DNA from: Candidatus Peregrinibacteria bacterium
GTDB lineage: Bacteria > Patescibacteriota > Gracilibacteria > UBA1369
DNA length: 64,000 nt
Reading direction: 5' to 3'
Assembly: GCA_020429235.1 (NCBI GenBank)
Contig: JAGQLQ010000025.1
Span: 310 to 64,309 of the forward strand
The position numbers and the translations under genes are program-made. The notes below the pieces were generated by a model. That model was not told the DNA's origin, made no database searches, and worked only from the letters and a program-made list of their open reading frames with translations. Positions 1-64,000 of the stretch are shown piece after piece (within the stretch, counting starts at the first letter, position 1; each line of letters begins with the position of its first letter).

Positions 1-1203
1 AAAAATGCTGAAATGGTTTTAAGTCAGCCGCAAAGGATTGTTCAGGTGAATTTTCCAGTGAAGCTTGATAATGGAGAAATTAAAATTTTTACCGGATTTC
101 GAATCCAACACAATAATGCAGCCGGGCCGTATAAAGGCGGGATCCGATATCACCAGGATGTGAATATTGATGAGGTAAAAGCGCTGGCGTCTTTAATGAC
201 TTTGAAGTGTGCTGTAGTGGATTTGCCGCTTGGTGGAGCAAAAGGTGGGATCACCATGAATCCTCATGACTACTCAAAAGATGAACTTGAGCGGATTACA
301 CGGACTTTTGTTCAGATGATTGAGCCATTTATTGGACCGGATACTGATGTCCCGGCGCCAGATGTGAATACAGATGAAAAGGTGATGGCATGGATTGCGG
401 ATGAGTATTCAAAATTGAGTGAAAAAAATGTTGTTGGAGTGGTTACCGGTAAGCCAATTTTATATGGTGGAAGCCAGGGCCGATTTGATGCGACCAGTAA
501 GGGTGGACTGTTTGTTCTGGAAGAGCTTTTGAAAAAACTTGGTAAGGATCCAAAAGGACTTACTGTAGCAATTCAGGGATATGGAAATGCCGGGAGTAAT
601 ATGGCCAATTTAATGGCCGCAGATGGCTTTAAAGTGGTTGCCGTTTCTGATTCACATGGAGGCTTGCATTGCCCTCATGGATTGGATGCTCTTGCTACTA
701 TGGAGTGTAAAATCAAGGAAGGGAGCGTTGAAAACTGTGGAGGAAGTGAGTATCAGCCAACGGATGGCGATACATGTGAGAAGATTTCGAATGAGGAACT
801 TTTGGAACTGGAATGTGATGTCCTGGTTTTGGCCGCGCTTGAAAATCAGATTACCAAAGAGAATGCTGATAAAGTGAAAGCAAAGATTGTGCTGGAACTT
901 GCGAATGGGCCTGTTTCTGCCGATGGAGATCATATTCTGGAGAAGAATGGGGTTATTGTTGTCCCGGATGTTTTGGCGAATGCTGGTGGCGTAACGGTTA
1001 GTTACTTTGAAATGGTCCAAAATAAGCAGAATTTTTATTGGGAGGCTGAAGAGATTGAGGAGAAACTTAAAAAGAACATGGGGAAGTCATGGAATAATGT
1101 TGCTGAGGCGAAGGAAAAGTATAAAACAACGTACCGAATGGCCGCTTTTATCGTTGCTTTAAGACGACTTCAGGATATTTTAGTCTTGCGGGGCACTGTT
1201 TAG
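1..1203 (+). CDS. gdhA: Glutamate dehydrogenase (Glu/Leu/Phe/Val dehydrogenase family), 5' end cut by the window edge
   Basis: The translation contains the family signature around the catalytic Lys (GPYKGGIRYH ... DLPLGGAKGGI) and an NAD(P) Rossmann motif (VAIQGYGNAGS). The frame is open upstream of the ATG at 13 (KNAE-MVLSQ), and about 30-40 N-terminal residues expected for the family are missing. Confidence 0.9.
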   Translation, partial: KNAEMVLSQPQRIVQVNFPVKLDNGEIKIFTGFRIQHNNAAGPYKGGIRYHQDVNIDEVKALASLMTLKCAVVDLPLGGAKGGITMNPHDYSKDELERITRTFVQMIEPFIGPDTDVPAPDVNTDEKVMAWIADEYSKLSEKNVVGVVTGKPILYGGSQGRFDATSKGGLFVLEELLKKLGKDPKGLTVAIQGYGNAGSNMANLMAADGFKVVAVSDSHGGLHCPHGLDALATMECKIKEGSVENCGGSEYQPTDGDTCEKISNEELLELECDVLVLAALENQITKENADKVKAKIVLELANGPVSADGDHILEKNGVIVVPDVLANAGGVTVSYFEMVQNKQNFYWEAEEIEEKLKKNMGKSWNNVAEAKEKYKTTYRMAAFIVALRRLQDILVLRGTV

Positions 1204-1238
1204 TCTCTATACTGTTAACCGAATAATTCACCGTCATC

Positions 1239-3848
1239 ATGACTCAATACATCTACGCGTTCCGTGAGGGAGGGAAAGATATGAAGGAGCTGTTAGGTGG
1301 TAAGGGAGCAAATCTCTCGGAGATGACGTCTTTGGGGCTACCTGTTCCTCCCGGGTTTGTGATTTCAACAGAGACTTGCGCGTACTTCCTGCATAAAGAT
1401 GACTATCCGGAAGGCTTTTTTAATGATGTGTTAGCGCATTTGGCTGATGTGGAGAAAGAGCTGGGGATGAAGTTTGGAGATGCCAATAATCCTTTGCTTG
1501 TGAGTGTCCGGAGTGGAGCGGCTGTTTCTATGCCGGGGATGATGGATACTATTTTGAATCTTGGTTTGAACGATGAAACGGTTGAAGGGTTGAAAGAAAA
1601 AACCGGTAATGAACGCTTTTGTTACGATGCGTATCGGCGTTTTGTGAATATGTTTGGGAATGTTGTGATGGGTATTTCTCATGAAAATTTTGAACTGGAA
1701 ATGGATAAGTTGAAGGAAGAGAAAGGCGTGAAACTGGATACAGAATTGGATGCTGCTGACTTGAAGGAGTTGGTTAGCCGATTTAAAGCAGTTGTAAAAG
1801 AAAAGGCCGGACGTGATTTTCCGCATGATCCAAGTGAGCAGCTCGAGTTGGCTATTCGAGCAGTTTTTGAGTCCTGGAATAATGAAAGGGCAAAAACGTA
1901 TAGGCGGATTAATGATATTACCGGCTTAAAGGGAACGGCTGTAAATGTACAGGCGATGGTGTTTGGGAATATGGGGGATACGAGTGGAACCGGTGTTGCT
2001 TTTACACGGAACCCGTCGACTGGAGAAAAGGAGTTTTATGGTGAATTTTTGTTGAATGCCCAGGGTGAAGATGTGGTTGCCGGAATCCGGACGCCCCGGA
2101 AACTGGAGGAATTGAAAGAGGTTTTACCCGAGGTTTTTGCTGAATTGGAGGCAGTTCGTGAAAAGCTGGAGAAGCACTATAAAGATATGCAGGATATTGA
2201 GTTTACGATTCAGGAAAGAAAGTTGTTTATGCTTCAAACACGGACTGGAAAACGAACGGCAAAAGCGGCAGTGAACATTGCTGTGGACATGGTTGATGAA
2301 GGTTTGATTCGTCGGGATGAAGCACTTTTAAGAATTGATGCCACCTCTTTGAATCAGCTTTTACATCCGGATTTGGATCCAGATGCGCCTAAAAATGTTA
2401 TTGCAAAAGGGTTGCCTGCCTCTCCTGGAGCGGCGTGTGGGAAGGTCGTATTTACGGCCAACGATGCAGCGGACTGGAAGTTTAATCGTGATGAGAAAGT
2501 GATTTTGGTTCGAAAAGAGACAAGCCCTGAGGATATTCATGGAATGCACGCGGCGGTTGGAATTTTGACGTCAACTGGTGGAATGACCTCTCATGCGGCT
2601 GTTGTGGCCCGTGGAATGGGGAAATGTTGTGTGGCCGGCTGTAGCGATTTAAGTGTGGATGTTGTGAATAAAGTCTTTAGAGTTGGAAATGTTGAGGTCC
2701 GGGAAGGTGATTTTATTACGCTTAATGGTTCAACTGGTGAAGTAATGATTGGTGAAGTGCCGATGGTTGAGCCGGAATTGACTGACAATTTCCAAAAGAT
2801 TCTCGACTGGTCAAATGAGGTGAAGCGGCTCCATGTTCGTGTTAATGCCGATACGCCCGAGGACGCGCTTGTTGGAAAAGAGTTTGGTGCTGAAGGTATT
2901 GGGCTGTGCCGAACAGAACATATGTTCTTTGATGAAGACCGGATTAAGGCTGTGCGAAAAATGATTTTATCAACAAGTCTTGAGGAACGGCGCAATGCGC
3001 TGGAGACGATTCTGCCAATGCAGCAGAAGGATTTTGAAGGCCTTTTTAAGGCCATGGACGGCATGCCAGTGACGATCCGTCTGCTGGATCCACCGTTGCA
3101 CGAATTTTTGCCACAAAAGCCGGAAATGGTACAACAGCTGGCTGATGAAATGGGGATGGAAGTGGCAAAACTGGAACGTGTTATTGATAATTTGCACGAA
3201 GTGAATCCAATGCTTGGACACCGCGGCTCACGTTTGGGACTAACCAATCCTGAGATTTATGAAATGCAGGTGAAGGCCATTATTCAGGCTGCTATTCTGG
3301 TTTCTAAGGAGGGCGTGAAAGTGATTCCGGAAATTGAGCTACCGTTTATTACCAATATTGATGAGTTGAAAGCGGGGCGAGCGGCTGTTGAGGCTGTGAT
3401 TGCGGAGTATGGGGAAAGTGTGACGTTTGAGTATAAGATTGGGACGATGATTGAATTGCCGCGAGCATGTTTGACGGCTGATGAATTGGCAGAATATGCG
3501 GATTTCTTTTCTTTTGGAACGAACGATTTGACGCAGGCGACATGGGGAATTTCCCGTGATGACGCAGGAAAATTTATGAACTTTTATTTGGAAAACGGTA
3601 TTTTGGAACGTGATCCGAGCTCATCGATTGATCAAAAGGGTGTTGGATTTTTGATGGAGCGATGTATTGAACTTGGAAAAGGTGCGAAATCTGATATCGA
3701 AATTGGTATTTGCGGTGAACAGGGTGGAGAGCCGGACAGTGTTGTTTTCTGCGATAAAATCGGCCTTGATTACATTAGTCTGAGTCCGTATCGGGTGCCT
3801 ATTGCACGTGTTGCAGCGGCCCAGGCAGCGCTGAAGAATCGGAAATAA
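1239..3848 (+). CDS. ppdK: Pyruvate, phosphate dikinase
   Basis: 869 aa. The N-terminal ATP-grasp starts LLGGKGANLSEMT. The phospho-histidine swivel motif is GGMTSHAAVVARGMGK. The C-terminal PEP-utilising TIM barrel carries GLCRTEHMF and FFSFGTNDLTQ. Confidence 0.95.
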   Translation: MTQYIYAFREGGKDMKELLGGKGANLSEMTSLGLPVPPGFVISTETCAYFLHKDDYPEGFFNDVLAHLADVEKELGMKFGDANNPLLVSVRSGAAVSMPGMMDTILNLGLNDETVEGLKEKTGNERFCYDAYRRFVNMFGNVVMGISHENFELEMDKLKEEKGVKLDTELDAADLKELVSRFKAVVKEKAGRDFPHDPSEQLELAIRAVFESWNNERAKTYRRINDITGLKGTAVNVQAMVFGNMGDTSGTGVAFTRNPSTGEKEFYGEFLLNAQGEDVVAGIRTPRKLEELKEVLPEVFAELEAVREKLEKHYKDMQDIEFTIQERKLFMLQTRTGKRTAKAAVNIAVDMVDEGLIRRDEALLRIDATSLNQLLHPDLDPDAPKNVIAKGLPASPGAACGKVVFTANDAADWKFNRDEKVILVRKETSPEDIHGMHAAVGILTSTGGMTSHAAVVARGMGKCCVAGCSDLSVDVVNKVFRVGNVEVREGDFITLNGSTGEVMIGEVPMVEPELTDNFQKILDWSNEVKRLHVRVNADTPEDALVGKEFGAEGIGLCRTEHMFFDEDRIKAVRKMILSTSLEERRNALETILPMQQKDFEGLFKAMDGMPVTIRLLDPPLHEFLPQKPEMVQQLADEMGMEVAKLERVIDNLHEVNPMLGHRGSRLGLTNPEIYEMQVKAIIQAAILVSKEGVKVIPEIELPFITNIDELKAGRAAVEAVIAEYGESVTFEYKIGTMIELPRACLTADELAEYADFFSFGTNDLTQATWGISRDDAGKFMNFYLENGILERDPSSSIDQKGVGFLMERCIELGKGAKSDIEIGICGEQGGEPDSVVFCDKIGLDYISLSPYRVPIARVAAAQAALKNRK

Positions 3849-3884
3849 GCTTTTCCAAAGGTAAGCTGGCTTTGGCGAGCGGAT

Positions 3885-4799
3885 TTATTTCCCCCATCCT
3901 ATTTTTTCGCGGAGGGTTTTGTAATGTCGGGCGCCGGAGGCGGCGGACGATTTGCTTGCTGGGAAACGCACGATGTGAAAGGTACGGCTGGAGCGGCGCG
4001 CTTTGATGGTGTCTCCATAGACAAGTTCGATGGGCTCCTGCCCATCGATGGTCAGGCCGAGCGAGTGGTTGTCGTGGGGGTGCGAGGCTACGCTGATTGT
4101 GAGGGTTTGTGTGTCGGGGATGACGATTGGGCGGAGGGTGAGCGAGGCCGCACAGATTGGCGTAAGGATAAGCGCATTCAATGTTGGGTATACAATCGGC
4201 CCACCAGCAGAAAGTGAATAGGCGGTTGAACCTGTTGGTGTTGCAACAATTAATCCATCGGCACGAAAATCAACCATTGGTTCATCTTCTATCTCAACTT
4301 TAAAGGTCATCAGCCTTGTGAAGAGGCCTTGATTTATGACCGTGTCATTGAGCGCTAATCCACTGTTTATTTTCTTTTCATTACGGTAATGATCAATGCG
4401 TAAAAGGGCTCTATTATCGACCATATAATCATTCTTCAGAACTCTTTTGACATTGGCGATAAGATCTTTTGGTTCTGACTCTGCAAGGAATCCAAGATTA
4501 CCGTAATTGACCGGCAAAACGAGTGTGCGAGTTTTGCTTGTCGCGCTCGATGCTTTCAGAATTGTTCCATCTCCACCAAAAACAATAATGAGATCACACA
4601 GATCGAACATTTTTTTGTTCGTGTATGAATCTTTTGTTTTGAGCTTTCTGGCAATATTTTCATCACAAAAAATCTCTACTTTGTTTTGTTTGAGTAGTCG
4701 AGCCAGCTTATCAAGATCTTTTACCTTTTTCATGACCTCGCTCTTGGCAATCAATCCAACTTTTTTGATAGCCTTTTTGGGAGGAGGAGTGAGCGTCAT
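3885..4799 (-). CDS. nadK: NAD(+) kinase
   Basis: 304 aa with the GGDGT motif (VFGGDGTILKA) and TPTGSTAYSLSAGGPIV, both typical of NadK/PpnK. Its start overlaps the stop of the upstream glycosyltransferase by 4 nt (ATGA). Confidence 0.9.
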   Translation of the reverse strand: MTLTPPPKKAIKKVGLIAKSEVMKKVKDLDKLARLLKQNKVEIFCDENIARKLKTKDSYTNKKMFDLCDLIIVFGGDGTILKASSATSKTRTLVLPVNYGNLGFLAESEPKDLIANVKRVLKNDYMVDNRALLRIDHYRNEKKINSGLALNDTVINQGLFTRLMTFKVEIEDEPMVDFRADGLIVATPTGSTAYSLSAGGPIVYPTLNALILTPICAASLTLRPIVIPDTQTLTISVASHPHDNHSLGLTIDGQEPIELVYGDTIKARRSSRTFHIVRFPASKSSAASGARHYKTLREKIGWGK

Positions 4800-5899
4800 G
4801 CAAGACTGTTAAAGGTTTCGAGGGCAATTTGTGCTGTTTTTTGCCATGTAAACTTTTCGGCCTGCCTTAGACCTCTTTCAATCATCATTATACGCACGTT
4901 ATCGTGGTCGATAAGGTCTGCAACAGCTTCCGCCATTTTGTATGAGTTTTTTGGATCGATGAGCAGCCCTGCATCGCCTACAACTTCAGGCAATGATGCA
5001 ACATTTGAGCTAACGACCGGACATCCGCTTGCCATGGCTTCGAGAGGTGGAATTCCGAACCCTTCGTACAGTGATGGAAAAACGAATGCTCGTGCCAGTT
5101 TGTACATTTTATGGAGGCTTTCGCCTTCGATGTATCCAGGGAAAATCACCTCTTCCTTCATGTTATATTTTTCCAAAGATTCTTCGATCTGCTTGAATTT
5201 CCATCCCTGTTTCCCAACAATAACAAGCTTGAAATCGGGATGACGCTTTTTGAATGTTACAAATCCTTTGATAAGCGTTGCGAAGTTTTTGCGTGGTTCC
5301 AGCGTTCCAACTGCGAGAATAAAGTTGTCCGGCAGCTTCTTCTGTTCTTTGAATTTCAGAAGCTCTTCATCACTGACTGCTTCACGGTAAAAATCGGCAG
5401 GAGCGCATGGTGTTTCAATGATTTCTGATGATGGATAGTCGAATTTGTCGAGCAGGTCTTTTTTTGTGTTTTCTGATACGACAAAGACTTTTTCCGCTTT
5501 TTTAAGTGCTTTTTTGAGCGTCAATCGTTCAATGAGGGTCGCTTTCACGCTGTGCGTTCCCGGGAAAAGAAAGGCCACCAGATCATGGACAGTGATAATA
5601 ACCCTGAGCGATCTGGGCGCAAAAGCTGGAATAATAAAGCTTGTTGGGGCAAAAAAGAGATCGACCGGGTTCTTCTTCAGATCCTGAATAACTTTAAAGT
5701 GCCATTTTGGCATCTTTTCCTCTATGCACCGTATTTCAGCATTTTTAGATCCCTTAAAAGGGTTCTTCTTAGTATTGCTGTAGAGAATGTACTCATTCCG
5801 GGTATCCAGTTTGAGCAGCTCTGTAATGATATTGTATGTGTACCATCCCTTGCCGGCTCTAGCACGTCCGGCGTCTCGAATGTCGATGGCAATCTTCAT
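4796..5899 (-). CDS. Glycosyltransferase, GT4 (GT-B fold) family
   Basis: The C-terminal motif EGFGIPPLEAMASGCPVVSS is typical of GT4/RfaG-like enzymes. I prefer the ATG at 5899 (MKIAIDIRDA...), which is the usual family N-terminus. The longest ORF start at 6031 would overlap the divergent gene. Confidence 0.85.
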   Translation of the reverse strand: MKIAIDIRDAGRARAGKGWYTYNIITELLKLDTRNEYILYSNTKKNPFKGSKNAEIRCIEEKMPKWHFKVIQDLKKNPVDLFFAPTSFIIPAFAPRSLRVIITVHDLVAFLFPGTHSVKATLIERLTLKKALKKAEKVFVVSENTKKDLLDKFDYPSSEIIETPCAPADFYREAVSDEELLKFKEQKKLPDNFILAVGTLEPRKNFATLIKGFVTFKKRHPDFKLVIVGKQGWKFKQIEESLEKYNMKEEVIFPGYIEGESLHKMYKLARAFVFPSLYEGFGIPPLEAMASGCPVVSSNVASLPEVVGDAGLLIDPKNSYKMAEAVADLIDHDNVRIMMIERGLRQAEKFTWQKTAQIALETFNSLA

Positions 5900-6020
5900 G
5901 TTGGTTGGTTGAAAGCGCAGCCATTCTACTGAATTATTGACATTTTGTGTAGTCAAATTGTGTTCTTTACAAAAGCCGGTTTGATCTTCTATGATGTGAG
6001 TAAGTCTTAGCCTTTTGCTT

Positions 6021-6695
6021 ATGCCTTCCAAACAACTGTCGCAAATTTTTCAGGAGCTGCCATTTGAGAAGAAACTTCTTGGGATTGGATCTCTTTTGAT
6101 GATTGTGAGCGTATTTTTGCCGTGGTATCAGGATTTGGATTCGTTTAAGACCGGGGATATGTTTTTGGGGATTACCGGACCGCTGTATATTGCCGGGGTT
6201 AGTTTGCTGGTGATGAGCGTGATGAATGTGGCTCTGCTCTTTTTTGAAAAAACCGGTCGAAAGCTTCCTTATGTGAACATTAAGCCTTCGAACTTTTATT
6301 TTGTTTCGGGTATTTTTGCCTTTTTTATGCTTCTTTTGGTGAACTCTGTGTATTTTCATCCAAAGTTTGGAATTAATATTACGTTAAAGCAGTCTCAGTT
6401 TGGAATGTTTTTTGCTTTTATTGCTGCATCTTTTATCACTATTGGTGGATATCTGGCCGGACGAGACAAAGCGACACTTTTGCGAGAGTTCCAGGAGGAA
6501 ATGGAAGAGGATGAGTTTATTCATCTTCCAAAACAGGAAAAATCTACTGCAAACCTCAGAAATTCTGAGCCGGCGCAAAGCCCGGAAGAGGTTCAGCAAC
6601 AAGTACAACAGCAAACTGGATTTGCTGAACAGTCTGCTCAGCAACAGCAGCAGGAGCAACAATCGAAACCACAACCTTATAGAATGGATCTGTAA
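6021..6695 (+). CDS. Hypothetical multi-pass membrane protein with a Gln-rich C-terminal tail
   Basis: Four or so hydrophobic helices are followed by a SAQQQQQEQQSKPQ tail. The ATG at 6021 is preferred over the TTG at 6015. No recognisable family. Confidence 0.55.
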   Translation: MPSKQLSQIFQELPFEKKLLGIGSLLMIVSVFLPWYQDLDSFKTGDMFLGITGPLYIAGVSLLVMSVMNVALLFFEKTGRKLPYVNIKPSNFYFVSGIFAFFMLLLVNSVYFHPKFGINITLKQSQFGMFFAFIAASFITIGGYLAGRDKATLLREFQEEMEEDEFIHLPKQEKSTANLRNSEPAQSPEEVQQQVQQQTGFAEQSAQQQQQEQQSKPQPYRMDL

Positions 6696-6967
6696 TGAAA
6701 AAGAGTTTTCCCAAATCACCGCGCGGACCGCGTGCCCCAAGAATTTCTAATGTGCTGACTGATCCGATTGCATTCTTTTGTAAGGATTGCGAATTGATTG
6801 TGGAAGGGCGACCGATTGGGCGGAAATTTGTGTATAAGTGCGCGCGGTGTGGGACAAAAAATGTGGCTTTTGGAACGGAGAAAGCTTTGCGTGATTTTTA
6901 TCGTGTGAAAGAGGAGTCTGAAGTGAAGAAGGAGAATACCGAACAGAAATCCAGGAAGGAGCCATAG
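6695..6967 (+). CDS. Small zinc-ribbon protein (CxxC...CxxC)
   Basis: 90 aa with CKDC-N18-CARC. The start overlaps the upstream stop (TAATG), which suggests translational coupling. Confidence 0.5.
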   Translation: MKKSFPKSPRGPRAPRISNVLTDPIAFFCKDCELIVEGRPIGRKFVYKCARCGTKNVAFGTEKALRDFYRVKEESEVKKENTEQKSRKEP

Positions 6968-7046
6968 GAGCGGCTTTTTACTCTTGTGATGAAAAAAAGA
7001 GTGTCACAATTGAACCTGCACAGAAATATCGTCGACTGTTACTGTC

Positions 7047-10000
7047 CTAGAGTCCATATATATCGAGGACGTCGTGAGCGTACTGTCGGATGCGCGGATC
7101 TTTGTTGTTGATCATAAATTCAACAACTACTTCTGCCATTTCGTTCCGCTTGAGTGGCCTTGAACCGCGGAATATTTGATCACCGAATCCTCCAATTCCC
7201 CCGTAGCCATAGACATATTCAATCTGTTCTTTCAAAGTTTCGGTGATTGGATTTTGGAATGGGAGATTTGGTCCGTTATAGGATTCTTGCGTATCAAAGG
7301 AAGCCTTGGTGAGGATGGAAAGTGCTTCTTCATAGGTGATAGGATCTTGTGGTGACGCGAGTCCGTTGGCATCACCACCAAACAAGCCCTCATTGTATGC
7401 TGTGTAGAAAACGCGCTCCGTGAAATTTTCCAGTTCGTTAGTACCATTGTTTTTAATTGGAAGATCCGTGAATTCGAATCCGTCTACAGGAGCCGGAACT
7501 TTATCAGGGATTGATATACAATTGGACACAAGAGCGACCTTGATGAGTTCAAGTCGGGTGGTAGCCCTATCTGGCTGGTAATTCCAACTTCCACTTCTAA
7601 ATTTGCTCTGCTGTACGCCGGTTGAGTGGTTACCATTTCCGCTTGCGATGAAATCTCCGTCTTCAATAATCCTAGTGGTTCGAAGTGTTTCGATATAAGG
7701 ATATGCCCAGTCGATTTCTGGTATATCTGTAAATGAAAGTGGCCTATCTGGCACATGTTCCAAGCATGCATTTTGAACACGACAGGTCAGAGGATCATAT
7801 TCGAATATGGACATGTCTGGAATCGGTTTTTCAGCTGGAATATCGCTGATGAATTCTTGGTTTTCCATATCTACTCGCTCGATGTAACCGTGAATTTGTG
7901 GATTTGGGTTGTATGCCATGATTCTCGTGAGAATTTTTGCAAAATCTTTTCGAATGAGTTTGTCGTTTGGTCCGAACTCAAGACCATTAAAGATTCCATT
8001 TAGTCGAGCAAAATCCATGTATGTTTCGTACCATGGGTCGCTTTCCAGGTTATAACCAGCAGGAATTGCATGGCCTGCGCGTAGACCTAAAGCTGTTGTT
8101 TCGGCTACGGTTGCAACTGAATCCGGTCTTGCAAATCCGTCAGCGTAACCGGTTACTACCCCATGTTTGTATGCTGTATAGAATACACGAGCTATGAAGT
8201 TATTGACCTCATCTGATGGCGGAATATCTACTGGGATATCGGCGAATCTGAATCCGTTTGTTGGTACGGGAATTGTGTCTTCAATCGGAATACAGTTTGA
8301 TACGAGCACTGTTTTAACTACTTCGAAACGTGTAGCATTCCTATCTGGTTGGAATTCCCACGTTCCAGACTGGAATTTGCTTTGCTGTTTTCCGGTAGAG
8401 TGATTGCCAGTACCACTAAAGACATAGTCGCCAGTTTCAATAATTCGTGTATTCTTTAATGTTGTTATAAAGCGGCTTGCATCGTCATCTGCCGGGAGGT
8501 CATTGAACTGAATCTCGCGATCAGCATCTAACTCAAGGCAGGCATTTGAGCTAAAATCTGGTAAAAACTCCGTTTCGCATGCAAGCGCATCGTCCCGGAC
8601 ATTACCCTCATCGTCAGAAAATAGGCCTTCAGTCCCTGGGTGATAAGCCCCTGGTCTTCCTCCTCCACCCCGGGTTCCATCATCTTCTTCTATAACAATT
8701 TGTTCATCATCACTAAGGGTAGATCCTTGATCATCTACAACGTTGGCAATATTTGTAATGGAGGTATCTGTATCGACTGCAACAGTCGTTGAGAATTTGA
8801 TTTCTGATGTACCTGGGTTTGGGATCGATGGAACAACAACAGTTATTGTATCTGGAGTTGTGTCATTATAGTCACCTTCATCTGCATCGAGTATGTCTGT
8901 TAGTGGATTTCCATCAAGTATGAGTGATCCTGCAGTATAGGATAACCCTGCTGGGATTGCGTCCGTAATGGTCGTGTTTGTTGATGGAGCATCACCTGTA
9001 TTGTTGACGGTTATTGTAAATTCAACAGTATCTCCCAGTTTCTTAACCCCGAGAGGCAATGCCTCTTTGGTTATATCCAGCACTGGCGCAAGGACACCAA
9101 TGACTGAATTGGCGGTGCATCCATTTCCACCTTGCATTCCAGGCAGACAAGTGGCTGTATTGGTGATTGGTGTTCCAGTCGGTAATGAAAGGTCAACGGC
9201 TACTTGGAATACAACTTGCGCAGTGTCGTTTGCTCCTCCTGATGCGTCCAAGTTAATACCTGTAATGTCCAAGAATCCATTACCGTTTGTCCCTGCTGGT
9301 GCGGACACTGAAGCGTCTGTTGATCCTGGCGGCGTTGAGATTACAGTGAAACTATTTACATGTTCCGGAATGTCATCTGTAACGCGGACACCTGTTGCTG
9401 CAGAGTTTCCCGTATTGATGATATTGATTGTATATTCAATTATGTCGTTAATTTCCAGATCTCCACCATTGAGATCATCAGCAACCTTGGTGGAAGTGCT
9501 GAGATCAGACCTGGTAACCGTTACATCGAGATTGTCTGATCTTGTGTAGTCGTTTTCGGTTCCACCCGGGTCTCCTGTATCACCAGTTCTCTCGTTTGAA
9601 AGATCATTACCTGGAATTACATCACTCATAGTTCCATCTTGGCCCGTGTATTCCATGTCGATGTTATTGGTGAGGATGGTTCCCGATGCAACGCCCAAAT
9701 CTACTTCGACATCAAATGAGAAGGTTACAGGGTTTCCTCCCGTGAAAGTTCCATTGATTTCGTCGATATCGAACATTATGACTGGAAAGTTCGTAGTGTT
9801 TACGGTTGGCACTGGTCCGTTGGTGCTTGTGATATTTCCATTGTATGTAACTCCAGCTGGAAGGGTATCTGTCAGGATAACATCATGCGCCGATGGCTCT
9901 CCTGCACTTTGATGACTAACACTTATGAAATATGTAATGGTATTTCCGTTTACATATGTTGATGTCTTGCTTATTTGCATGTCTGGCTCCACGATGTCTA

Positions 10001-13000
10001 TAGATGGGGCGCCAAGTGGTCCTATGACGGTGCCGTCAAAGTCTGCTGATGCACTGTTTACTTGTGATCCTCCTGCAGCGTTGTCAGAGGTGTTTAAGAC
10101 AACAACATCGTACTCTATAGAAATTTGTTCTGTGGTGGCGTTGTTAACGTCGGTGTTTACAACTGTTCCAAAATTGAATGTGAGCGTTTGTGATGTTCCT
10201 GCGCCAATAGTTGCAGACGTTGGGACCTGGGTCGGAGTTGCTGGGGATCCAGAAAAGCTGAGTGCTGGTTCGTTGCTTTCAATGATGGTTGCGCTGCCTG
10301 GGATGTACGCGAGCCCCGCAGGGAGTGTATCGGTCACAGTGAGTGGGTCCACAGTCCCTTCTGGGATATCGAGAGTGATTCTATATGGAATTGTATCGGC
10401 GATCGTTTTGTCAGTGTCTGCATCACGGAGTTCTTTGACCATGTCCCCTGTAAATGGAACGGTAACTGTTGCGTCATCGCTGTCATTGAAGGCACGTTGT
10501 TCAGCATTGGTACCTGGAGCACTGTCATAGTCAATTGTTGCGTTGTTTACGAGTGTGTTCCCTGCTGATACTCCCGCGCCAAGTGTTACTTTGTACTCAA
10601 GAGTAAAACTTGCTCCAGGATTAAGTTGGCTAAAGAGTGGGTTTCCCGTAGTCGCTGCATTCCAGGTAAAGTCACTTGGTCCTGAAAAGAATGTTCCAGC
10701 TGATTCATTAGCATCGCCATCGGCTCCGTCTCCATTATTATCAAGTCCATCGCTGTCAAAGCCAGTTGTGACTGTCATGTTGGCCGGGACTGTGTCGTTT
10801 ATTTCAATGTCAAATGCTGGTCCGGATCCAACATTATCAATCGTGATGGTGTAAACCAAATCATCTCCTGAGTCACCTGTGGTCGGCGCGACTGTTTTTG
10901 TAAAATTGATGGATGGTTCTACCACTTCCACTTCTGCATTTTGAAAATCCACAACCATACTGTCAATGATTGAACTCGCCGTATTGGCAAAAGGATTATT
11001 GGTTGGACTATTGGTCGGATCGTCTATTACAAGCGCTACGACTTCGACTGTTATGGCCTCTGTATCAGCGTCTGGGGCGTTCGTCAGATCTCCAAAATCG
11101 AAACTGATGGTATCATTAATGCCATCAACTACATTTGCATCCGAAATAGATATATTTGGCGAGAGGGTGTGAACAACACCATCGTCCGAGATGAGCGAGC
11201 CGCTTTGAATTTCTATTCCTGGCAACTGGACATCTTCTATTTCGAATCCTGTGGTTGAGCCTTCAGGGATGGCAACGGTGATTCTGTAACGAACCTCTTC
11301 CCCTATGGCAAGGTCTTCTAAGCCACCGTCGAATTGGGATGTTCCTGTTTCTGTAAAGTCGGTACTAAAGACTGATTTTGATAGTGCAATGTTATCGACT
11401 GTGATTTGGACAAACCCTGTATCGTTATCTGATCGCTCATCTGGATCTGCATCTGCTGGTAAGGAGTTCCAATTAACTTGTGCTGTGTTTGTAATAACTT
11501 GACCCGGAGAGACCCCCGCATCGAGCTGGACATCAAAGCTCAACGTGATTGTTCCGGCTTGGATCAGTTGATCGAAGTCGCTGTTGTTTGTGGTTGAAGC
11601 ATTCCATGTAAATGCGTCCAGACCGGCATTGTAGAAAGGTGCTGCTCCGCCGGCAAGCTCATCCGCGTCTGCTCCATCTACTAAACCATCGCCGTCATTA
11701 TCTAATCCATCTGTATCAAAATCTCCAACGGCTGTAACACCGGCTGGGAGGGTATCAGTGATTTCTAGATCAAATGCATCTGAAGCGGTTGTGGCATCGT
11801 GGTCAACTGTAATGGTGTATCTTCGGATATCGCCAGCATCACCCGAATTCGTATCGACCTGTTTTGTAAGATTGAGGTCCGCTTCAACGACATCAATTGT
11901 GACCGAGTCTGTCGGGAGAGCACCCGAACGGCTGTCGTAGTCAATAGTGGCACTATTGGAGAGCTGATCTCCATTATTATTTCCAGTTGGATGGTCAACC
12001 AAGGTTCCGTCGATTTGGATCTGTATAGTTGTTGTGTCCACGCCATCGGTACCGTTGTCGTAGTCATAGGTAGCATAGGTAACCGTTACAAGGTCATCGA
12101 TAGTGTCGGCGTTGTCATCTGTAATCTGTTCTGTTCTGGCACCCGCAGTTCCCGCACCATCACTAAGGACGGTGACGGCGTCAGCACGAATGAAGTCTGG
12201 CATCATGTCTTGAATTTCTATGTTGCTTAGAGAAGATTCTGGAATGGTAAAATCAATAACGTATGTTACCGACTCGCCGATTGCTAGATCTTCTACCGCC
12301 CCATCATGTTCAGCCACACCTGTAAATGTTTCAGATGTCGCTGTAATGGCCTTGCTCACGATAATGTCTTGGATCGTAAAATCTCCATTATCACTGTCGT
12401 TATATGTTCGCTCGAAAAGTGGAGCTCCTGGAGTTCCGGGCTGGCCTGTGTATTGAAGATTTGCAGCATTTGAAATAGTTTCATTTGGGAGGACATCTGT
12501 ATCGACTGTAAATCCAAATTCAATTTCTATGGTGTTGGCAAGAGGTAGCTGCGTATAATCAGCTCCATTTGTTGTTGAATTATTAAAGGTGAATTGAGTC
12601 CCATTCCAGAAAGGCGCAGCAACACCATCGATTTCATCCGCGTCTGCTCCGTCTACTAATCCGTCTCCATCATTATCGAGACCGTCTGATGAAAATTGAT
12701 CGTTCACTGTTATTTTCAATCCGGTTAGATCATCAGTAATTTCAAGGTCAAAGGCATCGACATCACTTGACCCGCTATGTTCGGCTGTTATTCGATATTT
12801 GAGTAGATCGTTTGCATCGATACCGGCTGCTGGTGGTAAATTTGTTCCGGGATCCAATACTGCTTTTGTAATGGTCACGTCTGGCTCTAATACGTCGATA
12901 CGGGCGTTCTCGGAGGTTTGTGTGTTGGCAGCAGTTCCATATGTAAGAACTACACTGTTTTGACGGTTTGTTCCTGAAACATTTCCACCAACATTGAGGA

Positions 13001-16000
13001 CAACAACATCATATTGAACGCAGAAAGTGTTGTTCGTTTCGTCGTTGTCCTCTGATGCTATAGCGTCAGTGAATGTAATCTGCAGATCTGCACCTGAGCT
13101 CGCGATTCCAGCTCCAAGTGGCGTGGTAACCGTTGGTGTTGGTAATGTCCCTGCAAATATATTAGCTGGCACACCAGGGCTAGCGCAATCCGCAGCTCCA
13201 GAAACCGTGACTCCGTTGTCTATAAAGTAACCGAGTCGACCAGGTATGTTGTCATTCAATATGATATTCGGGGTTGTCCCTTCTGGAATAGTTACTGGCA
13301 CGCTGTATGTGACAACTTCACCGATAGTGACACCCTCACCGGGAACAACTGCAGTTCCTGGCGTATGTGCTTGATCAGTCGTAAATACTGTTTTGTCATA
13401 GCTCAGATCAGCGATTGTTGCATCGCTTGAAGCTTCAAACTGTTCTTCTTGATTTGTTACAAAGTTGACGCCTCCTGATTGTGCCGCGAATGAAAGCACT
13501 GATGCGTCATTTGTAATTGTTTCGAGTGGCTCTACGTCTGTGTCGACTTCAAGATCGTAGGTTGCAATAAGGATATTTCCTCCCTCGTTGAGTCCGCCGT
13601 CTTCGGTTGCCGCGTCTAATCCGTCCAAAGTGTAAGCTCCATCCATAGATACCGATGTTCCTCCAGATCCAAAGAGTCCACCCGTGTAGTTTACAACTGG
13701 GAGGAGTATTGAGCCGTTTGCTTCGTAAATTTGGAGGTTTAGTCCACCTCCAGGAACAACAAATCCAGCTGGAAGAGTATCATCGAACTCAATGTCGAAT
13801 GCGTCTTGCGATCCGGCATTTTCGATGACGAGCATAAAGGTTATTAAGTCCCCCGCATCCACATCCTCAATTGTGCTTTCCACTGGTTCGGAGTCAAGAT
13901 CACTACTGCTGAATGATGGGACAATGAGAATTGACGGAACACTTCCTGGGGAATTGTAGGTTATCTGACTTGGGCCAACTGTAGCAGGATCAAATGTTGC
14001 TCCTGCCTTTGATGTGGCCACTGCTCCTTTTGTGATTTCCAACTGTGGCACAGATGTTTCCACGCCAATAATTACCGGTTCCTGAATGACTTGAGAGACA
14101 TTACTGTTATCTGTTTCATAAACACTAAAGTTCACCATGGTCAGGCCATCATCAAAAGGACTATCGGTCACTTCAACGTTCAAGAGTAGTTCTAGTGTTA
14201 TCCCATCTGATGGTGTTTCTTCGAAAGTTGTATCGTCAGCAAAGTCGATAATAATAGCGTTATTACCGCTATTAATATCACCGTCTACAGTGATTGTGGG
14301 CGTTGGCAATGGGCCTGGAAATCCAGTTGTATTGTCTCCATATCCAATCATACAAGGGGCTGGAATGCTTGCGGGCATGGCAGTGGTTGGATTGTACTGT
14401 GTTGTGAGGGTTGCTGTATCAAATCCGCAGCCTCCTCCTGTGAACTGACCGGCATCTAAGAGTGGTATAGGCAGGAAGTCGGTTATGACCAAATCTTCCA
14501 TATCTCCCGATGGAATTTCTACTGTTAGTGCAAAAATAATTTCATCCCCAGGGCTCACCATGAGTGGGCTTGGAATTGTTGTATAAGGAGCCCCAATCGT
14601 TCCATCATCATAAGCCACAATTGATTTATCGAAGTTTGGCCCGATAATAGCAATCTCCGCGCTTGAAGCATTTGTAACAAAATTGCCAGGTGGTGTCGTT
14701 GTTATGGAACCATTTATATTTATATTGTTGGTCATTGTGTCGAGCGCATCGATACTCGTGTCGTTTGCTTGAGCATCGACAAATGACTCGTTTATTGTGG
14801 TTTGAAAAGTGAGTGTGCCGCTTGTTGGTTCTCCGATGGATGCGCCTCCAACAAGACCTCCTTCTAATTCTCCATTGAGGGTGGCATCTACCATAGCTTG
14901 AGATATATCAAAGAGAAGAAGAGTTTCCCCATCTCCAGGTGGATCAATGGCGTCATCGTCATCGGTTGAGTCTGTGGTTATGGCAAGTGTACATCCTCCA
15001 CATGTGGCAAAATTGTAAGGGGGTCCAGTTATGATGCTTCCTTCGGCCACGGCAGATTCCGAGAAAGTTATACCTGAGGTGGTCACTCCATTTTCGGTGA
15101 TGCTCATTGAAGCGGAGCTGCTGACAAATGTTTGCCCATCAGGTATGACGTCGTTTACGACCAGCTGATCAAATGAAAAATAGTCTGACACCTGAAAATT
15201 AACTGTATATTCAAGCGTGTCACCTGGGGAAAATGCTTGGGCCCCGGTAGGTCCGACATCGGTAAAAATGCTGACTCCTTTTTGGATGGTAATGGACTCC
15301 GCTGAAACGATACTATCTGAATCTGTGGTGTCACTTACAATTCCACTTGAATGCGTACCCGATCCACTCGCACTGTTGTTGATGCTGTTCTGTGATCCTG
15401 TTGCTGGATCCAAAATGTCTGATGCGCTGCTGTCGGTATCTGGGATATATACTTCAAATTGAACATCTGCGTCTAATCCGGCTGCTGTTCCAGTTAAACT
15501 ATTGTACTCAACTGAAAGTGTTCCTCCGGGGGGTGGTGATCCGGTTGGAGTATAAGGAAGCGCGGCGCAGGATGTAACTTGTGGTGCCCCGACGCTAGGG
15601 GTAAAGGTTATCGTACATCCATTCCCATCATCATCGGCGGATGTTATTTCTAGCAACTGAATTTCCGCTGGGATTGTTTCTGAAATGGTGAAAGGAGCAA
15701 TAGTTTCTCCATCTGCAATGTCTGTTTCAATCCTATAATCGAATGGGAAGTTTGGTCCGGTTGGCACTTCATCTTCGTCGCCGTTAGTGTTTATAGTGGC
15801 CTTGCTTACTCGAACTACGGTTGGAATATCAGTGAGATCTATAAATCCGCTCGTGACAGGCGGATCAATGCTGGGGTTATTAAAGGGATCTTCTCCGAAT
15901 GCAAATGTACATTGTGACGCAATATCGTTCGCGAGTGGCACCCCTGGAGTTAATCCATTCGCCACGTCGGCTGTAATTTCGATAGAGACCGGGAGTTGGC

Positions 16001-16445
16001 TTGGGACCATACTTCCAACAGGAAGTTCAAAGACGAGGTACGTTGAGTTGATGGCAATATCTTGGACGATTTCGCCTGTTATTGGATTGGTTGCATCGCC
16101 GGTTGCTGGATCGCCTCCATCATTATCTATGACTGTATAAGGAGTTGGACTTGTCGGTGATATGCTCAATCCTCCCACGCTGAACGTTGAGGGTCCACTG
16201 TACGTGAATTCTGGAGGGAGAATCGTTTCGACAATAGGTCGGAATCCAGGATCTGCCCCTGAATTGGATATTTCTACTGAATAGACAAGCTGCTCTCCTA
16301 TAAATGGATTTGCTGGGTTCGATACTGAATTATAGGAACAGGATGCTGCTGGTGCAGCTTGTGCAATTTGGACGTCTACTGGAAAAGCAGCAAATGTCGT
16401 GAACGACATAGCAAAAATTAGGCCTTTTGCAAGAATTTTTTTCAT
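7047..16445 (-). CDS. Giant (3132 aa) secreted surface protein: DUF11-type repeats, three modules with calcium-binding D-x-D-x-D inserts, and C-terminal duplicated SLH-like wall-binding modules
   Basis: N-terminal signal peptide (MKKILAKGLIFAMSFTTFAAFPVDVQIAQA). Many DUF11-like beta-sandwich signatures, for example DIIEYTINIINTGNSAATGVRVTDDIP and DTVEFTITVNNTGDAPSTNTTITDAIPAGL. There are three copies of DGLDN(D/N)GDG...DGADADE. The C-terminal ~530 aa contain two ~190-aa modules with F(T/N)D(I/L)P...RIIE(T/D)GD...R(F/L)E and FxFxD(I/L)P...FYTAY...G motifs resembling SLH domains. Confidence 0.9.
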   Translation of the reverse strand: MKKILAKGLIFAMSFTTFAAFPVDVQIAQAAPAASCSYNSVSNPANPFIGEQLVYSVEISNSGADPGFRPIVETILPPEFTYSGPSTFSVGGLSISPTSPTPYTVIDNDGGDPATGDATNPITGEIVQDIAINSTYLVFELPVGSMVPSQLPVSIEITADVANGLTPGVPLANDIASQCTFAFGEDPFNNPSIDPPVTSGFIDLTDIPTVVRVSKATINTNGDEDEVPTGPNFPFDYRIETDIADGETIAPFTISETIPAEIQLLEITSADDDGNGCTITFTPSVGAPQVTSCAALPYTPTGSPPPGGTLSVEYNSLTGTAAGLDADVQFEVYIPDTDSSASDILDPATGSQNSINNSASGSGTHSSGIVSDTTDSDSIVSAESITIQKGVSIFTDVGPTGAQAFSPGDTLEYTVNFQVSDYFSFDQLVVNDVIPDGQTFVSSSASMSITENGVTTSGITFSESAVAEGSIITGPPYNFATCGGCTLAITTDSTDDDDAIDPPGDGETLLLFDISQAMVDATLNGELEGGLVGGASIGEPTSGTLTFQTTINESFVDAQANDTSIDALDTMTNNININGSITTTPPGNFVTNASSAEIAIIGPNFDKSIVAYDDGTIGAPYTTIPSPLMVSPGDEIIFALTVEIPSGDMEDLVITDFLPIPLLDAGQFTGGGCGFDTATLTTQYNPTTAMPASIPAPCMIGYGDNTTGFPGPLPTPTITVDGDINSGNNAIIIDFADDTTFEETPSDGITLELLLNVEVTDSPFDDGLTMVNFSVYETDNSNVSQVIQEPVIIGVETSVPQLEITKGAVATSKAGATFDPATVGPSQITYNSPGSVPSILIVPSFSSSDLDSEPVESTIEDVDAGDLITFMLVIENAGSQDAFDIEFDDTLPAGFVVPGGGLNLQIYEANGSILLPVVNYTGGLFGSGGTSVSMDGAYTLDGLDAATEDGGLNEGGNILIATYDLEVDTDVEPLETITNDASVLSFAAQSGGVNFVTNQEEQFEASSDATIADLSYDKTVFTTDQAHTPGTAVVPGEGVTIGEVVTYSVPVTIPEGTTPNIILNDNIPGRLGYFIDNGVTVSGAADCASPGVPANIFAGTLPTPTVTTPLGAGIASSGADLQITFTDAIASEDNDETNNTFCVQYDVVVLNVGGNVSGTNRQNSVVLTYGTAANTQTSENARIDVLEPDVTITKAVLDPGTNLPPAAGIDANDLLKYRITAEHSGSSDVDAFDLEITDDLTGLKITVNDQFSSDGLDNDGDGLVDGADADEIDGVAAPFWNGTQFTFNNSTTNGADYTQLPLANTIEIEFGFTVDTDVLPNETISNAANLQYTGQPGTPGAPLFERTYNDSDNGDFTIQDIIVSKAITATSETFTGVAEHDGAVEDLAIGESVTYVIDFTIPESSLSNIEIQDMMPDFIRADAVTVLSDGAGTAGARTEQITDDNADTIDDLVTVTYATYDYDNGTDGVDTTTIQIQIDGTLVDHPTGNNNGDQLSNSATIDYDSRSGALPTDSVTIDVVEADLNLTKQVDTNSGDAGDIRRYTITVDHDATTASDAFDLEITDTLPAGVTAVGDFDTDGLDNDGDGLVDGADADELAGGAAPFYNAGLDAFTWNASTTNNSDFDQLIQAGTITLSFDVQLDAGVSPGQVITNTAQVNWNSLPADADPDERSDNDTGFVQITVDNIALSKSVFSTDFTETGTSQFDGGLEDLAIGEEVRYRITVAIPEGSTTGFEIEDVQLPGIEIQSGSLISDDGVVHTLSPNISISDANVVDGINDTISFDFGDLTNAPDADTEAITVEVVALVIDDPTNSPTNNPFANTASSIIDSMVVDFQNAEVEVVEPSINFTKTVAPTTGDSGDDLVYTITIDNVGSGPAFDIEINDTVPANMTVTTGFDSDGLDNNGDGADGDANESAGTFFSGPSDFTWNAATTGNPLFSQLNPGASFTLEYKVTLGAGVSAGNTLVNNATIDYDSAPGTNAEQRAFNDSDDATVTVPFTGDMVKELRDADTDKTIADTIPYRITLDIPEGTVDPLTVTDTLPAGLAYIPGSATIIESNEPALSFSGSPATPTQVPTSATIGAGTSQTLTFNFGTVVNTDVNNATTEQISIEYDVVVLNTSDNAAGGSQVNSASADFDGTVIGPLGAPSIDIVEPDMQISKTSTYVNGNTITYFISVSHQSAGEPSAHDVILTDTLPAGVTYNGNITSTNGPVPTVNTTNFPVIMFDIDEINGTFTGGNPVTFSFDVEVDLGVASGTILTNNIDMEYTGQDGTMSDVIPGNDLSNERTGDTGDPGGTENDYTRSDNLDVTVTRSDLSTSTKVADDLNGGDLEINDIIEYTINIINTGNSAATGVRVTDDIPEHVNSFTVISTPPGSTDASVSAPAGTNGNGFLDITGINLDASGGANDTAQVVFQVAVDLSLPTGTPITNTATCLPGMQGGNGCTANSVIGVLAPVLDITKEALPLGVKKLGDTVEFTITVNNTGDAPSTNTTITDAIPAGLSYTAGSLILDGNPLTDILDADEGDYNDTTPDTITVVVPSIPNPGTSEIKFSTTVAVDTDTSITNIANVVDDQGSTLSDDEQIVIEEDDGTRGGGGRPGAYHPGTEGLFSDDEGNVRDDALACETEFLPDFSSNACLELDADREIQFNDLPADDDASRFITTLKNTRIIETGDYVFSGTGNHSTGKQQSKFQSGTWEFQPDRNATRFEVVKTVLVSNCIPIEDTIPVPTNGFRFADIPVDIPPSDEVNNFIARVFYTAYKHGVVTGYADGFARPDSVATVAETTALGLRAGHAIPAGYNLESDPWYETYMDFARLNGIFNGLEFGPNDKLIRKDFAKILTRIMAYNPNPQIHGYIERVDMENQEFISDIPAEKPIPDMSIFEYDPLTCRVQNACLEHVPDRPLSFTDIPEIDWAYPYIETLRTTRIIEDGDFIASGNGNHSTGVQQSKFRSGSWNYQPDRATTRLELIKVALVSNCISIPDKVPAPVDGFEFTDLPIKNNGTNELENFTERVFYTAYNEGLFGGDANGLASPQDPITYEEALSILTKASFDTQESYNGPNLPFQNPITETLKEQIEYVYGYGGIGGFGDQIFRGSRPLKRNEMAEVVVEFMINNKDPRIRQYAHDVLDIYGL

Positions 16446-16475
16446 GGGAGTGTTGGGAGTTCACATATGATTATT

Positions 16476-16509
16476 CAGGATAATCTTGATTAATCAAGAT
16501 TATCCTGAC
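16476..16509. repeat. 34-nt perfect palindrome TCAGGATAATCTTGATT/AATCAAGATTATCCTGA between the pcrA stop and the giant surface-protein start
   Basis: Read directly: the two 17-nt halves are exact reverse complements. It lies 33 nt after the pcrA stop and 31 nt before the ATG of the 3132-aa gene. Confidence 0.9.
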
Positions 16510-16542
16510 ACTTTTCTCTTGATAAAAAAATTCCTTATTGCT

Positions 16543-18720
16543 TTATTCGCTAATTTTCTTGAGGGGCGCGATGGAGAGGGCCAGCTTTTTGGTTCCGTAG
16601 CGCGGGTTGTTGAATTTGATGGTGGCGACTCCTCCGGTGACTTCCTGGACGACGCCTTCCCCGAATGAGGTGTGGGCAACACGGTCGCCACCGTTGAGTG
16701 TGACGCCTTCTTGCTCGTACTCTTCGTATGGGATTGGGGTGTAGCCCAGTTCCTGTGTGTCGATGGTTTGGTGGTCGCGTTCTGGTTCTGTGTCGCCCTG
16801 AACGATTTCTGCCGGGATTTCCGCCAGGAATTGCGATGGGGCGCTGGATTGGACTTCGCCATAGAGCATGCGGCTTTTGGCGCGAAGGAGAAAGAGCTGT
16901 TGTTTGGCGCGGGTCATGGCTACGTACATGAGGCGGCGTTCTTCTTCCAGCTCGTCGCGTTCGAGCAGGCTTTGGGAGTGTGGCAATAATCCTTCTTCGA
17001 GACCGATGATGAAGACTGTGTCGAATTCGAGCCCTTTGGCTGAATGAATAGTCATGAGTGTGATGGCGTTGTCTTCGTTGTCGAGTGAATCAACGTCAGC
17101 GATCAGCGATATTTCTTCGAGGAAAATGCTAAGGGAGATACCGGCTTCCAGGTTGTCGTACTTGGTGGCGACGTTAATAAGTTCGTAAATGTTTTCGAGG
17201 CGGCTTTCTCCTTCAATGGTTCCGTCGTCGATGAATTTTTTGTAGCCGCTCAGGTCCAGGACGTGTTTTATGACTCCGGATGCCGGGAATTCGAGGTTAA
17301 TTCTTTGGAGTTGTTTGATAAGGTCTGCGAAGTTGGTAAGGGCTTCTGCTTTGGAGGCCGAAAAGCCTGGAATCTTTTCTGCATCTTCGAGTGCCTGGAA
17401 AAAGGTGATGCCTTTTTGGAGTGCGTAGCTTTGGACCTGTTCGATAGTTTTTGCACCAATCTTTCTGGAAGGGGTATTGATGATGCGGAAAAGGCTGACC
17501 GAGTCGTTGGGGTTTTGGATGACGCGGAGGTATGCCACCATGTCTTTGACCTCTTTGCGTTCGTAGAACTTGATGCCGCCAACGATTTTGTAGGGCATAC
17601 CGTAGCGGAGAAATGTTTCTTCGAGGACGCGGGATTGGGCATTGGTGCGATAGAGGACGACGAAATCCTTGTATGAAGGTGTTTCGTGTCGGGTCATTTT
17701 TTCTTGGATAGTCGATGCGATGAAATCGGCTTCGGCACGTTCGTTTTCTAAGGCGCGCACGGTGATTTTTTCGCCGCCTTCTTGTTCGGTCCAGAGTTTC
17801 TTTTCTTTGCGGCGCGCGTTTTTGGTGATGATCGCGTGCGCGCCGTCCAAAATATTCTGTGTTGATCGATAGTTTTGCTCCAGCAAAACTACCTTGGCAT
17901 CCGGGTAGTCCTTTTCAAAATCCAAAATGTTCTGAATATCGGCTCCTCTAAAAGAATAAATACTCTGATCGGAATCACCAATCACACACAAATTACGATA
18001 CTTTTCTGCCAATAAATTGGTCAAAACGTACTGAGCGTGGTTGGTGTCCTGATACTCGTCGATAGAAATGTATTTGAATTTTTCCTGATATTGATCGAGT
18101 ACTTTTGCCTCCTGTTGAAGGAGTTCTACTGTCTTCATGATGATGTCATCGAAGTCGAGTGCATTGTTTTTTTGAAGAGATTTTTGATAGTGTGTGTAGG
18201 CTTCGTGTACTTTTTCGGTGAAGTAGTTCGTGACATATGTCTGGTAGTTCGCGGGAGTGATAAGCTGGTTTTTCGCATTGGAAATGTTGCGTAGAATAGC
18301 CCTGGGATTCATCTGCTTTTCGCTGATTCCCAAATCGGCCATGACATTTTTCATGAGGATTCTTTGGTCGGCTGTATCGTAAATAGTGAAGCCGTTTTCA
18401 TAATTAAGAAGATGAATATGTTTGCGAAGCATCCTCACGCATGTTGCGTGGAATGTGCCAATTGAAGGAAGATCACGCTCTTCATTGCTTCCAAGAAGAT
18501 GAATGATTCGCTCTTTCATTTCGTTGGCAGCTTTGTTGGTAAAGGTCACGGCCAAAATATTCCAAGGACTTACATGTTTTTCTTTCATTAAATAGGCGAT
18601 TCTGTGAGTGAGCGCTTTGGTTTTTCCTGAACCGGCTCCAGCCACTACTAGAAGTGGCCCTTTTACGCAGAGGACAGCCTCTTTCTGCTTGTCGTTGAGT
18701 TGTTGAATCAGGTCGATCAT
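16543..18720 (-). CDS. pcrA: ATP-dependent DNA helicase PcrA/UvrD (SF1)
   Basis: 725 aa. Walker A is AGAGSGKT. Other SF1 motifs present are DEYQDTN, TIHSAKGLEFD and YVAMTRAK. Confidence 0.95.
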   Translation of the reverse strand: MIDLIQQLNDKQKEAVLCVKGPLLVVAGAGSGKTKALTHRIAYLMKEKHVSPWNILAVTFTNKAANEMKERIIHLLGSNEERDLPSIGTFHATCVRMLRKHIHLLNYENGFTIYDTADQRILMKNVMADLGISEKQMNPRAILRNISNAKNQLITPANYQTYVTNYFTEKVHEAYTHYQKSLQKNNALDFDDIIMKTVELLQQEAKVLDQYQEKFKYISIDEYQDTNHAQYVLTNLLAEKYRNLCVIGDSDQSIYSFRGADIQNILDFEKDYPDAKVVLLEQNYRSTQNILDGAHAIITKNARRKEKKLWTEQEGGEKITVRALENERAEADFIASTIQEKMTRHETPSYKDFVVLYRTNAQSRVLEETFLRYGMPYKIVGGIKFYERKEVKDMVAYLRVIQNPNDSVSLFRIINTPSRKIGAKTIEQVQSYALQKGITFFQALEDAEKIPGFSASKAEALTNFADLIKQLQRINLEFPASGVIKHVLDLSGYKKFIDDGTIEGESRLENIYELINVATKYDNLEAGISLSIFLEEISLIADVDSLDNEDNAITLMTIHSAKGLEFDTVFIIGLEEGLLPHSQSLLERDELEEERRLMYVAMTRAKQQLFLLRAKSRMLYGEVQSSAPSQFLAEIPAEIVQGDTEPERDHQTIDTQELGYTPIPYEEYEQEGVTLNGGDRVAHTSFGEGVVQEVTGGVATIKFNNPRYGTKKLALSIAPLKKISE

Positions 18721-18803
18721 AGGTTTTGACTATACCATAAATTTGACAAATTGGTGATATTTAGTTATCATTCTCCCTTCATTTAGCTTGCCCAGTATAT
18801 CAC

Positions 18804-19583
18804 ATGTCAAAATCATCAATTCCGCCAAATAATCCTAAGGAGCGCAGTAATGTTATTGCCCTTTCTCCACCGAAGAAAGAAGGTGGTGACAAACCAAACC
18901 CGGAACTTCAACGACGTCGGACCGACATCCATAATGATCTGACGAATGTTGCTGAAATTCGTGAGGGTATTGCTAATAGACGAAAGCCAATTCCTGTAGA
19001 ACCTGAAAAAAAGTCACGTGTACGCCGCAGAAGGCCGGCACCAGAAAAAAATTCTAACTTTAATGGCTTAACAGAACTTGAATTTTCACCAGAAATTCCA
19101 TCTATTCAGAAGGGGAAACGAGGTGTAAAGAAGGTTACTGTCGCACAGGATGAAGGGGTTTTTGCTGATATGCTTGGAGCTACACTCTTTGAAAAAGCTG
19201 TTAGTGGGATGGATACAGTCGAAGAGTCTCTTTCTGTTGAAGAGGTTGCGCGAAAACTTCTGGCTCTTCGGGATGATGACTTAGCGCTGGAAGAGGGTGA
19301 TCAGATATTTACTGATAAATTTCTCCTTAGCACCGATGAGGAGGTTTTCATGCCTGTTGCCCGACTCTTGTATCAAATGTTTAGTGGTAACCGTTCGCGA
19401 TTTCATCTGAATGATGAAAGAGTTGCGAATCTTGCCACGCTTGTGCGTAACCCAGATATGGATATGAAGATTGGCCCTCTTACTCGAATGCTTGAGAACT
19501 ATAAACGAGATACTATCTCCAATAAGCGACAACCCGCCCATAATGCCCCTAAGGGGAAAGGGCGCAGATTCAGAGAGAAGTAG
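18804..19583 (+). CDS. Hypothetical protein with a basic, probably disordered N-terminal half
   Basis: 259-aa ORF divergent from pcrA, with an R/K/P-rich N-terminus. No recognisable motif. Confidence 0.55.
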   Translation: MSKSSIPPNNPKERSNVIALSPPKKEGGDKPNPELQRRRTDIHNDLTNVAEIREGIANRRKPIPVEPEKKSRVRRRRPAPEKNSNFNGLTELEFSPEIPSIQKGKRGVKKVTVAQDEGVFADMLGATLFEKAVSGMDTVEESLSVEEVARKLLALRDDDLALEEGDQIFTDKFLLSTDEEVFMPVARLLYQMFSGNRSRFHLNDERVANLATLVRNPDMDMKIGPLTRMLENYKRDTISNKRQPAHNAPKGKGRRFREK

Positions 19584-19594
19584 TAGTAGATTTT

Positions 19595-20605
19595 TTAGTA
19601 CTGTACCACCACTTTTGTTCCAATTGGGGCAAAGTCGTACGCGAATGCAGCGTCTTGTGGGAGCAGACGGATGCAGCCGTGGCTTCTTGCTGAACCTATG
19701 TGGTTTAGCGCTTCTGTCCAGAAGATTCCGCCATCGTTTCCAAGGCTAGGAAGCGCATGAATTCCATATCCGCCAGCACGGAAGTACATCCACTTTGGCA
19801 TGATGTAGTGCGGCCATGCAGCTCCAACACGCACTTCCTGTTTTTGGAAGATGTGAGTTGTTCCAACTGGTGTTGGCGTACTGGATTTTCCTGTACTAAC
19901 AGGGAATTCCCGAACCACGTAGTCTCCAACATGGAGTTTCATTTTCTGTTCAGAGATATCTACCTGGATCCATTTTTCTCCTTCCAGGTCATAGTTTGAA
20001 AGATTTGCGCTGACCTTAATATATTGCAGAAGGTCCTTGTTTTCGATGGGGATGTTTCCATTGCCGACACGGATGTCGGATGTAAAGAGCGATGCATCCA
20101 GCCATCCAAGTCCTTCAACGACCGGAGTATAAACCTCCCGGAAATATCCATCTTCCTGAGGAGCACGACTTTGGAAAACGAACTCCGCGAGGTAACCTGG
20201 ATCAACACGATCGCTGGTCATAGTGATACGGTTTGAAGCGGCCCATCCACTGTCTGCAAAAGCAGCTCCGGGATAAAACGGGCTTGAGCGGTCACGATCT
20301 TTATCGGTTCCAAGGCTTAGGTGTGGGCCTGCGCATCCGCTTGCTACTGAAAACCATGGTGTGTTTCCCATATTTCGGATATAGACTTTTGTTTCAAAAA
20401 GCTCCCCTTTTTCAACAACTCCGGGTTTTCGGACTGCGATGAATGCGGCTTTATGCTGCTCTTTTTCTGGCTTTGTGTAGTCGCATGAAGGGGTTAGTTC
20501 CTGCGCCTGAACAGAGGCCGGGATCAAAAAAGCTGCAAAGAGTGAGAGTGTGATCCCTTTCAAAAGTAATTTTTTCATTTTTGTTTTGGGTTTGTACTTT
20601 TTCAA
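19595..20605 (-). CDS. Secreted L,D-transpeptidase (YkuD domain)
   Basis: Signal peptide followed by the C-terminal catalytic motif SHGCIRL (GSARSHGCIRLLPQDA). Confidence 0.85.
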   Translation of the reverse strand: MKKYKPKTKMKKLLLKGITLSLFAAFLIPASVQAQELTPSCDYTKPEKEQHKAAFIAVRKPGVVEKGELFETKVYIRNMGNTPWFSVASGCAGPHLSLGTDKDRDRSSPFYPGAAFADSGWAASNRITMTSDRVDPGYLAEFVFQSRAPQEDGYFREVYTPVVEGLGWLDASLFTSDIRVGNGNIPIENKDLLQYIKVSANLSNYDLEGEKWIQVDISEQKMKLHVGDYVVREFPVSTGKSSTPTPVGTTHIFQKQEVRVGAAWPHYIMPKWMYFRAGGYGIHALPSLGNDGGIFWTEALNHIGSARSHGCIRLLPQDAAFAYDFAPIGTKVVVQY

Positions 20606-20701
20606 TCTTCATATTATACCATATAATAAAATTTGCGTCAATTTAGCACTTTTTGAATAAGCATTACAAACAATACCCCGTAATGAAAAACTGCTTTATC
20701 C

Positions 20702-21172
20702 TTAAGACAAGCGTGTTGTTCGCTGTGGCTCCATGAGCTTCTGGAGCTCTTTTCGGAAGGTTTCGATGTCTTTGAAATGGCGATAAACGGAAGCAAAACG
20801 GATGTAAGCAACCTCATCCAGCTCTTTGAGTTTTTCCATAATGCATTCACCAATGTAGTCGGCTTTGACCTCTTTGCCCTGTCCGGACCAGCGTTCTTCC
20901 AGTTGATTGAGAAGTTGTGTTACCTGCTCTTCCGTAACTGGACGTTTTTCACAGGCTTTCCAGATACCGGCTTCCAATTTTTGTCGATTATAGGCTTCCC
21001 GGGAGTTGTCTTTTTTGACCACAATAAAATTGCTCGTTTCCACGCGTTCAAATGTGGTAAAACGGAAATCGCACTCCTCGCATTTACGACGGCGGCGGAT
21101 TTCACGTGATTCGTTGGTGTCCCGTGAATCCAGAACCCGAGTGCTTGATTTTTTACATTTTGGACAGATCAT
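20702..21172 (-). CDS. nrdR: Transcriptional repressor NrdR
   Basis: MICPKCKKSSTRVLDSRD...RRRRKCEECDFRFTTFE is the NrdR zinc ribbon, followed by an ATP-cone. It overlaps dgt by 4 nt. Confidence 0.95.
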   Translation of the reverse strand: MICPKCKKSSTRVLDSRDTNESREIRRRRKCEECDFRFTTFERVETSNFIVVKKDNSREAYNRQKLEAGIWKACEKRPVTEEQVTQLLNQLEERWSGQGKEVKADYIGECIMEKLKELDEVAYIRFASVYRHFKDIETFRKELQKLMEPQRTTRLS

Positions 21173-22344
21173 GCAGTGATTTTTTGAAACTGTTCTTCGG
21201 CATAATGGTCAGTCATGCCGGCTATATAATCTTTTACCACGATTTCCAGCTGCTCGCCAAGTGCGATCGCATTTTGATAAGCCGATGGAAGCTCTTGTGG
21301 ATAGCTACGATAGTACTGAAAAAGTTTTTTGACAATGTTTTGGCCGTTTTCTATTTGCTTATGGACTTTTGGGTGGAAGTAAAACTTTTCACGAAGAAAT
21401 TGACGGAGCTCCTGAATGTGAGGATTAAGGGCAGGGCTGAAATTTACTATTTTTCCTTTATGAGAGCGCACTTTTTCAACTGAATCGATATTGTTTTTCT
21501 GTAGTTGTAACTCGGTTGTTTCCTGAAGATCCTGAATCATTCGGCTAATCATCCGACTAATCACTCTGCTCTGGAAGCGACGCTGGCTCTCGGGGTCCTG
21601 AGTTATGTTTTCTGATCCATATTCATTGAAGACGTGCTCTTTTGCTTCTGTCCAGAGTTTAAACTGGTCGAGTTGGTCTGCGGAAATAGTTTCACTGCGG
21701 AGGGCGTCATCGATGTCGTGATTGGTGTACGCGATTTCGTCGGCATGGTCAGCGACCTGGGTTTCCAAATGAGCGTAGGTTTGAAACTGGATTGAGGTTT
21801 TATACTTTTCGGGACTGTGCTTAATGAGTCCATCGACCACTTCAACAGAAAGGTTCAGTCCGTTGAACGTGGGGTAAATGTGCTCAAGAGCTTGAACAAT
21901 ACGGCGACTTTGCTCGTTGTGCTCAAAAGAAAGCCCATGCTCTCTCAGTGCTTCATCAAGGGCTTCTTCACCTCCATGACCAAAGGGTGGATGGCCTAAA
22001 TCGTGCGCGAGGGCGATGCATTCGGCCAGGTCTTCGTTGAGGCCGAGCCGGCGGGCGATGTCGCGGGCGATTTGTGCGACTTCGATTGAATGAGTCAGGC
22101 GATCACGATAGTGGTCGCCGTAGTAACTGACGAACACTTGCGTTTTAGCCTGGAGCCGGCGAAAAGCCCGTGAATGGATAATCCGATCACGATCCCTTTG
22201 AAAAGGAAGGCGATAGTCGTCGTGGTGTTCTGAATGGATGCGGCCCTGGGAATCTTTGCTGTGAGTGGCGTAGGGCGCCAGTTTTTGATCCTCTTCTGCC
22301 AGGAGTTGTTCTCGGGTTTTGAGCATGTGCACGGTAAAGTGCAC
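21169..22344 (-). CDS. dgt: dGTP triphosphohydrolase-like HD-domain protein
   Basis: HSRAFRRLQAKTQVF, RLTHSIEVAQIARDIA and AHDLGHPPFGHGGE are canonical dGTPase/HD motifs. Confidence 0.9.
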   Translation of the reverse strand: MHFTVHMLKTREQLLAEEDQKLAPYATHSKDSQGRIHSEHHDDYRLPFQRDRDRIIHSRAFRRLQAKTQVFVSYYGDHYRDRLTHSIEVAQIARDIARRLGLNEDLAECIALAHDLGHPPFGHGGEEALDEALREHGLSFEHNEQSRRIVQALEHIYPTFNGLNLSVEVVDGLIKHSPEKYKTSIQFQTYAHLETQVADHADEIAYTNHDIDDALRSETISADQLDQFKLWTEAKEHVFNEYGSENITQDPESQRRFQSRVISRMISRMIQDLQETTELQLQKNNIDSVEKVRSHKGKIVNFSPALNPHIQELRQFLREKFYFHPKVHKQIENGQNIVKKLFQYYRSYPQELPSAYQNAIALGEQLEIVVKDYIAGMTDHYAEEQFQKITA

Positions 22345-22380
22345 TGATTATAGCGTGTTTGTTCCTGTGATTGAAAGAAC

Positions 22381-25300
22381 TTAGTCGGTTGCAATTCTTA
22401 ACCGACTTGGCTGATTGCCATTTATGGCTTTTTCCGCAGCTTCCACGTCCAGGGTCGCTTGAGCCCGGGCATTCACAACCTGTTTTTTTATCTTTTTGAA
22501 GGCATCTGATGTTGGCACCTGGTCAGCCGCATACATGACATCGAGAGTATCTTCTTTGACCTGATCATGAATTTCTTTCATTTCTTCGAGCTTTGATTTC
22601 GCTGTTTCTAAATCTTTTTCTTTTATAGCCTCCTCGATTTCTGTGCGGATTTTTCCAACCCTGTCAGCTTTTTTGAGAGCGGCATCACCAACTTCGGACA
22701 CAACTGACCTTAAGCCGATTTGCTCTGCTTCTTGAGCAGCTTTTTCTGCTTTTTCTGCAGCTTTTCTGGCTTGTTTATATCGATCCGATGTTTCTTTCAT
22801 GTGAACTCCTTTTAGTTCTCCAGCTTTTTCTGCTTTAAGTGCCGCTTTCGCATCGCTCATTGATGGCTGGAATGCTTCGGTGAGTTCAACACCTTTAAAC
22901 TCAGCAACACCTTTTGCAAGCGCTAAATCTGACATAACTTTTGCTGCATCCGCTGACATCTTTGCATCTTCAGCTTTTTGGCGAATTGATTCTACCTGTT
23001 TGGCCACATCAATTTTTTGCTCATTTTGGATAGCATCTTTGAGCTCTTGTAACTCTTTTTCTGCTCCTTTTTGCGCCTTTTCTGATATTTTTAATTCTTC
23101 CTTCACATTTTTGAGGAACGATCGTTTTTGTACTATTTCTTTCAATTTTCCGTATTGTTCGACTACTCTTTGCTTGGCACTTTTGGATTTTTCTCCAATT
23201 GTCTCTTTTGCACTGCTAATTTTTTGTCCTAATCTATCAGCCCTTTCCGATAAGTATTGGCGAATTTTCCCTGGCCCTTCTTTTGGAGGTGCAACGACGT
23301 CGGCGCTACTTGTTGTCATGATTTCGCCATTCGGCATTTTAACCTTCAGGCGAATGATTTTTCCTCCTTCTATTGGAATTTCTGCCAACCCAAGCACTTT
23401 CCCACTTTTAACTGAGTTTCCTTCTTTAAAGTTGACCCTTTCACCAGGGAAGAAATGCATTTTGTCTATTGTAATCATTTTATTTGGTTCTCCTGGTAGA
23501 CCTGTAGATTCAGTGATAATGTCTCCATAGCTTGTTTCAACTACTTTTCCATCTGGGGTTTTTATTTCCAAACGTAGTATTTTTCCTGCTTCCATTGGGA
23601 TTTCTTTTACACCTACAGCTATTCCACTCTTGATTTTGTTCCCCTGCTTGAAGATGATTTTTTCACCAGCCAAAAATTGTTTGTTGCCGATAGTTATGGT
23701 TGGTGTATGTTTTGTTCCTCCTATCATTTCGCCTCCAAGACGTCCACCACGAAGAGATATTACGACGGCTGCAGTATGGGCAAGCTCTTTCCAATCCCAA
23801 AATTTGGTATCGCGGGCACGCGCAGCCAGTTCTCCTTTTTTGTCACCAGTCCATTGGTTGTAGATGATAGCCATTTTCTGTTCCAGCTGAGACATTCCCT
23901 GGAGTGCTCCGATTTCTACGAATCCTTCTGCTACTTCGGCTCCGGCAGTTCCTAATTTTCCGCTCGCGCGGGCAGTACGGTTAAGGTATTGCAATTGTTG
24001 AAGTGGGTGACGGAGTCGTTGAAATCCAGTCGCTCCTTCTTCTACTGTGCGGACCATTCCTTCTGCTGTCCCCCGTGCGAGGCCTTGTACGCCTTTCATC
24101 ATGCCAAACGTTGCGGCAGTGTATCCGACTTGTCTCCATCCTTCTGCTGTTCCCAATATTCCTGCATTGCCATGCATAGTGGCTTGTGCCTGTACAAAAA
24201 GTGTTGCGTGAGCAATGGTCTTTCCGGCTGATGCAATACGTGGAACTTTGGCCGCATATTCTGATGCTCTGGCGACCATGTTGGCAACTTCCATAGCGCG
24301 TACACCCATTTGCCCAAGGCGGGCGGCGGCAAGAGCGGCCGCGGCATACGTTCCGGCACCCCAGGTCGCGAGTTCAATGATGGCGATTTCAACCACAAGC
24401 TGCGTAATCTCTTTGGCGATGATCGCATTTTCCTCGGTTAGATCAAAGGCTCCTTCTCCGTTCAAATCGTTGAGAAGTTCGAGTGCTTTTTTTTCATAGC
24501 CGCTGAAATTTGAAACTTCTTCATCGGTGAAGTGGCTTGCGTTAACGCCTTGTTCGTCGATGTAAGCTCGCCCTTTCAGAGCATCCATCATTTTTTCTTC
24601 AATAAATTCGTCCAGATTTGCGTACGATCCTCCGCCTGGTTTTGGAATGTTCTGTTCGGCAAAGTTGGACTCGTCGATTCCTTGTTCTAAAAGCTGGAGC
24701 TTGGCCTGTGCCTTAATTTGTTCACCATGATCTTCTATGAGTTCGCGGAATTCCGGCGTTGTGGTATCCACTTTTTCCATACGGAATTTCTTTTTCTCAT
24801 CTAATCTTTTTTGGAGAATCTGGATGCAAAGTGCGCGGGCTTCGTAGAACTGTCCGCTTATAAACATATGTCGTATTTTTTCGATCTGCATTTTTTCGAC
24901 GGCGCCAAGATTTTCAACATCTTTTGCGTTTCCACCTGGATTTTCATTGAGGAATGCGGCAAGGTCACCGTTTTCTGGGAAAATTTCTGATGATCGTTGC
25001 AGTATCCCGCCTTTGGACTGCTTTTCCATAAAGCTGCTGCGTTCTCCACCGAAGTATTCCGGCAAAGCTCCTCCGGCAATAACGCTTGGAATCATCCATG
25101 GCATTGATGCACCCGCGACTCCACCAATAATCCAGTTTGAATATTCACGAATACTTTCTGGAACAATGGTATCGTAGACACTGTCCCGAGTGTCTTTTGC
25201 CAAAGCCCAAATACCTTTTTCCCCAAGGCGCTCTTTTCCGCTCTGATACTCTTCAAAAAGGCGCGCTTCTTCCTGTCTATCGACAAAGAGTTCGTTGAGA

Positions 25301-26955
25301 TCAATTTTTCCCGGACCTTTGATGGTTGTGGGATGATCTTTCAAAACGTCTGTCATGACTGCTGTTTGGCCTTCCGGGATGTCGATAGACGTGATCTCTC
25401 CCTTCATGAGTTTGTCGTAGTAGTACTTCACCGGATTGGTGATGTCCTGGGTTTCTGCGTCGATTGGATATTGGTATCTAATAAGGAGACGGAGTCCTTC
25501 CATGACATGTTTTGCTGCCATGTAGACCTCTTCGTCGCTGTCCCACATATTGTCCAGGTCGTCCTTGATGTCCGCACGACGCTCTGCTTTGAGTTCAACA
25601 AAGTCTTCCATCTCTTTCATCATCATGTCGATAGACACGTTCATGCTGGCAATCATGTCAGTGGCGATGCTGTGGCGCATAGAAAGTTCCAGGTATTTCT
25701 TCTGCTCTTTTGCCATTTCCTGCAGGCTTTCCGGGAGTGAGTCGACATTGATGTCAGCGAGTAGAGACAGTGCTTCCCGCATTTTTTGTTGTGACTCATA
25801 CGCTTCCAGTTTTGGATAGCCGTTTTCGTCGAGTTGACCCATTTCGTAAAGGGCCAGCTGTGCCTGCCAGTATTTTTTCTCGTTTTCCGGTGAGTTTTCG
25901 ATCTTGTTTTTTAATCCTTCTAAAAGCTGCTCTTCCTGAGTGGCTTTTTGATTCTTGATGATCTCCTGCATCAACTGGAATCCTTTTTCTGGATCTTTTT
26001 CTCCAATGCTTTGAAAAACCCTTTCAAGAACCGGACCACGCGCCTGCTCGGGTAGACGATTGAGTCCTTCAACCATAGCGATGATGCCAAGTCTGGCATA
26101 GCTGTCGATGACGTTTGTCGACTCTTTGTCGAGGTCGATATTAATGGTTTCACCAAACTTGTTTGTGGTTGGAAGGATGTTTGAAGAGACGGTGTGGGCA
26201 ATCATGTAATCCCCGTTGACGATTTTCACGTCCGGGTAGTCTTCATCTGGTGTTTCAGCTTTTTTCCCTGGCTGTACTTCTGGCTTGTCGGGCTTTTCTC
26301 CTGGCTCTGGCTTTTTTTCTTTGCGGGAAAAAGTGCGAACGTATCGTTCATCTTTGTTTGTGACCGTTTCTCCAATACTTAAATGGAAAATGCACTCGCT
26401 TTTTTCCAGGGCCTCTGTAGAAGGGAAAGCGTCCATGGCACGCTGAAATGCGAGAACAAAGTTATAGATTCCAACGGAGCTAAAGAGTTGTTCTGATGTT
26501 TTTCCTTTTTCAAAAACAGATTTTTTTTGACTCCCTAGTTTTTTAAGCATGTCCAGATGCTGCTCGATCAGTTTCTGCGTGGCGGACGTGAAACGATCCT
26601 TTCCCTGCTCTTTTTCATAAATTTTGACCAGGAGTGCTGCCGCTTCGGACTTGTCTTTATAGACTTTTTCGGTGATCGCGCGCGCCCCGTATGGAGTGGC
26701 GTCCACGCTTCCCTCAACCACATTGAATTTTTTTTCTAGTTTTGCGCCATCATATTCGCCCAGTTCGTAGTGGTGATCTTCGCGAATGTCCACGTTTTCA
26801 ATCTGTTGCTTGAGCCGTTCACGCTTGGACTTACTGATAATTTTCTTTTTGCCAACCTCTTCAGCCTCTCTTTGAAGACGTTCGGCTTTTTCGATTGCCG
26901 TCTCATTGTGGGGCGGACGCTCCTGGTTTGGATTATGTTTTTCTGTTTCTCCCAT
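22381..26955 (-). CDS. Giant (1524 aa) hypothetical protein: coiled-coil N-terminus, central Gly/Ala-rich hydrophobic module, two tandem 74-aa beta-type repeats, coiled-coil C-terminus
   Basis: No signal peptide. The ends are K/E-rich helical sequence. The hydrophobic module maps to about 23715-24415 (ATWGAGTYAAAALAAARLG...). The start lies 1 nt after the stop of the upstream SLH protein. Confidence 0.85.
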   Translation of the reverse strand: MGETEKHNPNQERPPHNETAIEKAERLQREAEEVGKKKIISKSKRERLKQQIENVDIREDHHYELGEYDGAKLEKKFNVVEGSVDATPYGARAITEKVYKDKSEAAALLVKIYEKEQGKDRFTSATQKLIEQHLDMLKKLGSQKKSVFEKGKTSEQLFSSVGIYNFVLAFQRAMDAFPSTEALEKSECIFHLSIGETVTNKDERYVRTFSRKEKKPEPGEKPDKPEVQPGKKAETPDEDYPDVKIVNGDYMIAHTVSSNILPTTNKFGETINIDLDKESTNVIDSYARLGIIAMVEGLNRLPEQARGPVLERVFQSIGEKDPEKGFQLMQEIIKNQKATQEEQLLEGLKNKIENSPENEKKYWQAQLALYEMGQLDENGYPKLEAYESQQKMREALSLLADINVDSLPESLQEMAKEQKKYLELSMRHSIATDMIASMNVSIDMMMKEMEDFVELKAERRADIKDDLDNMWDSDEEVYMAAKHVMEGLRLLIRYQYPIDAETQDITNPVKYYYDKLMKGEITSIDIPEGQTAVMTDVLKDHPTTIKGPGKIDLNELFVDRQEEARLFEEYQSGKERLGEKGIWALAKDTRDSVYDTIVPESIREYSNWIIGGVAGASMPWMIPSVIAGGALPEYFGGERSSFMEKQSKGGILQRSSEIFPENGDLAAFLNENPGGNAKDVENLGAVEKMQIEKIRHMFISGQFYEARALCIQILQKRLDEKKKFRMEKVDTTTPEFRELIEDHGEQIKAQAKLQLLEQGIDESNFAEQNIPKPGGGSYANLDEFIEEKMMDALKGRAYIDEQGVNASHFTDEEVSNFSGYEKKALELLNDLNGEGAFDLTEENAIIAKEITQLVVEIAIIELATWGAGTYAAAALAAARLGQMGVRAMEVANMVARASEYAAKVPRIASAGKTIAHATLFVQAQATMHGNAGILGTAEGWRQVGYTAATFGMMKGVQGLARGTAEGMVRTVEEGATGFQRLRHPLQQLQYLNRTARASGKLGTAGAEVAEGFVEIGALQGMSQLEQKMAIIYNQWTGDKKGELAARARDTKFWDWKELAHTAAVVISLRGGRLGGEMIGGTKHTPTITIGNKQFLAGEKIIFKQGNKIKSGIAVGVKEIPMEAGKILRLEIKTPDGKVVETSYGDIITESTGLPGEPNKMITIDKMHFFPGERVNFKEGNSVKSGKVLGLAEIPIEGGKIIRLKVKMPNGEIMTTSSADVVAPPKEGPGKIRQYLSERADRLGQKISSAKETIGEKSKSAKQRVVEQYGKLKEIVQKRSFLKNVKEELKISEKAQKGAEKELQELKDAIQNEQKIDVAKQVESIRQKAEDAKMSADAAKVMSDLALAKGVAEFKGVELTEAFQPSMSDAKAALKAEKAGELKGVHMKETSDRYKQARKAAEKAEKAAQEAEQIGLRSVVSEVGDAALKKADRVGKIRTEIEEAIKEKDLETAKSKLEEMKEIHDQVKEDTLDVMYAADQVPTSDAFKKIKKQVVNARAQATLDVEAAEKAINGNQPSRLRIATD
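23266..23697 (-). repeat. Tandem duplication of a 74-aa domain inside the 1524-aa protein
   Basis: ITIGNKQFLAGEKIIFKQGNKIKSGIAVGVKEIPMEAGKILRLEIKTPDGKVVETS aligns with ITIDKMHFFPGERVNFKEGNSVKSGKVLGLAEIPIEGGKIIRLKVKMPNGEIMTTS at about 50% identity by hand, starting at aa 1087 and 1161. Confidence 0.85.
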
Positions 26956-26956
26956 G

Positions 26957-28981
26957 TTAGTTGGTTGCGGCGAGTTTTGCCATTTTTAAGAGTTCGGCTC
27001 GGGTGATTGGTCGGTTTGGTTCGAACCGATTGGCTGATATGCCGCTGATCCATCCGTTATCCCAGGCTGTGCGAACCCATGGTCCCTGCCATGCGTCTGT
27101 GATGTCGTTAAAAAGATTGTCCGGATGTCCGGCTCCACAGTTGGCTGTGTAGCAGCCCTGGTGTGCCGGGACCTTGAATGTTCGTGCAGTGAGAGCAGTC
27201 GCTTCTGCACGTGTTATGGCGAATTGCGGACCAAATTCGTTTGCCCCGTATCCTTCGACAATTCCTTCATCCCATGCCGCGCGAACCCATGGCCCCTGCC
27301 ATGTTGCGGTAATATCGTTGAAAAAGTTATTTGGATAACCGGCTCCACAGTTAGCGCTGTAGCAACCCTGGTGTGGACTGATTCCGGCCAGTGAAAGGAC
27401 AAGTTTTACAGCTTCTGCTCTGGAAATTGCCTGATCTGGACGGAAGGTCCCATCTTCGTAGCCCTGGATGAGGCAAGCATCGTAGGCTGATTTGATGATT
27501 GATTCAGCCCAGTGTCCGGCAATGTCACTTGGGTAGTCAACTCCTTCACATGCGCTTGTTTGCGTTGTGCTTTCTGTTTGTGTTGTTTCTGTCGGAGTCT
27601 GCTCCTGCTGTGGAGTTGGCTCTGGCTCTTCTACTTCCGGCTCCTTTGCCAGGACAGTAAACTCACGAATTGATAGATCTGGTAAGTATTGATTATTTGG
27701 TCTGGCTGCGACAACGAATGTGTATGTTCCCTCCGCAACCGGCTGATCGAATTTATCTTTTTGGGCATTCCAGGACAGATTAAATGGTGCTGCCTGTTTT
27801 GATGTTTTTGGCAGGATGGTTGTGATTGCTGCTGAAGTGTCGATTGTTTCGCTCGGCGTGAATGATGCCGGCATAATGTAAGCTTCCACAAGAGCGCTTT
27901 CGTTCAATCCACAAATTGCCAATGCGCTTTCGTTCTTTTCCTGAATGATTGGTTTTGGTGTAAAAGCGCAGGTGAGAATGTCTTTTGCCGGGAGTGTTCC
28001 GGTTTGTGTTTCTGTTGTCTCTTCTTCCGTGTCGACCAGTTCGGTAGTGGTTTCTGTTTCTTCTGTTGTTTGTGTTTCGGTTTCCTCTTCCTGGTTTTCG
28101 TTTTCTGGAACTGGATCTTCAAGTGTGATTGAGCAATCCTCTCCTTCAATTCCAGTGTCGAAATTTGGTCCTGTCAGAATGTTCACAACTGGAGTGAGCG
28201 TGGCCGATGTTGTGCCTGCCGGGTAGACAGTTTTTAAAACTTTTCCGTTTTCTGATTCCTGGCCAGGGGCTTTGCCATCTTCATCTAAAAAGAAGTAACT
28301 GGTTATCCCATTATGTGGCTGCTCTTCCATAAGCTTGGCTTCATCGACGAAGATGGTCCAGGTAACAATTTGTCCCGTGGTTCCAGGATTTGGAGATCCT
28401 GTACAAGAGATTGTGGCCTGTGATGCCGAATTTTCTGTTTGTGTCTGGTTTTCGGTGTTGGATGGTGTTGTTGAATTGATAGTGATTGAGCATGGTGTTC
28501 CGGCTATATCTTCATAATTGTCCGGACCAGTAAGAACGCTTACAATTGGTGTTACTGTTGCTGTCGTTTTACCGTTTGGATATGAAACAGTGAATGTTTT
28601 TTCTGAATTTGCTGTTCCTCCCGATGTATCCCCGCTCCAGAAATATGATTCTATATCAATGTATGGATCCTCCTCCTGCAGCATGGCTTCATTCACGACC
28701 ATTGTCCATGTGACAGATTGGTTTGGATCTGCCGGGTTTGGTGTACCGGAACAGGTTATTGGCCCGCCTGTGGATGGTGTTGTCTGGACCTGAATCTGGC
28801 TTGGCTGATTGGTCGTTACGTTTTGAAGTGATTGATTCAGCTGCGTTGAACTGATCAAACTTCCCTGGTACAAATTTCCTCCCAGATAGATAGCTGCAAT
28901 CGCGACTACTGTCCCTATGATTCCAAGTACAATGTAGAGTGCGATTGTGCGATTGGTTTTGATGAAATCGAATATATTCAT
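26957..28981 (-). CDS. Membrane-anchored surface protein with tandem Ig-like repeats, acidic Thr/Glu linkers and three C-terminal SLH domains
   Basis: N-terminal signal anchor (TIALYIVLGIIGTVVAIAAIYLGG). Two ~105-aa repeats start C(S/T)G(T/S)PNP...VTWT. SLH signatures include SDIAGHWAESIIKSAYDACLIQGYEDGTFRPDQAISRAEAVKLV, followed by two copies of HQGCYxANCGAG...NDITxxWQGPWVRxAWDxG...ITRAE. Confidence 0.85.
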   Translation of the reverse strand: MNIFDFIKTNRTIALYIVLGIIGTVVAIAAIYLGGNLYQGSLISSTQLNQSLQNVTTNQPSQIQVQTTPSTGGPITCSGTPNPADPNQSVTWTMVVNEAMLQEEDPYIDIESYFWSGDTSGGTANSEKTFTVSYPNGKTTATVTPIVSVLTGPDNYEDIAGTPCSITINSTTPSNTENQTQTENSASQATISCTGSPNPGTTGQIVTWTIFVDEAKLMEEQPHNGITSYFFLDEDGKAPGQESENGKVLKTVYPAGTTSATLTPVVNILTGPNFDTGIEGEDCSITLEDPVPENENQEEETETQTTEETETTTELVDTEEETTETQTGTLPAKDILTCAFTPKPIIQEKNESALAICGLNESALVEAYIMPASFTPSETIDTSAAITTILPKTSKQAAPFNLSWNAQKDKFDQPVAEGTYTFVVAARPNNQYLPDLSIREFTVLAKEPEVEEPEPTPQQEQTPTETTQTESTTQTSACEGVDYPSDIAGHWAESIIKSAYDACLIQGYEDGTFRPDQAISRAEAVKLVLSLAGISPHQGCYSANCGAGYPNNFFNDITATWQGPWVRAAWDEGIVEGYGANEFGPQFAITRAEATALTARTFKVPAHQGCYTANCGAGHPDNLFNDITDAWQGPWVRTAWDNGWISGISANRFEPNRPITRAELLKMAKLAATN

Positions 28982-29076
28982 TTTTGTTTTTGTGAACCCA
29001 AAAATATCTATTAATTATAACATATTTTGAGATTTTTTCAATTACTCCTTTAGGTGGTCGGATCTATAATGGTGTC

Positions 29077-29991
29077 ATGAAACTTGAAGATGCTATCGGC
29101 CAGTTTTTGCAGCATGCAGAAATTGGTCGCAACCAATCGGAAAAAACTATCGAGAATTATGGCCATTATTTGGGCAGATTTTTGGCTTGGACTGGAGACA
29201 TTTCTGTTGGATCGATCTCTTTAAAAAAAGTTCAGGAGTATCGGCTGTATTTGAATCGTTTGAAGGATGAAAAAGGGAAAAAACTGCTGATGATGAAGAC
29301 GCAGAATTATCATGTTATTGCGCTGCGGGCTTTCCTGAAGTGGTGCATGAAGAACGATATTGATACCTTGTCACCGGAAAAGATTGATTTGGGAAAAGTG
29401 GAGGACAGGACCGTTGAGTATTTGAGCCGGGAGGAACTGGAGCGGCTTTTTGATGCTGTGGATGCGGAGTCTGTTCGGGGACGGCGGGATCGGGCGATTC
29501 TGGAAACGCTCTATTCAACCGGTTTGCGTGTGAGTGAGTTGGTGAGTTTAAATTGTGATCAGGTGGATCTGGAACGACGGGAGTTTATGGTCCGAGGTAA
29601 GGGGAGAAAAGCACGGATTGTGTTTTTGTCCGATCGGGCTGCGGAAGCGATTGAGTCCTATTTGGCGATTCGGGATGACAATTTTGATCCTCTTTTTTTG
29701 AATTATCGGCGCGGAAAACAGAGCGAAAATATTACGATGGGGGAAAAGAGACGGCTGAGCACGGTGATGGTGCAGTATCTGGTTCGAAACTATGCTCGAA
29801 AGGCCGGGATTATTAAGAAAGTGACGCCGCACGTTTTGCGCCATTCCTTCGCGACTGAACTCCTGATTAATGGTGCGGACATTCGGAGTGTTCAGGAGAT
29901 GCTGGGACATGCATCGATTACGACTACTCAAATTTATACGCATCTTACGAATAAGCGCTTAAAGGAGGTTCATGAGAAATTTCATCAATAG
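29077..29991 (+). CDS. Tyrosine site-specific recombinase, XerC/XerD type
   Basis: Catalytic residues lie in ETLYSTGLRVSEL (R), HVLRHSFATELL (HxxR) and LGHASITTTQIYTH (H...Y). Confidence 0.9.
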   Translation: MKLEDAIGQFLQHAEIGRNQSEKTIENYGHYLGRFLAWTGDISVGSISLKKVQEYRLYLNRLKDEKGKKLLMMKTQNYHVIALRAFLKWCMKNDIDTLSPEKIDLGKVEDRTVEYLSREELERLFDAVDAESVRGRRDRAILETLYSTGLRVSELVSLNCDQVDLERREFMVRGKGRKARIVFLSDRAAEAIESYLAIRDDNFDPLFLNYRRGKQSENITMGEKRRLSTVMVQYLVRNYARKAGIIKKVTPHVLRHSFATELLINGADIRSVQEMLGHASITTTQIYTHLTNKRLKEVHEKFHQ

Positions 29992-30051
29992 GATTGTTGC
30001 TTTGCACGAACGGATTTTTGGACTATAGTTTGATTGTCATTATTTTGCCGC

Positions 30052-30729
30052 ATGATTGAGTTTTCACACGTTTCGAAAAAATATGGCCGGGCGAAAGTCC
30101 TGGATAAGATCAGCCTTACGATTAAAAAGGGCGAATTTGTAACTTTTATTGGTCCTTCCGGAGCAGGGAAATCGACTCTGGTTTATTCATTGATTGGGGC
30201 GGAACCGATTGCGAGTGGGAGTATTAAGATTGATGGATATGAGGTGAATCGGCTGCAAGGACGTCCGCTTCAGTATTTTCGGCGAAGAATTGGTGTAGTT
30301 TTTCAGGATTATAAATTGCTGGCGCAGAAGAATGTGTATGAAAATGTGGCCTTTGCGCTTGAAGTTTGCGGGTTTGATCGATCAGACATTAAACAAAGAG
30401 TGAAAGAGGTGTTGGAGATTGTGGGACTTTCGAAGAAACAGAAACAGTTTCCTCATCAGCTTTCTGGAGGGGAAAAACAGCGAACAGCAATTGCGCGTGC
30501 ACTGGTGCACTATCCAAGTTTGATTGTGGCAGATGAGCCGACTGGGAATTTGGATCCGGATACGGCTCAGGATATTATCGATCTCTTGATGAAGATTAAT
30601 GATAGCGGGACAACGATCCTTTTAACCACGCACAATACGCAGCTTGTGGATTCGATTCAGAAGAGAGTGGTGAAACTGGATGATGGAAAGATTGTGAGTG
30701 ATAAAAAATCTGCTGGATACCGTTCTTAA
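30052..30729 (+). CDS. ftsE: Cell-division ABC ATPase FtsE-like
   Basis: MIEFSHVSKKYG..., Walker A GPSGAGKST, ABC signature LSGGEKQR and Walker B LIVADEPTGNLD. The size (~225 aa) and N-terminus fit FtsE. The ATG at 30052 is preferred over the TTG at 30034. Confidence 0.75.
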   Translation: MIEFSHVSKKYGRAKVLDKISLTIKKGEFVTFIGPSGAGKSTLVYSLIGAEPIASGSIKIDGYEVNRLQGRPLQYFRRRIGVVFQDYKLLAQKNVYENVAFALEVCGFDRSDIKQRVKEVLEIVGLSKKQKQFPHQLSGGEKQRTAIARALVHYPSLIVADEPTGNLDPDTAQDIIDLLMKINDSGTTILLTTHNTQLVDSIQKRVVKLDDGKIVSDKKSAGYRS

Positions 30730-30738
30730 CGATTGGAA

Positions 30739-31803
30739 ATGGCTACGTACAAACAGTCTGGTGTGGATATTGCCGAGGGTGATAAGTGCAGTGCGTTGGC
30801 TTATGCTGCCGCGAAAAAGACGTTTGATGCGCGCAAGGGGCTTTTTGGTAAGCCGGTTATTCAGGATGGTGGTTTTAGTGGCGCTTTGGATTTTGGGGAT
30901 TTTTATTTGATTCAGAATTGTGATGGTGTTGGGTCAAAGATTGCTGTGGCGGATGCTTTGAAGAAGTATGATACGCTTGGCTATGATTTGTTGGCGATGG
31001 TGGTTGATGATGCGGTGTGTGTTGGGGCGGAGACCGTTTCTGTGACGAATACTGTTGATACTAATAAGGTGACTGCGGCCGCGATTGAGCCGATGATGAA
31101 AGGGCTTTTAAAGGCGTGTAAGGAACAAAAAGTAGTAATTCCTGGAGGTGAGATTGCTGAATTGCCGGATTTGATGAAAGGGAATTCGTGGAACTCGACC
31201 GCGGTGGGAATTGTTGAGAAAAAGAAGTTTATTACCGGAAAAGATGTGAAACCTGGCGACAAAATTATTGCTCTCAAGAGCAAAGGGTTCCGGTCAAATG
31301 GGTTTAGCCTTGTGCGATATATTTTAAAGAAAAAGTTTGGCGCAGGGTGGGAAAAGAAGAAGCGTGGAGTAAAAACATGGGGGGAAGTGGTTTTAACGCC
31401 TTCGCTGATTTATTCGGATGCTTTGCTTGATGTTCTTGGTCGATATAAAAAGCCACGGCAGGCAAAAGTAAAGGCACTTGCCCACGTGACTGGTGGTGGT
31501 ATTCCGGGAAACTTGAAGAGAGTTCTTGGAAAGTATGGAGCAACTTTAGATAACTTAATGACTCCTCATGCTTTTATGCTCGATTTGCAGGAGATGGGGA
31601 AAGTGAAAGATGCCGAGGCATATAAAACGTGGAATATGGGTATGGGAATGCTGGTTATCTCGAACGATATTGCCGTGTTTGAGAAAGCCATGAAGAAGCA
31701 TAAGATTCCAATGCAGGTTATTGGTGAAGTCACGAAGGAGTCCGGTATCCGACTGAAGAGTAAAGGACATTTTGAAGGTGGGAAGATGTTGCATTTTGGG
31801 TAG
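30739..31803 (+). CDS. purM: Phosphoribosylformylglycinamidine cyclo-ligase (AIR synthetase)
   Basis: YKQSGVDIAEGD..., DGVGSK and the overall PurM layout are present. ATG at 30739. Confidence 0.9.
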   Translation: MATYKQSGVDIAEGDKCSALAYAAAKKTFDARKGLFGKPVIQDGGFSGALDFGDFYLIQNCDGVGSKIAVADALKKYDTLGYDLLAMVVDDAVCVGAETVSVTNTVDTNKVTAAAIEPMMKGLLKACKEQKVVIPGGEIAELPDLMKGNSWNSTAVGIVEKKKFITGKDVKPGDKIIALKSKGFRSNGFSLVRYILKKKFGAGWEKKKRGVKTWGEVVLTPSLIYSDALLDVLGRYKKPRQAKVKALAHVTGGGIPGNLKRVLGKYGATLDNLMTPHAFMLDLQEMGKVKDAEAYKTWNMGMGMLVISNDIAVFEKAMKKHKIPMQVIGEVTKESGIRLKSKGHFEGGKMLHFG

Positions 31804-31843
31804 TCAGGATTATAATGCCTCCCTTTCTTTAACCTTCCTTTTT

Positions 31844-32164
31844 ATGGCCGCTGAACGTTTGCAAATTACATCGCCGGATGAGCGACCGGTTAATACGGCT
31901 CCGCGTATGCCGCAGGGTTTTCTTGCCCAATTGAAGGATGATTGGGCTAGTGAAGGGTGCCAGGTTCCGGATTCGATTCCGCTTGAAGATAAAATTGCTG
32001 CATTTGAGGAGATTGCTATGAGCGGAACAATGAGTAGTGCAGAAGTTGAGGAGTTGCGGATTCGAACTACTGACCGGATTGAATGCAAAAGAATAGCTGC
32101 TGAAATTGGTGACCGGCTTTTGAAAATTTTGGAGCATGCCCGGGTTAGTGATCCAGAATTGTAG
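31844..32164 (+). CDS. Hypothetical small protein
   Basis: 106 aa from the ATG at 31844. The longer ORF from 31772 would overlap the purM 3' end. No motif recognised. Confidence 0.4.
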   Translation: MAAERLQITSPDERPVNTAPRMPQGFLAQLKDDWASEGCQVPDSIPLEDKIAAFEEIAMSGTMSSAEVEELRIRTTDRIECKRIAAEIGDRLLKILEHARVSDPEL

Positions 32165-32224
32165 AATTTATGTTCCGATCATGTGGAGCTGCTACGATTG
32201 TTTCGTAGTAGCTCTTTTTTGATT

Positions 32225-33067
32225 ATGGATACGCTTCAAGAAAAGGATTTCCCGTTGTTTTTGCGACAGATCACTCAAATTCCTGAAAAGATGTTTTTAC
32301 GTGGTGCGCCGCTACAGCATGATGCTGACTATGTGGCTATTGTGGGAACGCGTGTCCCCTCTCCATATGGGAGGCGGATGGCTTATGAAATTGCGAAGAG
32401 TTTGGTGGAATGTGGGGTTGTTGTCGTGAGTGGATTGGCTTTTGGTGTTGATTTTTTGGCACATAAAGCGGCTGTAGATTTGGGTAAGCCGACTGTTGCA
32501 TTTTTGGCTTCCGGGGTTGAGCGGGTAACACCAGCCAGCCATGCGGTGTTTGCAAAGGAAATTGTTGAATCCGGAGGTTCGATTCTTTCTGAATATGAAA
32601 GCTTTGATAGTGCTCACAAGTATCGTTTTCTGGAGAGGAATCGTCTTATTTCCGGTCTTTGCCGTGCAACGATTGTTGTTGAAGCCAAGGCAAAATCTGG
32701 GGCTTTAATTACGGCCCGGCATGCATTTGAGCAGGATCGGGAGGTGTATGCTTTGGTGGGAGATATTGATCGGGCGCAGTCCCGCGGCTGCCTGGATTTG
32801 GTTGAGCGTGATATGGCTAAGCCTATTACTTCTCTTGAGAGACTTTTACAGGATTTAGGGCTGCAAAAAAATCTTCCACAGGATGATCTGAGTCGTACTA
32901 TTGTGACAACTCTGGAGAATAAACTTATGAGCATGAATGATTTGTGCGCCGTTTTGAAGATGTCATCAGCAGAGGTTGCCAGTGCTCTCATGCAGCTTGA
33001 AATAGCTGGTGCTGTTGTCCGGAATCAGGGCAAGTGGATGAAAATGACTACACAGAAATTGCTGTGA
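32225..33067 (+). CDS. dprA: DNA-processing protein DprA (Smf)
   Basis: The Rossmann-like core reads IVGTRVPSPYGRRMAYEIAKSLVECGVVVVSGLAFGVDFLAHKAA and is followed by a C-terminal winged-helix-like tail. The start is ATG 32225 or GTG 32183. Confidence 0.9.
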   Translation: MDTLQEKDFPLFLRQITQIPEKMFLRGAPLQHDADYVAIVGTRVPSPYGRRMAYEIAKSLVECGVVVVSGLAFGVDFLAHKAAVDLGKPTVAFLASGVERVTPASHAVFAKEIVESGGSILSEYESFDSAHKYRFLERNRLISGLCRATIVVEAKAKSGALITARHAFEQDREVYALVGDIDRAQSRGCLDLVERDMAKPITSLERLLQDLGLQKNLPQDDLSRTIVTTLENKLMSMNDLCAVLKMSSAEVASALMQLEIAGAVVRNQGKWMKMTTQKLL

Positions 33068-34796
33068 CGCGGTGGACTTCTGCCAGACTGGTGAGACCCT
33101 GGATTACTTTGATAACTCCGTCTTCGTACATGGTCATCATCCCCTTCTTTCGGGCTGCTTCAATGAGCTTTGTGGAACTGGCTTTTTCAAGGATAAGCCG
33201 TTTGATTTCGTTGTCGACATCCAAAACCTCTACCACGGCAATACGACCTTTATATCCTGTGTGGCTGCAAACAGGACATCCGGGAGCCGTTGGGAGTTCA
33301 TCCGGTATTTCCAGCTCAAGACTTGGTTGCATATTTTTAATGAGGTCCAGCTTTTTTTGGAGCTCCTCTTTTTTGGCCGCCGAAATTTTTTCTGAATATG
33401 AACATGCCGGACAGAATTTTCGGACGAGGCGCTGAGCGATGATTGTGTCGAGTGCCGGCGCCACCATGAATGGTGGAAGGCCAATATTGATGAGTCGGGG
33501 AATAGCTTCGATTGCGCTGTTGGTGTGGAGAGTACTCAGAAGGACATGTCCGGTAAGGGCTGCCTGAGCAGCGGTTTCGGCTGTGTCCAGGTCACGAATT
33601 TCTCCAATCATCACGACGTCCGGATCCTGACGGAGAATGGCGCGCAGTCCATTTGCAAAGTCGTAGCCACGTTTTTCATTGATCTGACTTTGAGAAATCC
33701 CTTTTAGATGGTATTCAATTGGATCTTCAAGGGTGATGGTTTTGTTGCTTTCGTTGCTGAATTTTTCAAGAAGTTGGTAGAGCGTGGTGGTTTTACCAGA
33801 TCCGGTTGGACCGGTAATAAGGATCATTCCGTGTTTTATATTGAGCATCTGTCTGGTGTGAGCCAGCGCTTTCCCGGTGAATCCCATGTCTTCAAAGCTG
33901 GCCACATGGCGTTGGCTATCCAAAAGCCGGCATACAAATGTTTCTCCAAACTGGGTTGGCAAAACGGATACACGAAGATCCACTTTTCGCTCGTTGACCA
34001 AAAAACTGTACCGTCCATCTTGTGGCTCATTGGTAATGTTGAGCTTCATTTTACACTGGTACTTAATCTGGTTGGCAATGTTCGTGAAAGTGGTTTTGTC
34101 GATACGGAAAATACTATGAAGCAATCCATCAATACGAAAGCGCATTTCAACATCTTCTTCTTCCGGTTCAAAGTGGATATCTGATGCTCCGGTTTTGAGT
34201 GCGCCAATGTTAATGAGGTAAACGGCTTCTTCGGACGTGAGTGTTGGGAGTTTTGTTTCGAGTGACTGAAGGTCCTGAATCTCTTTTTCGTATGCTTTAA
34301 TTTTCTCTTCATCAAGCTTGGTTTCGATCTCTTTTTTGACCACGTACTGCTCAGATTCATAAAGTTTCATGGCTTCACGCAGACCATCGTCTGATGAAAG
34401 GTTTACATTGATGGCGTATCCTTGCTGCTTTAGCTGTTCAATTACTTTGAGTGTTTCTGGATTTTGAGGATCGGCAACAGCAACACGCACTTTTTTCCCA
34501 AGTTTGTAGAAGGGAAGAATGAGTGCTTTTTGCGCTATTTGTGGATCGACCATATGAAGCAGATCCGGGTTGATTGGCGTTGTTCCAATGTTGATGTATG
34601 ACATGCCAAGCTCCCGGGCCCGCTGAGCTGCTGCTTTTTCTTTGGCTTCACGGTTAATTTTCGCCAGTTTTTCTTCTGGAGAGACCGTTGGCTGTGTTTG
34701 ATGAACCGGTTCGGATGGTGCCGATGGAGCCTTTATCGCCTGCCCTTGTTGCGCTATTTGCTGCGATCCCTGATTGTTTTGTGTGTTGTCGTCCAT
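33048..34796 (-). CDS. pilB: Type IV pilus / type II secretion assembly ATPase (PilB/GspE family)
   Basis: Walker A GPTGSGKTTTLY, the Asp box and Walker B (MIGEIRD), the His box (LSTLHTN) and a tetracysteine motif (CPAC...CPVC). The ATG at 34796 (MDDNTQ...) is preferred. Confidence 0.9.
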   Translation of the reverse strand: MDDNTQNNQGSQQIAQQGQAIKAPSAPSEPVHQTQPTVSPEEKLAKINREAKEKAAAQRARELGMSYINIGTTPINPDLLHMVDPQIAQKALILPFYKLGKKVRVAVADPQNPETLKVIEQLKQQGYAINVNLSSDDGLREAMKLYESEQYVVKKEIETKLDEEKIKAYEKEIQDLQSLETKLPTLTSEEAVYLINIGALKTGASDIHFEPEEEDVEMRFRIDGLLHSIFRIDKTTFTNIANQIKYQCKMKLNITNEPQDGRYSFLVNERKVDLRVSVLPTQFGETFVCRLLDSQRHVASFEDMGFTGKALAHTRQMLNIKHGMILITGPTGSGKTTTLYQLLEKFSNESNKTITLEDPIEYHLKGISQSQINEKRGYDFANGLRAILRQDPDVVMIGEIRDLDTAETAAQAALTGHVLLSTLHTNSAIEAIPRLINIGLPPFMVAPALDTIIAQRLVRKFCPACSYSEKISAAKKEELQKKLDLIKNMQPSLELEIPDELPTAPGCPVCSHTGYKGRIAVVEVLDVDNEIKRLILEKASSTKLIEAARKKGMMTMYEDGVIKVIQGLTSLAEVHRVTAISV

Positions 34797-34944
34797 AGAC
34801 GCAGAAAGAGAACTATATCCGTTTATTTTACCATAAAATCGTCTTTTTTTTAAGGCTTTCTGTGAAGATTTTTCTGGATACTCAACCTGGAAAAAATGGC
34901 TCAAAAATGGTATAATTTCTGGATATTATTGAATTTAAATTTTG

Positions 34945-35277
34945 ATGTCTCAACGCGAAAAAAAAGAACAACTTCTCCGTGATGAGATGGAGCGATGCAT
35001 TTTGCTCCCTCCTGATGAGAAGAAATTCTGGATTGAAAATGCTGCGATTCTACCAAATGCAATGCTGGATGAAGTGTTCCGCATTGTTCAAGAAAAAAAT
35101 GAAACGGTGGATCGATACATTGAAGCGGCGCTTGCCGAGGATAAAGATCGAAAATATCTCTCGGAACTGAAAGCCAAGATTAAAAAAATGAAAACTGAAG
35201 CTTTTGCAATGGAGGAAAAGAGTGAGGAAGAGAGTGTTGAAGAAATCCTGGAACAACAACTTGAAGATCTTTCATGA
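34945..35277 (+). CDS. Small acidic helical protein, translationally coupled to the giant kinase gene
   Basis: 110 aa with an acidic C-terminus (EEKSEEESVEEILEQQLEDLS). Its stop overlaps the ATG of the next gene (ATGA at 35274-35277). Confidence 0.6.
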   Translation: MSQREKKEQLLRDEMERCILLPPDEKKFWIENAAILPNAMLDEVFRIVQEKNETVDRYIEAALAEDKDRKYLSELKAKIKKMKTEAFAMEEKSEEESVEEILEQQLEDLS

Positions 35278-38200
35278 CCGAAAAACTTGGCGGACAGATA
35301 GATGTGAAGCAACAAGAGATTGAAAGTCTTAAGGGGCCTGCAGCGGCGAAGACTGAAATTTCAAGGTATCGGAGTACCTATGTTAATGCTGTTGATTCAG
35401 GCCAAACAGAGATGTTAACGGCTGCGGGAAAATTGAAATCCCCTGAAGCCAAGGCCTATTTAAAAAAAGCTTCTGGAGAGATTGCCGGCCAGCTTGGATC
35501 CATGGCGGATCGGGGACGGGAGATTATTAAAGCTCATGAAGATACCAAAGAGGGAAAACCTGAAAAGGTTCCGAGTATGGACCAATTGAGTGGTGATCTG
35601 AGTAAAAAACTGGGGCAGCTTAAAAAATCTATCGATGCATTTAAAGTTTTGGAGGAGATTGAAAATGATGATCTTCCAAAGGTTGAAAAAGCAAATGGGA
35701 AATTGAATAGCAGTGAGGGTTCAAAAGATCCACTCACGATTTTTTCTGCAAAAGAGAAATTGTTGGGCGATCTGAATCGTTTAAGTCCAAAGTTTATAAG
35801 CACTCCTGGCTCGCGTGAATATTCAAAGAAGGTTGTTAAAAAATATCAGGATCTGGCCAAAAAAATTGGCGAGGAAAAAGATGAACTGGCACTTGGCCCT
35901 ACAGCCCGACATATTATTGCCAATGATTTCTTTAAGTCTGTGAGCACCTATGAAACGCTTGTAAAAGCTGTTGAGAGTAATCCTTCAATGGAAACTCTTC
36001 GGGCAGCTGAGGCGCAGGCGGAGAAAATTGATCCTGTAAAAGCCCATGCAGAAATTTTTGATGAAAAGGAAGAAGGTTCGTACGCCTACATCAATAACAT
36101 GTATAAACACCTTGAGACTGAATTTGAAAAATCCAAATCCAGTTATGAAGGTTTGAAAGATAGTTTTGAAGAGGCAGAGAAAGAGGCTTTGACCAAGGCT
36201 GCGGAAAAAATGATTGCCGATATTGCCTCTGCTGAAAAAGAGACTGTCGGACCTTTATGGGATAAATATGAACCTTTATCAAGGCGTACTGATTTAAATG
36301 GTAAGGAGCTGGAGGATTATGAGAAAAATGAAAAGGCGCTCCTTTCAGCTTATTTAACGCTCAAAATGACTGTTTCCCCTTTTGTGAATAAGGAAACACA
36401 GTACAAGCTTCAGGGAGATATTTATGGAAAAGTTCAGGCCAAGATTAAGGAGATTGATGATCGGGTTCGGCAGATTGAGGTGAATCGTCAGACACGAAAG
36501 AGTATGGCCTCACTTGGTGAGGTTGGGGCTAATGTTTTTAGTTACGTCACTTTTTTGGGAGAAGAAAAGGATGGCAAGATTTATACTTTCAACGCGGCCT
36601 ATGATGCTCTTTCAGATGAAAAAAAACAGGAGGTGCGTATGGCTGTTGAGAGCATTATTGCGAGAGACCAGGCTGAAGTGAAGGCTGAAACTCAAAAAGC
36701 TATGGTGGAACTTTCAAAATCTACCGGTAATTTTGATCAAATTTCTGAAGTCCTGGGAGAGAAATCTAAAAAGTATGCTGAAGGTTTACAGCTTTTGGCA
36801 TCCGGAAAACATACAGAAGCAGTGGCCGCTTTCGAAGCTTATGTTGGTCAAACGTTTTCTGCCGAAGAACGCGAACTGAACTCTGCTGCTCTTGCTGATG
36901 CGCAGGAAAAGATCCGACTTATAAAATATTCTGGAGATTTTTATGAAGGATTAAAACAGTATGGAGCTGGGGATATTAATGCAGCTTCGAAAAGCCTTGC
37001 CGGCTATGTTAAGTGGGCGGAAGGCAGCGGCGATAAAGAGCTCCACAAAGAACAGATTAATCAGGCCCGTGAAGTGCTTCATTTGATTGGTTTAACCAAG
37101 GTGAAACAGCTGGATAATCTGCTTGAAGACGTGAAATACTGGAAGAAAAAAGATCTTCAGGATCGATATGGTAAGAATGGTGAAAAAATCGATTTCAGAA
37201 TTACAGGGCCGGAAGTGGATGTGATTGTTGATGGTATTCGTGGGTTGAAATCCAAGGTTCAAAAAGGTGAACTGATTGATTATGATGAAGAGTTTGCCAA
37301 GTTGAAAGCCAGTGTTCATTTATATTTGCAGAAGAATGCTTTTGATCCGAAAAATAATGTAATTGATAAATTTTCGGAACTTTATGAAGGGATGAATTCG
37401 ACGGATCCAGAGGTCCGAAAAAAAACATGTATTAAATTTGCCAAAGAACTTCGTGATCTCCGGGGATATGATAAAGCCCGTGAGTATTTGGATAAAGCTC
37501 TCGCAGATGAGTACCGTGAGGCGGCCAAAGATGTGAGTCAGGAAAAAATTATGCGGGAAATGTTGGGCGATAAGATGATTATGGATAATGTCCGGAAAGC
37601 GGCATCTGCCTATCTGACTGAATTTAAAAAAGATAATCCTGATATTCCGGAAGATCAATTGAGGAAACAGGCTGAACAGATTGTTTTTAATATGTGGCTC
37701 CAAAAGCGTTATTCCCGTGAATTGCGACATCATATGACCGGGCAGGGGCTTGCTGATTCTACTGAAGCTTTAAGTCTTTATAATAATTGGTCGCCGTATG
37801 AAGAGGATAAAGATACTTCATGGTACAAACCGTGGAATTATGAGTACATGAGTGCGGAGGAATATGATCAGTTTAAAGATGCTGCCAAAGAGAATCTGGC
37901 GTTGACGATTGCGACACTCCCTATTGGATTTGGTGCGGGTGCCGTTGGTGCGCAGATTGGGAAAGTGGCTTTTCGTTCGTTGGCAACGCGTTTGTTAATA
38001 CGAACAGGTGCTGCTGGAGCCGAAGCAGCAATTCTTGCTATTGAGGAGGGTGGTGTGCAGGCAATCCGGTTTGGATCTCAGGCCTGGAAGGCTCTTACCC
38101 CGCAGATGCAACGTGCCATTATTCTGTCCCGAGTTGGAGCTGGTGCCTTAAGTGTCACGGTAGAAGGAACGCTTCTCTTGGGAGGAAGTACTGTTGCTGA

Positions 38201-46827: not shown

Positions 46828-48066
46828 ATGAAGAAGTTTCAAAAGTTTGGAAAATATTTCTTGGTTTTTGCCATCATTTTCTTATTTGGATGGGAGAGTG
46901 CCAGTTACTATATCTTGAAAGGTTCTGCTGAATCGGGAATTGATCAGGAAGAGATTTCACCTGTCGCGGCTTTTTCTTCTTTGATTGCTCCGACTGATGG
47001 CACCAAAGCGGACCTGAAGGTTTTTTGGGATGTGTGGGATCTCCTTGAGGAAAACTATATTGATGACCACGCGCTGGATAAACAACAAATGATTTATGGT
47101 GCCATTCATGGCATGGTTGCCGCGCTCGAGGATCCTTATACGGTCTATATGAATCCGGATGAGACGGTTGAATTTACTCAGAGTCTGGATGGACGCCTGG
47201 AAGGAATCGGTGCTGAATTAACGGTTCGGGAGCAGGCGCTGGTTGTGGTTACTCCTTTGAAAGGGTCGCCAGCTGAAAGTGCCGGGCTTCTTCCTGGAGA
47301 TATTGTGTATAAGATTGATGGAAATCTTACTGGTGAAATGACGCTCTTTGACGCGATTATGAATATTCGCGGGGAACGTGGAACCAAGGTTGTTCTGACT
47401 ATTCTTCGTGATGGTCGTGATGAACCGTTTGATCTTGGGATCATCCGTGACACTATTAATATTGAAAGTGTTTATCTGGAAGAGCCGGAAGAGGGTATTT
47501 TCTGGCTGAGTGTCTATCAGTTTAATGACAACACCACACCTGAATTTGAGGAAAAGATGAACGAAATCCTTTTGAAAGAACCAAAGGGAGTGATTCTGGA
47601 TCTTCGAAATAATGGTGGTGGATATCTGGAGATTGCTGTTGATATTTTGTCTGACTTTTTGGAGGGTGAAATAGAGGCCGTAACGATTAAACGACGTGAT
47701 TCTGGTGATGATGAAACGCTCTATGTTGATGGGGCTCCGCGGTTGCCGCATGTTCCGATGGTGGTTTTGATTAATGATGGATCGGCTTCTGCTTCAGAGA
47801 TTGTGGCTGGTGCGATCCAGGACTATAAGCGTGGTATTGTGCTTGGGCAAACCTCTTTTGGAAAAGGAAGTGTTCAGGAGGTTGACCAGTTGAGCGATGG
47901 ATCGAGTATTCGCCTGACGATTGCGCGATGGTTTACTCCAAATGGAACAAATATCGATGATGTTGGTATTACTCCGGATATTGAGGTCGCCATGACCGAT
48001 GAGGATTATGAACAGGACCGTGATCCTCAGCTTGATGCAGCTATTGAATATCTGAAGAATCTTTAA
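46828..48066 (+). CDS. ctpA: Carboxyl-terminal processing protease (peptidase S41) with PDZ domain
   Basis: N-terminal anchor, PDZ domain (GAELTV...GSPAESAGLLPGDIVYKIDG), then LDLRNNGGGYL and GSASASEIVAGAIQD (catalytic Ser region). Confidence 0.9.
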   Translation: MKKFQKFGKYFLVFAIIFLFGWESASYYILKGSAESGIDQEEISPVAAFSSLIAPTDGTKADLKVFWDVWDLLEENYIDDHALDKQQMIYGAIHGMVAALEDPYTVYMNPDETVEFTQSLDGRLEGIGAELTVREQALVVVTPLKGSPAESAGLLPGDIVYKIDGNLTGEMTLFDAIMNIRGERGTKVVLTILRDGRDEPFDLGIIRDTINIESVYLEEPEEGIFWLSVYQFNDNTTPEFEEKMNEILLKEPKGVILDLRNNGGGYLEIAVDILSDFLEGEIEAVTIKRRDSGDDETLYVDGAPRLPHVPMVVLINDGSASASEIVAGAIQDYKRGIVLGQTSFGKGSVQEVDQLSDGSSIRLTIARWFTPNGTNIDDVGITPDIEVAMTDEDYEQDRDPQLDAAIEYLKNL

Positions 48067-48410
48067 GCTTCGAATTCTGATAAAGATGGATCTGCGGCAT
48101 CGCAGAGTTTGTAACCATATCCGCGAATGGTTTGGAAGATTTGCCGTGAATTTTCGGTATCGATTTTCTTGCGGAGTGCGGCGATGTGAACTTCCAAGGT
48201 GTTCGTTTTAATGCTGGTGGTGTAATCCCAGACGTATTCCAAAATGGTTAGTCGGTTGAGTACTCTATCTTTATTTCTGGCCAGGAATTCCAAAAGTTCA
48301 TACTCTTTTTTGCGGAGGTCAATCGGTTGACCATTTCTGGTGACCTCTCGCGTATTGGTATTAATCTCAAGATTTGCAAACTCAAGGGTGAGTTGGTGTT
48401 TGTTCTTCAT
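48063..48410 (-). CDS. Stand-alone OmpR/PhoB-type winged-helix DNA-binding protein with no receiver domain
   Basis: The 115 aa correspond only to the Trans_reg_C domain (LTLEFANLEINTNTREVTRNGQPIDLRKKEYELLEFL...LEVHIAALRKKID...IFQTIRGYGYKL). Confidence 0.8.
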   Translation of the reverse strand: MKNKHQLTLEFANLEINTNTREVTRNGQPIDLRKKEYELLEFLARNKDRVLNRLTILEYVWDYTTSIKTNTLEVHIAALRKKIDTENSRQIFQTIRGYGYKLCDAADPSLSEFEA

Positions 48411-48534
48411 GTTTTAGGAGTTATGTTTCGACGATGTTATAGAGGAACTCCAATGAAGATTTCTTTAACTGATTCTAAATTTACCGCTTCTGTAAGCCGT
48501 ATAATATAATACCTTGTAATATAAAAAGGTGGTC

Positions 48535-48563
48535 TTGTGGCCTGGAGTGAAATTTTGTATAGT
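48535..48563 (+). promoter_or_regulatory. Possible promoter for tRNA-Ser(UGA): TTGTGG -35, 17-nt spacer, TATAGT -10
   Basis: Read directly: TTGTGG at 48535-48540 and TATAGT at 48558-48563, about 50 nt upstream of the mature tRNA 5' end. Confidence 0.35.
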
Positions 48564-48612
48564 ACTGGGGCTCGCAAAGGCCTATAGGTCATGGCTGAGC
48601 AGGAACATATAT

Positions 48613-48702
48613 GGAGAGGTGGCTGAGTGGTCGAAAGCGGCGGTCTTGAAAACCGTTAGGGGTGCAAGCTCCTCGGGGGTTCGAATCCCTCTCTCTCCGC
48701 CA
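48613..48702 (+). tRNA. tRNA-Ser (anticodon UGA), CCA encoded
   Basis: Folded by hand. The acceptor stem is GGAGAGG/TCTCTCC, the anticodon loop is CT-TGA-AA, the variable arm is long and the T-loop is GGTTCGAATCC. The 3' end reads G-CCA. Confidence 0.9.
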
Positions 48703-48720
48703 TTATAGGATTCTACTGAA

Positions 48721-48744
48721 GGCTCACACGTGTGAGCTTTTATT
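48721..48744 (+). terminator. Intrinsic terminator after tRNA-Ser: palindrome GGCTCACACGTGTGAGC followed by TTTTATT
   Basis: GC-rich inverted repeat followed by a T-tract on the + strand. It overlaps the stop codon (48740-48742) of the convergent 1151-aa gene. Confidence 0.7.
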
Positions 48745-51700
48745 GTGTGATCTCTTTTGCTGAAAAGACCCATCGCTGCGTGATGTTCAGATCACAGGTG
48801 AAAAGGACGAGGTCGCTGGTATTGTTTTTGAGATTGTCGATATTCTCTTCCGGTACTTTTTCTTTGTTTGTAATTTCGTATGTGTGGACGGTCCGGGCTA
48901 TGGTCAATTCTACCCTGTCTCCAACATTGAGATCGTTAATAAATGGACGGAAGATTGTTCCAAAGGTGTTTGGATCCCAAATATATTTTGATGAATGTCC
49001 AAAGATAACCAATTGGCCATTCTTTTCCGGAAGGGGATTTTCGTAGAAACCGGTGCTATCAATAATGTCTCTGAGCCAGATAGCGGTTGTACTGAGCACT
49101 GTTCTCTGGACTGGAATGTTGTTTATATTCAACTTTGGAATAGTTAATTCAATGGTGTCGAGAAAGGCTTCATGATCGTGATCGACAAACATGATTGCAC
49201 GATAGATTAGTGCGAAGAGTTGGCCTCGTGTGATTGGCTGATCGTAAAGCTCATTACTGTTCAGTTCCGGAGGGATGATGTTTCTTTTGCGGAGTTCGTG
49301 AGCGTATTTTTCTGCCCAATGTTGTTCGGTTTGCTCCTGTTCTGAAACAGAAAATTTCAGTATTTGGCTTACCATTTTGAAAGCCTGCCCAAAAGTTACA
49401 TCGTCATTTGGTCCAAAATTGCCGTTTTCATAGCCGCTAATGAGATCAAAATAGAGCGCTGTATTGAGGTATGGCTGATACCAGGCTCCCTCTTCTGTAT
49501 CTGGGAAAATTGCGCGTTTATCTTCGAAAATAGTGGCTTCTGTGGTGTAGAGAATGAGTTTTAGTGCTTCCACACGAGATATATGACGTTCCAACTGAAC
49601 AGTCCCATCCTGATATCCTTCAACAACTCCCTGCAGATAAAGAACCACTGTTGGTTCAAAATAGAGATGGTTTATGCCCAGATCACTGAATGGAGATGTT
49701 GCTCCGTATACTCGTGCCAAAGCGGATGAGATGGTGGCGTCGACGCCAGTTCGTGGCCAAACCTGAGTATGAACCAGGTCGTCTTTTACGCGGATAAGTT
49801 GTCGTGTTGGAGCTTCCGCTATTTTTTCAATCGCGGCCTGGATTGATTCTTCAGGATCTTGTGGAGTTTCTTCCGGGCTCTCTTCCGGGTTTTCTGTTTC
49901 TGGATCTTCTTGTGGATCTTCCGATGGATCTGGTATCTGGAGTGGGGTGGATCGACCTCCTGCTCCTCCACCGCCGGATGAGACTGTTGAAGCACTATCG
50001 TTGATGGTTATTTGATAGTCTTCCACTTCTCCTATTCCTCCATCGCCACTTGATCCCAGTCCTGCTGTTGGAGTGAGCCGGAACCGGGCATATGTGGTTC
50101 CTGCTGATCCTGGTGGAGGTGATATATAAATGCTTATTGTTCCAGATGCGTTGGCTGCAACGTCGGTGGCAACCTGTTCTCCAGCTTCGAATGTTCCATT
50201 GCTGTTGTAGTCGACCCAGGCCTGAAGATACGCGTTTCCTCCTGTGGTATTTAGGATCTGAATATCTGCAGTTCCGCTATTTGATTCAGTGAGGGTTGAA
50301 AAAGTTACTCCGTCTTCGTCGTCTGGAGTTGTTCCGTTAAGGTCGTCCCCGTCGGCTGATGCTGTTGGTTGCCCATCCAGTTCATCATCGACAGCTGTTC
50401 CCATGAAAAGGTCTGCATCGATCGTGTGAAATGCACCTGTTGATGCCGCGAGTGTGGCATATGAGTCTGGAGCGTCGCCGTAGTCGTAGACTGCTAATGT
50501 TGAGTTTTCAAATGCTCCGATTTCGCAGTCAGTCATTCCCGGGCGGGGATAGTCTCTTTGATCCTGGAGTGTAATACCCGCGAATTCGGCAAGGATATTT
50601 GTTCCAAATGGATGTGCCGTGGTGTCGACTACACTTCCTCCTGGTCCATAGTTGGCGGCAGTAAATGTGTCCGTGCATGTTGCAGATGGAATTGCTTCCC
50701 ATACATTGGTTGATGCCACTGTGACTTCATGTGTTTGAGGCTTTGTTGTTGGAGAATCAGGACCATCATTGTCTGCCAGAGCCTGAAGATCTGCTGTTTC
50801 CGGTGAGGCTGATGTTCCAATAATGTCTGATCCATCCGGCGTAAAAAATGCTGAACATCCATCGTTTACACCAATAAGATTGTATCCTCCTGATGTAATG
50901 GTTGGGCTATCAAACGTAAAGCAGTCGTCGTTGTCTCCTGTTGTATTGTTTTCTGCCAGAATTGTTCCAATAAGATGCATATTACCGTTATTCGAAAAAT
51001 GGAGCCCTGCTCCCCGGGTCTGATTTGTAACGGTATTGGCAGTGATGGTGCTGTGGATGAAATAGACAAATCCTGTTCCAACGAGATTAAAGGCTCCACC
51101 TTCCGATCCGGCATGGTTTCCACTGAGTGTTGAATTGATGATTACTGTATTGCTACCACCTATTTTTATTCCTCCTCCACTGGTATCAGCGGTATTTCCA
51201 CTGATTTCTGTACCATCTATGTAAATTGAATCTGAGTCTGTTAGGATCCCTCCTCCTTCGGCTGGCGCAAAATTATTGATGATTCGGCTATCGACCAATA
51301 TAAATTCGCTGTTTGTCTGGGTATCAGAAAAAATCCCTCCTCCTTGGGCAAAATCGGAGTTGCTTGTGTCAGTCAGATTGTTACTTATTGTGCTGTTTCG
51401 TATTTCCAGGAGCACTGCATCTGAATAAATTCCCCCTCCGCTCTGGCTTGCTGTTGTGTTCCCGTCAATAATGGAATTAGTGATGGTAACCTCTGATCCG
51501 GTTCCGATATACATTCCTCCTCCTCTTCCATTAAACAATGACTGGCCATCTATGATTTGTGTATTATTGATTGTGGCTGTGGAAGTTGTTCCGATATAGA
51601 GATTTCCTCCACCTGCTGAGTTTCCGCTATTTAAAATGACGTCATCCAAGGTTATATCTCCCCCATCCTGGCTGTAAATTAAACCTCCTTCTCCAGCGTT

Positions 51701-52195
51701 GTAACCATAGGATCCAAATGCTACTGTTGCATCACCATTAGCCAGTGTGGCTCCTGAAAGGTTGAAGGTTATTCCTGTCCCGGTATACTCTTTTCCCAAG
51801 AAAAAAATCTGAGCTTCCTCATTTCCATCAATAGTGAGGCTCCCTGAACCTGGACCGGTGATGGTGACATCATTATCTATGATGAGTGGATGCGCTGTTC
51901 CTCCACCTGCGTCCCATGTAAGTGTGTAGGTTTGTGGGAAGGTTCCCATAAACTGGATTTCGTCGGCAGTTCCATATGTTCCGGTTGCCGTACAATCTCC
52001 AGCGATGTCTGCTCCATCGTTTATAGCCTGAATAGCTTCGCGAAGATTACATGTTCCGGATGTGTTTCCTGACTCCGCTCCATCTGTGTATTCATTAACA
52101 GTGAGCGTTGCCGCTGATGCTGGTGAAACAATAGATATGCTTAAAAGCAGACCGAGTGAAACAATCAAAATTTGAGGGATGCGGAGCTGTTTCAT
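48740..52195 (-). CDS. Secreted 1151-aa multidomain protein: signal peptide, CSLREA-type N-terminus, right-handed beta-helix repeats, GEVED domain, acidic Pro-rich linker, SLH-like repeats and a C-terminal sortase domain
   Basis: Signal peptide ...SIVSPASA. GTCNLREAIQAIN is CSLREA-like. There are many GGG(I/M)(Y/F)-type beta-helix repeats. The GEVED domain runs YDYGDAPDSY...DEDGV...AWVDYNSNGTF...YARFRL...GIGEVEDYQI. SLH-like segments include LQGVVEGYQDGTVQLERHISRVEALKLIL and FPDTEEGAWYQPYL...ISGYENGNFGPNDDVTFGQAFKMV. The sortase motifs are listed in the next feature. Confidence 0.9.
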   Translation of the reverse strand: MKQLRIPQILIVSLGLLLSISIVSPASAATLTVNEYTDGAESGNTSGTCNLREAIQAINDGADIAGDCTATGTYGTADEIQFMGTFPQTYTLTWDAGGGTAHPLIIDNDVTITGPGSGSLTIDGNEEAQIFFLGKEYTGTGITFNLSGATLANGDATVAFGSYGYNAGEGGLIYSQDGGDITLDDVILNSGNSAGGGNLYIGTTSTATINNTQIIDGQSLFNGRGGGMYIGTGSEVTITNSIIDGNTTASQSGGGIYSDAVLLEIRNSTISNNLTDTSNSDFAQGGGIFSDTQTNSEFILVDSRIINNFAPAEGGGILTDSDSIYIDGTEISGNTADTSGGGIKIGGSNTVIINSTLSGNHAGSEGGAFNLVGTGFVYFIHSTITANTVTNQTRGAGLHFSNNGNMHLIGTILAENNTTGDNDDCFTFDSPTITSGGYNLIGVNDGCSAFFTPDGSDIIGTSASPETADLQALADNDGPDSPTTKPQTHEVTVASTNVWEAIPSATCTDTFTAANYGPGGSVVDTTAHPFGTNILAEFAGITLQDQRDYPRPGMTDCEIGAFENSTLAVYDYGDAPDSYATLAASTGAFHTIDADLFMGTAVDDELDGQPTASADGDDLNGTTPDDEDGVTFSTLTESNSGTADIQILNTTGGNAYLQAWVDYNSNGTFEAGEQVATDVAANASGTISIYISPPPGSAGTTYARFRLTPTAGLGSSGDGGIGEVEDYQITINDSASTVSSGGGGAGGRSTPLQIPDPSEDPQEDPETENPEESPEETPQDPEESIQAAIEKIAEAPTRQLIRVKDDLVHTQVWPRTGVDATISSALARVYGATSPFSDLGINHLYFEPTVVLYLQGVVEGYQDGTVQLERHISRVEALKLILYTTEATIFEDKRAIFPDTEEGAWYQPYLNTALYFDLISGYENGNFGPNDDVTFGQAFKMVSQILKFSVSEQEQTEQHWAEKYAHELRKRNIIPPELNSNELYDQPITRGQLFALIYRAIMFVDHDHEAFLDTIELTIPKLNINNIPVQRTVLSTTAIWLRDIIDSTGFYENPLPEKNGQLVIFGHSSKYIWDPNTFGTIFRPFINDLNVGDRVELTIARTVHTYEITNKEKVPEENIDNLKNNTSDLVLFTCDLNITQRWVFSAKEITQ
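48743..49150 (-). other. Sortase catalytic domain (C-terminal ~135 aa of the 1151-aa protein)
   Basis: LTIPKLNINNIPV is the beta1 'IP.l.i..pv' element. LVIFGHSS carries the catalytic His (codon 48995-48997). F..F...L.VGDRVEL....VHTYEIT follows. LVLFTCD is a TLxTC-like motif (Cys codon 48794-48796), and the Arg lies in QRWVFSAKEI. Confidence 0.8.
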
Positions 52196-52353
52196 GCGGT
52201 GCTTCTAATATTTAAGCCTTTTAGTACTTTAATATAGACGCTGTCTTCTGTAAAGTTATGGTCATATTCATGACAATTCTTATACATTCTTTACAAAATA
52301 TATATTTTTATGTATTGATATATATCTTTAGAAACTTTTCCCGAACTTAAAAA

Positions 52354-52632
52354 ATGGATTTTTCACCAGAAAAACGAGAGACTTCACCAGAAACGGGTTC
52401 TCAGAGGATTGAGAAACATATTGCTGCTATTGAGAAGAGAATAGAAAGCATCCGTATGAAACTGGCTGGATTAGAGGCTGGTGATAAATATGTTATTCAT
52501 TCATTGGGCATGACAAAAGATGAAAAACCTTCTCTATTTCTGCCATTGGATGAAGCTGCTTTAGTTGAAGCTTTGGAGATTTCGAACCGAATGCTTAAGC
52601 GATTCAAAAAAAAGCGTGCTGAATATTCCTAA
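52354..52632 (+). CDS. Hypothetical small protein
   Basis: 92-aa ORF after an AT-rich divergent intergenic region. No motif recognised. Confidence 0.45.
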   Translation: MDFSPEKRETSPETGSQRIEKHIAAIEKRIESIRMKLAGLEAGDKYVIHSLGMTKDEKPSLFLPLDEAALVEALEISNRMLKRFKKKRAEYS

Positions 52633-52714
52633 AGAATTTTCCAGTCCAGACGAGTTTATTGACGCTAGCGTACGGCTGCGCTATTTTGACTTCTCAACAT
52701 AATAACGCGTTTGC

Positions 52715-53188
52715 ATGAACTCTCTGCATAATGATCAGTACCAACAGTTTGTAGATGAACTGGTGGAATTGGGGACGAACGACAAAATAACGATTGACCA
52801 GAGTGAACGTTTGGCTCGATTGGCCCGGCTTTCGCTTCTTGAGGCACAGCAGGCACTGGATTTAACTTTTTATATTAATCGACGGGTTGAGGAGCTTTTG
52901 GAGAGACAGGAGATTACAGAAAAAACGGGGGATAAACTTATGGGATCTGAGCCAATCAGTGCCATGTATGAACTTTTTATTTGTGAGGGTATTGGACGGA
53001 AGATTCGTGAGCTTCTTGGCGCTCGGATCATTACTGAAGGTGATGTGAATATGGTATTAGACATACCGAATGTGAAAGAGGCGCGGCGTGCGCTTTTTGA
53101 GCTGGATGGTGTGGCTGATTTTTATCGGACAAAATATGCGGTGGATGGTGGAGAGATGCTTCCAGCCACTGGAACTGATGGCGAATAA
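52715..53188 (+). CDS. Hypothetical protein
   Basis: 157-aa ORF followed by a strong terminator. No motif recognised. Confidence 0.5.
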   Translation: MNSLHNDQYQQFVDELVELGTNDKITIDQSERLARLARLSLLEAQQALDLTFYINRRVEELLERQEITEKTGDKLMGSEPISAMYELFICEGIGRKIRELLGARIITEGDVNMVLDIPNVKEARRALFELDGVADFYRTKYAVDGGEMLPATGTDGE

Positions 53189-53229
53189 AAAAAGCCCCGC
53201 CTTTCTTAGTTGAAGTGGCGGGGCTTTTT
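53187..53229. terminator. Bidirectional intrinsic terminator (A-tract, GCCCCGCC ... GGCGGGGC stem, T-tract)
   Basis: AAAAAAAGCCCCGCCtttcttagttgaagtGGCGGGGCTTTTT lies between convergent genes. Confidence 0.85.
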
Positions 53230-53238
53230 GCTTTGTTC

Positions 53239-55911
53239 CTATAATGGAATTGGTTGATCAAAGTTGCCGCCGTCGTAGTTGCCGGCGAGTTCAATGAAGT
53301 TCAATTCTGTCAGATTGTCCAGGAGGTTGGCCTTAATACCCCATTGTGAGATGGAATAGAGGTTTTCTCCAATATAGACGAGTCGATCAATAGCTTTTTG
53401 GTAATCTACCCATCCGGTTTCAGAGAGATCCAAAAGGTCCTCTTCATCGTGATGATTGATCTTTCCTTTTAAGGTGAATCCGTCTTCCAGGTTGAGGTTG
53501 TAGACGTAGGCTCCTTCAAAAGTTTTTTGTCCGTACTTCAACTCTTGTGGGACGCAACTGCTTGGCCCGTCACAGTCGGCTGTACAAACGAGGATGCCGT
53601 TATCAAAGTTACAGACTGACGGCTCACAGATCCGGCGGCAGTCACTTGGACAGCTTGAATAGGTGTAATCCTGACAGCTGCTTTCGTCCTGGTATTCATA
53701 GACTGAAATTGGGAATGCCAGCAGCTCTTTTTCTTTGTCAAAGAGAAGGGCTTTGTGATTGTAGAGGAGTTGACTATCGGTGCCCTGATCTCCAATTACT
53801 TCGCTGTAGAGCTCTTTTGGATTATTCACGTCAGTAACATCGAAGAGTCCGATTTTGAGTCCCTGAACCTGATTCCAGAGGACAAAATCGTCATCATCGA
53901 CTTCTGAATCTCCAGGATCTACATCTTTTCCGAATCCGATTAAATGGTTTTCATCGAATGGGTGAAGGTAGTTGCTGAATCCTGGAATTTTGAGTTCTCC
54001 AAGGATTTTTGGATTAGATGGATCTTCAAGTCCGATGACAAAGAGCGGATCGACACGTAGGAAAGTGACCATGTATGCACGGTTTCCAGCAAATCGAACA
54101 GAGAAAATGCTTTCTCCTTTGGCAATGTTTTCCAGTGATCCTACCAGATTCATGTTTTGATCCAGAACATAGAGATTGTTGCTCGCGCCATCTTCCCAGT
54201 TATCTGTAGTGGTTGCGATGCGGAAGTTATTTGCATACTCATCCATGCTGAACTGGTTGAGTACATGCCCTGGAACGTTCCCTCTATTCGCGTATTCAAT
54301 ATTATTGATGCCAAGGGCGAAGCGGTAGATTGCGGTTGTTGTTTCATTTACTGGACGCTCCCATCCTCCGCTCCAGTCGGTTGCTGTAACGTACATGTTT
54401 TTTCGCGATGCATAAACGTTGTCGGCGCTTCCAATAAGAACGTTTCGGGCAATTTTTGTGTCGGTGTCGGTGAGTGGAATTGCCGCTGTAATAAGGAAGT
54501 TATTACGCTCATCTTTTGGGAAAATCTTAATGTCTCCACATGGAGCAACCAGTTCTTCCACATCTTGCGCTGAGTCGATCATGTGAGGAATGATCATGTC
54601 TGAATCATACTGACCCGGATTTTCATAGAAATCATATGGGTAGTATGCGTATTGGTTGATGACGGTGTAGAGGGTGTCTCCAACTTTTCTTGATGTTGAA
54701 TAGCTTCCGTCAAAATCAACTTTTCGGCTTACTTTTGGAGCGTTTCGGTCTGTTATATCCAAAACGTATACACGGGTTCTGTTCTGATAGTAGTACGGCG
54801 CGATCATCTTTGATGTTTCTGGAATCTCTTCAGTTATTGTTGGCTCTTCATAGCGCCAGGTTGACCCAATAACAACCAAGGTATCTCCATCAACATACAT
54901 TTCTGATGGCCAGAAATCTTCACCCTCGTCACCAAGAGTCAGTGAAACAAGCTCCTCCATCTGGTCGGTTGGATAAGCATCTATAATCCGGATTGTTCCG
55001 TTCTTGATGAGATAGATGTATTTCCCGTCGTTCTTTACAATGTCGGCTTCGTCAACGCCCGCAACCTGAACATTGGTGCTTGAGTAGTCGTCGGCAGCTT
55101 TTGTTTCTGAAGACTGATTGGCGGCGCTATCTGTTGGGGCTGTAGCTGGCGGCGCTGGTGTTGCTCCGGCTTCTCCTTCAGCAGCATCCATCATAACGGC
55201 ATCTTCTTCTACTGCTCCAAGCCCGCCACCAAGACCATAGTTATAGTAGACGTTGTTAGCCTGGATTCTTTCTACAATCGCTTCACATGAATCAACGGTT
55301 ACAAATTTATCGGCATTAATTTCGTCATACGTACGGCTGGCTTTGTTTTCTACATCGGCCTTGAGGCGATAAATCATTTCTGCCATTTCATCACGGGTGA
55401 CTTTTTCGTCAAAAAAGTTTACTGAAAATGGGATGGCTTTTTCTTCTGCCAGGGCATCAACATACTCTTTGAACCATCGCTCTCCTGCTTCATCCTGTGC
55501 GTCTTTTTCATAGGCGTTTGAAATGATCTTTGCCGCCTCTGAAAAGTTAATGTTGTCGGCTGGCTTGAATGATCCATCCGGGTATCCATCAACAATTCCC
55601 ATTTCATTGGCCTGGCACACATATTTGGCAAACCATTGATCCTGTACATCGATGAAACAGTTTGATCCTTGTGGATTTTCAACAATCGCTCCGACAATAA
55701 TTTTGGTGAATTCGGCGCGATTAATGTTGATAGATGGCTTGTATTGACCATCCGGATAACCTTCAATAATGCCTTCGTCTTTGAGGTAGTCGATGGCATC
55801 GTAGTTGACGTGTGATGACCAAACGTCGGGGAATGTTTGCGTTTGTGCGCTTGCTGTAGGGATAATTCCCAAGAGCAGGGCAAAAAGTGTAAAAATGGAT
55901 AAACGTTTCAT
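53239..55911 (-). CDS. Secreted 890-aa protein: signal peptide, SLH domains (N-terminal), C-terminal 'beta-propeller domain' family (COG4880-like)
   Basis: Signal peptide ...IIPTASA. SLH signatures are FPDVWSSHVNYDAIDYLKDEGIIEGYPDGQYKPSININRAEFTKII and FIDVQDQWFAKYVCQANEMGIVDGYPDGSFKPADNINFSEAAKII. STNVQVAGVDEADIVKNDGKYIYLI is the characteristic start of the secreted beta-propeller family. A Cys-rich insert lies near the C-terminus. Confidence 0.8.
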   Translation of the reverse strand: MKRLSIFTLFALLLGIIPTASAQTQTFPDVWSSHVNYDAIDYLKDEGIIEGYPDGQYKPSININRAEFTKIIVGAIVENPQGSNCFIDVQDQWFAKYVCQANEMGIVDGYPDGSFKPADNINFSEAAKIISNAYEKDAQDEAGERWFKEYVDALAEEKAIPFSVNFFDEKVTRDEMAEMIYRLKADVENKASRTYDEINADKFVTVDSCEAIVERIQANNVYYNYGLGGGLGAVEEDAVMMDAAEGEAGATPAPPATAPTDSAANQSSETKAADDYSSTNVQVAGVDEADIVKNDGKYIYLIKNGTIRIIDAYPTDQMEELVSLTLGDEGEDFWPSEMYVDGDTLVVIGSTWRYEEPTITEEIPETSKMIAPYYYQNRTRVYVLDITDRNAPKVSRKVDFDGSYSTSRKVGDTLYTVINQYAYYPYDFYENPGQYDSDMIIPHMIDSAQDVEELVAPCGDIKIFPKDERNNFLITAAIPLTDTDTKIARNVLIGSADNVYASRKNMYVTATDWSGGWERPVNETTTAIYRFALGINNIEYANRGNVPGHVLNQFSMDEYANNFRIATTTDNWEDGASNNLYVLDQNMNLVGSLENIAKGESIFSVRFAGNRAYMVTFLRVDPLFVIGLEDPSNPKILGELKIPGFSNYLHPFDENHLIGFGKDVDPGDSEVDDDDFVLWNQVQGLKIGLFDVTDVNNPKELYSEVIGDQGTDSQLLYNHKALLFDKEKELLAFPISVYEYQDESSCQDYTYSSCPSDCRRICEPSVCNFDNGILVCTADCDGPSSCVPQELKYGQKTFEGAYVYNLNLEDGFTLKGKINHHDEEDLLDLSETGWVDYQKAIDRLVYIGENLYSISQWGIKANLLDNLTELNFIELAGNYDGGNFDQPIPL

Positions 55912-56018
55912 AGGTGGCCGTTAAGAAATACGTTTTCTGTTGAAGTATAACGCATGTATGGGGTGATATTACATTTTAGTAATTGCCATATTTTTTTCTG
56001 AGTTTATAATTATCAGTA

Positions 56019-57011
56019 ATGAAAAAGCGCGTTCTTACAGTTGAGTTGGGGAAGTATGAGGTGAATATTCCTTACCTTGAATTTGAGGGTGAGCAGGATG
56101 GTCCGCATATCTTTTTAAGTGGGGGGATGCATGGAGATGAGGTGAACGGGATCGCATCAATCAACTATTTGCGGGAATGGTTTTTGAAGGATGATATTGA
56201 GAAAGTTCTGGCTGGACGGATTACCATGCTTCCAGTACTGAATCCGAGTGGTTTTGCTCATATGCAAAGGCAGGTTTATGAAGACAACAATGATTTGAAT
56301 CGGAGTTTTGGCGTGGATGAGCCGAAAACGTTTGCCGAGCAGATTGCTTATGATTTGACGCATAAGATTCTGAAGGAGTGTGAGTTTGGGATCGATTTTC
56401 ATGATTCGGGTAGTCGGAAGGCGTTTGTGCCGCATAGCCGTATGCATAAAGGGGAAAAGTCCGGCTGTACGCGGGAGCTGGCGCAGCTGTTTGGGACGGA
56501 TATTATTATTGAGCGGCAGGGACATGAAGGGATGATGGCTGTTGCGCTGCATCGGCAGTTTGATATGCCTGTTTTGACGGTTGAAATGGGTGGAGCTCAA
56601 CGGATTTTTCCTGAATATTTGAAGGTGTCCAAGCATGGTGTCCGGAACTTTTTGCGCGCGAAAAAGATGTTGTCCGGGAGTATTATGTTGCCAGACAAGC
56701 AGTATTTTCTGGAGGATCGGTATGGGGTGATTATTAAGGCTCCGGCGATGGTGAGCTTTAGTGTGAATCTTGGTGATTTTGTTCATGTTTCACAAAAAAT
56801 CGGGGAGATTTACTATCCTCTCACCCAGGAACATGAAGATATTGTGGCTACCAGTTGCGGTTATATTCTGGCTCAATGGATGGAGTCGCAAATTCCTGAA
56901 GGTGAGAGTATCTACGATATTCTGGCTACAGAAAACTGTCATCCTGATGGAAGCTCTGAAGAAAGGGCGGCTTTGCTTCAACGTCTCGATATATCAAAAA
57001 TTGAAATGTAG
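56019..57011 (+). CDS. Succinylglutamate desuccinylase/aspartoacylase-family zinc hydrolase (M14-like)
   Basis: GGMHGDEVNG (zinc ligands H/E), DLNRSF and DFHD are typical of the AstE/AspA family. Confidence 0.8.
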   Translation: MKKRVLTVELGKYEVNIPYLEFEGEQDGPHIFLSGGMHGDEVNGIASINYLREWFLKDDIEKVLAGRITMLPVLNPSGFAHMQRQVYEDNNDLNRSFGVDEPKTFAEQIAYDLTHKILKECEFGIDFHDSGSRKAFVPHSRMHKGEKSGCTRELAQLFGTDIIIERQGHEGMMAVALHRQFDMPVLTVEMGGAQRIFPEYLKVSKHGVRNFLRAKKMLSGSIMLPDKQYFLEDRYGVIIKAPAMVSFSVNLGDFVHVSQKIGEIYYPLTQEHEDIVATSCGYILAQWMESQIPEGESIYDILATENCHPDGSSEERAALLQRLDISKIEM

Positions 57012-57081
57012 GAGGGATGTGATTGATTTTTGGGAGTGCTTTGATTATGATTCGGAGGCGATCTTTTGAAAGAGCGACTTT

Positions 57082-57178
57082 TGTGAGCCAAGCTCACATC
57101 CGGGAGCGCACGGCGCGACCGCGCAGGCGAGCGAAAGCTTGGGTCTTGTGGGCCCCAAGCTGTGAGTGAGCCGAGCTC
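57082..57178 (+). other. GC-rich structured segment (three hairpins) immediately upstream of the tRNA-Ser/tRNA-Cys pair; function unknown
   Basis: The hairpins are TGTGAGC-caa-GCTCACA (57082-57098), AGCTTGGG-tcttgtgggc-CCCAAGCT (about 57135-57160) and TGAGC-cga-GCTCA (57166-57178). By eye the local GC content is clearly above the surrounding sequence. Confidence 0.4.
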
Positions 57179-57188
57179 AACTATATAA

Positions 57189-57283
<95 letters not shown>

Positions 57284-57312
57284 GAGCTGAGGGCTCCGCC
57301 ATTCAATCATAA

Positions 57313-57387
57313 GGCGCCATGGCCAAGTGGTAAGGCAGAGGTTTGCAAAACCTTTATTCCCCGGTTCGAATCCGGGTGGCGCCTCCA
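57313..57387 (+). tRNA. tRNA-Cys (anticodon GCA), CCA encoded
   Basis: 75-nt cloverleaf folded by hand. The acceptor stem is GGCGCCA/TGGCGCC, the anticodon loop is TT-GCA-AA and the T arm is CCCGG-TTCGAAT-CCGGG. Confidence 0.9.
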
Positions 57388-57389
57388 AC

Positions 57390-57430
57390 AAAAAAACCTC
57401 GCATAATTTGTGCGAGGCTTTTGGCTTTTT
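57390..57430. terminator. Bidirectional intrinsic terminator (A-tract, CCTCGCA ... TGCGAGG stem, T-tracts)
   Basis: AAAAAAACCTCGCAtaatttgTGCGAGGCTTTTGGCTTTTT lies between the tRNA pair (+) and the 179-aa gene (-). Confidence 0.85.
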
Positions 57431-57438
57431 ACTGATTT

Positions 57439-57978
57439 TTACCGACCCTCCATACACTCAAGGAGAACCTGATGTGTGTATCTGAGGATCGGGCCAAGAG
57501 TCGGATCCTGGTCAAAAACCTCATCCCGGCACTTATTCCATTCCAGTACAGTGCTGTGTTGAGTTGTACAAAGATAGAGTTTTTCCGGATTTTCTTTTTG
57601 AAACTGCTCTTCCTCTGCGCGGGCAAAAGCTTGTACATCCTGAACTTTCTGACTCATTCGACACGCCGCATATTGTGGCGGGATAATAAGTTTGAATTGT
57701 CCAATCTCTGACTCAAGCTCCTGTCGGGTTTCGCCTGTGACGTTCTTTAAGATATAACTGATTTTCTCTTCCCGGGTCCACTCTTCCGGCTTTGGCTTTG
57801 GTGGACGCTTATCCAATGGAGAAGTATGTGGAATTTCCACCAGATCTCTTTGTGGACCTTCAATTTCCACCACAATTGGTTCTGGTTCTTTTGGTTGCTG
57901 AACTGCAGTACAAGAGGCTGTGCTGAGCGCCAGGCCAAGGGTGATAGGCTCAACGAATTTCTTTGCAAGAGTGTTCAT
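57439..57978 (-). CDS. Hypothetical secreted protein, possibly a lipoprotein
   Basis: N-terminal hydrophobic segment ending ...LALSTASC, which is an imperfect lipobox. No other motif. Confidence 0.55.
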   Translation of the reverse strand: MNTLAKKFVEPITLGLALSTASCTAVQQPKEPEPIVVEIEGPQRDLVEIPHTSPLDKRPPKPKPEEWTREEKISYILKNVTGETRQELESEIGQFKLIIPPQYAACRMSQKVQDVQAFARAEEEQFQKENPEKLYLCTTQHSTVLEWNKCRDEVFDQDPTLGPILRYTHQVLLECMEGR

Positions 57979-58048
57979 AGGCTTTATCCACCTCGTTAAT
58001 GATGAGGATGTTTATATTGCACTATTTTTAGTATTTTGTCAAGTTTCT

Positions 58049-58597
58049 TTATATTTGTCGCTTTATTGCTTTTCCCATTTTACTTATACGATCATAAATA
58101 TCGGAAAGAATTCCTTTTTCTTCCGATATTTTGGAGGTTTCTGCTACAAATGCGAACTGTTCGCTATCTGGATTTTCAACACCAAGCTTTTTTTCGATCG
58201 CTTCAAAAAAGAGTTCTATTCCCTGTATCAATCCATCTCTATGCACCGTTGAAACTTTTTTCATGCCCTCGTTGGGAGTCCTGACAAACTTTTCTGTCAC
58301 TGCTAATTTCCCCATAAAATAGATATCTCTTGGATCACTCCATTCTTTGCCTCTTGCTTTTTCATATAGATATTCCCCACTTTTTGAAGCCGCGAATAAA
58401 ATGAATGGATCTTCACCTGCCCATATCTCGCAGGCGTACTCTTCGTCGTCACCGTTTCCGAGCCCGCACTCCGCCAAAACGCAGATGATCAATTTTCTGA
58501 GTTCATATTCATTCGGGATAACTGAAAAACGCGCCTTATATTTGTTCCGATTAAATTTTCTGGGCTGCTGTAATTCTGATGAAAGCGTGAGAGTCAT
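58049..58597 (-). CDS. Hypothetical protein, apparently co-transcribed with argS
   Basis: 182-aa ORF starting 3 nt after the argS stop. No motif recognised. Confidence 0.55.
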   Translation of the reverse strand: MTLTLSSELQQPRKFNRNKYKARFSVIPNEYELRKLIICVLAECGLGNGDDEEYACEIWAGEDPFILFAASKSGEYLYEKARGKEWSDPRDIYFMGKLAVTEKFVRTPNEGMKKVSTVHRDGLIQGIELFFEAIEKKLGVENPDSEQFAFVAETSKISEEKGILSDIYDRISKMGKAIKRQI

Positions 58598-58600
58598 ACT

Positions 58601-61147
58601 CTACATTTTATTGAACACCTCAATTTTCAGCAGGTTAAGACCGTTTTTGAGTACTTGTGATACTGCCTGAACAAGCTTTAATCGTGCTTCTTTCAGTTCC
58701 GGTTTGCTGGCAGAAAGAACATGAACTTCGTTGTAAAAGCTGCTAAATGCCCGGGCTACATCGTAGAGATAGCCAGTGATGACATTTGGCTTGTACTCTT
58801 TGGTCGCGAGCTCAATTTTTTCGGGAAAGCGCATGAGGATTTTGAGCAATGCCTGTTCTGTGGTGTGTCCAAATGGTTTTAGCTCTTCCTCCTGCTTGGT
58901 TTTCTTCTCATTCTCCATGGTGAACAGCGATGTTTGGTTTTCCGGATCAGGATCCTGATCATGTACCGGCTGGTTGGTTTCTGCCGCTTCTTTTGCTTTG
59001 CGCAAAATGCTTTCAGCGCGAGCATAGGCGTATTGGAGGTATGGCGCACTGTTTCCTTCCAATGAAAGCATCCGGTCCCAATCAAAGGTGATGTTGGACT
59101 CCCGGTTTTGTGAGAAAATGTTGTATTTGATAGCTCCAATAGCCATTCCTTCAGCAACTTTGGCTTTTTCTTCCGGCAATAAATCCCTGCTTTTTTCTTC
59201 TACGATTTTCTCTGTCCGGGCAATGGCTTCACGAATAACCTCATCCAGAAGCACTACATCCCCTTTCCGGGTACTCATTTTTCCTTCCGGGAACTGCATC
59301 CGTCCAAAATGAACATGCACAAGCTCTGCTGAATCGAATCCAAACTTTTTAGCGGTTTCGAAGAGTTGTTCAAAATGGAGTTTTTGCGCGACATCCACCA
59401 CATAAACAATTTTATTTGGATGGTATCTTTCCAGACGATCTTCGATACTGGCTATGTCTCGTGTTGAGTAGAGGGTTGTGCCGTCAGCTTTTTGCACCAT
59501 GTAAGGAGGCATTTTTTCATCTTCAAACTGCACGATGTAAGCTCCTTTTTCACCTTCGGTGAAGATTCTCTTCTCTTTTCCTTCCTGAAGGATTTTTTGT
59601 GCTGCATCCCGGTACATGGCTTCTCCCAGATACTCATCGAAATCAACATCCAGTTTTTCGTAGATGATTTTTATGGCTTTGATACTTTCTTCGCGCATCC
59701 ATTCCCAGAGTTTTGTATTCTCTTCATCCCCTTCTTCCAGTTTTTTAAACTCTTCTCTCCCTTTATCTTCCAGCGCTGGGTCGGTTTCTACCTCCTGGTG
59801 GAATTTTACATACAGTTTAAGGAGTTCGTTGAGTGGATCCTCTTTTACCACCTTTTCGTCGCCCCAGTTTTTATAGGCATAAAGGAGTTTTCCGTATTGG
59901 GTTCCCCAGTCTCCCAAGTAGTTGAGTGAGACGGTGTCGTATCCTGATTTCCGATGAAGATCGGAGATTGCTTGTCCCAGGATAGTTGAAAGAACGTGGT
60001 GCACTCCGAGTGGTTTTGCAATGTTTGGCTGTGAGTATTCAACCAGGACTTTTTGGCCCTGGCCCAAGCTTAATTGGCCGTAATTTTCTTTTTGATCAAG
60101 AATTGTCTGGAGCTCTTTCTGGAGATGTTCCTGTGAAAGATGAAAGTTGATGAAACCTGGTCCGGCTATATCAGTCTTCTCAACAGACGCAAGCTTTGGA
60201 AGTGCATCGATAATGCTTTTTGCTACCTCTTGCGGTGATTTTCCGACCTCTTTGCTTAATTTAAGGGCAATGTTGCTTGAATAGTCACCGTGCGAAAGGT
60301 CTGCAGGGATTTCGATTTCGATATCCTGACTTGGAAGTGAAAGCGTTTGAACGGCTTTTGAGATTGCAGCTACTATCTCCTCTTTAAGAGATTGATCTTC
60401 TTTTATTGGTGGTGTTATTGGAGTTGATGGTGCCGCTGACATTTCTTGAGGTTGTGTTGGCTTCGCCTCGATTGGTTCCATTGGCGTTATTGCTGGTTCT
60501 GGCTGTGGAGTTGATGTTTTCAGCTCTTTTTCCTTCTCTGATTCATAGCCAAAATCCACTTCTGGATTTTCGCATGTGAGCATGTGAAGTTGAGGCTCTG
60601 ATCCACCACAGTACTTTTGCACGTGCCCGGCAAACTCTTGTGGAAACTGTAGAAACTCCTCTTTTTGCTGGTTTCCAACATTGGCGAACCAAATAGCGAG
60701 AACTTTGGTCTCTCTTTCCGCGTCGATCTCCTGTATTTTTTTCCCTTTTTTGGCTGTAATGAAATCGATTTCAATGTCCTGATCGATTTTATCCAGATCC
60801 TGACCATAGATTGGAACCATGTAGCGAATGCTCAGGTATGTAAGGATTGCCTGGACATTGTTTTCCCCTACTGGTGCTTTGCCTCGCTTGATTTTGCGAA
60901 TGTTGTTTTCTAAAAGTTGTGCTTCCGGGAGGATTTGATCGTCAACTTTGGTAGTATCTATAAGAGCAGTAATAGCTTTGTATTTACTGTCATCACTCCA
61001 TTCGCTCTTGCGTTGCGCGCAGAGACCAGCCAGAAGCTGGTGAGGAGTTGAAACTTTTTTCATGTTCGCGACGTCCTGAAGGAAGATAACCGCTACTTGG
61101 ATACCGGGTAATTTGTCGCAAACGGCCTTAGATAAGCGGATTTTCAT
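58601..61147 (-). CDS. argS: Arginine--tRNA ligase with a ~200-aa N-terminal B3/4-type domain and a Pro-rich linker
   Basis: The C-terminal ~590 aa are a full ArgRS. This part has the Arg_tRNA_synt_N-like start (EIPADLSHGDYSSNIALKLSK), a class I core (SQPNIAKPLGVHHVLSTILG, MSTRKGDVV) and a DALR anticodon-binding end (...LKNGLNLLKIEVFNKM). The total of 848 aa is about 260 aa longer than typical bacterial ArgRS. Confidence 0.9.
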   Translation of the reverse strand: MKIRLSKAVCDKLPGIQVAVIFLQDVANMKKVSTPHQLLAGLCAQRKSEWSDDSKYKAITALIDTTKVDDQILPEAQLLENNIRKIKRGKAPVGENNVQAILTYLSIRYMVPIYGQDLDKIDQDIEIDFITAKKGKKIQEIDAERETKVLAIWFANVGNQQKEEFLQFPQEFAGHVQKYCGGSEPQLHMLTCENPEVDFGYESEKEKELKTSTPQPEPAITPMEPIEAKPTQPQEMSAAPSTPITPPIKEDQSLKEEIVAAISKAVQTLSLPSQDIEIEIPADLSHGDYSSNIALKLSKEVGKSPQEVAKSIIDALPKLASVEKTDIAGPGFINFHLSQEHLQKELQTILDQKENYGQLSLGQGQKVLVEYSQPNIAKPLGVHHVLSTILGQAISDLHRKSGYDTVSLNYLGDWGTQYGKLLYAYKNWGDEKVVKEDPLNELLKLYVKFHQEVETDPALEDKGREEFKKLEEGDEENTKLWEWMREESIKAIKIIYEKLDVDFDEYLGEAMYRDAAQKILQEGKEKRIFTEGEKGAYIVQFEDEKMPPYMVQKADGTTLYSTRDIASIEDRLERYHPNKIVYVVDVAQKLHFEQLFETAKKFGFDSAELVHVHFGRMQFPEGKMSTRKGDVVLLDEVIREAIARTEKIVEEKSRDLLPEEKAKVAEGMAIGAIKYNIFSQNRESNITFDWDRMLSLEGNSAPYLQYAYARAESILRKAKEAAETNQPVHDQDPDPENQTSLFTMENEKKTKQEEELKPFGHTTEQALLKILMRFPEKIELATKEYKPNVITGYLYDVARAFSSFYNEVHVLSASKPELKEARLKLVQAVSQVLKNGLNLLKIEVFNKM
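60548..61147 (-). other. B3/4-like (PheRS beta-subunit B3/B4, COG3382-like) domain fused to the ArgRS N-terminus
   Basis: MKIRLSKAVCDKLPGIQVAVIFLQDVANMKK... and NNVQAILTYLSIRYMVPIYGQDLDKIDQDIEI resemble the stand-alone B3/4 protein N-terminus and the 'NxxVDxxNxxSLxxxxPxxxxDLDKI' core. This comes from memory of the family, not from a search. Confidence 0.55.
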
Positions 61148-61318
61148 AGTTTTTTGGGAAATTTGCTCGTTTTAGTATAGGTGAGAGGTCCCATGGAGGC
61201 AAATGTGCCTCTGAAAGGCTCAGAAGATATTTTTATCCTATATTTTTTGATTGATGTCAATGTAAAGTGGCTTGTTTTGGAGCTTGGACGGTTCTAAAGG
61301 AAGTCATTTTTTGCTATA

Positions 61319-62944
61319 ATGTCTAGATTTAAAAAAATAAAAACTAAAAACAAACCTATGAGCAAACATGCAAAAAAGCAGGTCATGCAGCACATTGCCC
61401 TTCTGGCTGTTACCGCGCTTGCGCTTATTTTGGCGCTTCCAATTGTAAGGGCACAATCGAACATTATTCCAGAAAGTGAGAATGTTGCCCAAGCCGATAC
61501 CCAGGCTCCTTCTGATGTTGAAAACGTGAAGGCTACCCCTGGAAATGGCATGATTACTCTTACATGGGATGTAGCGACCGACAATGAACTGGTTGCTGGT
61601 TATAAGGTGTACTACGGTACGACTCCTGTAACTGAACCAGGTGATGAGTATGAGTTTGAACCGGTTGATGTTGGAAACAAGATCACTTATGAAATGACTG
61701 GTCTTGAAAATGGTACAACTTATTACTTTGCTATCACAGCGTACGACTCTTCTGGCAATGAGAGTCCTAATTATAGTGTGGAAGCGAGTGCGACTCCTGT
61801 TCATGGAGCTGCCGGTGATGAAGCACCAAAGGTTGTTTCTGCCAATGTTCAGGATAAAGGTACGGTTTTGGTAACTTTCTCTGAAGCAGTGAACTTGCCT
61901 GCTTCTCCTGCTTCAGCTTTTTCTATTGCTGAAGATGGAAGTGGAACTGCACTTCAAGTTTTGTCTGCTTCTATGGATTTGAATGATCCAACCAATAAAA
62001 CTGTTGTTTTAACGACTGAAACCCAGGTTCCTGGACAAACTTATATTGTTACCGCTGGAATTCAGGTGACTGATCTTGATGGAAATCCTATTGAAAGTGG
62101 AACTTCTGATACTGCTATCTTTACCGGAACAGATCAAGAAACTCCTACTGAAGAGGAAACCCTTGATGATACAACTGGTCCGGAACTGGTGAACATTCAA
62201 ACTCCAGATGCGACTACTGTTGTTGTTACCTTTAATGAGCCAGTTGTTCTTTCTCCAGACCCAACACAAAACTTTGTGATTACTGAAGAGTCTGATTCTA
62301 CTGCAACTTTGGCTATTTCTGCCGCTGCTTTGAGCGCTGATAAAACTATGGTGACTCTTACGACTGCTGAGCAGGATGGAATGAACTACTTCCTTGTAGT
62401 TCTGGATGTTGCTGATGCAAGTGGAAACTTGATGGATGTTGCTAATAATGCTGCAGCGTTCACCGGATTTGGAATGCAGGAAGAGCAACCAACTGAGGAG
62501 ACTCCTGTTGAGGAACAGCCAACCGAAGAACAACCGGTTGAGGAAACTCCTACTGATACAACAGCTCCTGAAGATGCGACAAACTTTGTTGCAAAACTTC
62601 TCTCTTCAATGGTCGTTCAGCTTGCCTGGACTCCAAGTCTTAATACTGCCGGAGACCTTGCGAACTATGTTCTTTATAAGAGTACCGATGGTATTGCCTA
62701 TGGAGAAGGTGTTCAGTTGGGTGCAGATGCATCGACCTATGATCTTTCTGGTCTTTCTTCAGGCGTGAAGTACTACTATAAATTGGCTGCACGTGATGAA
62801 GCTGGCAATGAAAGTGAAGGTATTACTGCATCATTTATGCTTCCTGAAACCGGACCGGAACTTGCGTTCCTCTTTGGAGGTTCACTTGGACTCGGACGAT
62901 TCTTCACCCGCAAAAAGAAGAAGAAGCTTGCGCGTAAAGCGTAA
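61319..62944 (+). CDS. Cell-surface protein with two FN3 domains, two Ig-like (SbsA/Big-type) repeats and a C-terminal LPETG sortase sorting signal
   Basis: Signal peptide (…HIALLAVTALALILALPIVRAQ). FN3 signatures are ITLTWDV...GYKVYYG...YYFAITAYDSSGNES and VQLAWTP...YVLYKS...YYYKLAARDEAGNES. The true start is possibly the ATG at 61358, because a TATAAT box overlaps the ATG at 61319. Confidence 0.85.
   Translation: MSRFKKIKTKNKPMSKHAKKQVMQHIALLAVTALALILALPIVRAQSNIIPESENVAQADTQAPSDVENVKATPGNGMITLTWDVATDNELVAGYKVYYGTTPVTEPGDEYEFEPVDVGNKITYEMTGLENGTTYYFAITAYDSSGNESPNYSVEASATPVHGAAGDEAPKVVSANVQDKGTVLVTFSEAVNLPASPASAFSIAEDGSGTALQVLSASMDLNDPTNKTVVLTTETQVPGQTYIVTAGIQVTDLDGNPIESGTSDTAIFTGTDQETPTEEETLDDTTGPELVNIQTPDATTVVVTFNEPVVLSPDPTQNFVITEESDSTATLAISAAALSADKTMVTLTTAEQDGMNYFLVVLDVADASGNLMDVANNAAAFTGFGMQEEQPTEETPVEEQPTEEQPVEETPTDTTAPEDATNFVAKLLSSMVVQLAWTPSLNTAGDLANYVLYKSTDGIAYGEGVQLGADASTYDLSGLSSGVKYYYKLAARDEAGNESEGITASFMLPETGPELAFLFGGSLGLGRFFTRKKKKKLARKA
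62840..62941 (+). other. Sortase sorting signal: LPETG, hydrophobic helix, poly-Lys tail
   Basis: LPETG-PELAFLFGGSLGLGRFF-TRKKKKKLARKA sits at the extreme C-terminus. Confidence 0.9.
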
Positions 62945-63034
62945 GGCCTGGCGCGGCTAGCGCACAAACAAAAATCAAGACCAAAATGACACCGGAAAAG
63001 CTCCCTGAAAAGGGAGTTTTTCTTTTATTGGCAC

Positions 63035-63367
63035 TTAGACCTCTGATTCTTCAAGGGTGAGAGTTGTGGTGCTACGCGGGTAGAAACCGACTTTCCCTTC
63101 GATGTGTTTGAATTCTTCGGCTGGGATGGATTTGTAAAGCCAGCAGGCTTCCTGTCCGACTGGTTCGCCATTTTCGTCTTTGAGGTAGTAGTAATCCGCG
63201 TCGCTGTTTTTGATTGGGCAGTGGTAGGAGTTGGGAACCATGGCGAGCTGGTCGAGCTTGACGGTTTCCGGGTCGAGGTAGTAGTTGCCTTCAGCTTCAT
63301 GGATTTGCTTGCCTGTTGCTTCGGCGATAATGTTGCCTTGTTGGTCTTTGTAGGTGAGTTTTTTCAT
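63035..63367 (-). CDS. Small conserved protein, DUF427-like
   Basis: 110 aa. EGNYYLDPETV...CPIKN.DADYYYL resembles the DUF427 pattern (NYYFP..dv...C.wKG.A.Yy). Weak recognition only. Confidence 0.45.
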   Translation of the reverse strand: MKKLTYKDQQGNIIAEATGKQIHEAEGNYYLDPETVKLDQLAMVPNSYHCPIKNSDADYYYLKDENGEPVGQEACWLYKSIPAEEFKHIEGKVGFYPRSTTTLTLEESEV

Positions 63368-63395
63368 GGAAATTATTTAGAGATAGATAGTTCAA

Positions 63396-64000
63396 CTATA
63401 CCATCTCTGTATTTCCCATTACACGGAGGATTTTCCTTCTGAGCTTCTCTTGAGTATTGTTGCTTATCTGGCGGATGCGTTCACGTGTAAGGTTGAATTG
63501 GTCGCCAATTGCTTGCAGCGTTTGAGGCTCATCGTCTTCAAGTCCATGTCGCATTTCTAGAATTTGTTTCTCGCGTGGTTCTAGCTCTTTTACCAACTCT
63601 TGAATTTGTTGGATGTCCTGCTGTCTTTCTATGATGTCGTCCGGGAAGTCCATGTTTTCATCTACGACCCTTTCTACAAATGAACCACCATTTGGATCGC
63701 CATTGTTCATGGGCGCATCTAGGGATGCTATTGATGCTTGTTGAAAGCTCATCGCTCTTTTGACCATTCCCACACTTTCCTCAACCTGTGCTGCAATTTC
63801 TTCTACTGTAAGCTCCTGACCATCCTTCGTTCGTGCTTCTTTCTGCAATCTTCTAATTTTGTAGGCGAGTTGTTGGATGTTAACAGGCCACTTCACCGTA
63901 TGTGACTGCTCTTGATTGGCTTGGTTCATGGTCTGGCGGATCCACCATCCTGCGTAACTTGTGAAACGAACACCTTTGCCTGGATCAAACTTATCTGCTG
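63396..64000 (-). CDS. RNA polymerase sigma-70 family factor (RpoD-like), N-terminus beyond the window edge
   Basis: The reading frame continues upstream of the ORF-track ATG. The reverse complement of 63930-64000 translates to ...DKFDPGKGVRFTSYAGWWIRQTMNQ..., which is region 2.1-2.3. Region 3 follows, and region 4.2 reads TLQAIGDQFNLTRERIRQI. Confidence 0.85.
   Translation of the reverse strand, partial: ADKFDPGKGVRFTSYAGWWIRQTMNQANQEQSHTVKWPVNIQQLAYKIRRLQKEARTKDGQELTVEEIAAQVEESVGMVKRAMSFQQASIASLDAPMNNGDPNGGSFVERVVDENMDFPDDIIERQQDIQQIQELVKELEPREKQILEMRHGLEDDEPQTLQAIGDQFNLTRERIRQISNNTQEKLRRKILRVMGNTEMV

Follow-up and report, generated by a model that had tools for sequence, protein, structure and literature searches.

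A giant protein family of Peregrinibacteria-like CPR bacteria with a beta-repeat cassette replaced between near-identical strains and a facultative SLH-protein neighbour

Genomic context of the locus

The window analysed here is a stretch of 64,000 nucleotides from a Peregrinibacteria-like CPR bacterium that derives from wastewater and uses the standard genetic code. TGA is read as stop in 4 of 32 large ORFs, and the table-11 reading is therefore appropriate despite the label 'Gracilibacteria'. On the minus strand, to which all coordinates below refer unless otherwise stated, four genes are closely packed behind one promoter-like site: the gene of a 674-aa SLH-anchored surface protein, recognized by ORF and Pfam analysis (26957..28981), that of a 1524-aa giant protein (22381..26955), a dgt-like HD phosphohydrolase gene (21169..22344) and nrdR (20702..21172). 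The intergenic distances are 1, 36 and -4 nt, respectively, nrdR overlapping dgt by 4 nt. The promoter-like site, recognized solely by its match to the consensus (TTGAAA-16-TGnTATAAT, 11/12; 29014..29041), precedes the start of the SLH gene by 33 nt; a site of equal strength is next found on this strand at 20613-20641, before ykuD. A terminator scan of the same strand listed no terminator-like site between the four genes, its single weak hit falling within the giant ORF, and the RNA evidence for the locus consists of one 222-nt metatranscriptome contig internal to the SLH gene. This layout is consistent with one putative transcription unit running from the SLH gene through the giant and dgt to nrdR, which is probably its last gene. 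Divergently from this unit lies a xerC/D-like tyrosine recombinase gene (29077..29991, plus strand), which is conserved next to the giant, or next to SLH gene and giant where the two are paired. Other SLH proteins are plentiful in the window, for instance at 7047-16445 and 48740-52195.

The SLH protein and its junction with the giant

The 674-aa protein is a classical exported envelope protein. A short basic tail and an N-terminal hydrophobic membrane anchor (residues 13-31, IALYIVLGIIGTVVAIAAI; 28889..28945; Kyte-Doolittle 2.72) are followed by two Cys-bracketed repeats of ~100 aa each (residues ~73-170 and ~190-288), a third beta domain, acidic T/E linkers and three SLH repeats (residues ~476-674; 26960..27556; PF00395, E 2.5e-26) with conserved Cys pairs (HQGCY[ST]ANCGAG...WQGPWVR). 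Right after the anchor stands an L(Y/F)QG(S/G)L motif that is conserved in the window and at the related loci L001, L003 and L007, locus L012 having MLQGN only; in its C-terminal region, the L012 partner matches the SLH triplet of the window with an E of 5e-64. In its three canonical C-terminal SLH repeats and its exported beta-rich repeats the protein resembles the S-layer and S-layer-associated proteins that are anchored to the wall of monoderm bacteria. It differs from them in the conserved Cys pairs of its SLH repeats, in its apparent translational coupling to a giant lacking a signal peptide, and in retaining an N-terminal membrane anchor besides the SLH repeats, so that it may be tethered at both ends.

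The sequence-only reading of this locus had described the two large ORFs as lying on the same strand with a 1-nt gap, and its coordinates are exact. At the junction (26955..26959) the TAA stop of the SLH gene is followed by one nucleotide and the ATG of the giant (...AAC TAA C ATG GGA...), and no Shine-Dalgarno-like purine run was found there. A junction of this kind suggests that the giant is translationally coupled to the SLH gene; at L001 the gap is 3 nt. CPR genomes are compact, however, which makes tight SLH-giant spacing weak evidence by itself, and dgt lies equally near the giant.

Domain architecture of the giant

The giant has no Pfam match. Its domains were defined from a confident AlphaFold model of the protein outside residues 1233-1524 (mean pLDDT 80, pTM 0.65), which gave no fold match in the PDB (best E 0.063) or among the viral models of BFVD (best E 0.022); a PDB sequence search with the giant returned no matches either. 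As had been claimed, the protein is devoid of a Sec signal peptide, the Kyte-Doolittle profile containing no hydrophobic N-terminal segment. Such a segment is present in the 3132-aa DUF11/SLH surface giant of the same window, which suggests that this organism equips its true surface giants with Sec signals.

The N-domain is an alpha/beta domain (residues 55-211; 26323..26793; pLDDT >90) with the motifs VEGSVDATPY, GIYNFVLxFQR and ERYVRTF, and is found alone in dozens of further proteins (~40) on the HMM match list. A disordered P/E/K-rich linker, whose length varies in the family (residues 215-271; 26143..26313; pLDDT <50), connects it to an all-alpha body (residues 275-835; 24451..26133) that was delimited by the model and the family alignment and includes a small 4-stranded sheet at 523-552. 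The body holds the most conserved positions of the family (D472, D474, Y496, P497, N507, P508, E563, Y570, G573 and E705-A706-R707) as well as a hydrophobic loop at 608-628 of low model confidence. The central module (residues ~841-1077; ~23725-24435) contains 31% Gly+Ala, as against 17.5% in the whole protein, and consists of a hydrophobic helix-turn-helix and, according to model and composition, a series of Gly/Ala-rich amphipathic helices (residues 886-1077; 23725..24300). The protein ends in a K/E/A-rich helical tail (residues 1233-1524; 22384..23259; 28% K+E), partly conserved in the family members P0002 and P0003 (VAEHKGVxFTEAFKP), which we infer from composition only to be a coiled coil.

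The helix-turn-helix (24301..24435), defined by family alignment and model, consists of helix 841-869 and a second, Ala-rich helix that runs to Arg879, the two joined by a TWGAG turn. It coincides with the only hydrophobic element conserved family-wide (helix ~845-880, in 25 of 29 members), in which Glu856 is near-invariant across the 29 members and Glu861 and Arg879 are invariant in the seven closest; this hydrophobic E/R-containing motif is all that the distant member P0080 has in common with the giant. Element 841-885 is a candidate membrane hairpin or anchor. Kyte-Doolittle peaks in the giant reach 1.5-1.6 and helix 841-869 contains two Glu; membrane association is thus only marginally supported, and the helix may alternatively lie inside a soluble bundle. 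The charges around it are acidic before and Arg/Lys after, so that by the positive-inside rule its C-terminal side would be cytoplasmic. A hydrophobic anchor bearing conserved charged residues, together with a long K/E/A-rich helical segment, recalls the envelope-spanning tethers TolA and TonB, but there is no homology (TolA appeared in a profile search with E 0.71, a composition-level match only), the domain order is another one, with 840 residues ahead of the anchor, and the locus is without TolQR/ExbBD-like partners.

Distribution of the giant family and of its SLH partner

An exhaustive HMM search of 1.84 billion proteins with residues 1-1085 as query returned 80 relatives, ~30 of them full-length giants. 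The family comprises ~30 known clusters from Peregrinibacteria-like CPR bacteria and is previously unannotated: across 29 members, Pfam yielded one Metallophos and one GrpE match only.

The claim that the giant is paired with a wall-bound partner holds for some lineages and fails for others. An orthologous SLH gene precedes the giant by 1-3 nt in the window and at L001 and L007, and follows it at L003 (30 nt; giant 40% identical) and L012 (9 nt; giant 32% identical), which amounts to adjacency in three lineages and in both gene orders. At six loci, namely L010, L011 (with a question mark), L014 and L015-L017, no SLH gene was found beside the giant, and at L010 the giant leads directly into dgt-nrdR-ykuD. 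The pair is therefore facultative, the giant being the conserved core gene and the SLH gene an accessory in some lineages.

This distribution invites the view that the adjacency is incidental, the giant being a cytoplasmic or membrane housekeeping scaffold beside xerC and an unrelated SLH gene having inserted in or near the operon in some lineages. The invariant neighbour is indeed xerC, which with an FtsE-like ABC ATPase adjoins the giant or the SLH-giant pair in all eight surveyed relatives of at least 27% identity, whereas the SLH gene is missing at L010 and L014; short gaps are found everywhere in these genomes, and SLH proteins abound in the window. It is nevertheless the same orthologous SLH protein that occurs on either side of giants only 32-40% identical. 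The flanking orthologues share the TM anchor, the L(Y/F)QG motif, the Cys-bracketed repeats or the distinctive Cys-containing SLH triplet, and spacings of 1, 3 and 9 nt with no SD sequence are indicative of translational coupling. We consider incidental adjacency rather doubtful.

A replaceable beta-repeat cassette

A new finding of this analysis is that the beta cassette has been replaced between near-identical strains. In the comparison with strain L007, a segment of ~435 bp (23306..23740) that encodes two tandem beta repeats has no nucleotide similarity to its counterpart, whereas the surrounding background is 97% identical. The two repeats, already noticed in the sequence-only reading, lie at residues ~1087-1150 and ~1161-1224 and are 44% identical to each other (E 4e-22). 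Between the two strains the cassettes are ~25% and the SLH proteins 98% identical, and the cassette thus varies without co-variation of the SLH partner. Beyond the cassette, conservation returns to 99% over the last 290 residues of the protein, which makes the variable segment an internal one, and the allele of the window was verified in four independent metagenomes. Judging from weak matches of the repeats to BPL_C (22.8 bits, E 8.6e-5) and DUF5776, their fold is probably SH3-like. Beyond residue ~1085 the family as a whole is variable: members have the beta repeats followed by the tail, the tail without repeats, or TPR together with a metallophosphoesterase (the latter enzyme in one member), and a weak GT2-like region occurs at the same C-terminal position.

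Hypervariable cassettes are more typical of exposed surfaces, and SH3-like repeats commonly serve as wall or ligand binders. Both points fit a different explanation, in which the giant is an exported surface fibre or adhesin, either anchored by a single pass at 841-869 or exported non-classically. The C-terminal half, made up of beta repeats and stalk, would then lie outside the cell and be held to the wall by the SLH partner, and the cassette would form an antigenically variable, host- or phage-facing tip. A wall-bound partner suits such a fibre, as do giant proteins known from this part of the bacterial tree: the CPR episymbiont Vampirococcus lugosii is reported to have giant envelope/membrane proteins (PMC8080830) and Peribacteria to have large Cys-rich extracellular proteins (PMC4736985), thought to mediate host attachment, and the >5000-aa exoproteins with an FhaB domain of Patescibacterium danicum have been proposed to undergo segment replacement and antigenic variation (PMC11809585). 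Such proteins share with the 1524-aa giant a same or related lineage, very large size, the absence of a known function and association with the envelope, and the strain-level variation or segment reshuffling reported for them has its parallel in the cassette swap. They carry, however, signal peptides or many TM helices and adhesion domains (DUF11, PKD, FhaB, integrin), whereas the 1524-aa giant has no signal peptide, Pfam domain or fold match and its N-terminal body is probably cytoplasmic. Export is also hard to reconcile with 840 well-folded residues before the sole candidate anchor, with the orientation predicted by the positive-inside rule, with TPR plus metallophosphoesterase or a weak GT2-like region at the position of the presumed tip, and with a cassette that does not co-vary with the SLH partner. 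An exported fibre is in our judgement unlikely.

A possible envelope module

The explanation that we tentatively prefer, at rather less than even confidence, is that of an envelope module in which the giant, membrane-tethered independently of Sec, works with an SLH protein anchored in membrane and wall, the SH3-like cassette being its strain-variable part. The giant would be synthesized in the cytoplasm, lacking a Sec signal, and be held at the cytoplasmic membrane by its amphipathic helices together with the conserved hairpin at 841-885. The translationally coupled SLH protein would span from membrane to wall, and the pair would connect a large cytoplasmic or membrane scaffold with the S-layer or cell wall. 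Binding or enzymatic functions specific to a strain would come from the exchangeable beta cassette and from the C-terminal modules that vary in the family. That the cassette does not follow its SLH partner in variation counts against such a module, as does the lack of an SLH gene beside the giant at the six loci named above.

Relation to the 2083-aa kinase giant and to polymorphic toxins

The 1524-aa giant had been proposed to be a paralogous carrier of the 2083-aa kinase giant, with a different C-terminal payload. The payload part of this proposal is borne out as an architectural pattern inside each of the two families, and the compositional similarity of the central modules is real (31% and 32% Gly+Ala). 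Common descent from a 'carrier' ancestor would accommodate these traits: in both giants ~850-1100 conserved, mostly helical N-terminal residues precede a Gly/Ala-rich module that opens with a hydrophobic helix and a GxG turn, and the variable C-termini of both families include enzymes. Homology was nevertheless undetectable. BLASTP of the two proteins yielded no match, its lowest E (0.017) falling in an N-terminal stretch rich in K/E; hhalign gave 4% probability for the two family profiles, <1% for the two hydrophobic modules and 5% with the 29-sequence profile (Neff 4.35), where the match was not collinear; and there was no 2083-family protein among the 80 HMM relatives of residues 1-1085. 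The conserved motifs are also unlike, with E-I-x-x-I-E...T-x-G-x-G...R in the 1524 family and SWYxPW...EE(Y/W)DxF...TLPIGFGAG in the 2083 family, and so are the genomic neighbours: genes of the 1524 family lie beside xerC and sometimes an SLH gene; those of the 2083 family are preceded by a conserved ORF of ~110 aa and followed by a variable ORF beside a PilB-like ATPase. Paralogy thus appears very improbable, and as far as these sequence comparisons reach the likeness is one of analogous architecture and composition, not of detectable homology.

The 1524 family also resembles polymorphic toxins (CdiA, Rhs, LXG, prePAAR/TM effectors and umbrella toxins) in its conserved N-terminal 'body' with exchangeable C-terminal modules, including an enzyme in one member, in the replacement of a C-terminal segment by recombination between near-identical strains, and in a hydrophobic Gly-rich helical element ahead of the variable part. 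Unlike these toxins, the giant has no known trafficking domain, the window protein carries no toxin domain, the genes downstream are dgt and nrdR instead of a variable immunity-like gene, and the variable segment is internal. The 2083-aa family fits the polymorphic toxin pattern much better.

The SLH gene and the giant are tightly coupled

The minus strand carries two adjacent open reading frames, one for a 674-aa SLH protein (26957..28981) and one for the 1524-aa giant (22381..26955), both of which appear in the ORF map as described in an earlier, sequence-only reading of this DNA. The 1-nt gap claimed there is also present: the junction reads AAC-TAA-C-ATG, i.e. a TAA stop, one base and the start codon, and a search of this junction for a purine-rich ribosome-binding stretch found none. 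On the same strand, 3' of the giant and 36 nt away, lies a gene for a dgt-like HD phosphohydrolase, and nrdR overlaps this dgt by 4 nt. One strong sigma-70-like site was located just upstream of the SLH gene, and the next minus-strand site of similar strength precedes ykuD, both being matches to consensus only. The scan listed a sole terminator-like site on this strand, a weak one inside the giant ORF (26336-26350), and none between the SLH gene, the giant, dgt and nrdR. As far as consensus matches can tell, this pattern fits an SLH-giant-dgt-nrdR transcription unit. RNA was searched for in three metatranscriptomes of one study in which the organism occurs, and a single 222-nt contig was recovered, which lies inside the SLH gene (27001-27222) and ends 45 nt short of the junction. 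Genetic code 25, associated with the Gracilibacteria label of the record, was ruled out: TGA acts as the stop in 4 of the 32 long ORFs, and translation with table 11 leaves the ORFs unbroken, which indicates the standard code.

Judged by its sequence, the 674-aa partner is an ordinary SLH-family protein, with three SLH stretches (91.8 bits against a Pfam PF00395 cutoff of 20.8; E 2.5e-26); its unusual traits would be a predicted N-terminal anchor that is retained and repeats that contain Cys. The hydrophobic N-terminal segment spans residues 13-31 (Kyte-Doolittle 2.72) and may be an export signal or a candidate anchor. Conserved Cys pairs occur in the SLH repeats (window 26960-27556) within the motif HQGCY(S/T)ANCGAG, which lies between repeats and is common to the partner at the related locus L012; they might serve metal binding or form disulfides, either of which would be unusual for SLH domains. 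A contig from sequencing run X1 carries an in-frame 27-nt insertion at 27565, in the acidic T/E linker of the SLH gene, which points to length variation of this low-complexity linker.

The giant defines a family with an orphan fold and one conserved hydrophobic element

Searches of Pfam, NCBIfam, PADLOC, PHROGs and PDB sequences with the 1524-aa giant gave no match, the PADLOC and PHROG models covering anti-phage defence and phage functions; in the PDB, the whole giant, the family profile and the beta repeats all returned nothing significant. Residues 1-1085, used as a HMMER query against 1.84 billion representative proteins, retrieved 80 relatives, about 30 of which are full-length giants of 1200-2955 aa. 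Among 29 family members only one metallophosphoesterase and one GrpE were matched in Pfam at E<=0.001. A profile search for related loci with a 7-sequence alignment returned one true orthologue (L007, from a near-identical strain) and two proteins sharing the N-domain only. By these searches, the giant is a member of no described family.

An AlphaFold2 model of residues 1-1085 built with a 63-sequence alignment reached a mean pLDDT of 80 and a pTM of 0.65, with 550 residues at >=90 (an initial 3-sequence alignment had given an unusable model of mean pLDDT 43.6). The model begins with an alpha/beta N-domain (residues 55-211) and, after a disordered P/E/K linker (215-271), shows a large body (275-835) that is all-alpha apart from a small four-stranded sheet; a low-confidence hydrophobic loop falls at 608-628. 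Then follow a 29-residue hydrophobic helix (841-869), a Gly/Ala turn and a set of Ala/Gly-rich amphipathic helices (886-1077). Foldseek searches with it yielded nothing credible, the best hits being at E 0.063 and TM 0.09 in the PDB and at E 0.022 among predicted viral structures. The locus defines a new giant-protein family without a Pfam match, whose confident predicted structure resembles nothing solved.

The N-domain (window 26323-26793; motifs VEGSVDATPY, GIYNFVLxFQR and ERYVRTF) is itself without a Pfam match. It occurs alone or embedded at various positions in about 40 other proteins of the hit list (P0038-P0085), for example at about residues 600-900 of proteins of about 1100 aa; these carriers have no informative Pfam domain and include proteins of the loci L008 and L009 and some from complete Peregrinibacteria and Peribacteria chromosomes. 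By its distribution, it is a mobile domain.

As the sequence-only reading had stated, the giant lacks a signal peptide, there being no N-terminal hydrophobic segment (it starts MGETEKHNPNQERPPHNE), and only two hydrophobic peaks were detected, both marginal (609-627 and 844-862; Kyte-Doolittle 1.5-1.6). Only one hydrophobic element, the helix at about 845-880, is conserved in the family as a whole. It was detected in 25 of the 29 members, has a mean Kyte-Doolittle value of 1.62 across the family (1.5-2.4 per member) and holds two conserved Glu; E856 is near-invariant in the 29 members, and the 7 closest share E861 and R879 without exception. Its flanks are acidic before and basic after, which, under the positive-inside rule, argues for a cytoplasmic location of the C-terminal side. 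To judge from these features, a single N-in/C-out span would fit less well than a helix-turn-helix hairpin or burial of the helix within a bundle.

The SLH partner recurs across relatives

Adjacency to an SLH partner is a recurrent feature of the family that was found in part of its members: an orthologous SLH gene adjoins the giant in the window and at L001/L002, L007, L003 and L012, and is absent at L010, L014 and L015-L017 and probably at L011. Where the giant is 60% (L001/L002) or 92% (L007, overall) identical to that of the window, the SLH gene comes first, as in the window, and no more than 3 nt separate the two genes (the gap read in L001 is 3 nt). At L003 (giant 40% identical) the order is reversed: the giant leads and has an extended -10-like element of its own, and the SLH orthologue follows 30 nt later, matching both N-terminal repeats at E 1e-21 before being cut by the contig end. 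At L012 (giant 32% identical) a 1050-aa protein lies 9 nt 3' of the giant, and its C-terminal SLH triplet matches that of the window at E 5e-64. A short tail and a TM anchor are common to all these partners, and every one but that of L012, which has MLQGN, carries an L(Y/F)QG motif after the anchor.

Of the loci where no partner lies beside the giant, L010 shows the order giant-dgt-nrdR-ykuD, and the three most distant members (L015-L017) lack xerC as well. In every surveyed relative of at least 27% identity the giant is divergent from a xerC-like recombinase. In the window the xerC-like recombinase and an FtsE-like ABC ATPase lie within 29077-31803; their order is kept in these relatives, where they invariably diverge from the giant (or from the pair of SLH gene and giant), and the ATPase gene is usually followed by one for an AIR-synthase-related protein and then, where the contig reaches, by dprA. 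The giant behaves as a core syntenic gene of the clade. The distant locus L016 (that of P0023) has a context unlike the xerC clade, with a nearby T4SS-pilin/TrbC-like gene and, after the giant, three large unannotated ORFs of 864, 141 and >969 aa.

These data bear on a main rival explanation, namely that SLH gene and giant are neighbours incidentally, the genome being compact. The absence of a partner at six loci speaks for it, and the recurrence of the pair with its gene order swapped speaks against it; that the pairing recurs and survives a change of gene order argues for a functional link. On present sequence comparisons, the association is facultative.

The C-terminal part is modular and its cassette is swapped between near-identical strains

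The family diverges after residue ~1085. From there on, the window giant, P0002 and the L007 giant share two beta repeats and a K/E/A tail, P0008 has one beta repeat, P0003 has none and shares part of the tail, and P0011 carries a TPR and a metallophosphoesterase domain (35 bits, cutoff 21.5). The two tandem beta repeats noted in the sequence-only reading are 44% identical to each other (E 4e-22), and its proposal of different C-terminal payloads holds within the 1524 family; the common origin with the 2083-aa kinase giant that went with it is not supported. The repeat region matches BPL_C (SH3-like) weakly, at 22.8 bits (cutoff 21) over only ~21 residues, and DUF5776 at E 0.027.

The giants of the window and L007 are 96-100% identical in each 50-residue bin except at residues ~1075-1225, where identity falls to ~25%. 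At the DNA level, identity is 97% up to 23741 and resumes at 23305, with no detectable nucleotide similarity in between. The replaced cassette, of about 435 bp, covers exactly the two beta repeats (23306-23740 in the window, 11216-11656 in L007). The L007 cassette resembles that of L001, which is more distant (72% amino acid identity); against each of these two, the window allele reaches only 34-38% identity. An assembly chimera was ruled out by an independent run, one contig of which matches the window allele at 100% identity across both borders; counting that run and three further ones, the window allele is present in 4 independent metagenomes. The organism was found in activated-sludge and wastewater metagenomes. 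Neither the rest of the window nor the fetched loci contain a donor copy of the cassette. Between the window and L007 the SLH partner keeps 98% identity and shows no variable segment, which indicates that the cassette does not co-evolve with the partner.

The cassette swap, together with the literature on CPR giants, favours the other main rival explanation, in which the C-terminal half is extracellular and the cassette forms an antigenically variable tip. Counting against this rival are the lack of a signal peptide, the distribution of charge and the homologues that bear an enzyme.

Resemblance to the 2083-aa kinase giant is compositional

The compositional likeness of the two giants of the window was borne out: Gly and Ala make up 31% of residues 841-1077 of the 1524-aa giant (17.5% overall) and 32% of residues 875-1080 of the 2083-aa giant. 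The further suggestion that the two are paralogous carriers failed in BLASTP, profile and exhaustive HMM searches, none of which found significant similarity. Pairwise BLASTP of the two proteins gave no significant match. The HMM-HMM alignment proposed in the sequence-only reading, run with hhalign on alignments of homologues collected for each giant, returned a probability of 4% over a short K/E-rich N-terminal stretch and <1% for the modules alone; with the 29-sequence profile (Neff 4.35) against the N-terminal region of the 2083 family the value was 5% and the match was not collinear. An HMM of the 1524 core matched the 2083 family only below threshold, though at roughly corresponding positions, and no 2083-family member is among the 80 HMMER relatives. 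The motifs at the hydrophobic helix also differ, being ...ENAxxAKEITQxVVEIxIIELxTWGAGT...AAR in the 1524 family (even in the very distant P0080) and SWYKPW...EE(Y/W)DxF...TLPIGFGAG in the 2083 family. Nor is the operon context common to both: the 1524 type has xerC as a neighbour, with or without the SLH partner, and the 2083 type has a 5' ORF of ~110 aa, a variable 3' ORF and a pilB neighbour. Homology is thus not supported by sequence, the likeness appearing compositional and architectural; a relationship beyond detection is possible.

A conserved acidic ORF of ~110 aa precedes every 2083-type giant; in the window it lies at 34942..35277 (+) and shares an ATGA overlap with the giant start. 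It is 57-75% identical in close relatives and 29% in L011 (the unit occurs in L004, L005, L010 and L011). The window unit (34942-42128, +) adjoins a divergent PilB/T2SSE ATPase gene (33048..34904). The ORF 3' of the 2083-aa giant (41535..42128) is poorly conserved, with 34% identity over 74 aa to that of L005, and diverges together with the variable C-terminus of the giant, a toxin/immunity-like pattern. P0005, a partial record, is 90% identical to the window 2083-aa giant over the region covered; its C-terminal ~630 aa are ~85% similar, as estimated from the alignment, to the C-terminus of an otherwise very divergent giant (L004:15116-20077; 59% identity over the whole 1053-aa alignment), which has its own upstream ORF of ~107 aa. 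Read from these alignments, C-terminal payload exchange occurs in the 2083 family. P0006 and P0007 appear to have HD-like motifs where the 2083-aa giant has its kinase.

A possible envelope module and its relation to known systems

It is thought that CPR/Patescibacteria live attached to other cells; to our knowledge, hardly any of the molecules from which their contact and envelope structures are built have been identified. The locus offers a candidate membrane-anchoring element, a recurrent wall-anchored partner and a recognition-type internal cassette swapped between near-identical strains. In the model that we prefer, the giant, made with no Sec signal, would keep its large N-terminal body in the cytoplasm; the 841-885 hairpin and the amphipathic helices would tether it to the membrane; the giant and the membrane- and wall-anchored SLH protein would form a joint envelope module; and the C-terminal cassette or modules would provide strain-specific binding or catalysis. 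Taken with all its steps, we give this model somewhat less than an even chance. If the pair truly bridges cytoplasm, membrane and wall, it would provide a handle on the envelope or host interface of ultra-small bacteria; if the link is incidental, two look-alike giant families will still have been separated. The paralogy idea fails; with its orphan fold, recurrent partner and swapped cassette, the giant is a reasonable target for follow-up.

Like polymorphic toxin/effector systems, the giant combines a conserved body and N-terminal region with C-terminal modules exchanged among homologues. Unlike them, it lacks the features by which they are defined: domain and profile searches recognised no C-terminal toxin domain in the window giant, no co-varying immunity gene lies 3' of it (dgt and nrdR, found there, are both conserved), and Pfam and NCBIfam searches found no trafficking domain (PAAR, VENN, LXG, TPS, Rhs etc.). 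It is the 2083-aa family, not the 1524-aa family, that we would flag as a polymorphic-effector-like system. Sec-exported giant surface adhesins have an N-terminal signal peptide, which the 1524-aa giant lacks. We place the giant among the CPR giant envelope proteins, a loosely defined class (PMC8080830, PMC4736985, PMC11809585), from whose described members it differs in having neither signal peptide nor adhesion domains.

A broader reading, improbable as a whole, would see here a new class of Sec-independent carrier giants in Peregrinibacteria, with at least two families that are unrelated or related beyond detection. In each family, a helical body of ~1,100 residues would end in a Gly/Ala-rich hydrophobic bundle inserting into the cell's own or a host membrane; exchangeable modules at the C-terminus (kinase, HD-like, metallophosphoesterase or SH3-like cassettes) would be presented or delivered by this body. 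The SLH protein would be the docking or export partner of the 1524-aa family through the cell wall, and the cassette swap would reflect host- or phage-driven diversification of an episymbiont contact apparatus.

Two further SLH-bearing envelope proteins are encoded on the minus strand of the window, a 3132-aa giant with DUF11/DUF7619 domains and a hydrophobic N-terminal segment (7047-16445) and a 1151-aa protein with GEVED, SLH and C-terminal sortase domains (48740-52195). The closest genome in the species-representative set is a Candidatus Peregrinibacteria MAG.

Follow-up and report, generated by a model that had tools for sequence, protein, structure and literature searches.

Sortases are normally held at the membrane by an N-terminal anchor, an arrangement that is typical but not universal, and the gene described here raises the question of what such an enzyme does at the far end of a long secreted surface protein. 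The gene belongs to an uncultured member of the Peregrinibacteria (CPR). The uninterrupted ORF found by the preliminary description is confirmed in the ORF list as a frame of 1151 aa running from an ATG to a TAA stop. Since the gene contains no in-frame TGA, its translations with codes 11 and 25 are identical. The product is composed, in this order, of a signal peptide, a variable passenger, an acidic linker, an extended motif, a three-repeat SLH domain and a sortase domain (Table 1). The signal peptide can be read directly from the sequence, as was done before (MKQ...SPASA, cut before AT), and signal peptides also open the complete long homologues.

Table 1. Features of the fusion gene and of a neighbouring gene; positions refer to the window, i.e., the whole 64-kb stretch of DNA that was analysed.
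Feature	Residues	Position	Strand	Basis or remark
Whole gene	1-1151	48740..52195	-	1151 aa + TAA; probable self-sorting surface protein precursor
Sec-type signal peptide, MKQLRIPQILIVSLGLLLSISIVSPASA	1-28	52112..52195	-	read from sequence
Passenger part 1	29-570	50486..52111	-	CNLREA-type N-terminus and GGG[ILM] repeats, beta-helix-like
Passenger part 2, YDYGDAP...GEVEDY	571-735	49991..50485	-	Pfam GEVED 656-730
Linker, Gly-rich then acidic Pro/Glu-rich	736-794	49814..49990	-	composition
Extended cis sorting motif, RVKDDLVHTQVWPRTG	802-817	49745..49792	-	family conservation, model order
Core WPRTG	813-817	49745-49759	-	predicted scissile bond Thr816-Gly817
Three-repeat SLH domain	818-1008	49172..49744	-	Pfam SLH, AlphaFold fold match
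Sortase catalytic domain	1009-1151	48743..49171	-	PF04203, alignments, Foldseek
Trp1040	1040	49076-49078	-	family-invariant
His1067 (GHS)	1067	48995-48997	-	catalytic, by alignment
Cys1134 (LFTC)	1134	48794-48796	-	catalytic, by alignment
Arg1141	1141	48773-48775	-	catalytic, by alignment
541-aa fn3/Big_5 surface protein		61319..62944	+	Pfam, C-terminal motif scan

The unusual architecture was the sole source of the worry that two genes had been merged or that the sortase is a functionless relic, and we have found nothing in favour of either. The same protein (at least 90% identity) is called in five assemblies as an identical or near-identical ORF, on contigs of up to 247 kb. An ortholog of 1142 aa with 92% protein identity (L001, CALMAI010000033.1) is also an intact fusion, a third intact fusion is found at L003, and synteny is conserved at both loci. 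The intact orthologs differ by 92 substitutions and an in-frame indel. The whole-gene dN/dS is 0.074 at a dS of 0.50, and the values by domain (dS about 0.4) are 0.053 for the SLH domain and 0.028 for the sortase domain, whose catalytic triad is conserved. Frameshift and misassembly were rejected on the basis of the five assemblies and the two syntenic orthologs, and these data together with the dN/dS values refute artefact or decay, to which we concede hardly any probability. The fusion is genuine, and the search in related genomes that the preliminary description had called for finds it in L001, in L003 and in dozens of distant homologues with the same architecture.

The sortase forms the last 143 aa of a secreted protein and follows the SLH domain. 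It matches PF04203 at 44.8 bits (gathering score 26.6; residues 1017-1148, profile positions 1-124 of 125). The AlphaFold model of residues 795-1151 (pLDDT 88.9, pTM 0.88) contains the eight-stranded beta-barrel of sortases, with a Foldseek probability of 1.00 to 2kw8, 5k9a, 4g1j, 4d70 and 3rcc, matches that span classes A, C and D, with B. anthracis SrtA (2kw8) as the closest in fold. His1067, Cys1134 and Arg1141 align with H120, C184 and R197 of S. aureus SrtA and with the triad of C. perfringens SrtD (4d70), and are present across the family in 40/40, 39/40 and 40/40 members, respectively. The preliminary description had made its claim of a complete C-terminal sortase depend on a match to sortase profiles and on the conservation of these three residues in homologues, and both were found; judged by sequence and predicted fold, the domain is a catalytically complete sortase. 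A comparison with the models of classes A to F, proposed at the same time, left all NCBIfam class cut-offs far out of reach: class C gave 16.7 bits (cut-off 160), class D 15.6 (165), class E 14.9 (160), SrtD 14.2 (140) and TIGR01076 25.1 (39.35). By these scores the domain is an unclassified member of a divergent clade, far below every class A-F model, and its specificity therefore cannot be transferred from the studied sortases. The rule of the N-terminal membrane anchor, from which the preliminary description had started, is well established but does not apply here, where the sortase domain is linked to SLH repeats and no hydrophobic segment adjoins it.

The SLH repeats that had been noticed proved to be a complete three-repeat domain. 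PF00395 matches residues 897-938 at 45.6 bits (cut-off 20.8), and the modelled fold resembles those of Sap (3pyw, TM 0.75) and SpaA-SLH (7sv5, TM 0.80) over 164-173 Foldseek columns. The repeats carry the motifs SRVE, TFGQ and TRGQ, respectively; within the family, the repeat-3 Arg never varies and that of repeat 1 is kept in at least 90% of the members. We take these TRAE-type Arg residues to bind pyruvylated wall polymer, a role also assumed from the SpaA-SLH complexes, and the domain is predicted to be a non-covalent wall tether. No csaB-like pyruvyltransferase match was found among the scanned ORFs of the window.

The front of the protein is less uniform in its support. Seven GGG[ILM] repeats with a spacing of 26-32 aa agree with the beta-helix repeats described before, and neither Pfam profile nor PDB sequence searches lend them support. 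The CSLREA-like N-terminus holds as a likeness (CNLREAI at residues 49-55) and misses the profile threshold (TIGR04214, 16.1 bits, cut-off 25), as does choice_anch_Q in NCBIfam (NF041518, 15.8 bits, cut-off 25), so that by sequence we speak of resemblance to the CSLREA N-terminal and choice-of-anchor Q families and not of membership. The GEVED domain is borne out by PF20009 (47.4 bits, cut-off 24.4; profile positions 1-78 of 78), and the acidic Pro-rich linker by its 12 E, 9 P and 4 D; the L001 ortholog has an in-frame 9-residue deletion within this linker.

Between the passenger and the SLH-sortase cassette, directly upstream of the latter, lies the LPXTG-like pentapeptide WPRTG (the junction reads ...VWPRTGVDATISS...), which was absent from the feature list of the preliminary description. 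It is followed not by the classical hydrophobic segment and positively charged tail but by the 334-aa cassette. [ILVFWY]PxTG is found at one aligned position in 26 of the 28 family members that reach upstream of the cassette, and among these 26 the P and the G are invariant and the T is kept in 25. The extended pattern can be written R-x2-[DN][DN]-[LF]-x5-[ILVFWY]-P-x-T-G, with Ile favoured at the first core position and with upstream conservation of R at -11 (17/26), D/N at -8 (22/26), D/N at -7 (21/26) and a hydrophobic residue at -6 (25/26). The motif usually occurs once per protein, at the cassette boundary only; elsewhere in the same proteins, 6 further copies were counted in 39,586 aa, where composition alone would give 10.3. 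In an alignment of 19 cassettes that share 24-50% identity, no substitution is seen at the P and G of the motif, at the H, C and R of the catalytic triad, at one Arg of the SLH domain and at one Trp, and motif and triad prove to be the most conserved positions of the cassette. Since the sequences are related, this conservation reflects inheritance and selection and not 26 independent events. The sole member in which the catalytic Cys is replaced by Ser (P0011) is also the sole long member with a degenerate motif (FPQLG). In a control set of SLH-only proteins the motif was found in 0/15, and none of the three SLH-only proteins of the window has it adjoining the SLH domain; one of these (3132 aa) shares its passenger type with the cassette protein P0019.

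Used as query in an exhaustive phmmer search, the last 176 aa gave 372 matches; in the closest ones the cassette forms the very C-terminal end of proteins that are 788-4811 aa long. The cassette ends many long (0.5-4.8 kaa) surface proteins of Peregrinibacteria and Peribacteria with unrelated passengers (DUF11x28, SdrD_B, SpaA, GramPos_pilinBB, Laminin_G_3, DUF4114, GEVED), a repertoire that is also that of classical LPXTG-anchored proteins. One genome (GCA_020631075.1) encodes at least four divergent cassette proteins, every one equipped with a motif and a sortase of its own. In sequence comparison, motif, SLH domain and sortase are shown to behave as a single conserved, portable cassette. 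Short proteins made of signal peptide, SLH domain and sortase are common in the lineage, and an SLH-tethered sortase is not peculiar to this gene; short and long forms occur together on one Peribacteria contig. In four short members (P0008, P0031, P0032 and P0038) the signal peptide would be removed within 0-4 residues of the predicted T-G site, and the motif is missing.

Because WPRTG stands just upstream of the SLH and sortase domains, the protein most likely cleaves off its N-terminal part itself and anchors it. We consider it probable that this surface protein is self-contained and self-sorting: its own sortase would cut at the motif and deliver the passenger to the wall; cleavage, nucleophile and passenger fate are all inferred by computation. 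We count as support the recurrence of the architecture, the motif in cis, the conserved triad, the joint loss of Cys and motif, and the starts of the stand-alone forms. To these we add the SLH-only controls, the order in the models, the per-protein stoichiometry and the purifying dN/dS. Among the points against it, the classical nucleophile, lipid II, may be distant from a sortase that is tethered in the wall; P0023, with a signal peptide and about 85 aa of extension, has no motif; and the "passenger" of P0042 is only a hydrophobic N-terminus with a linker of about 100 aa. The permanent tether that the preliminary description had put first, formed by SLH domains together with a >900-aa passenger, is probably just the precursor state, given the conserved WPRTG between passenger and cassette. 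Its tentative alternative, a passenger processed by its own sortase, is favoured by the conservation of this motif alongside the triad. The earlier interpretation as a whole stands in part, as regards the fusion and the complete sortase, and probably not as regards the permanent tether.

The sortase might instead be a wall-tethered housekeeping enzyme only, the fusion staying intact and acting in trans on LPXTG proteins while its own xPxTG is no substrate. A suitable protein is encoded about 9 kb away: the 541-aa protein of Table 1 ends in LPETG, 17 hydrophobic residues and KKKKKLARKA, and neither the window nor any of the fetched loci yielded another classical sorting signal. No further sortase domain was found in the 64-kb window. 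That sortases can be tethered by SLH domains and act in trans is clear from the proteins, common in the lineage, that consist of signal peptide, SLH domain and sortase and have no motif. However, this explanation, which we regard as unlikely, does not account for the invariant P..TG at a fixed position, for its absence from the stand-alone forms, for several passenger-sortase fusions in one genome or for the double loss in P0011. Moreover, trans activity also fits self-sorting, as a later second role of the released cassette.

The models bear on how the motif is used. In the AlphaFold model of the cassette the motif-segment blocks have a mean pLDDT of 92 and 87. With the sortase domain removed, cassette residues 14-23 (VHTQVWPRTG) fall below 50, and a 10-residue block mean within the segment drops from 87 to 47, while residues 1-10 are still at 90. 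By this sortase-dependent order, rather than by a measured contact with Cys1134, the models place the motif segment on the sortase domain; the 10-residue block with the R-T-G of the motif has a mean of only 53. In B. anthracis SrtA the N-terminal appendage contacts the active site. The xPxTG segment, whose order in the models depends on the sortase domain, could similarly be a pseudo-substrate or autoinhibitory lid that fills its own active site uncleaved and controls access, comparable to the lid of class C sortases or to the "N-terminal appendage" (as termed in PMC8361268) of the very enzyme that is the best fold match. However, an uncut lid is not expected to retain the scissile Thr-Gly pair as strictly as is seen here, and the stand-alone members of the same subfamily are entirely without the segment, which therefore goes with the passenger and not with regulation of the enzyme. 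To our knowledge, known sortase lids are built on other motifs, and we hold this explanation to be unlikely.

In the self-sorting reading, the precursor would be exported by the Sec pathway and docked by its SLH domain on the secondary wall polymer. The R..DDL part would then pack on the SLH domain and bring xPxTG to the groove of a sortase, either that of its own chain or that of an adjacent copy. Attack of Cys1134 on the Thr816-Gly817 bond would give a passenger-thioacyl-enzyme, the cut leaving the termini ...VWPRT and GVDATISS.... A wall amine, possibly of a peptidoglycan stem peptide, a cross-bridge or lipid II, would resolve this intermediate, and the passenger would therefore be covalently anchored. 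The SLH-sortase cassette would remain wall-bound with a new N-terminal Gly, standing in for the hydrophobic membrane-anchor segment and charged tail of a classical sorting signal, and enzyme and substrate would be delivered at 1:1.

All the evidence for cleavage in cis applies equally to a protein that releases or polymerises its passenger, water resolving the intermediate so that the passenger is shed, or the amine of another surface protein doing so to form fibres or S-layer cross-links. Pilin-type passengers do occur (GramPos_pilinBB, SpaA, SdrD_B), and a wall-tethered enzyme may miss lipid II. Against this, the data do not discriminate between nucleophiles, and hydrolysis is a slow side reaction in the studied sortases; we consider this outcome rather unlikely.

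No natural sortase with a self-sorting arrangement was found in the literature searched, in agreement with the preliminary description, which knew of no described example. The S. aureus SrtA/LPXTG system shares with this protein the PF04203 superfamily, the fold, the His/Cys/Arg triad and a recognition motif ending in P-x-T-G; classical systems also share its family's passenger domains (SdrD_B, SpaA, DUF11, pilin-type), and a classical LPETG substrate lies in the same window. In contrast, enzyme and substrate are here on one polypeptide, the SLH and sortase domains follow the motif, the enzyme is SLH-tethered without an N-terminal membrane anchor, the motif is extended upstream (R..DD[LF]) with Ile favoured first, and the sortase domain falls outside all class models. 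In the analogous, not homologous, Hedgehog Hint system, a C-terminal autoprocessing domain joins an N-terminal passenger to cholesterol. There too a (thio)ester forms at the junction, the passenger is moved to an anchor and the catalytic domain is released, whereas fold and chemistry are unrelated, the system is eukaryotic and the anchor is a lipid and not the cell wall.

Cleavage in cis or between copies is chemically feasible, since engineered SrtA-LPETG-target fusions cleave themselves (His-SrtA-LPETG-target; BISOP, PMC2901362). In these fusions a sortase likewise cuts an LPXTG motif within its own polypeptide, but they are man-made and have no wall-binding module. Their order is enzyme-motif-target and the target leaves with an N-terminal Gly, whereas the order passenger-motif-SLH-enzyme means that here the passenger would donate the acyl group and could become joined to the wall. 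B. anthracis Sap and P. alvei SpaA have the same three-repeat SLH domain with conserved TRAE-like Arg residues; there the functional protein finally stays attached through it, without a covalent bond, whereas here the enzyme would be what it anchors, the precursor being attached just for a time.

The closest relatives in layout are the short SLH-sortases of CPR bacteria (Peribacteria and others; the "YTCWPPDS" type and the short "FTCD" type), which also consist of an SLH domain followed by a C-terminal sortase but have neither passenger nor upstream xPxTG and presumably act purely in trans. Those of the short FTCD type fall within the group of long forms and correspond to the cassette whose release is predicted. 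Like them, the released cassette could process classical LPXTG proteins, for which the product of 61319-62944 is a candidate trans substrate. In the databases, the short forms are annotated as "sortase" or "LPXTG-site transpeptidase family protein".

The fusion gene encodes an uninterrupted protein of 1151 amino acids, as the preliminary description had stated, and a Pfam scan of this protein detected three domains above their gathering scores, i.e., GEVED, SLH, and Sortase (PF04203). The full GEVED domain, the SLH-like repeats and the complete C-terminal sortase proposed there are thus real, and the signal peptide and the acidic Pro-rich linker can both be read from the sequence. His1067, Cys1134, and Arg1141 align with the catalytic His, Cys, and Arg of SrtD from C. 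perfringens (4d70) and of SrtA from S. aureus. Profile, catalytic triad and fold all place the domain in the sortase superfamily. The domain scored far below the cut-off of each NCBIfam class-specific model; therefore, its assignment to any of the classes A-F was ruled out, and within the superfamily it is divergent and unclassified. It lacks the N-terminal membrane anchor usual in sortases, and neither a second sortase domain nor another copy of the extended motif described below was found in the 64-kb window. The CSLREA-like N-terminus and the beta-helix repeats previously suggested for the secreted passenger stand only in part: its N-terminal region carries seven GGG[ILM] repeats spaced by 26-32 residues and matches the NCBIfam models CSLREA_Nterm and choice-of-anchor Q, both below threshold, and no profile or PDB sequence match supports the beta-helix.

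Features of the fusion gene and of other genes of the window
Feature	Position (nt)	Strand	Residues	Details
Fusion ORF	48740-52195	-		1151 codons, uninterrupted; ATG start, TAA stop
Signal peptide			N-terminus	Sec-type, cleavage between ...SPASA and AT; read from sequence
GEVED			656-730	Pfam 47.4 bits, above gathering score
Linker			736-794	Gly-rich, then acidic Pro/Glu-rich
Extended motif	49745-49792		802-817	RVKDDLVHTQVWPRTG
SLH			897-938	Pfam 45.6 bits, above gathering score
Sortase PF04203			1017-1148	Pfam 44.8 bits, above gathering score; 124/125 profile positions
fn3/Big_5 protein	61319-62944	+		541 aa; textbook sorting signal: LPETG, 17 hydrophobic residues, KKKKKLARKA
Surface protein	7047-16445	-		3132 aa; DUF7619 + DUF11x5 + C-terminal SLH
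Giant ORF	22381-26955	-		1524 aa
Giant ORF	35274-41525	+		2083 aa
Trans_reg_C protein	48063-48410	-		115 aa
tRNA-Ser(tga)	48613-48702			convergent with the fusion gene
Palindrome	48722-48737			GCTCACACGTGTGAGC, perfect, 16 nt
Divergent neighbour ORF	52715-53188	+		157 aa; ends ...EMLPATGTDGE*
Arginyl-tRNA synthetase	58601-61147	-		N-terminal extension of ~250 aa

An artefact and a decaying gene were both excluded. NCBI lists the protein under MEZ4087874.1 ("S-layer homology domain-containing protein") with the source label Candidatus Gracilibacteria, and its cluster at 90% identity contains five sequences from independent assemblies, with contigs of up to 247 kb. A species-representative genome labelled as an uncultured Candidatus Peregrinibacteria has, on CALMAI010000033.1 (locus L001), an ortholog of 1142 aa that is 92% identical, differing by 92 substitutions and one in-frame deletion of 9 residues in the acidic linker, and the S41 peptidase, YmdB, and RecA genes are syntenic in both. 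The fusion is also intact in a third, more distant ortholog (L003). The dN/dS ratio (Nei-Gojobori) against L001 was 0.074 for the whole gene at a dS of ~0.5, and 0.071, 0.053, and 0.028 for the passenger, the SLH region, and the sortase domain, respectively. The five-sequence cluster, the intact orthologs and these ratios exclude a frameshift, a misassembly or a pseudogene, and the fusion is genuine, as had been claimed. The source labels conflict, since MEZ4087874.1 is ascribed to Candidatus Gracilibacteria and CALMAI01 to Candidatus Peregrinibacteria. The former label raises the question of genetic code 25, which is irrelevant to the fusion ORF because it contains no in-frame TGA. The other long ORFs of the window are also uninterrupted in code 11. 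With stops of TAA (17), TAG (10), and TGA (4), the long ORFs speak against the use of the UGA=Gly code, which is that of true Gracilibacteria.

The same architecture recurs in many other proteins. When the last 176 residues were used as query, an exhaustive phmmer search against 1.84 billion cluster representatives matched 372 proteins at E <= 1e-3. Apart from fragments, the nearest relatives are long proteins that have the sortase domain at their very end (among them 1296, 1280, 2308, 4811, 1232, 2969, 2659, 1698, 2194, 1335, 1682, 2587, 1354, 1241, 1800, and 2725 aa). The fusion, which the preliminary description suggested looking for in related genomes, was found not only in L001 and L003 but also in numerous long homologues. 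All the members with a named source belong to Candidatus Peregrinibacteria, Peribacteria or "Gracilibacteria". The catalytic residues are conserved in the 40-sequence domain alignment (His 40/40, Cys 39/40, Arg 40/40). It was the exhaustive search that revealed this family: a word-indexed search with the C-terminal 386 aa returned just 4 weak SLH proteins, with neither a sortase nor the query itself, and a profile of the C-terminal unit retrieved mostly short SLH-sortases. A 5-sequence sortase alignment used as query yielded 2 loci in genomes and 4 in metagenomes; of the latter, L003 is the sole family member, L004 fits the family profile and is cut off by the contig edge, and L005 and L006 are ordinary sortases.

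The N-terminal parts of the long relatives are mutually unrelated. They combine GEVED with DUF11, DUF4114 with DUF4215, eight SdrD_B with Laminin_G_3, DUF2341, and Calx-beta, 28 DUF11 with CARDB, or GramPos_pilinBB with DUF11, which is the repertoire of classical LPXTG-anchored adhesins and pilins. A single genome, GCA_020631075.1, encodes at least three divergent proteins of this type, each with its own motif and its own sortase: P0015 (4811 aa) and P0022 (1698 aa) on contig 3 (JAHDHX010000003.1), and P0034 (788 aa) on contig 4 (JAHDHX010000004.1). A fourth one, P0049 (2725 aa), with motif and sortase of its own, is probably encoded on contig 4 (202,789 bp) as well. Two of the proteins of this genome are encoded ~20 kb apart on one contig, with glycosyltransferases and a MotA/ExbB-like gene between them.

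The last 400 residues of 31 members were aligned. The conserved unit, hereafter the cassette, is larger than the sortase domain and consists of a short extended motif, three SLH repeats and the sortase; the conserved motif upstream of the SLH-sortase had been missed in the preliminary domain list. The family motif, R-x2-[DN]-[DN]-[LF]-x5-[ILVFWY]-P-x-T-G, is an LPXTG-type sortase recognition pentapeptide with an upstream extension. The pentapeptide is found at the aligned position in 26 of the 28 subfamily members that extend upstream of the cassette; among these 26, Pro and Gly are invariant, Thr is present in 25, and the first position is occupied by Ile (16), Leu (4), Trp (2), Phe (2), Tyr (1) or Val (1). 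Most of the motif-bearing members, including the 4811-aa one, contain the pentapeptide pattern only once, and its additional occurrences (6 in 39,586 residues) compare with 10.3 expected from composition. The cassette alignment of 19 sequences, 24-50% identical to the window protein, retains only seven invariant columns: two in the motif (Pro and Gly), one in the SLH domain (an Arg), and four in the sortase domain (the catalytic His, Cys, and Arg, and a Trp). Of the 28 members that extend upstream, two depart from the pattern: in P0023, the extension comprises only ~85 residues and lacks the motif, and in P0011 (514 aa), the motif has degenerated to FPQLG. No other long member has a degenerate motif, and in no other family member is the catalytic Cys replaced (here by Ser). 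Judged by its sequence, P0011 thus looks like a decaying copy that has lost both halves. An uncleaved pseudo-substrate, acting as a lid on the enzyme, could also occupy this position, but it is hard to reconcile with the strict conservation of the scissile Thr-Gly and with the absence of the segment from the passenger-less enzymes.

These passenger-less enzymes serve as one control. The short members P0008, P0031, P0032, and P0038 (351-366 aa) lack the motif, and their signal-peptide cleavage site lies 0-4 residues from the predicted Thr-Gly position, so that the mature short form corresponds to the cassette predicted to be released. One short protein (MCB9809708.1, annotated "sortase") and a long one (MCB9809775.1) appear to share a Peribacteria contig of 630,865 bp. 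The motif is also absent from a larger second group of signal-peptide-SLH-sortase proteins of the "YTCWPPDS" type (73 of the 150 best matches). The proteins of this group (found among P0033-P0154 and P0162-P0174; ~360-430 aa) have no N-terminal membrane anchor; the xPxTG-like matches in two of them, P0053 and P0070, fall within SLH helices or linkers, away from the aligned site, and were taken as chance. Tethering by SLH domains seems to be the rule for the stand-alone sortases of this CPR lineage, and no discussion of such enzymes was found in the literature searched. As for proteins with SLH and no sortase, the pattern occurs in none of the 15 retrieved and does not adjoin the SLH domain in any of the three encoded in the window. 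Among the latter, the 3132-aa surface protein has the passenger layout of the cassette protein P0019 and neither a sortase nor an xPxTG adjoining its SLH domain, and thus the same type of passenger can end in SLH alone or in motif-SLH-sortase. Taken together, these controls indicate that the motif tracks the combination of passenger and sortase, not SLH alone nor sortase alone. A purely trans-acting sortase that is simply tethered to the wall does not explain why the motif exists, why it is missing from the stand-alone forms, or why each passenger carries one enzyme.

The cassette (residues 795-1151) was modelled with AlphaFold2 from the 19-sequence alignment, yielding a pLDDT of 88.9 and a pTM of 0.88. 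Foldseek recognised a complete three-repeat SLH domain, similar to B. anthracis Sap (3pyw, TM 0.75) and to P. alvei SpaA-SLH crystallised with pyruvylated ManNAc (7sv5, TM 0.80), followed by a sortase barrel (2kw8, 5k9a, 4g1j, 4d70, 3rcc, and others). The first two 10-residue blocks had mean pLDDT values of 92 and 87, with values <50 only at model residues 24-27. When the model was rerun without the sortase domain (795-1008), the SLH domain and model residues 1-10 kept their confidence (90), but residues 14-23 (VHTQVWPRTG) dropped below 50, with a block mean of 47. This suggests that the motif is divided between the two domains, its R..DDL half packing on SLH and its xPxTG half on the sortase. 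Such an arrangement fits a motif offered in cis to the enzyme, short of proving that it touches Cys1134.

A cassette working as a self-contained sorting device would be the simplest account of all these observations. The precursor would be exported by Sec and docked on a wall polymer by its SLH domain, and the sortase domain would then attack the bond between Thr816 and Gly817, either in its own chain or in an adjacent copy. The passenger would be held as a thioacyl intermediate and handed to a wall amine, and the SLH-sortase piece would stay bound to the wall, where it would match the stand-alone enzymes and could process classical substrates, for instance the LPETG protein of the window. We consider this self-sorting mechanism reasonably probable. 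The self-processing of the passenger, tentatively offered before as a second reading, is favoured, backed by the conserved cis motif. In engineered SrtA-LPETG-target constructs, sortase cuts a motif located in its own polypeptide (PMC2901362). The coupling of the motif to the enzyme is on considerably firmer ground than what becomes of the passenger. Cleavage itself, its course in cis or in trans and, above all, the resolving nucleophile are presumptive; the latter may be peptidoglycan (anchoring), water (shedding) or another protein (polymerisation). Shedding and polymerisation have the cis-cleavage step in common with wall anchoring and cannot be separated from it by sequence data. More tentatively, the portable cassette might constitute, in Peregrinibacteria and Peribacteria, a membrane-independent pathway with one enzyme per substrate, in which any secreted passenger is docked on the wall polymer, cut in cis between Thr and Gly and joined by a covalent bond to mature peptidoglycan, with neither a membrane-anchored sortase nor lipid II being needed, the leftover wall-bound sortase then serving LPXTG proteins.

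Sortases are classically trans-acting, membrane-anchored enzymes whose substrates are defined by a tripartite C-terminal signal. The fusion protein has the pentapeptide of such a cell-wall sorting signal, but not its hydrophobic segment and charged tail; the part responsible for membrane retention is replaced here by a wall-binding domain and the enzyme itself. In the window and all the retrieved loci, only the fn3/Big_5 protein has a classical sorting signal. The cassette would amount to sortase-mediated anchoring re-packaged into a portable, single-polypeptide unit. Some members are automatically annotated as "sortase" or "LPXTG-site transpeptidase family protein". The Peribacteria genome paper mentions only "a sortase A" and S-layer proteins (PMC4736985), a survey of CPR protein families notes only a sortase family common in CPR bacteria (PMC6744442), and the terms "SLH", "S-layer", "fused", and "multidomain" are all absent from a 2021 review on sortases (PMC8225981). 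The literature searched, which left most subscription journals outside and whose silence is not proof, yielded no account of sortase-substrate or SLH-sortase fusions in nature, of SLH tethering or of a cis motif.

If the proposal is true, the cassette would represent a second, autonomous route to the covalent anchoring of surface proteins and the first natural substrate-sortase fusion. Ultra-small CPR bacteria have many giant surface proteins, thought to mediate attachment to other cells, and the cassette would help to explain how they build them. It would also be a ready-made self-ligating module for protein engineering, i.e., a natural, compact, and possibly cofactor-independent self-cleaving/self-ligating sortase unit with an extended recognition sequence for use in sortase-mediated ligation.

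Several other features of the window deserve mention. The 157-aa ORF divergent from the fusion gene has an LPATG a few residues from its C-terminus; it has neither a signal peptide nor a hydrophobic tail, and thus this LPATG was rejected as a sorting signal and is probably due to chance. The two giant ORFs lack a signal peptide and any Pfam family above threshold, their only match being a sub-threshold protein kinase near the end of the 2083-aa product. The N-terminal extension of the arginyl-tRNA synthetase weakly matches a B3_4 domain (18.3 bits, below the cut-off). Just beyond the tRNA-Ser gene that lies downstream of the fusion gene, a winged-helix Trans_reg_C domain, as in OmpR-type response regulators, makes up the entire 115-aa protein, which has no receiver domain. 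The palindrome, which separates the fusion gene's stop codon from the convergent tRNA-Ser gene, is likely a bidirectional terminator hairpin.
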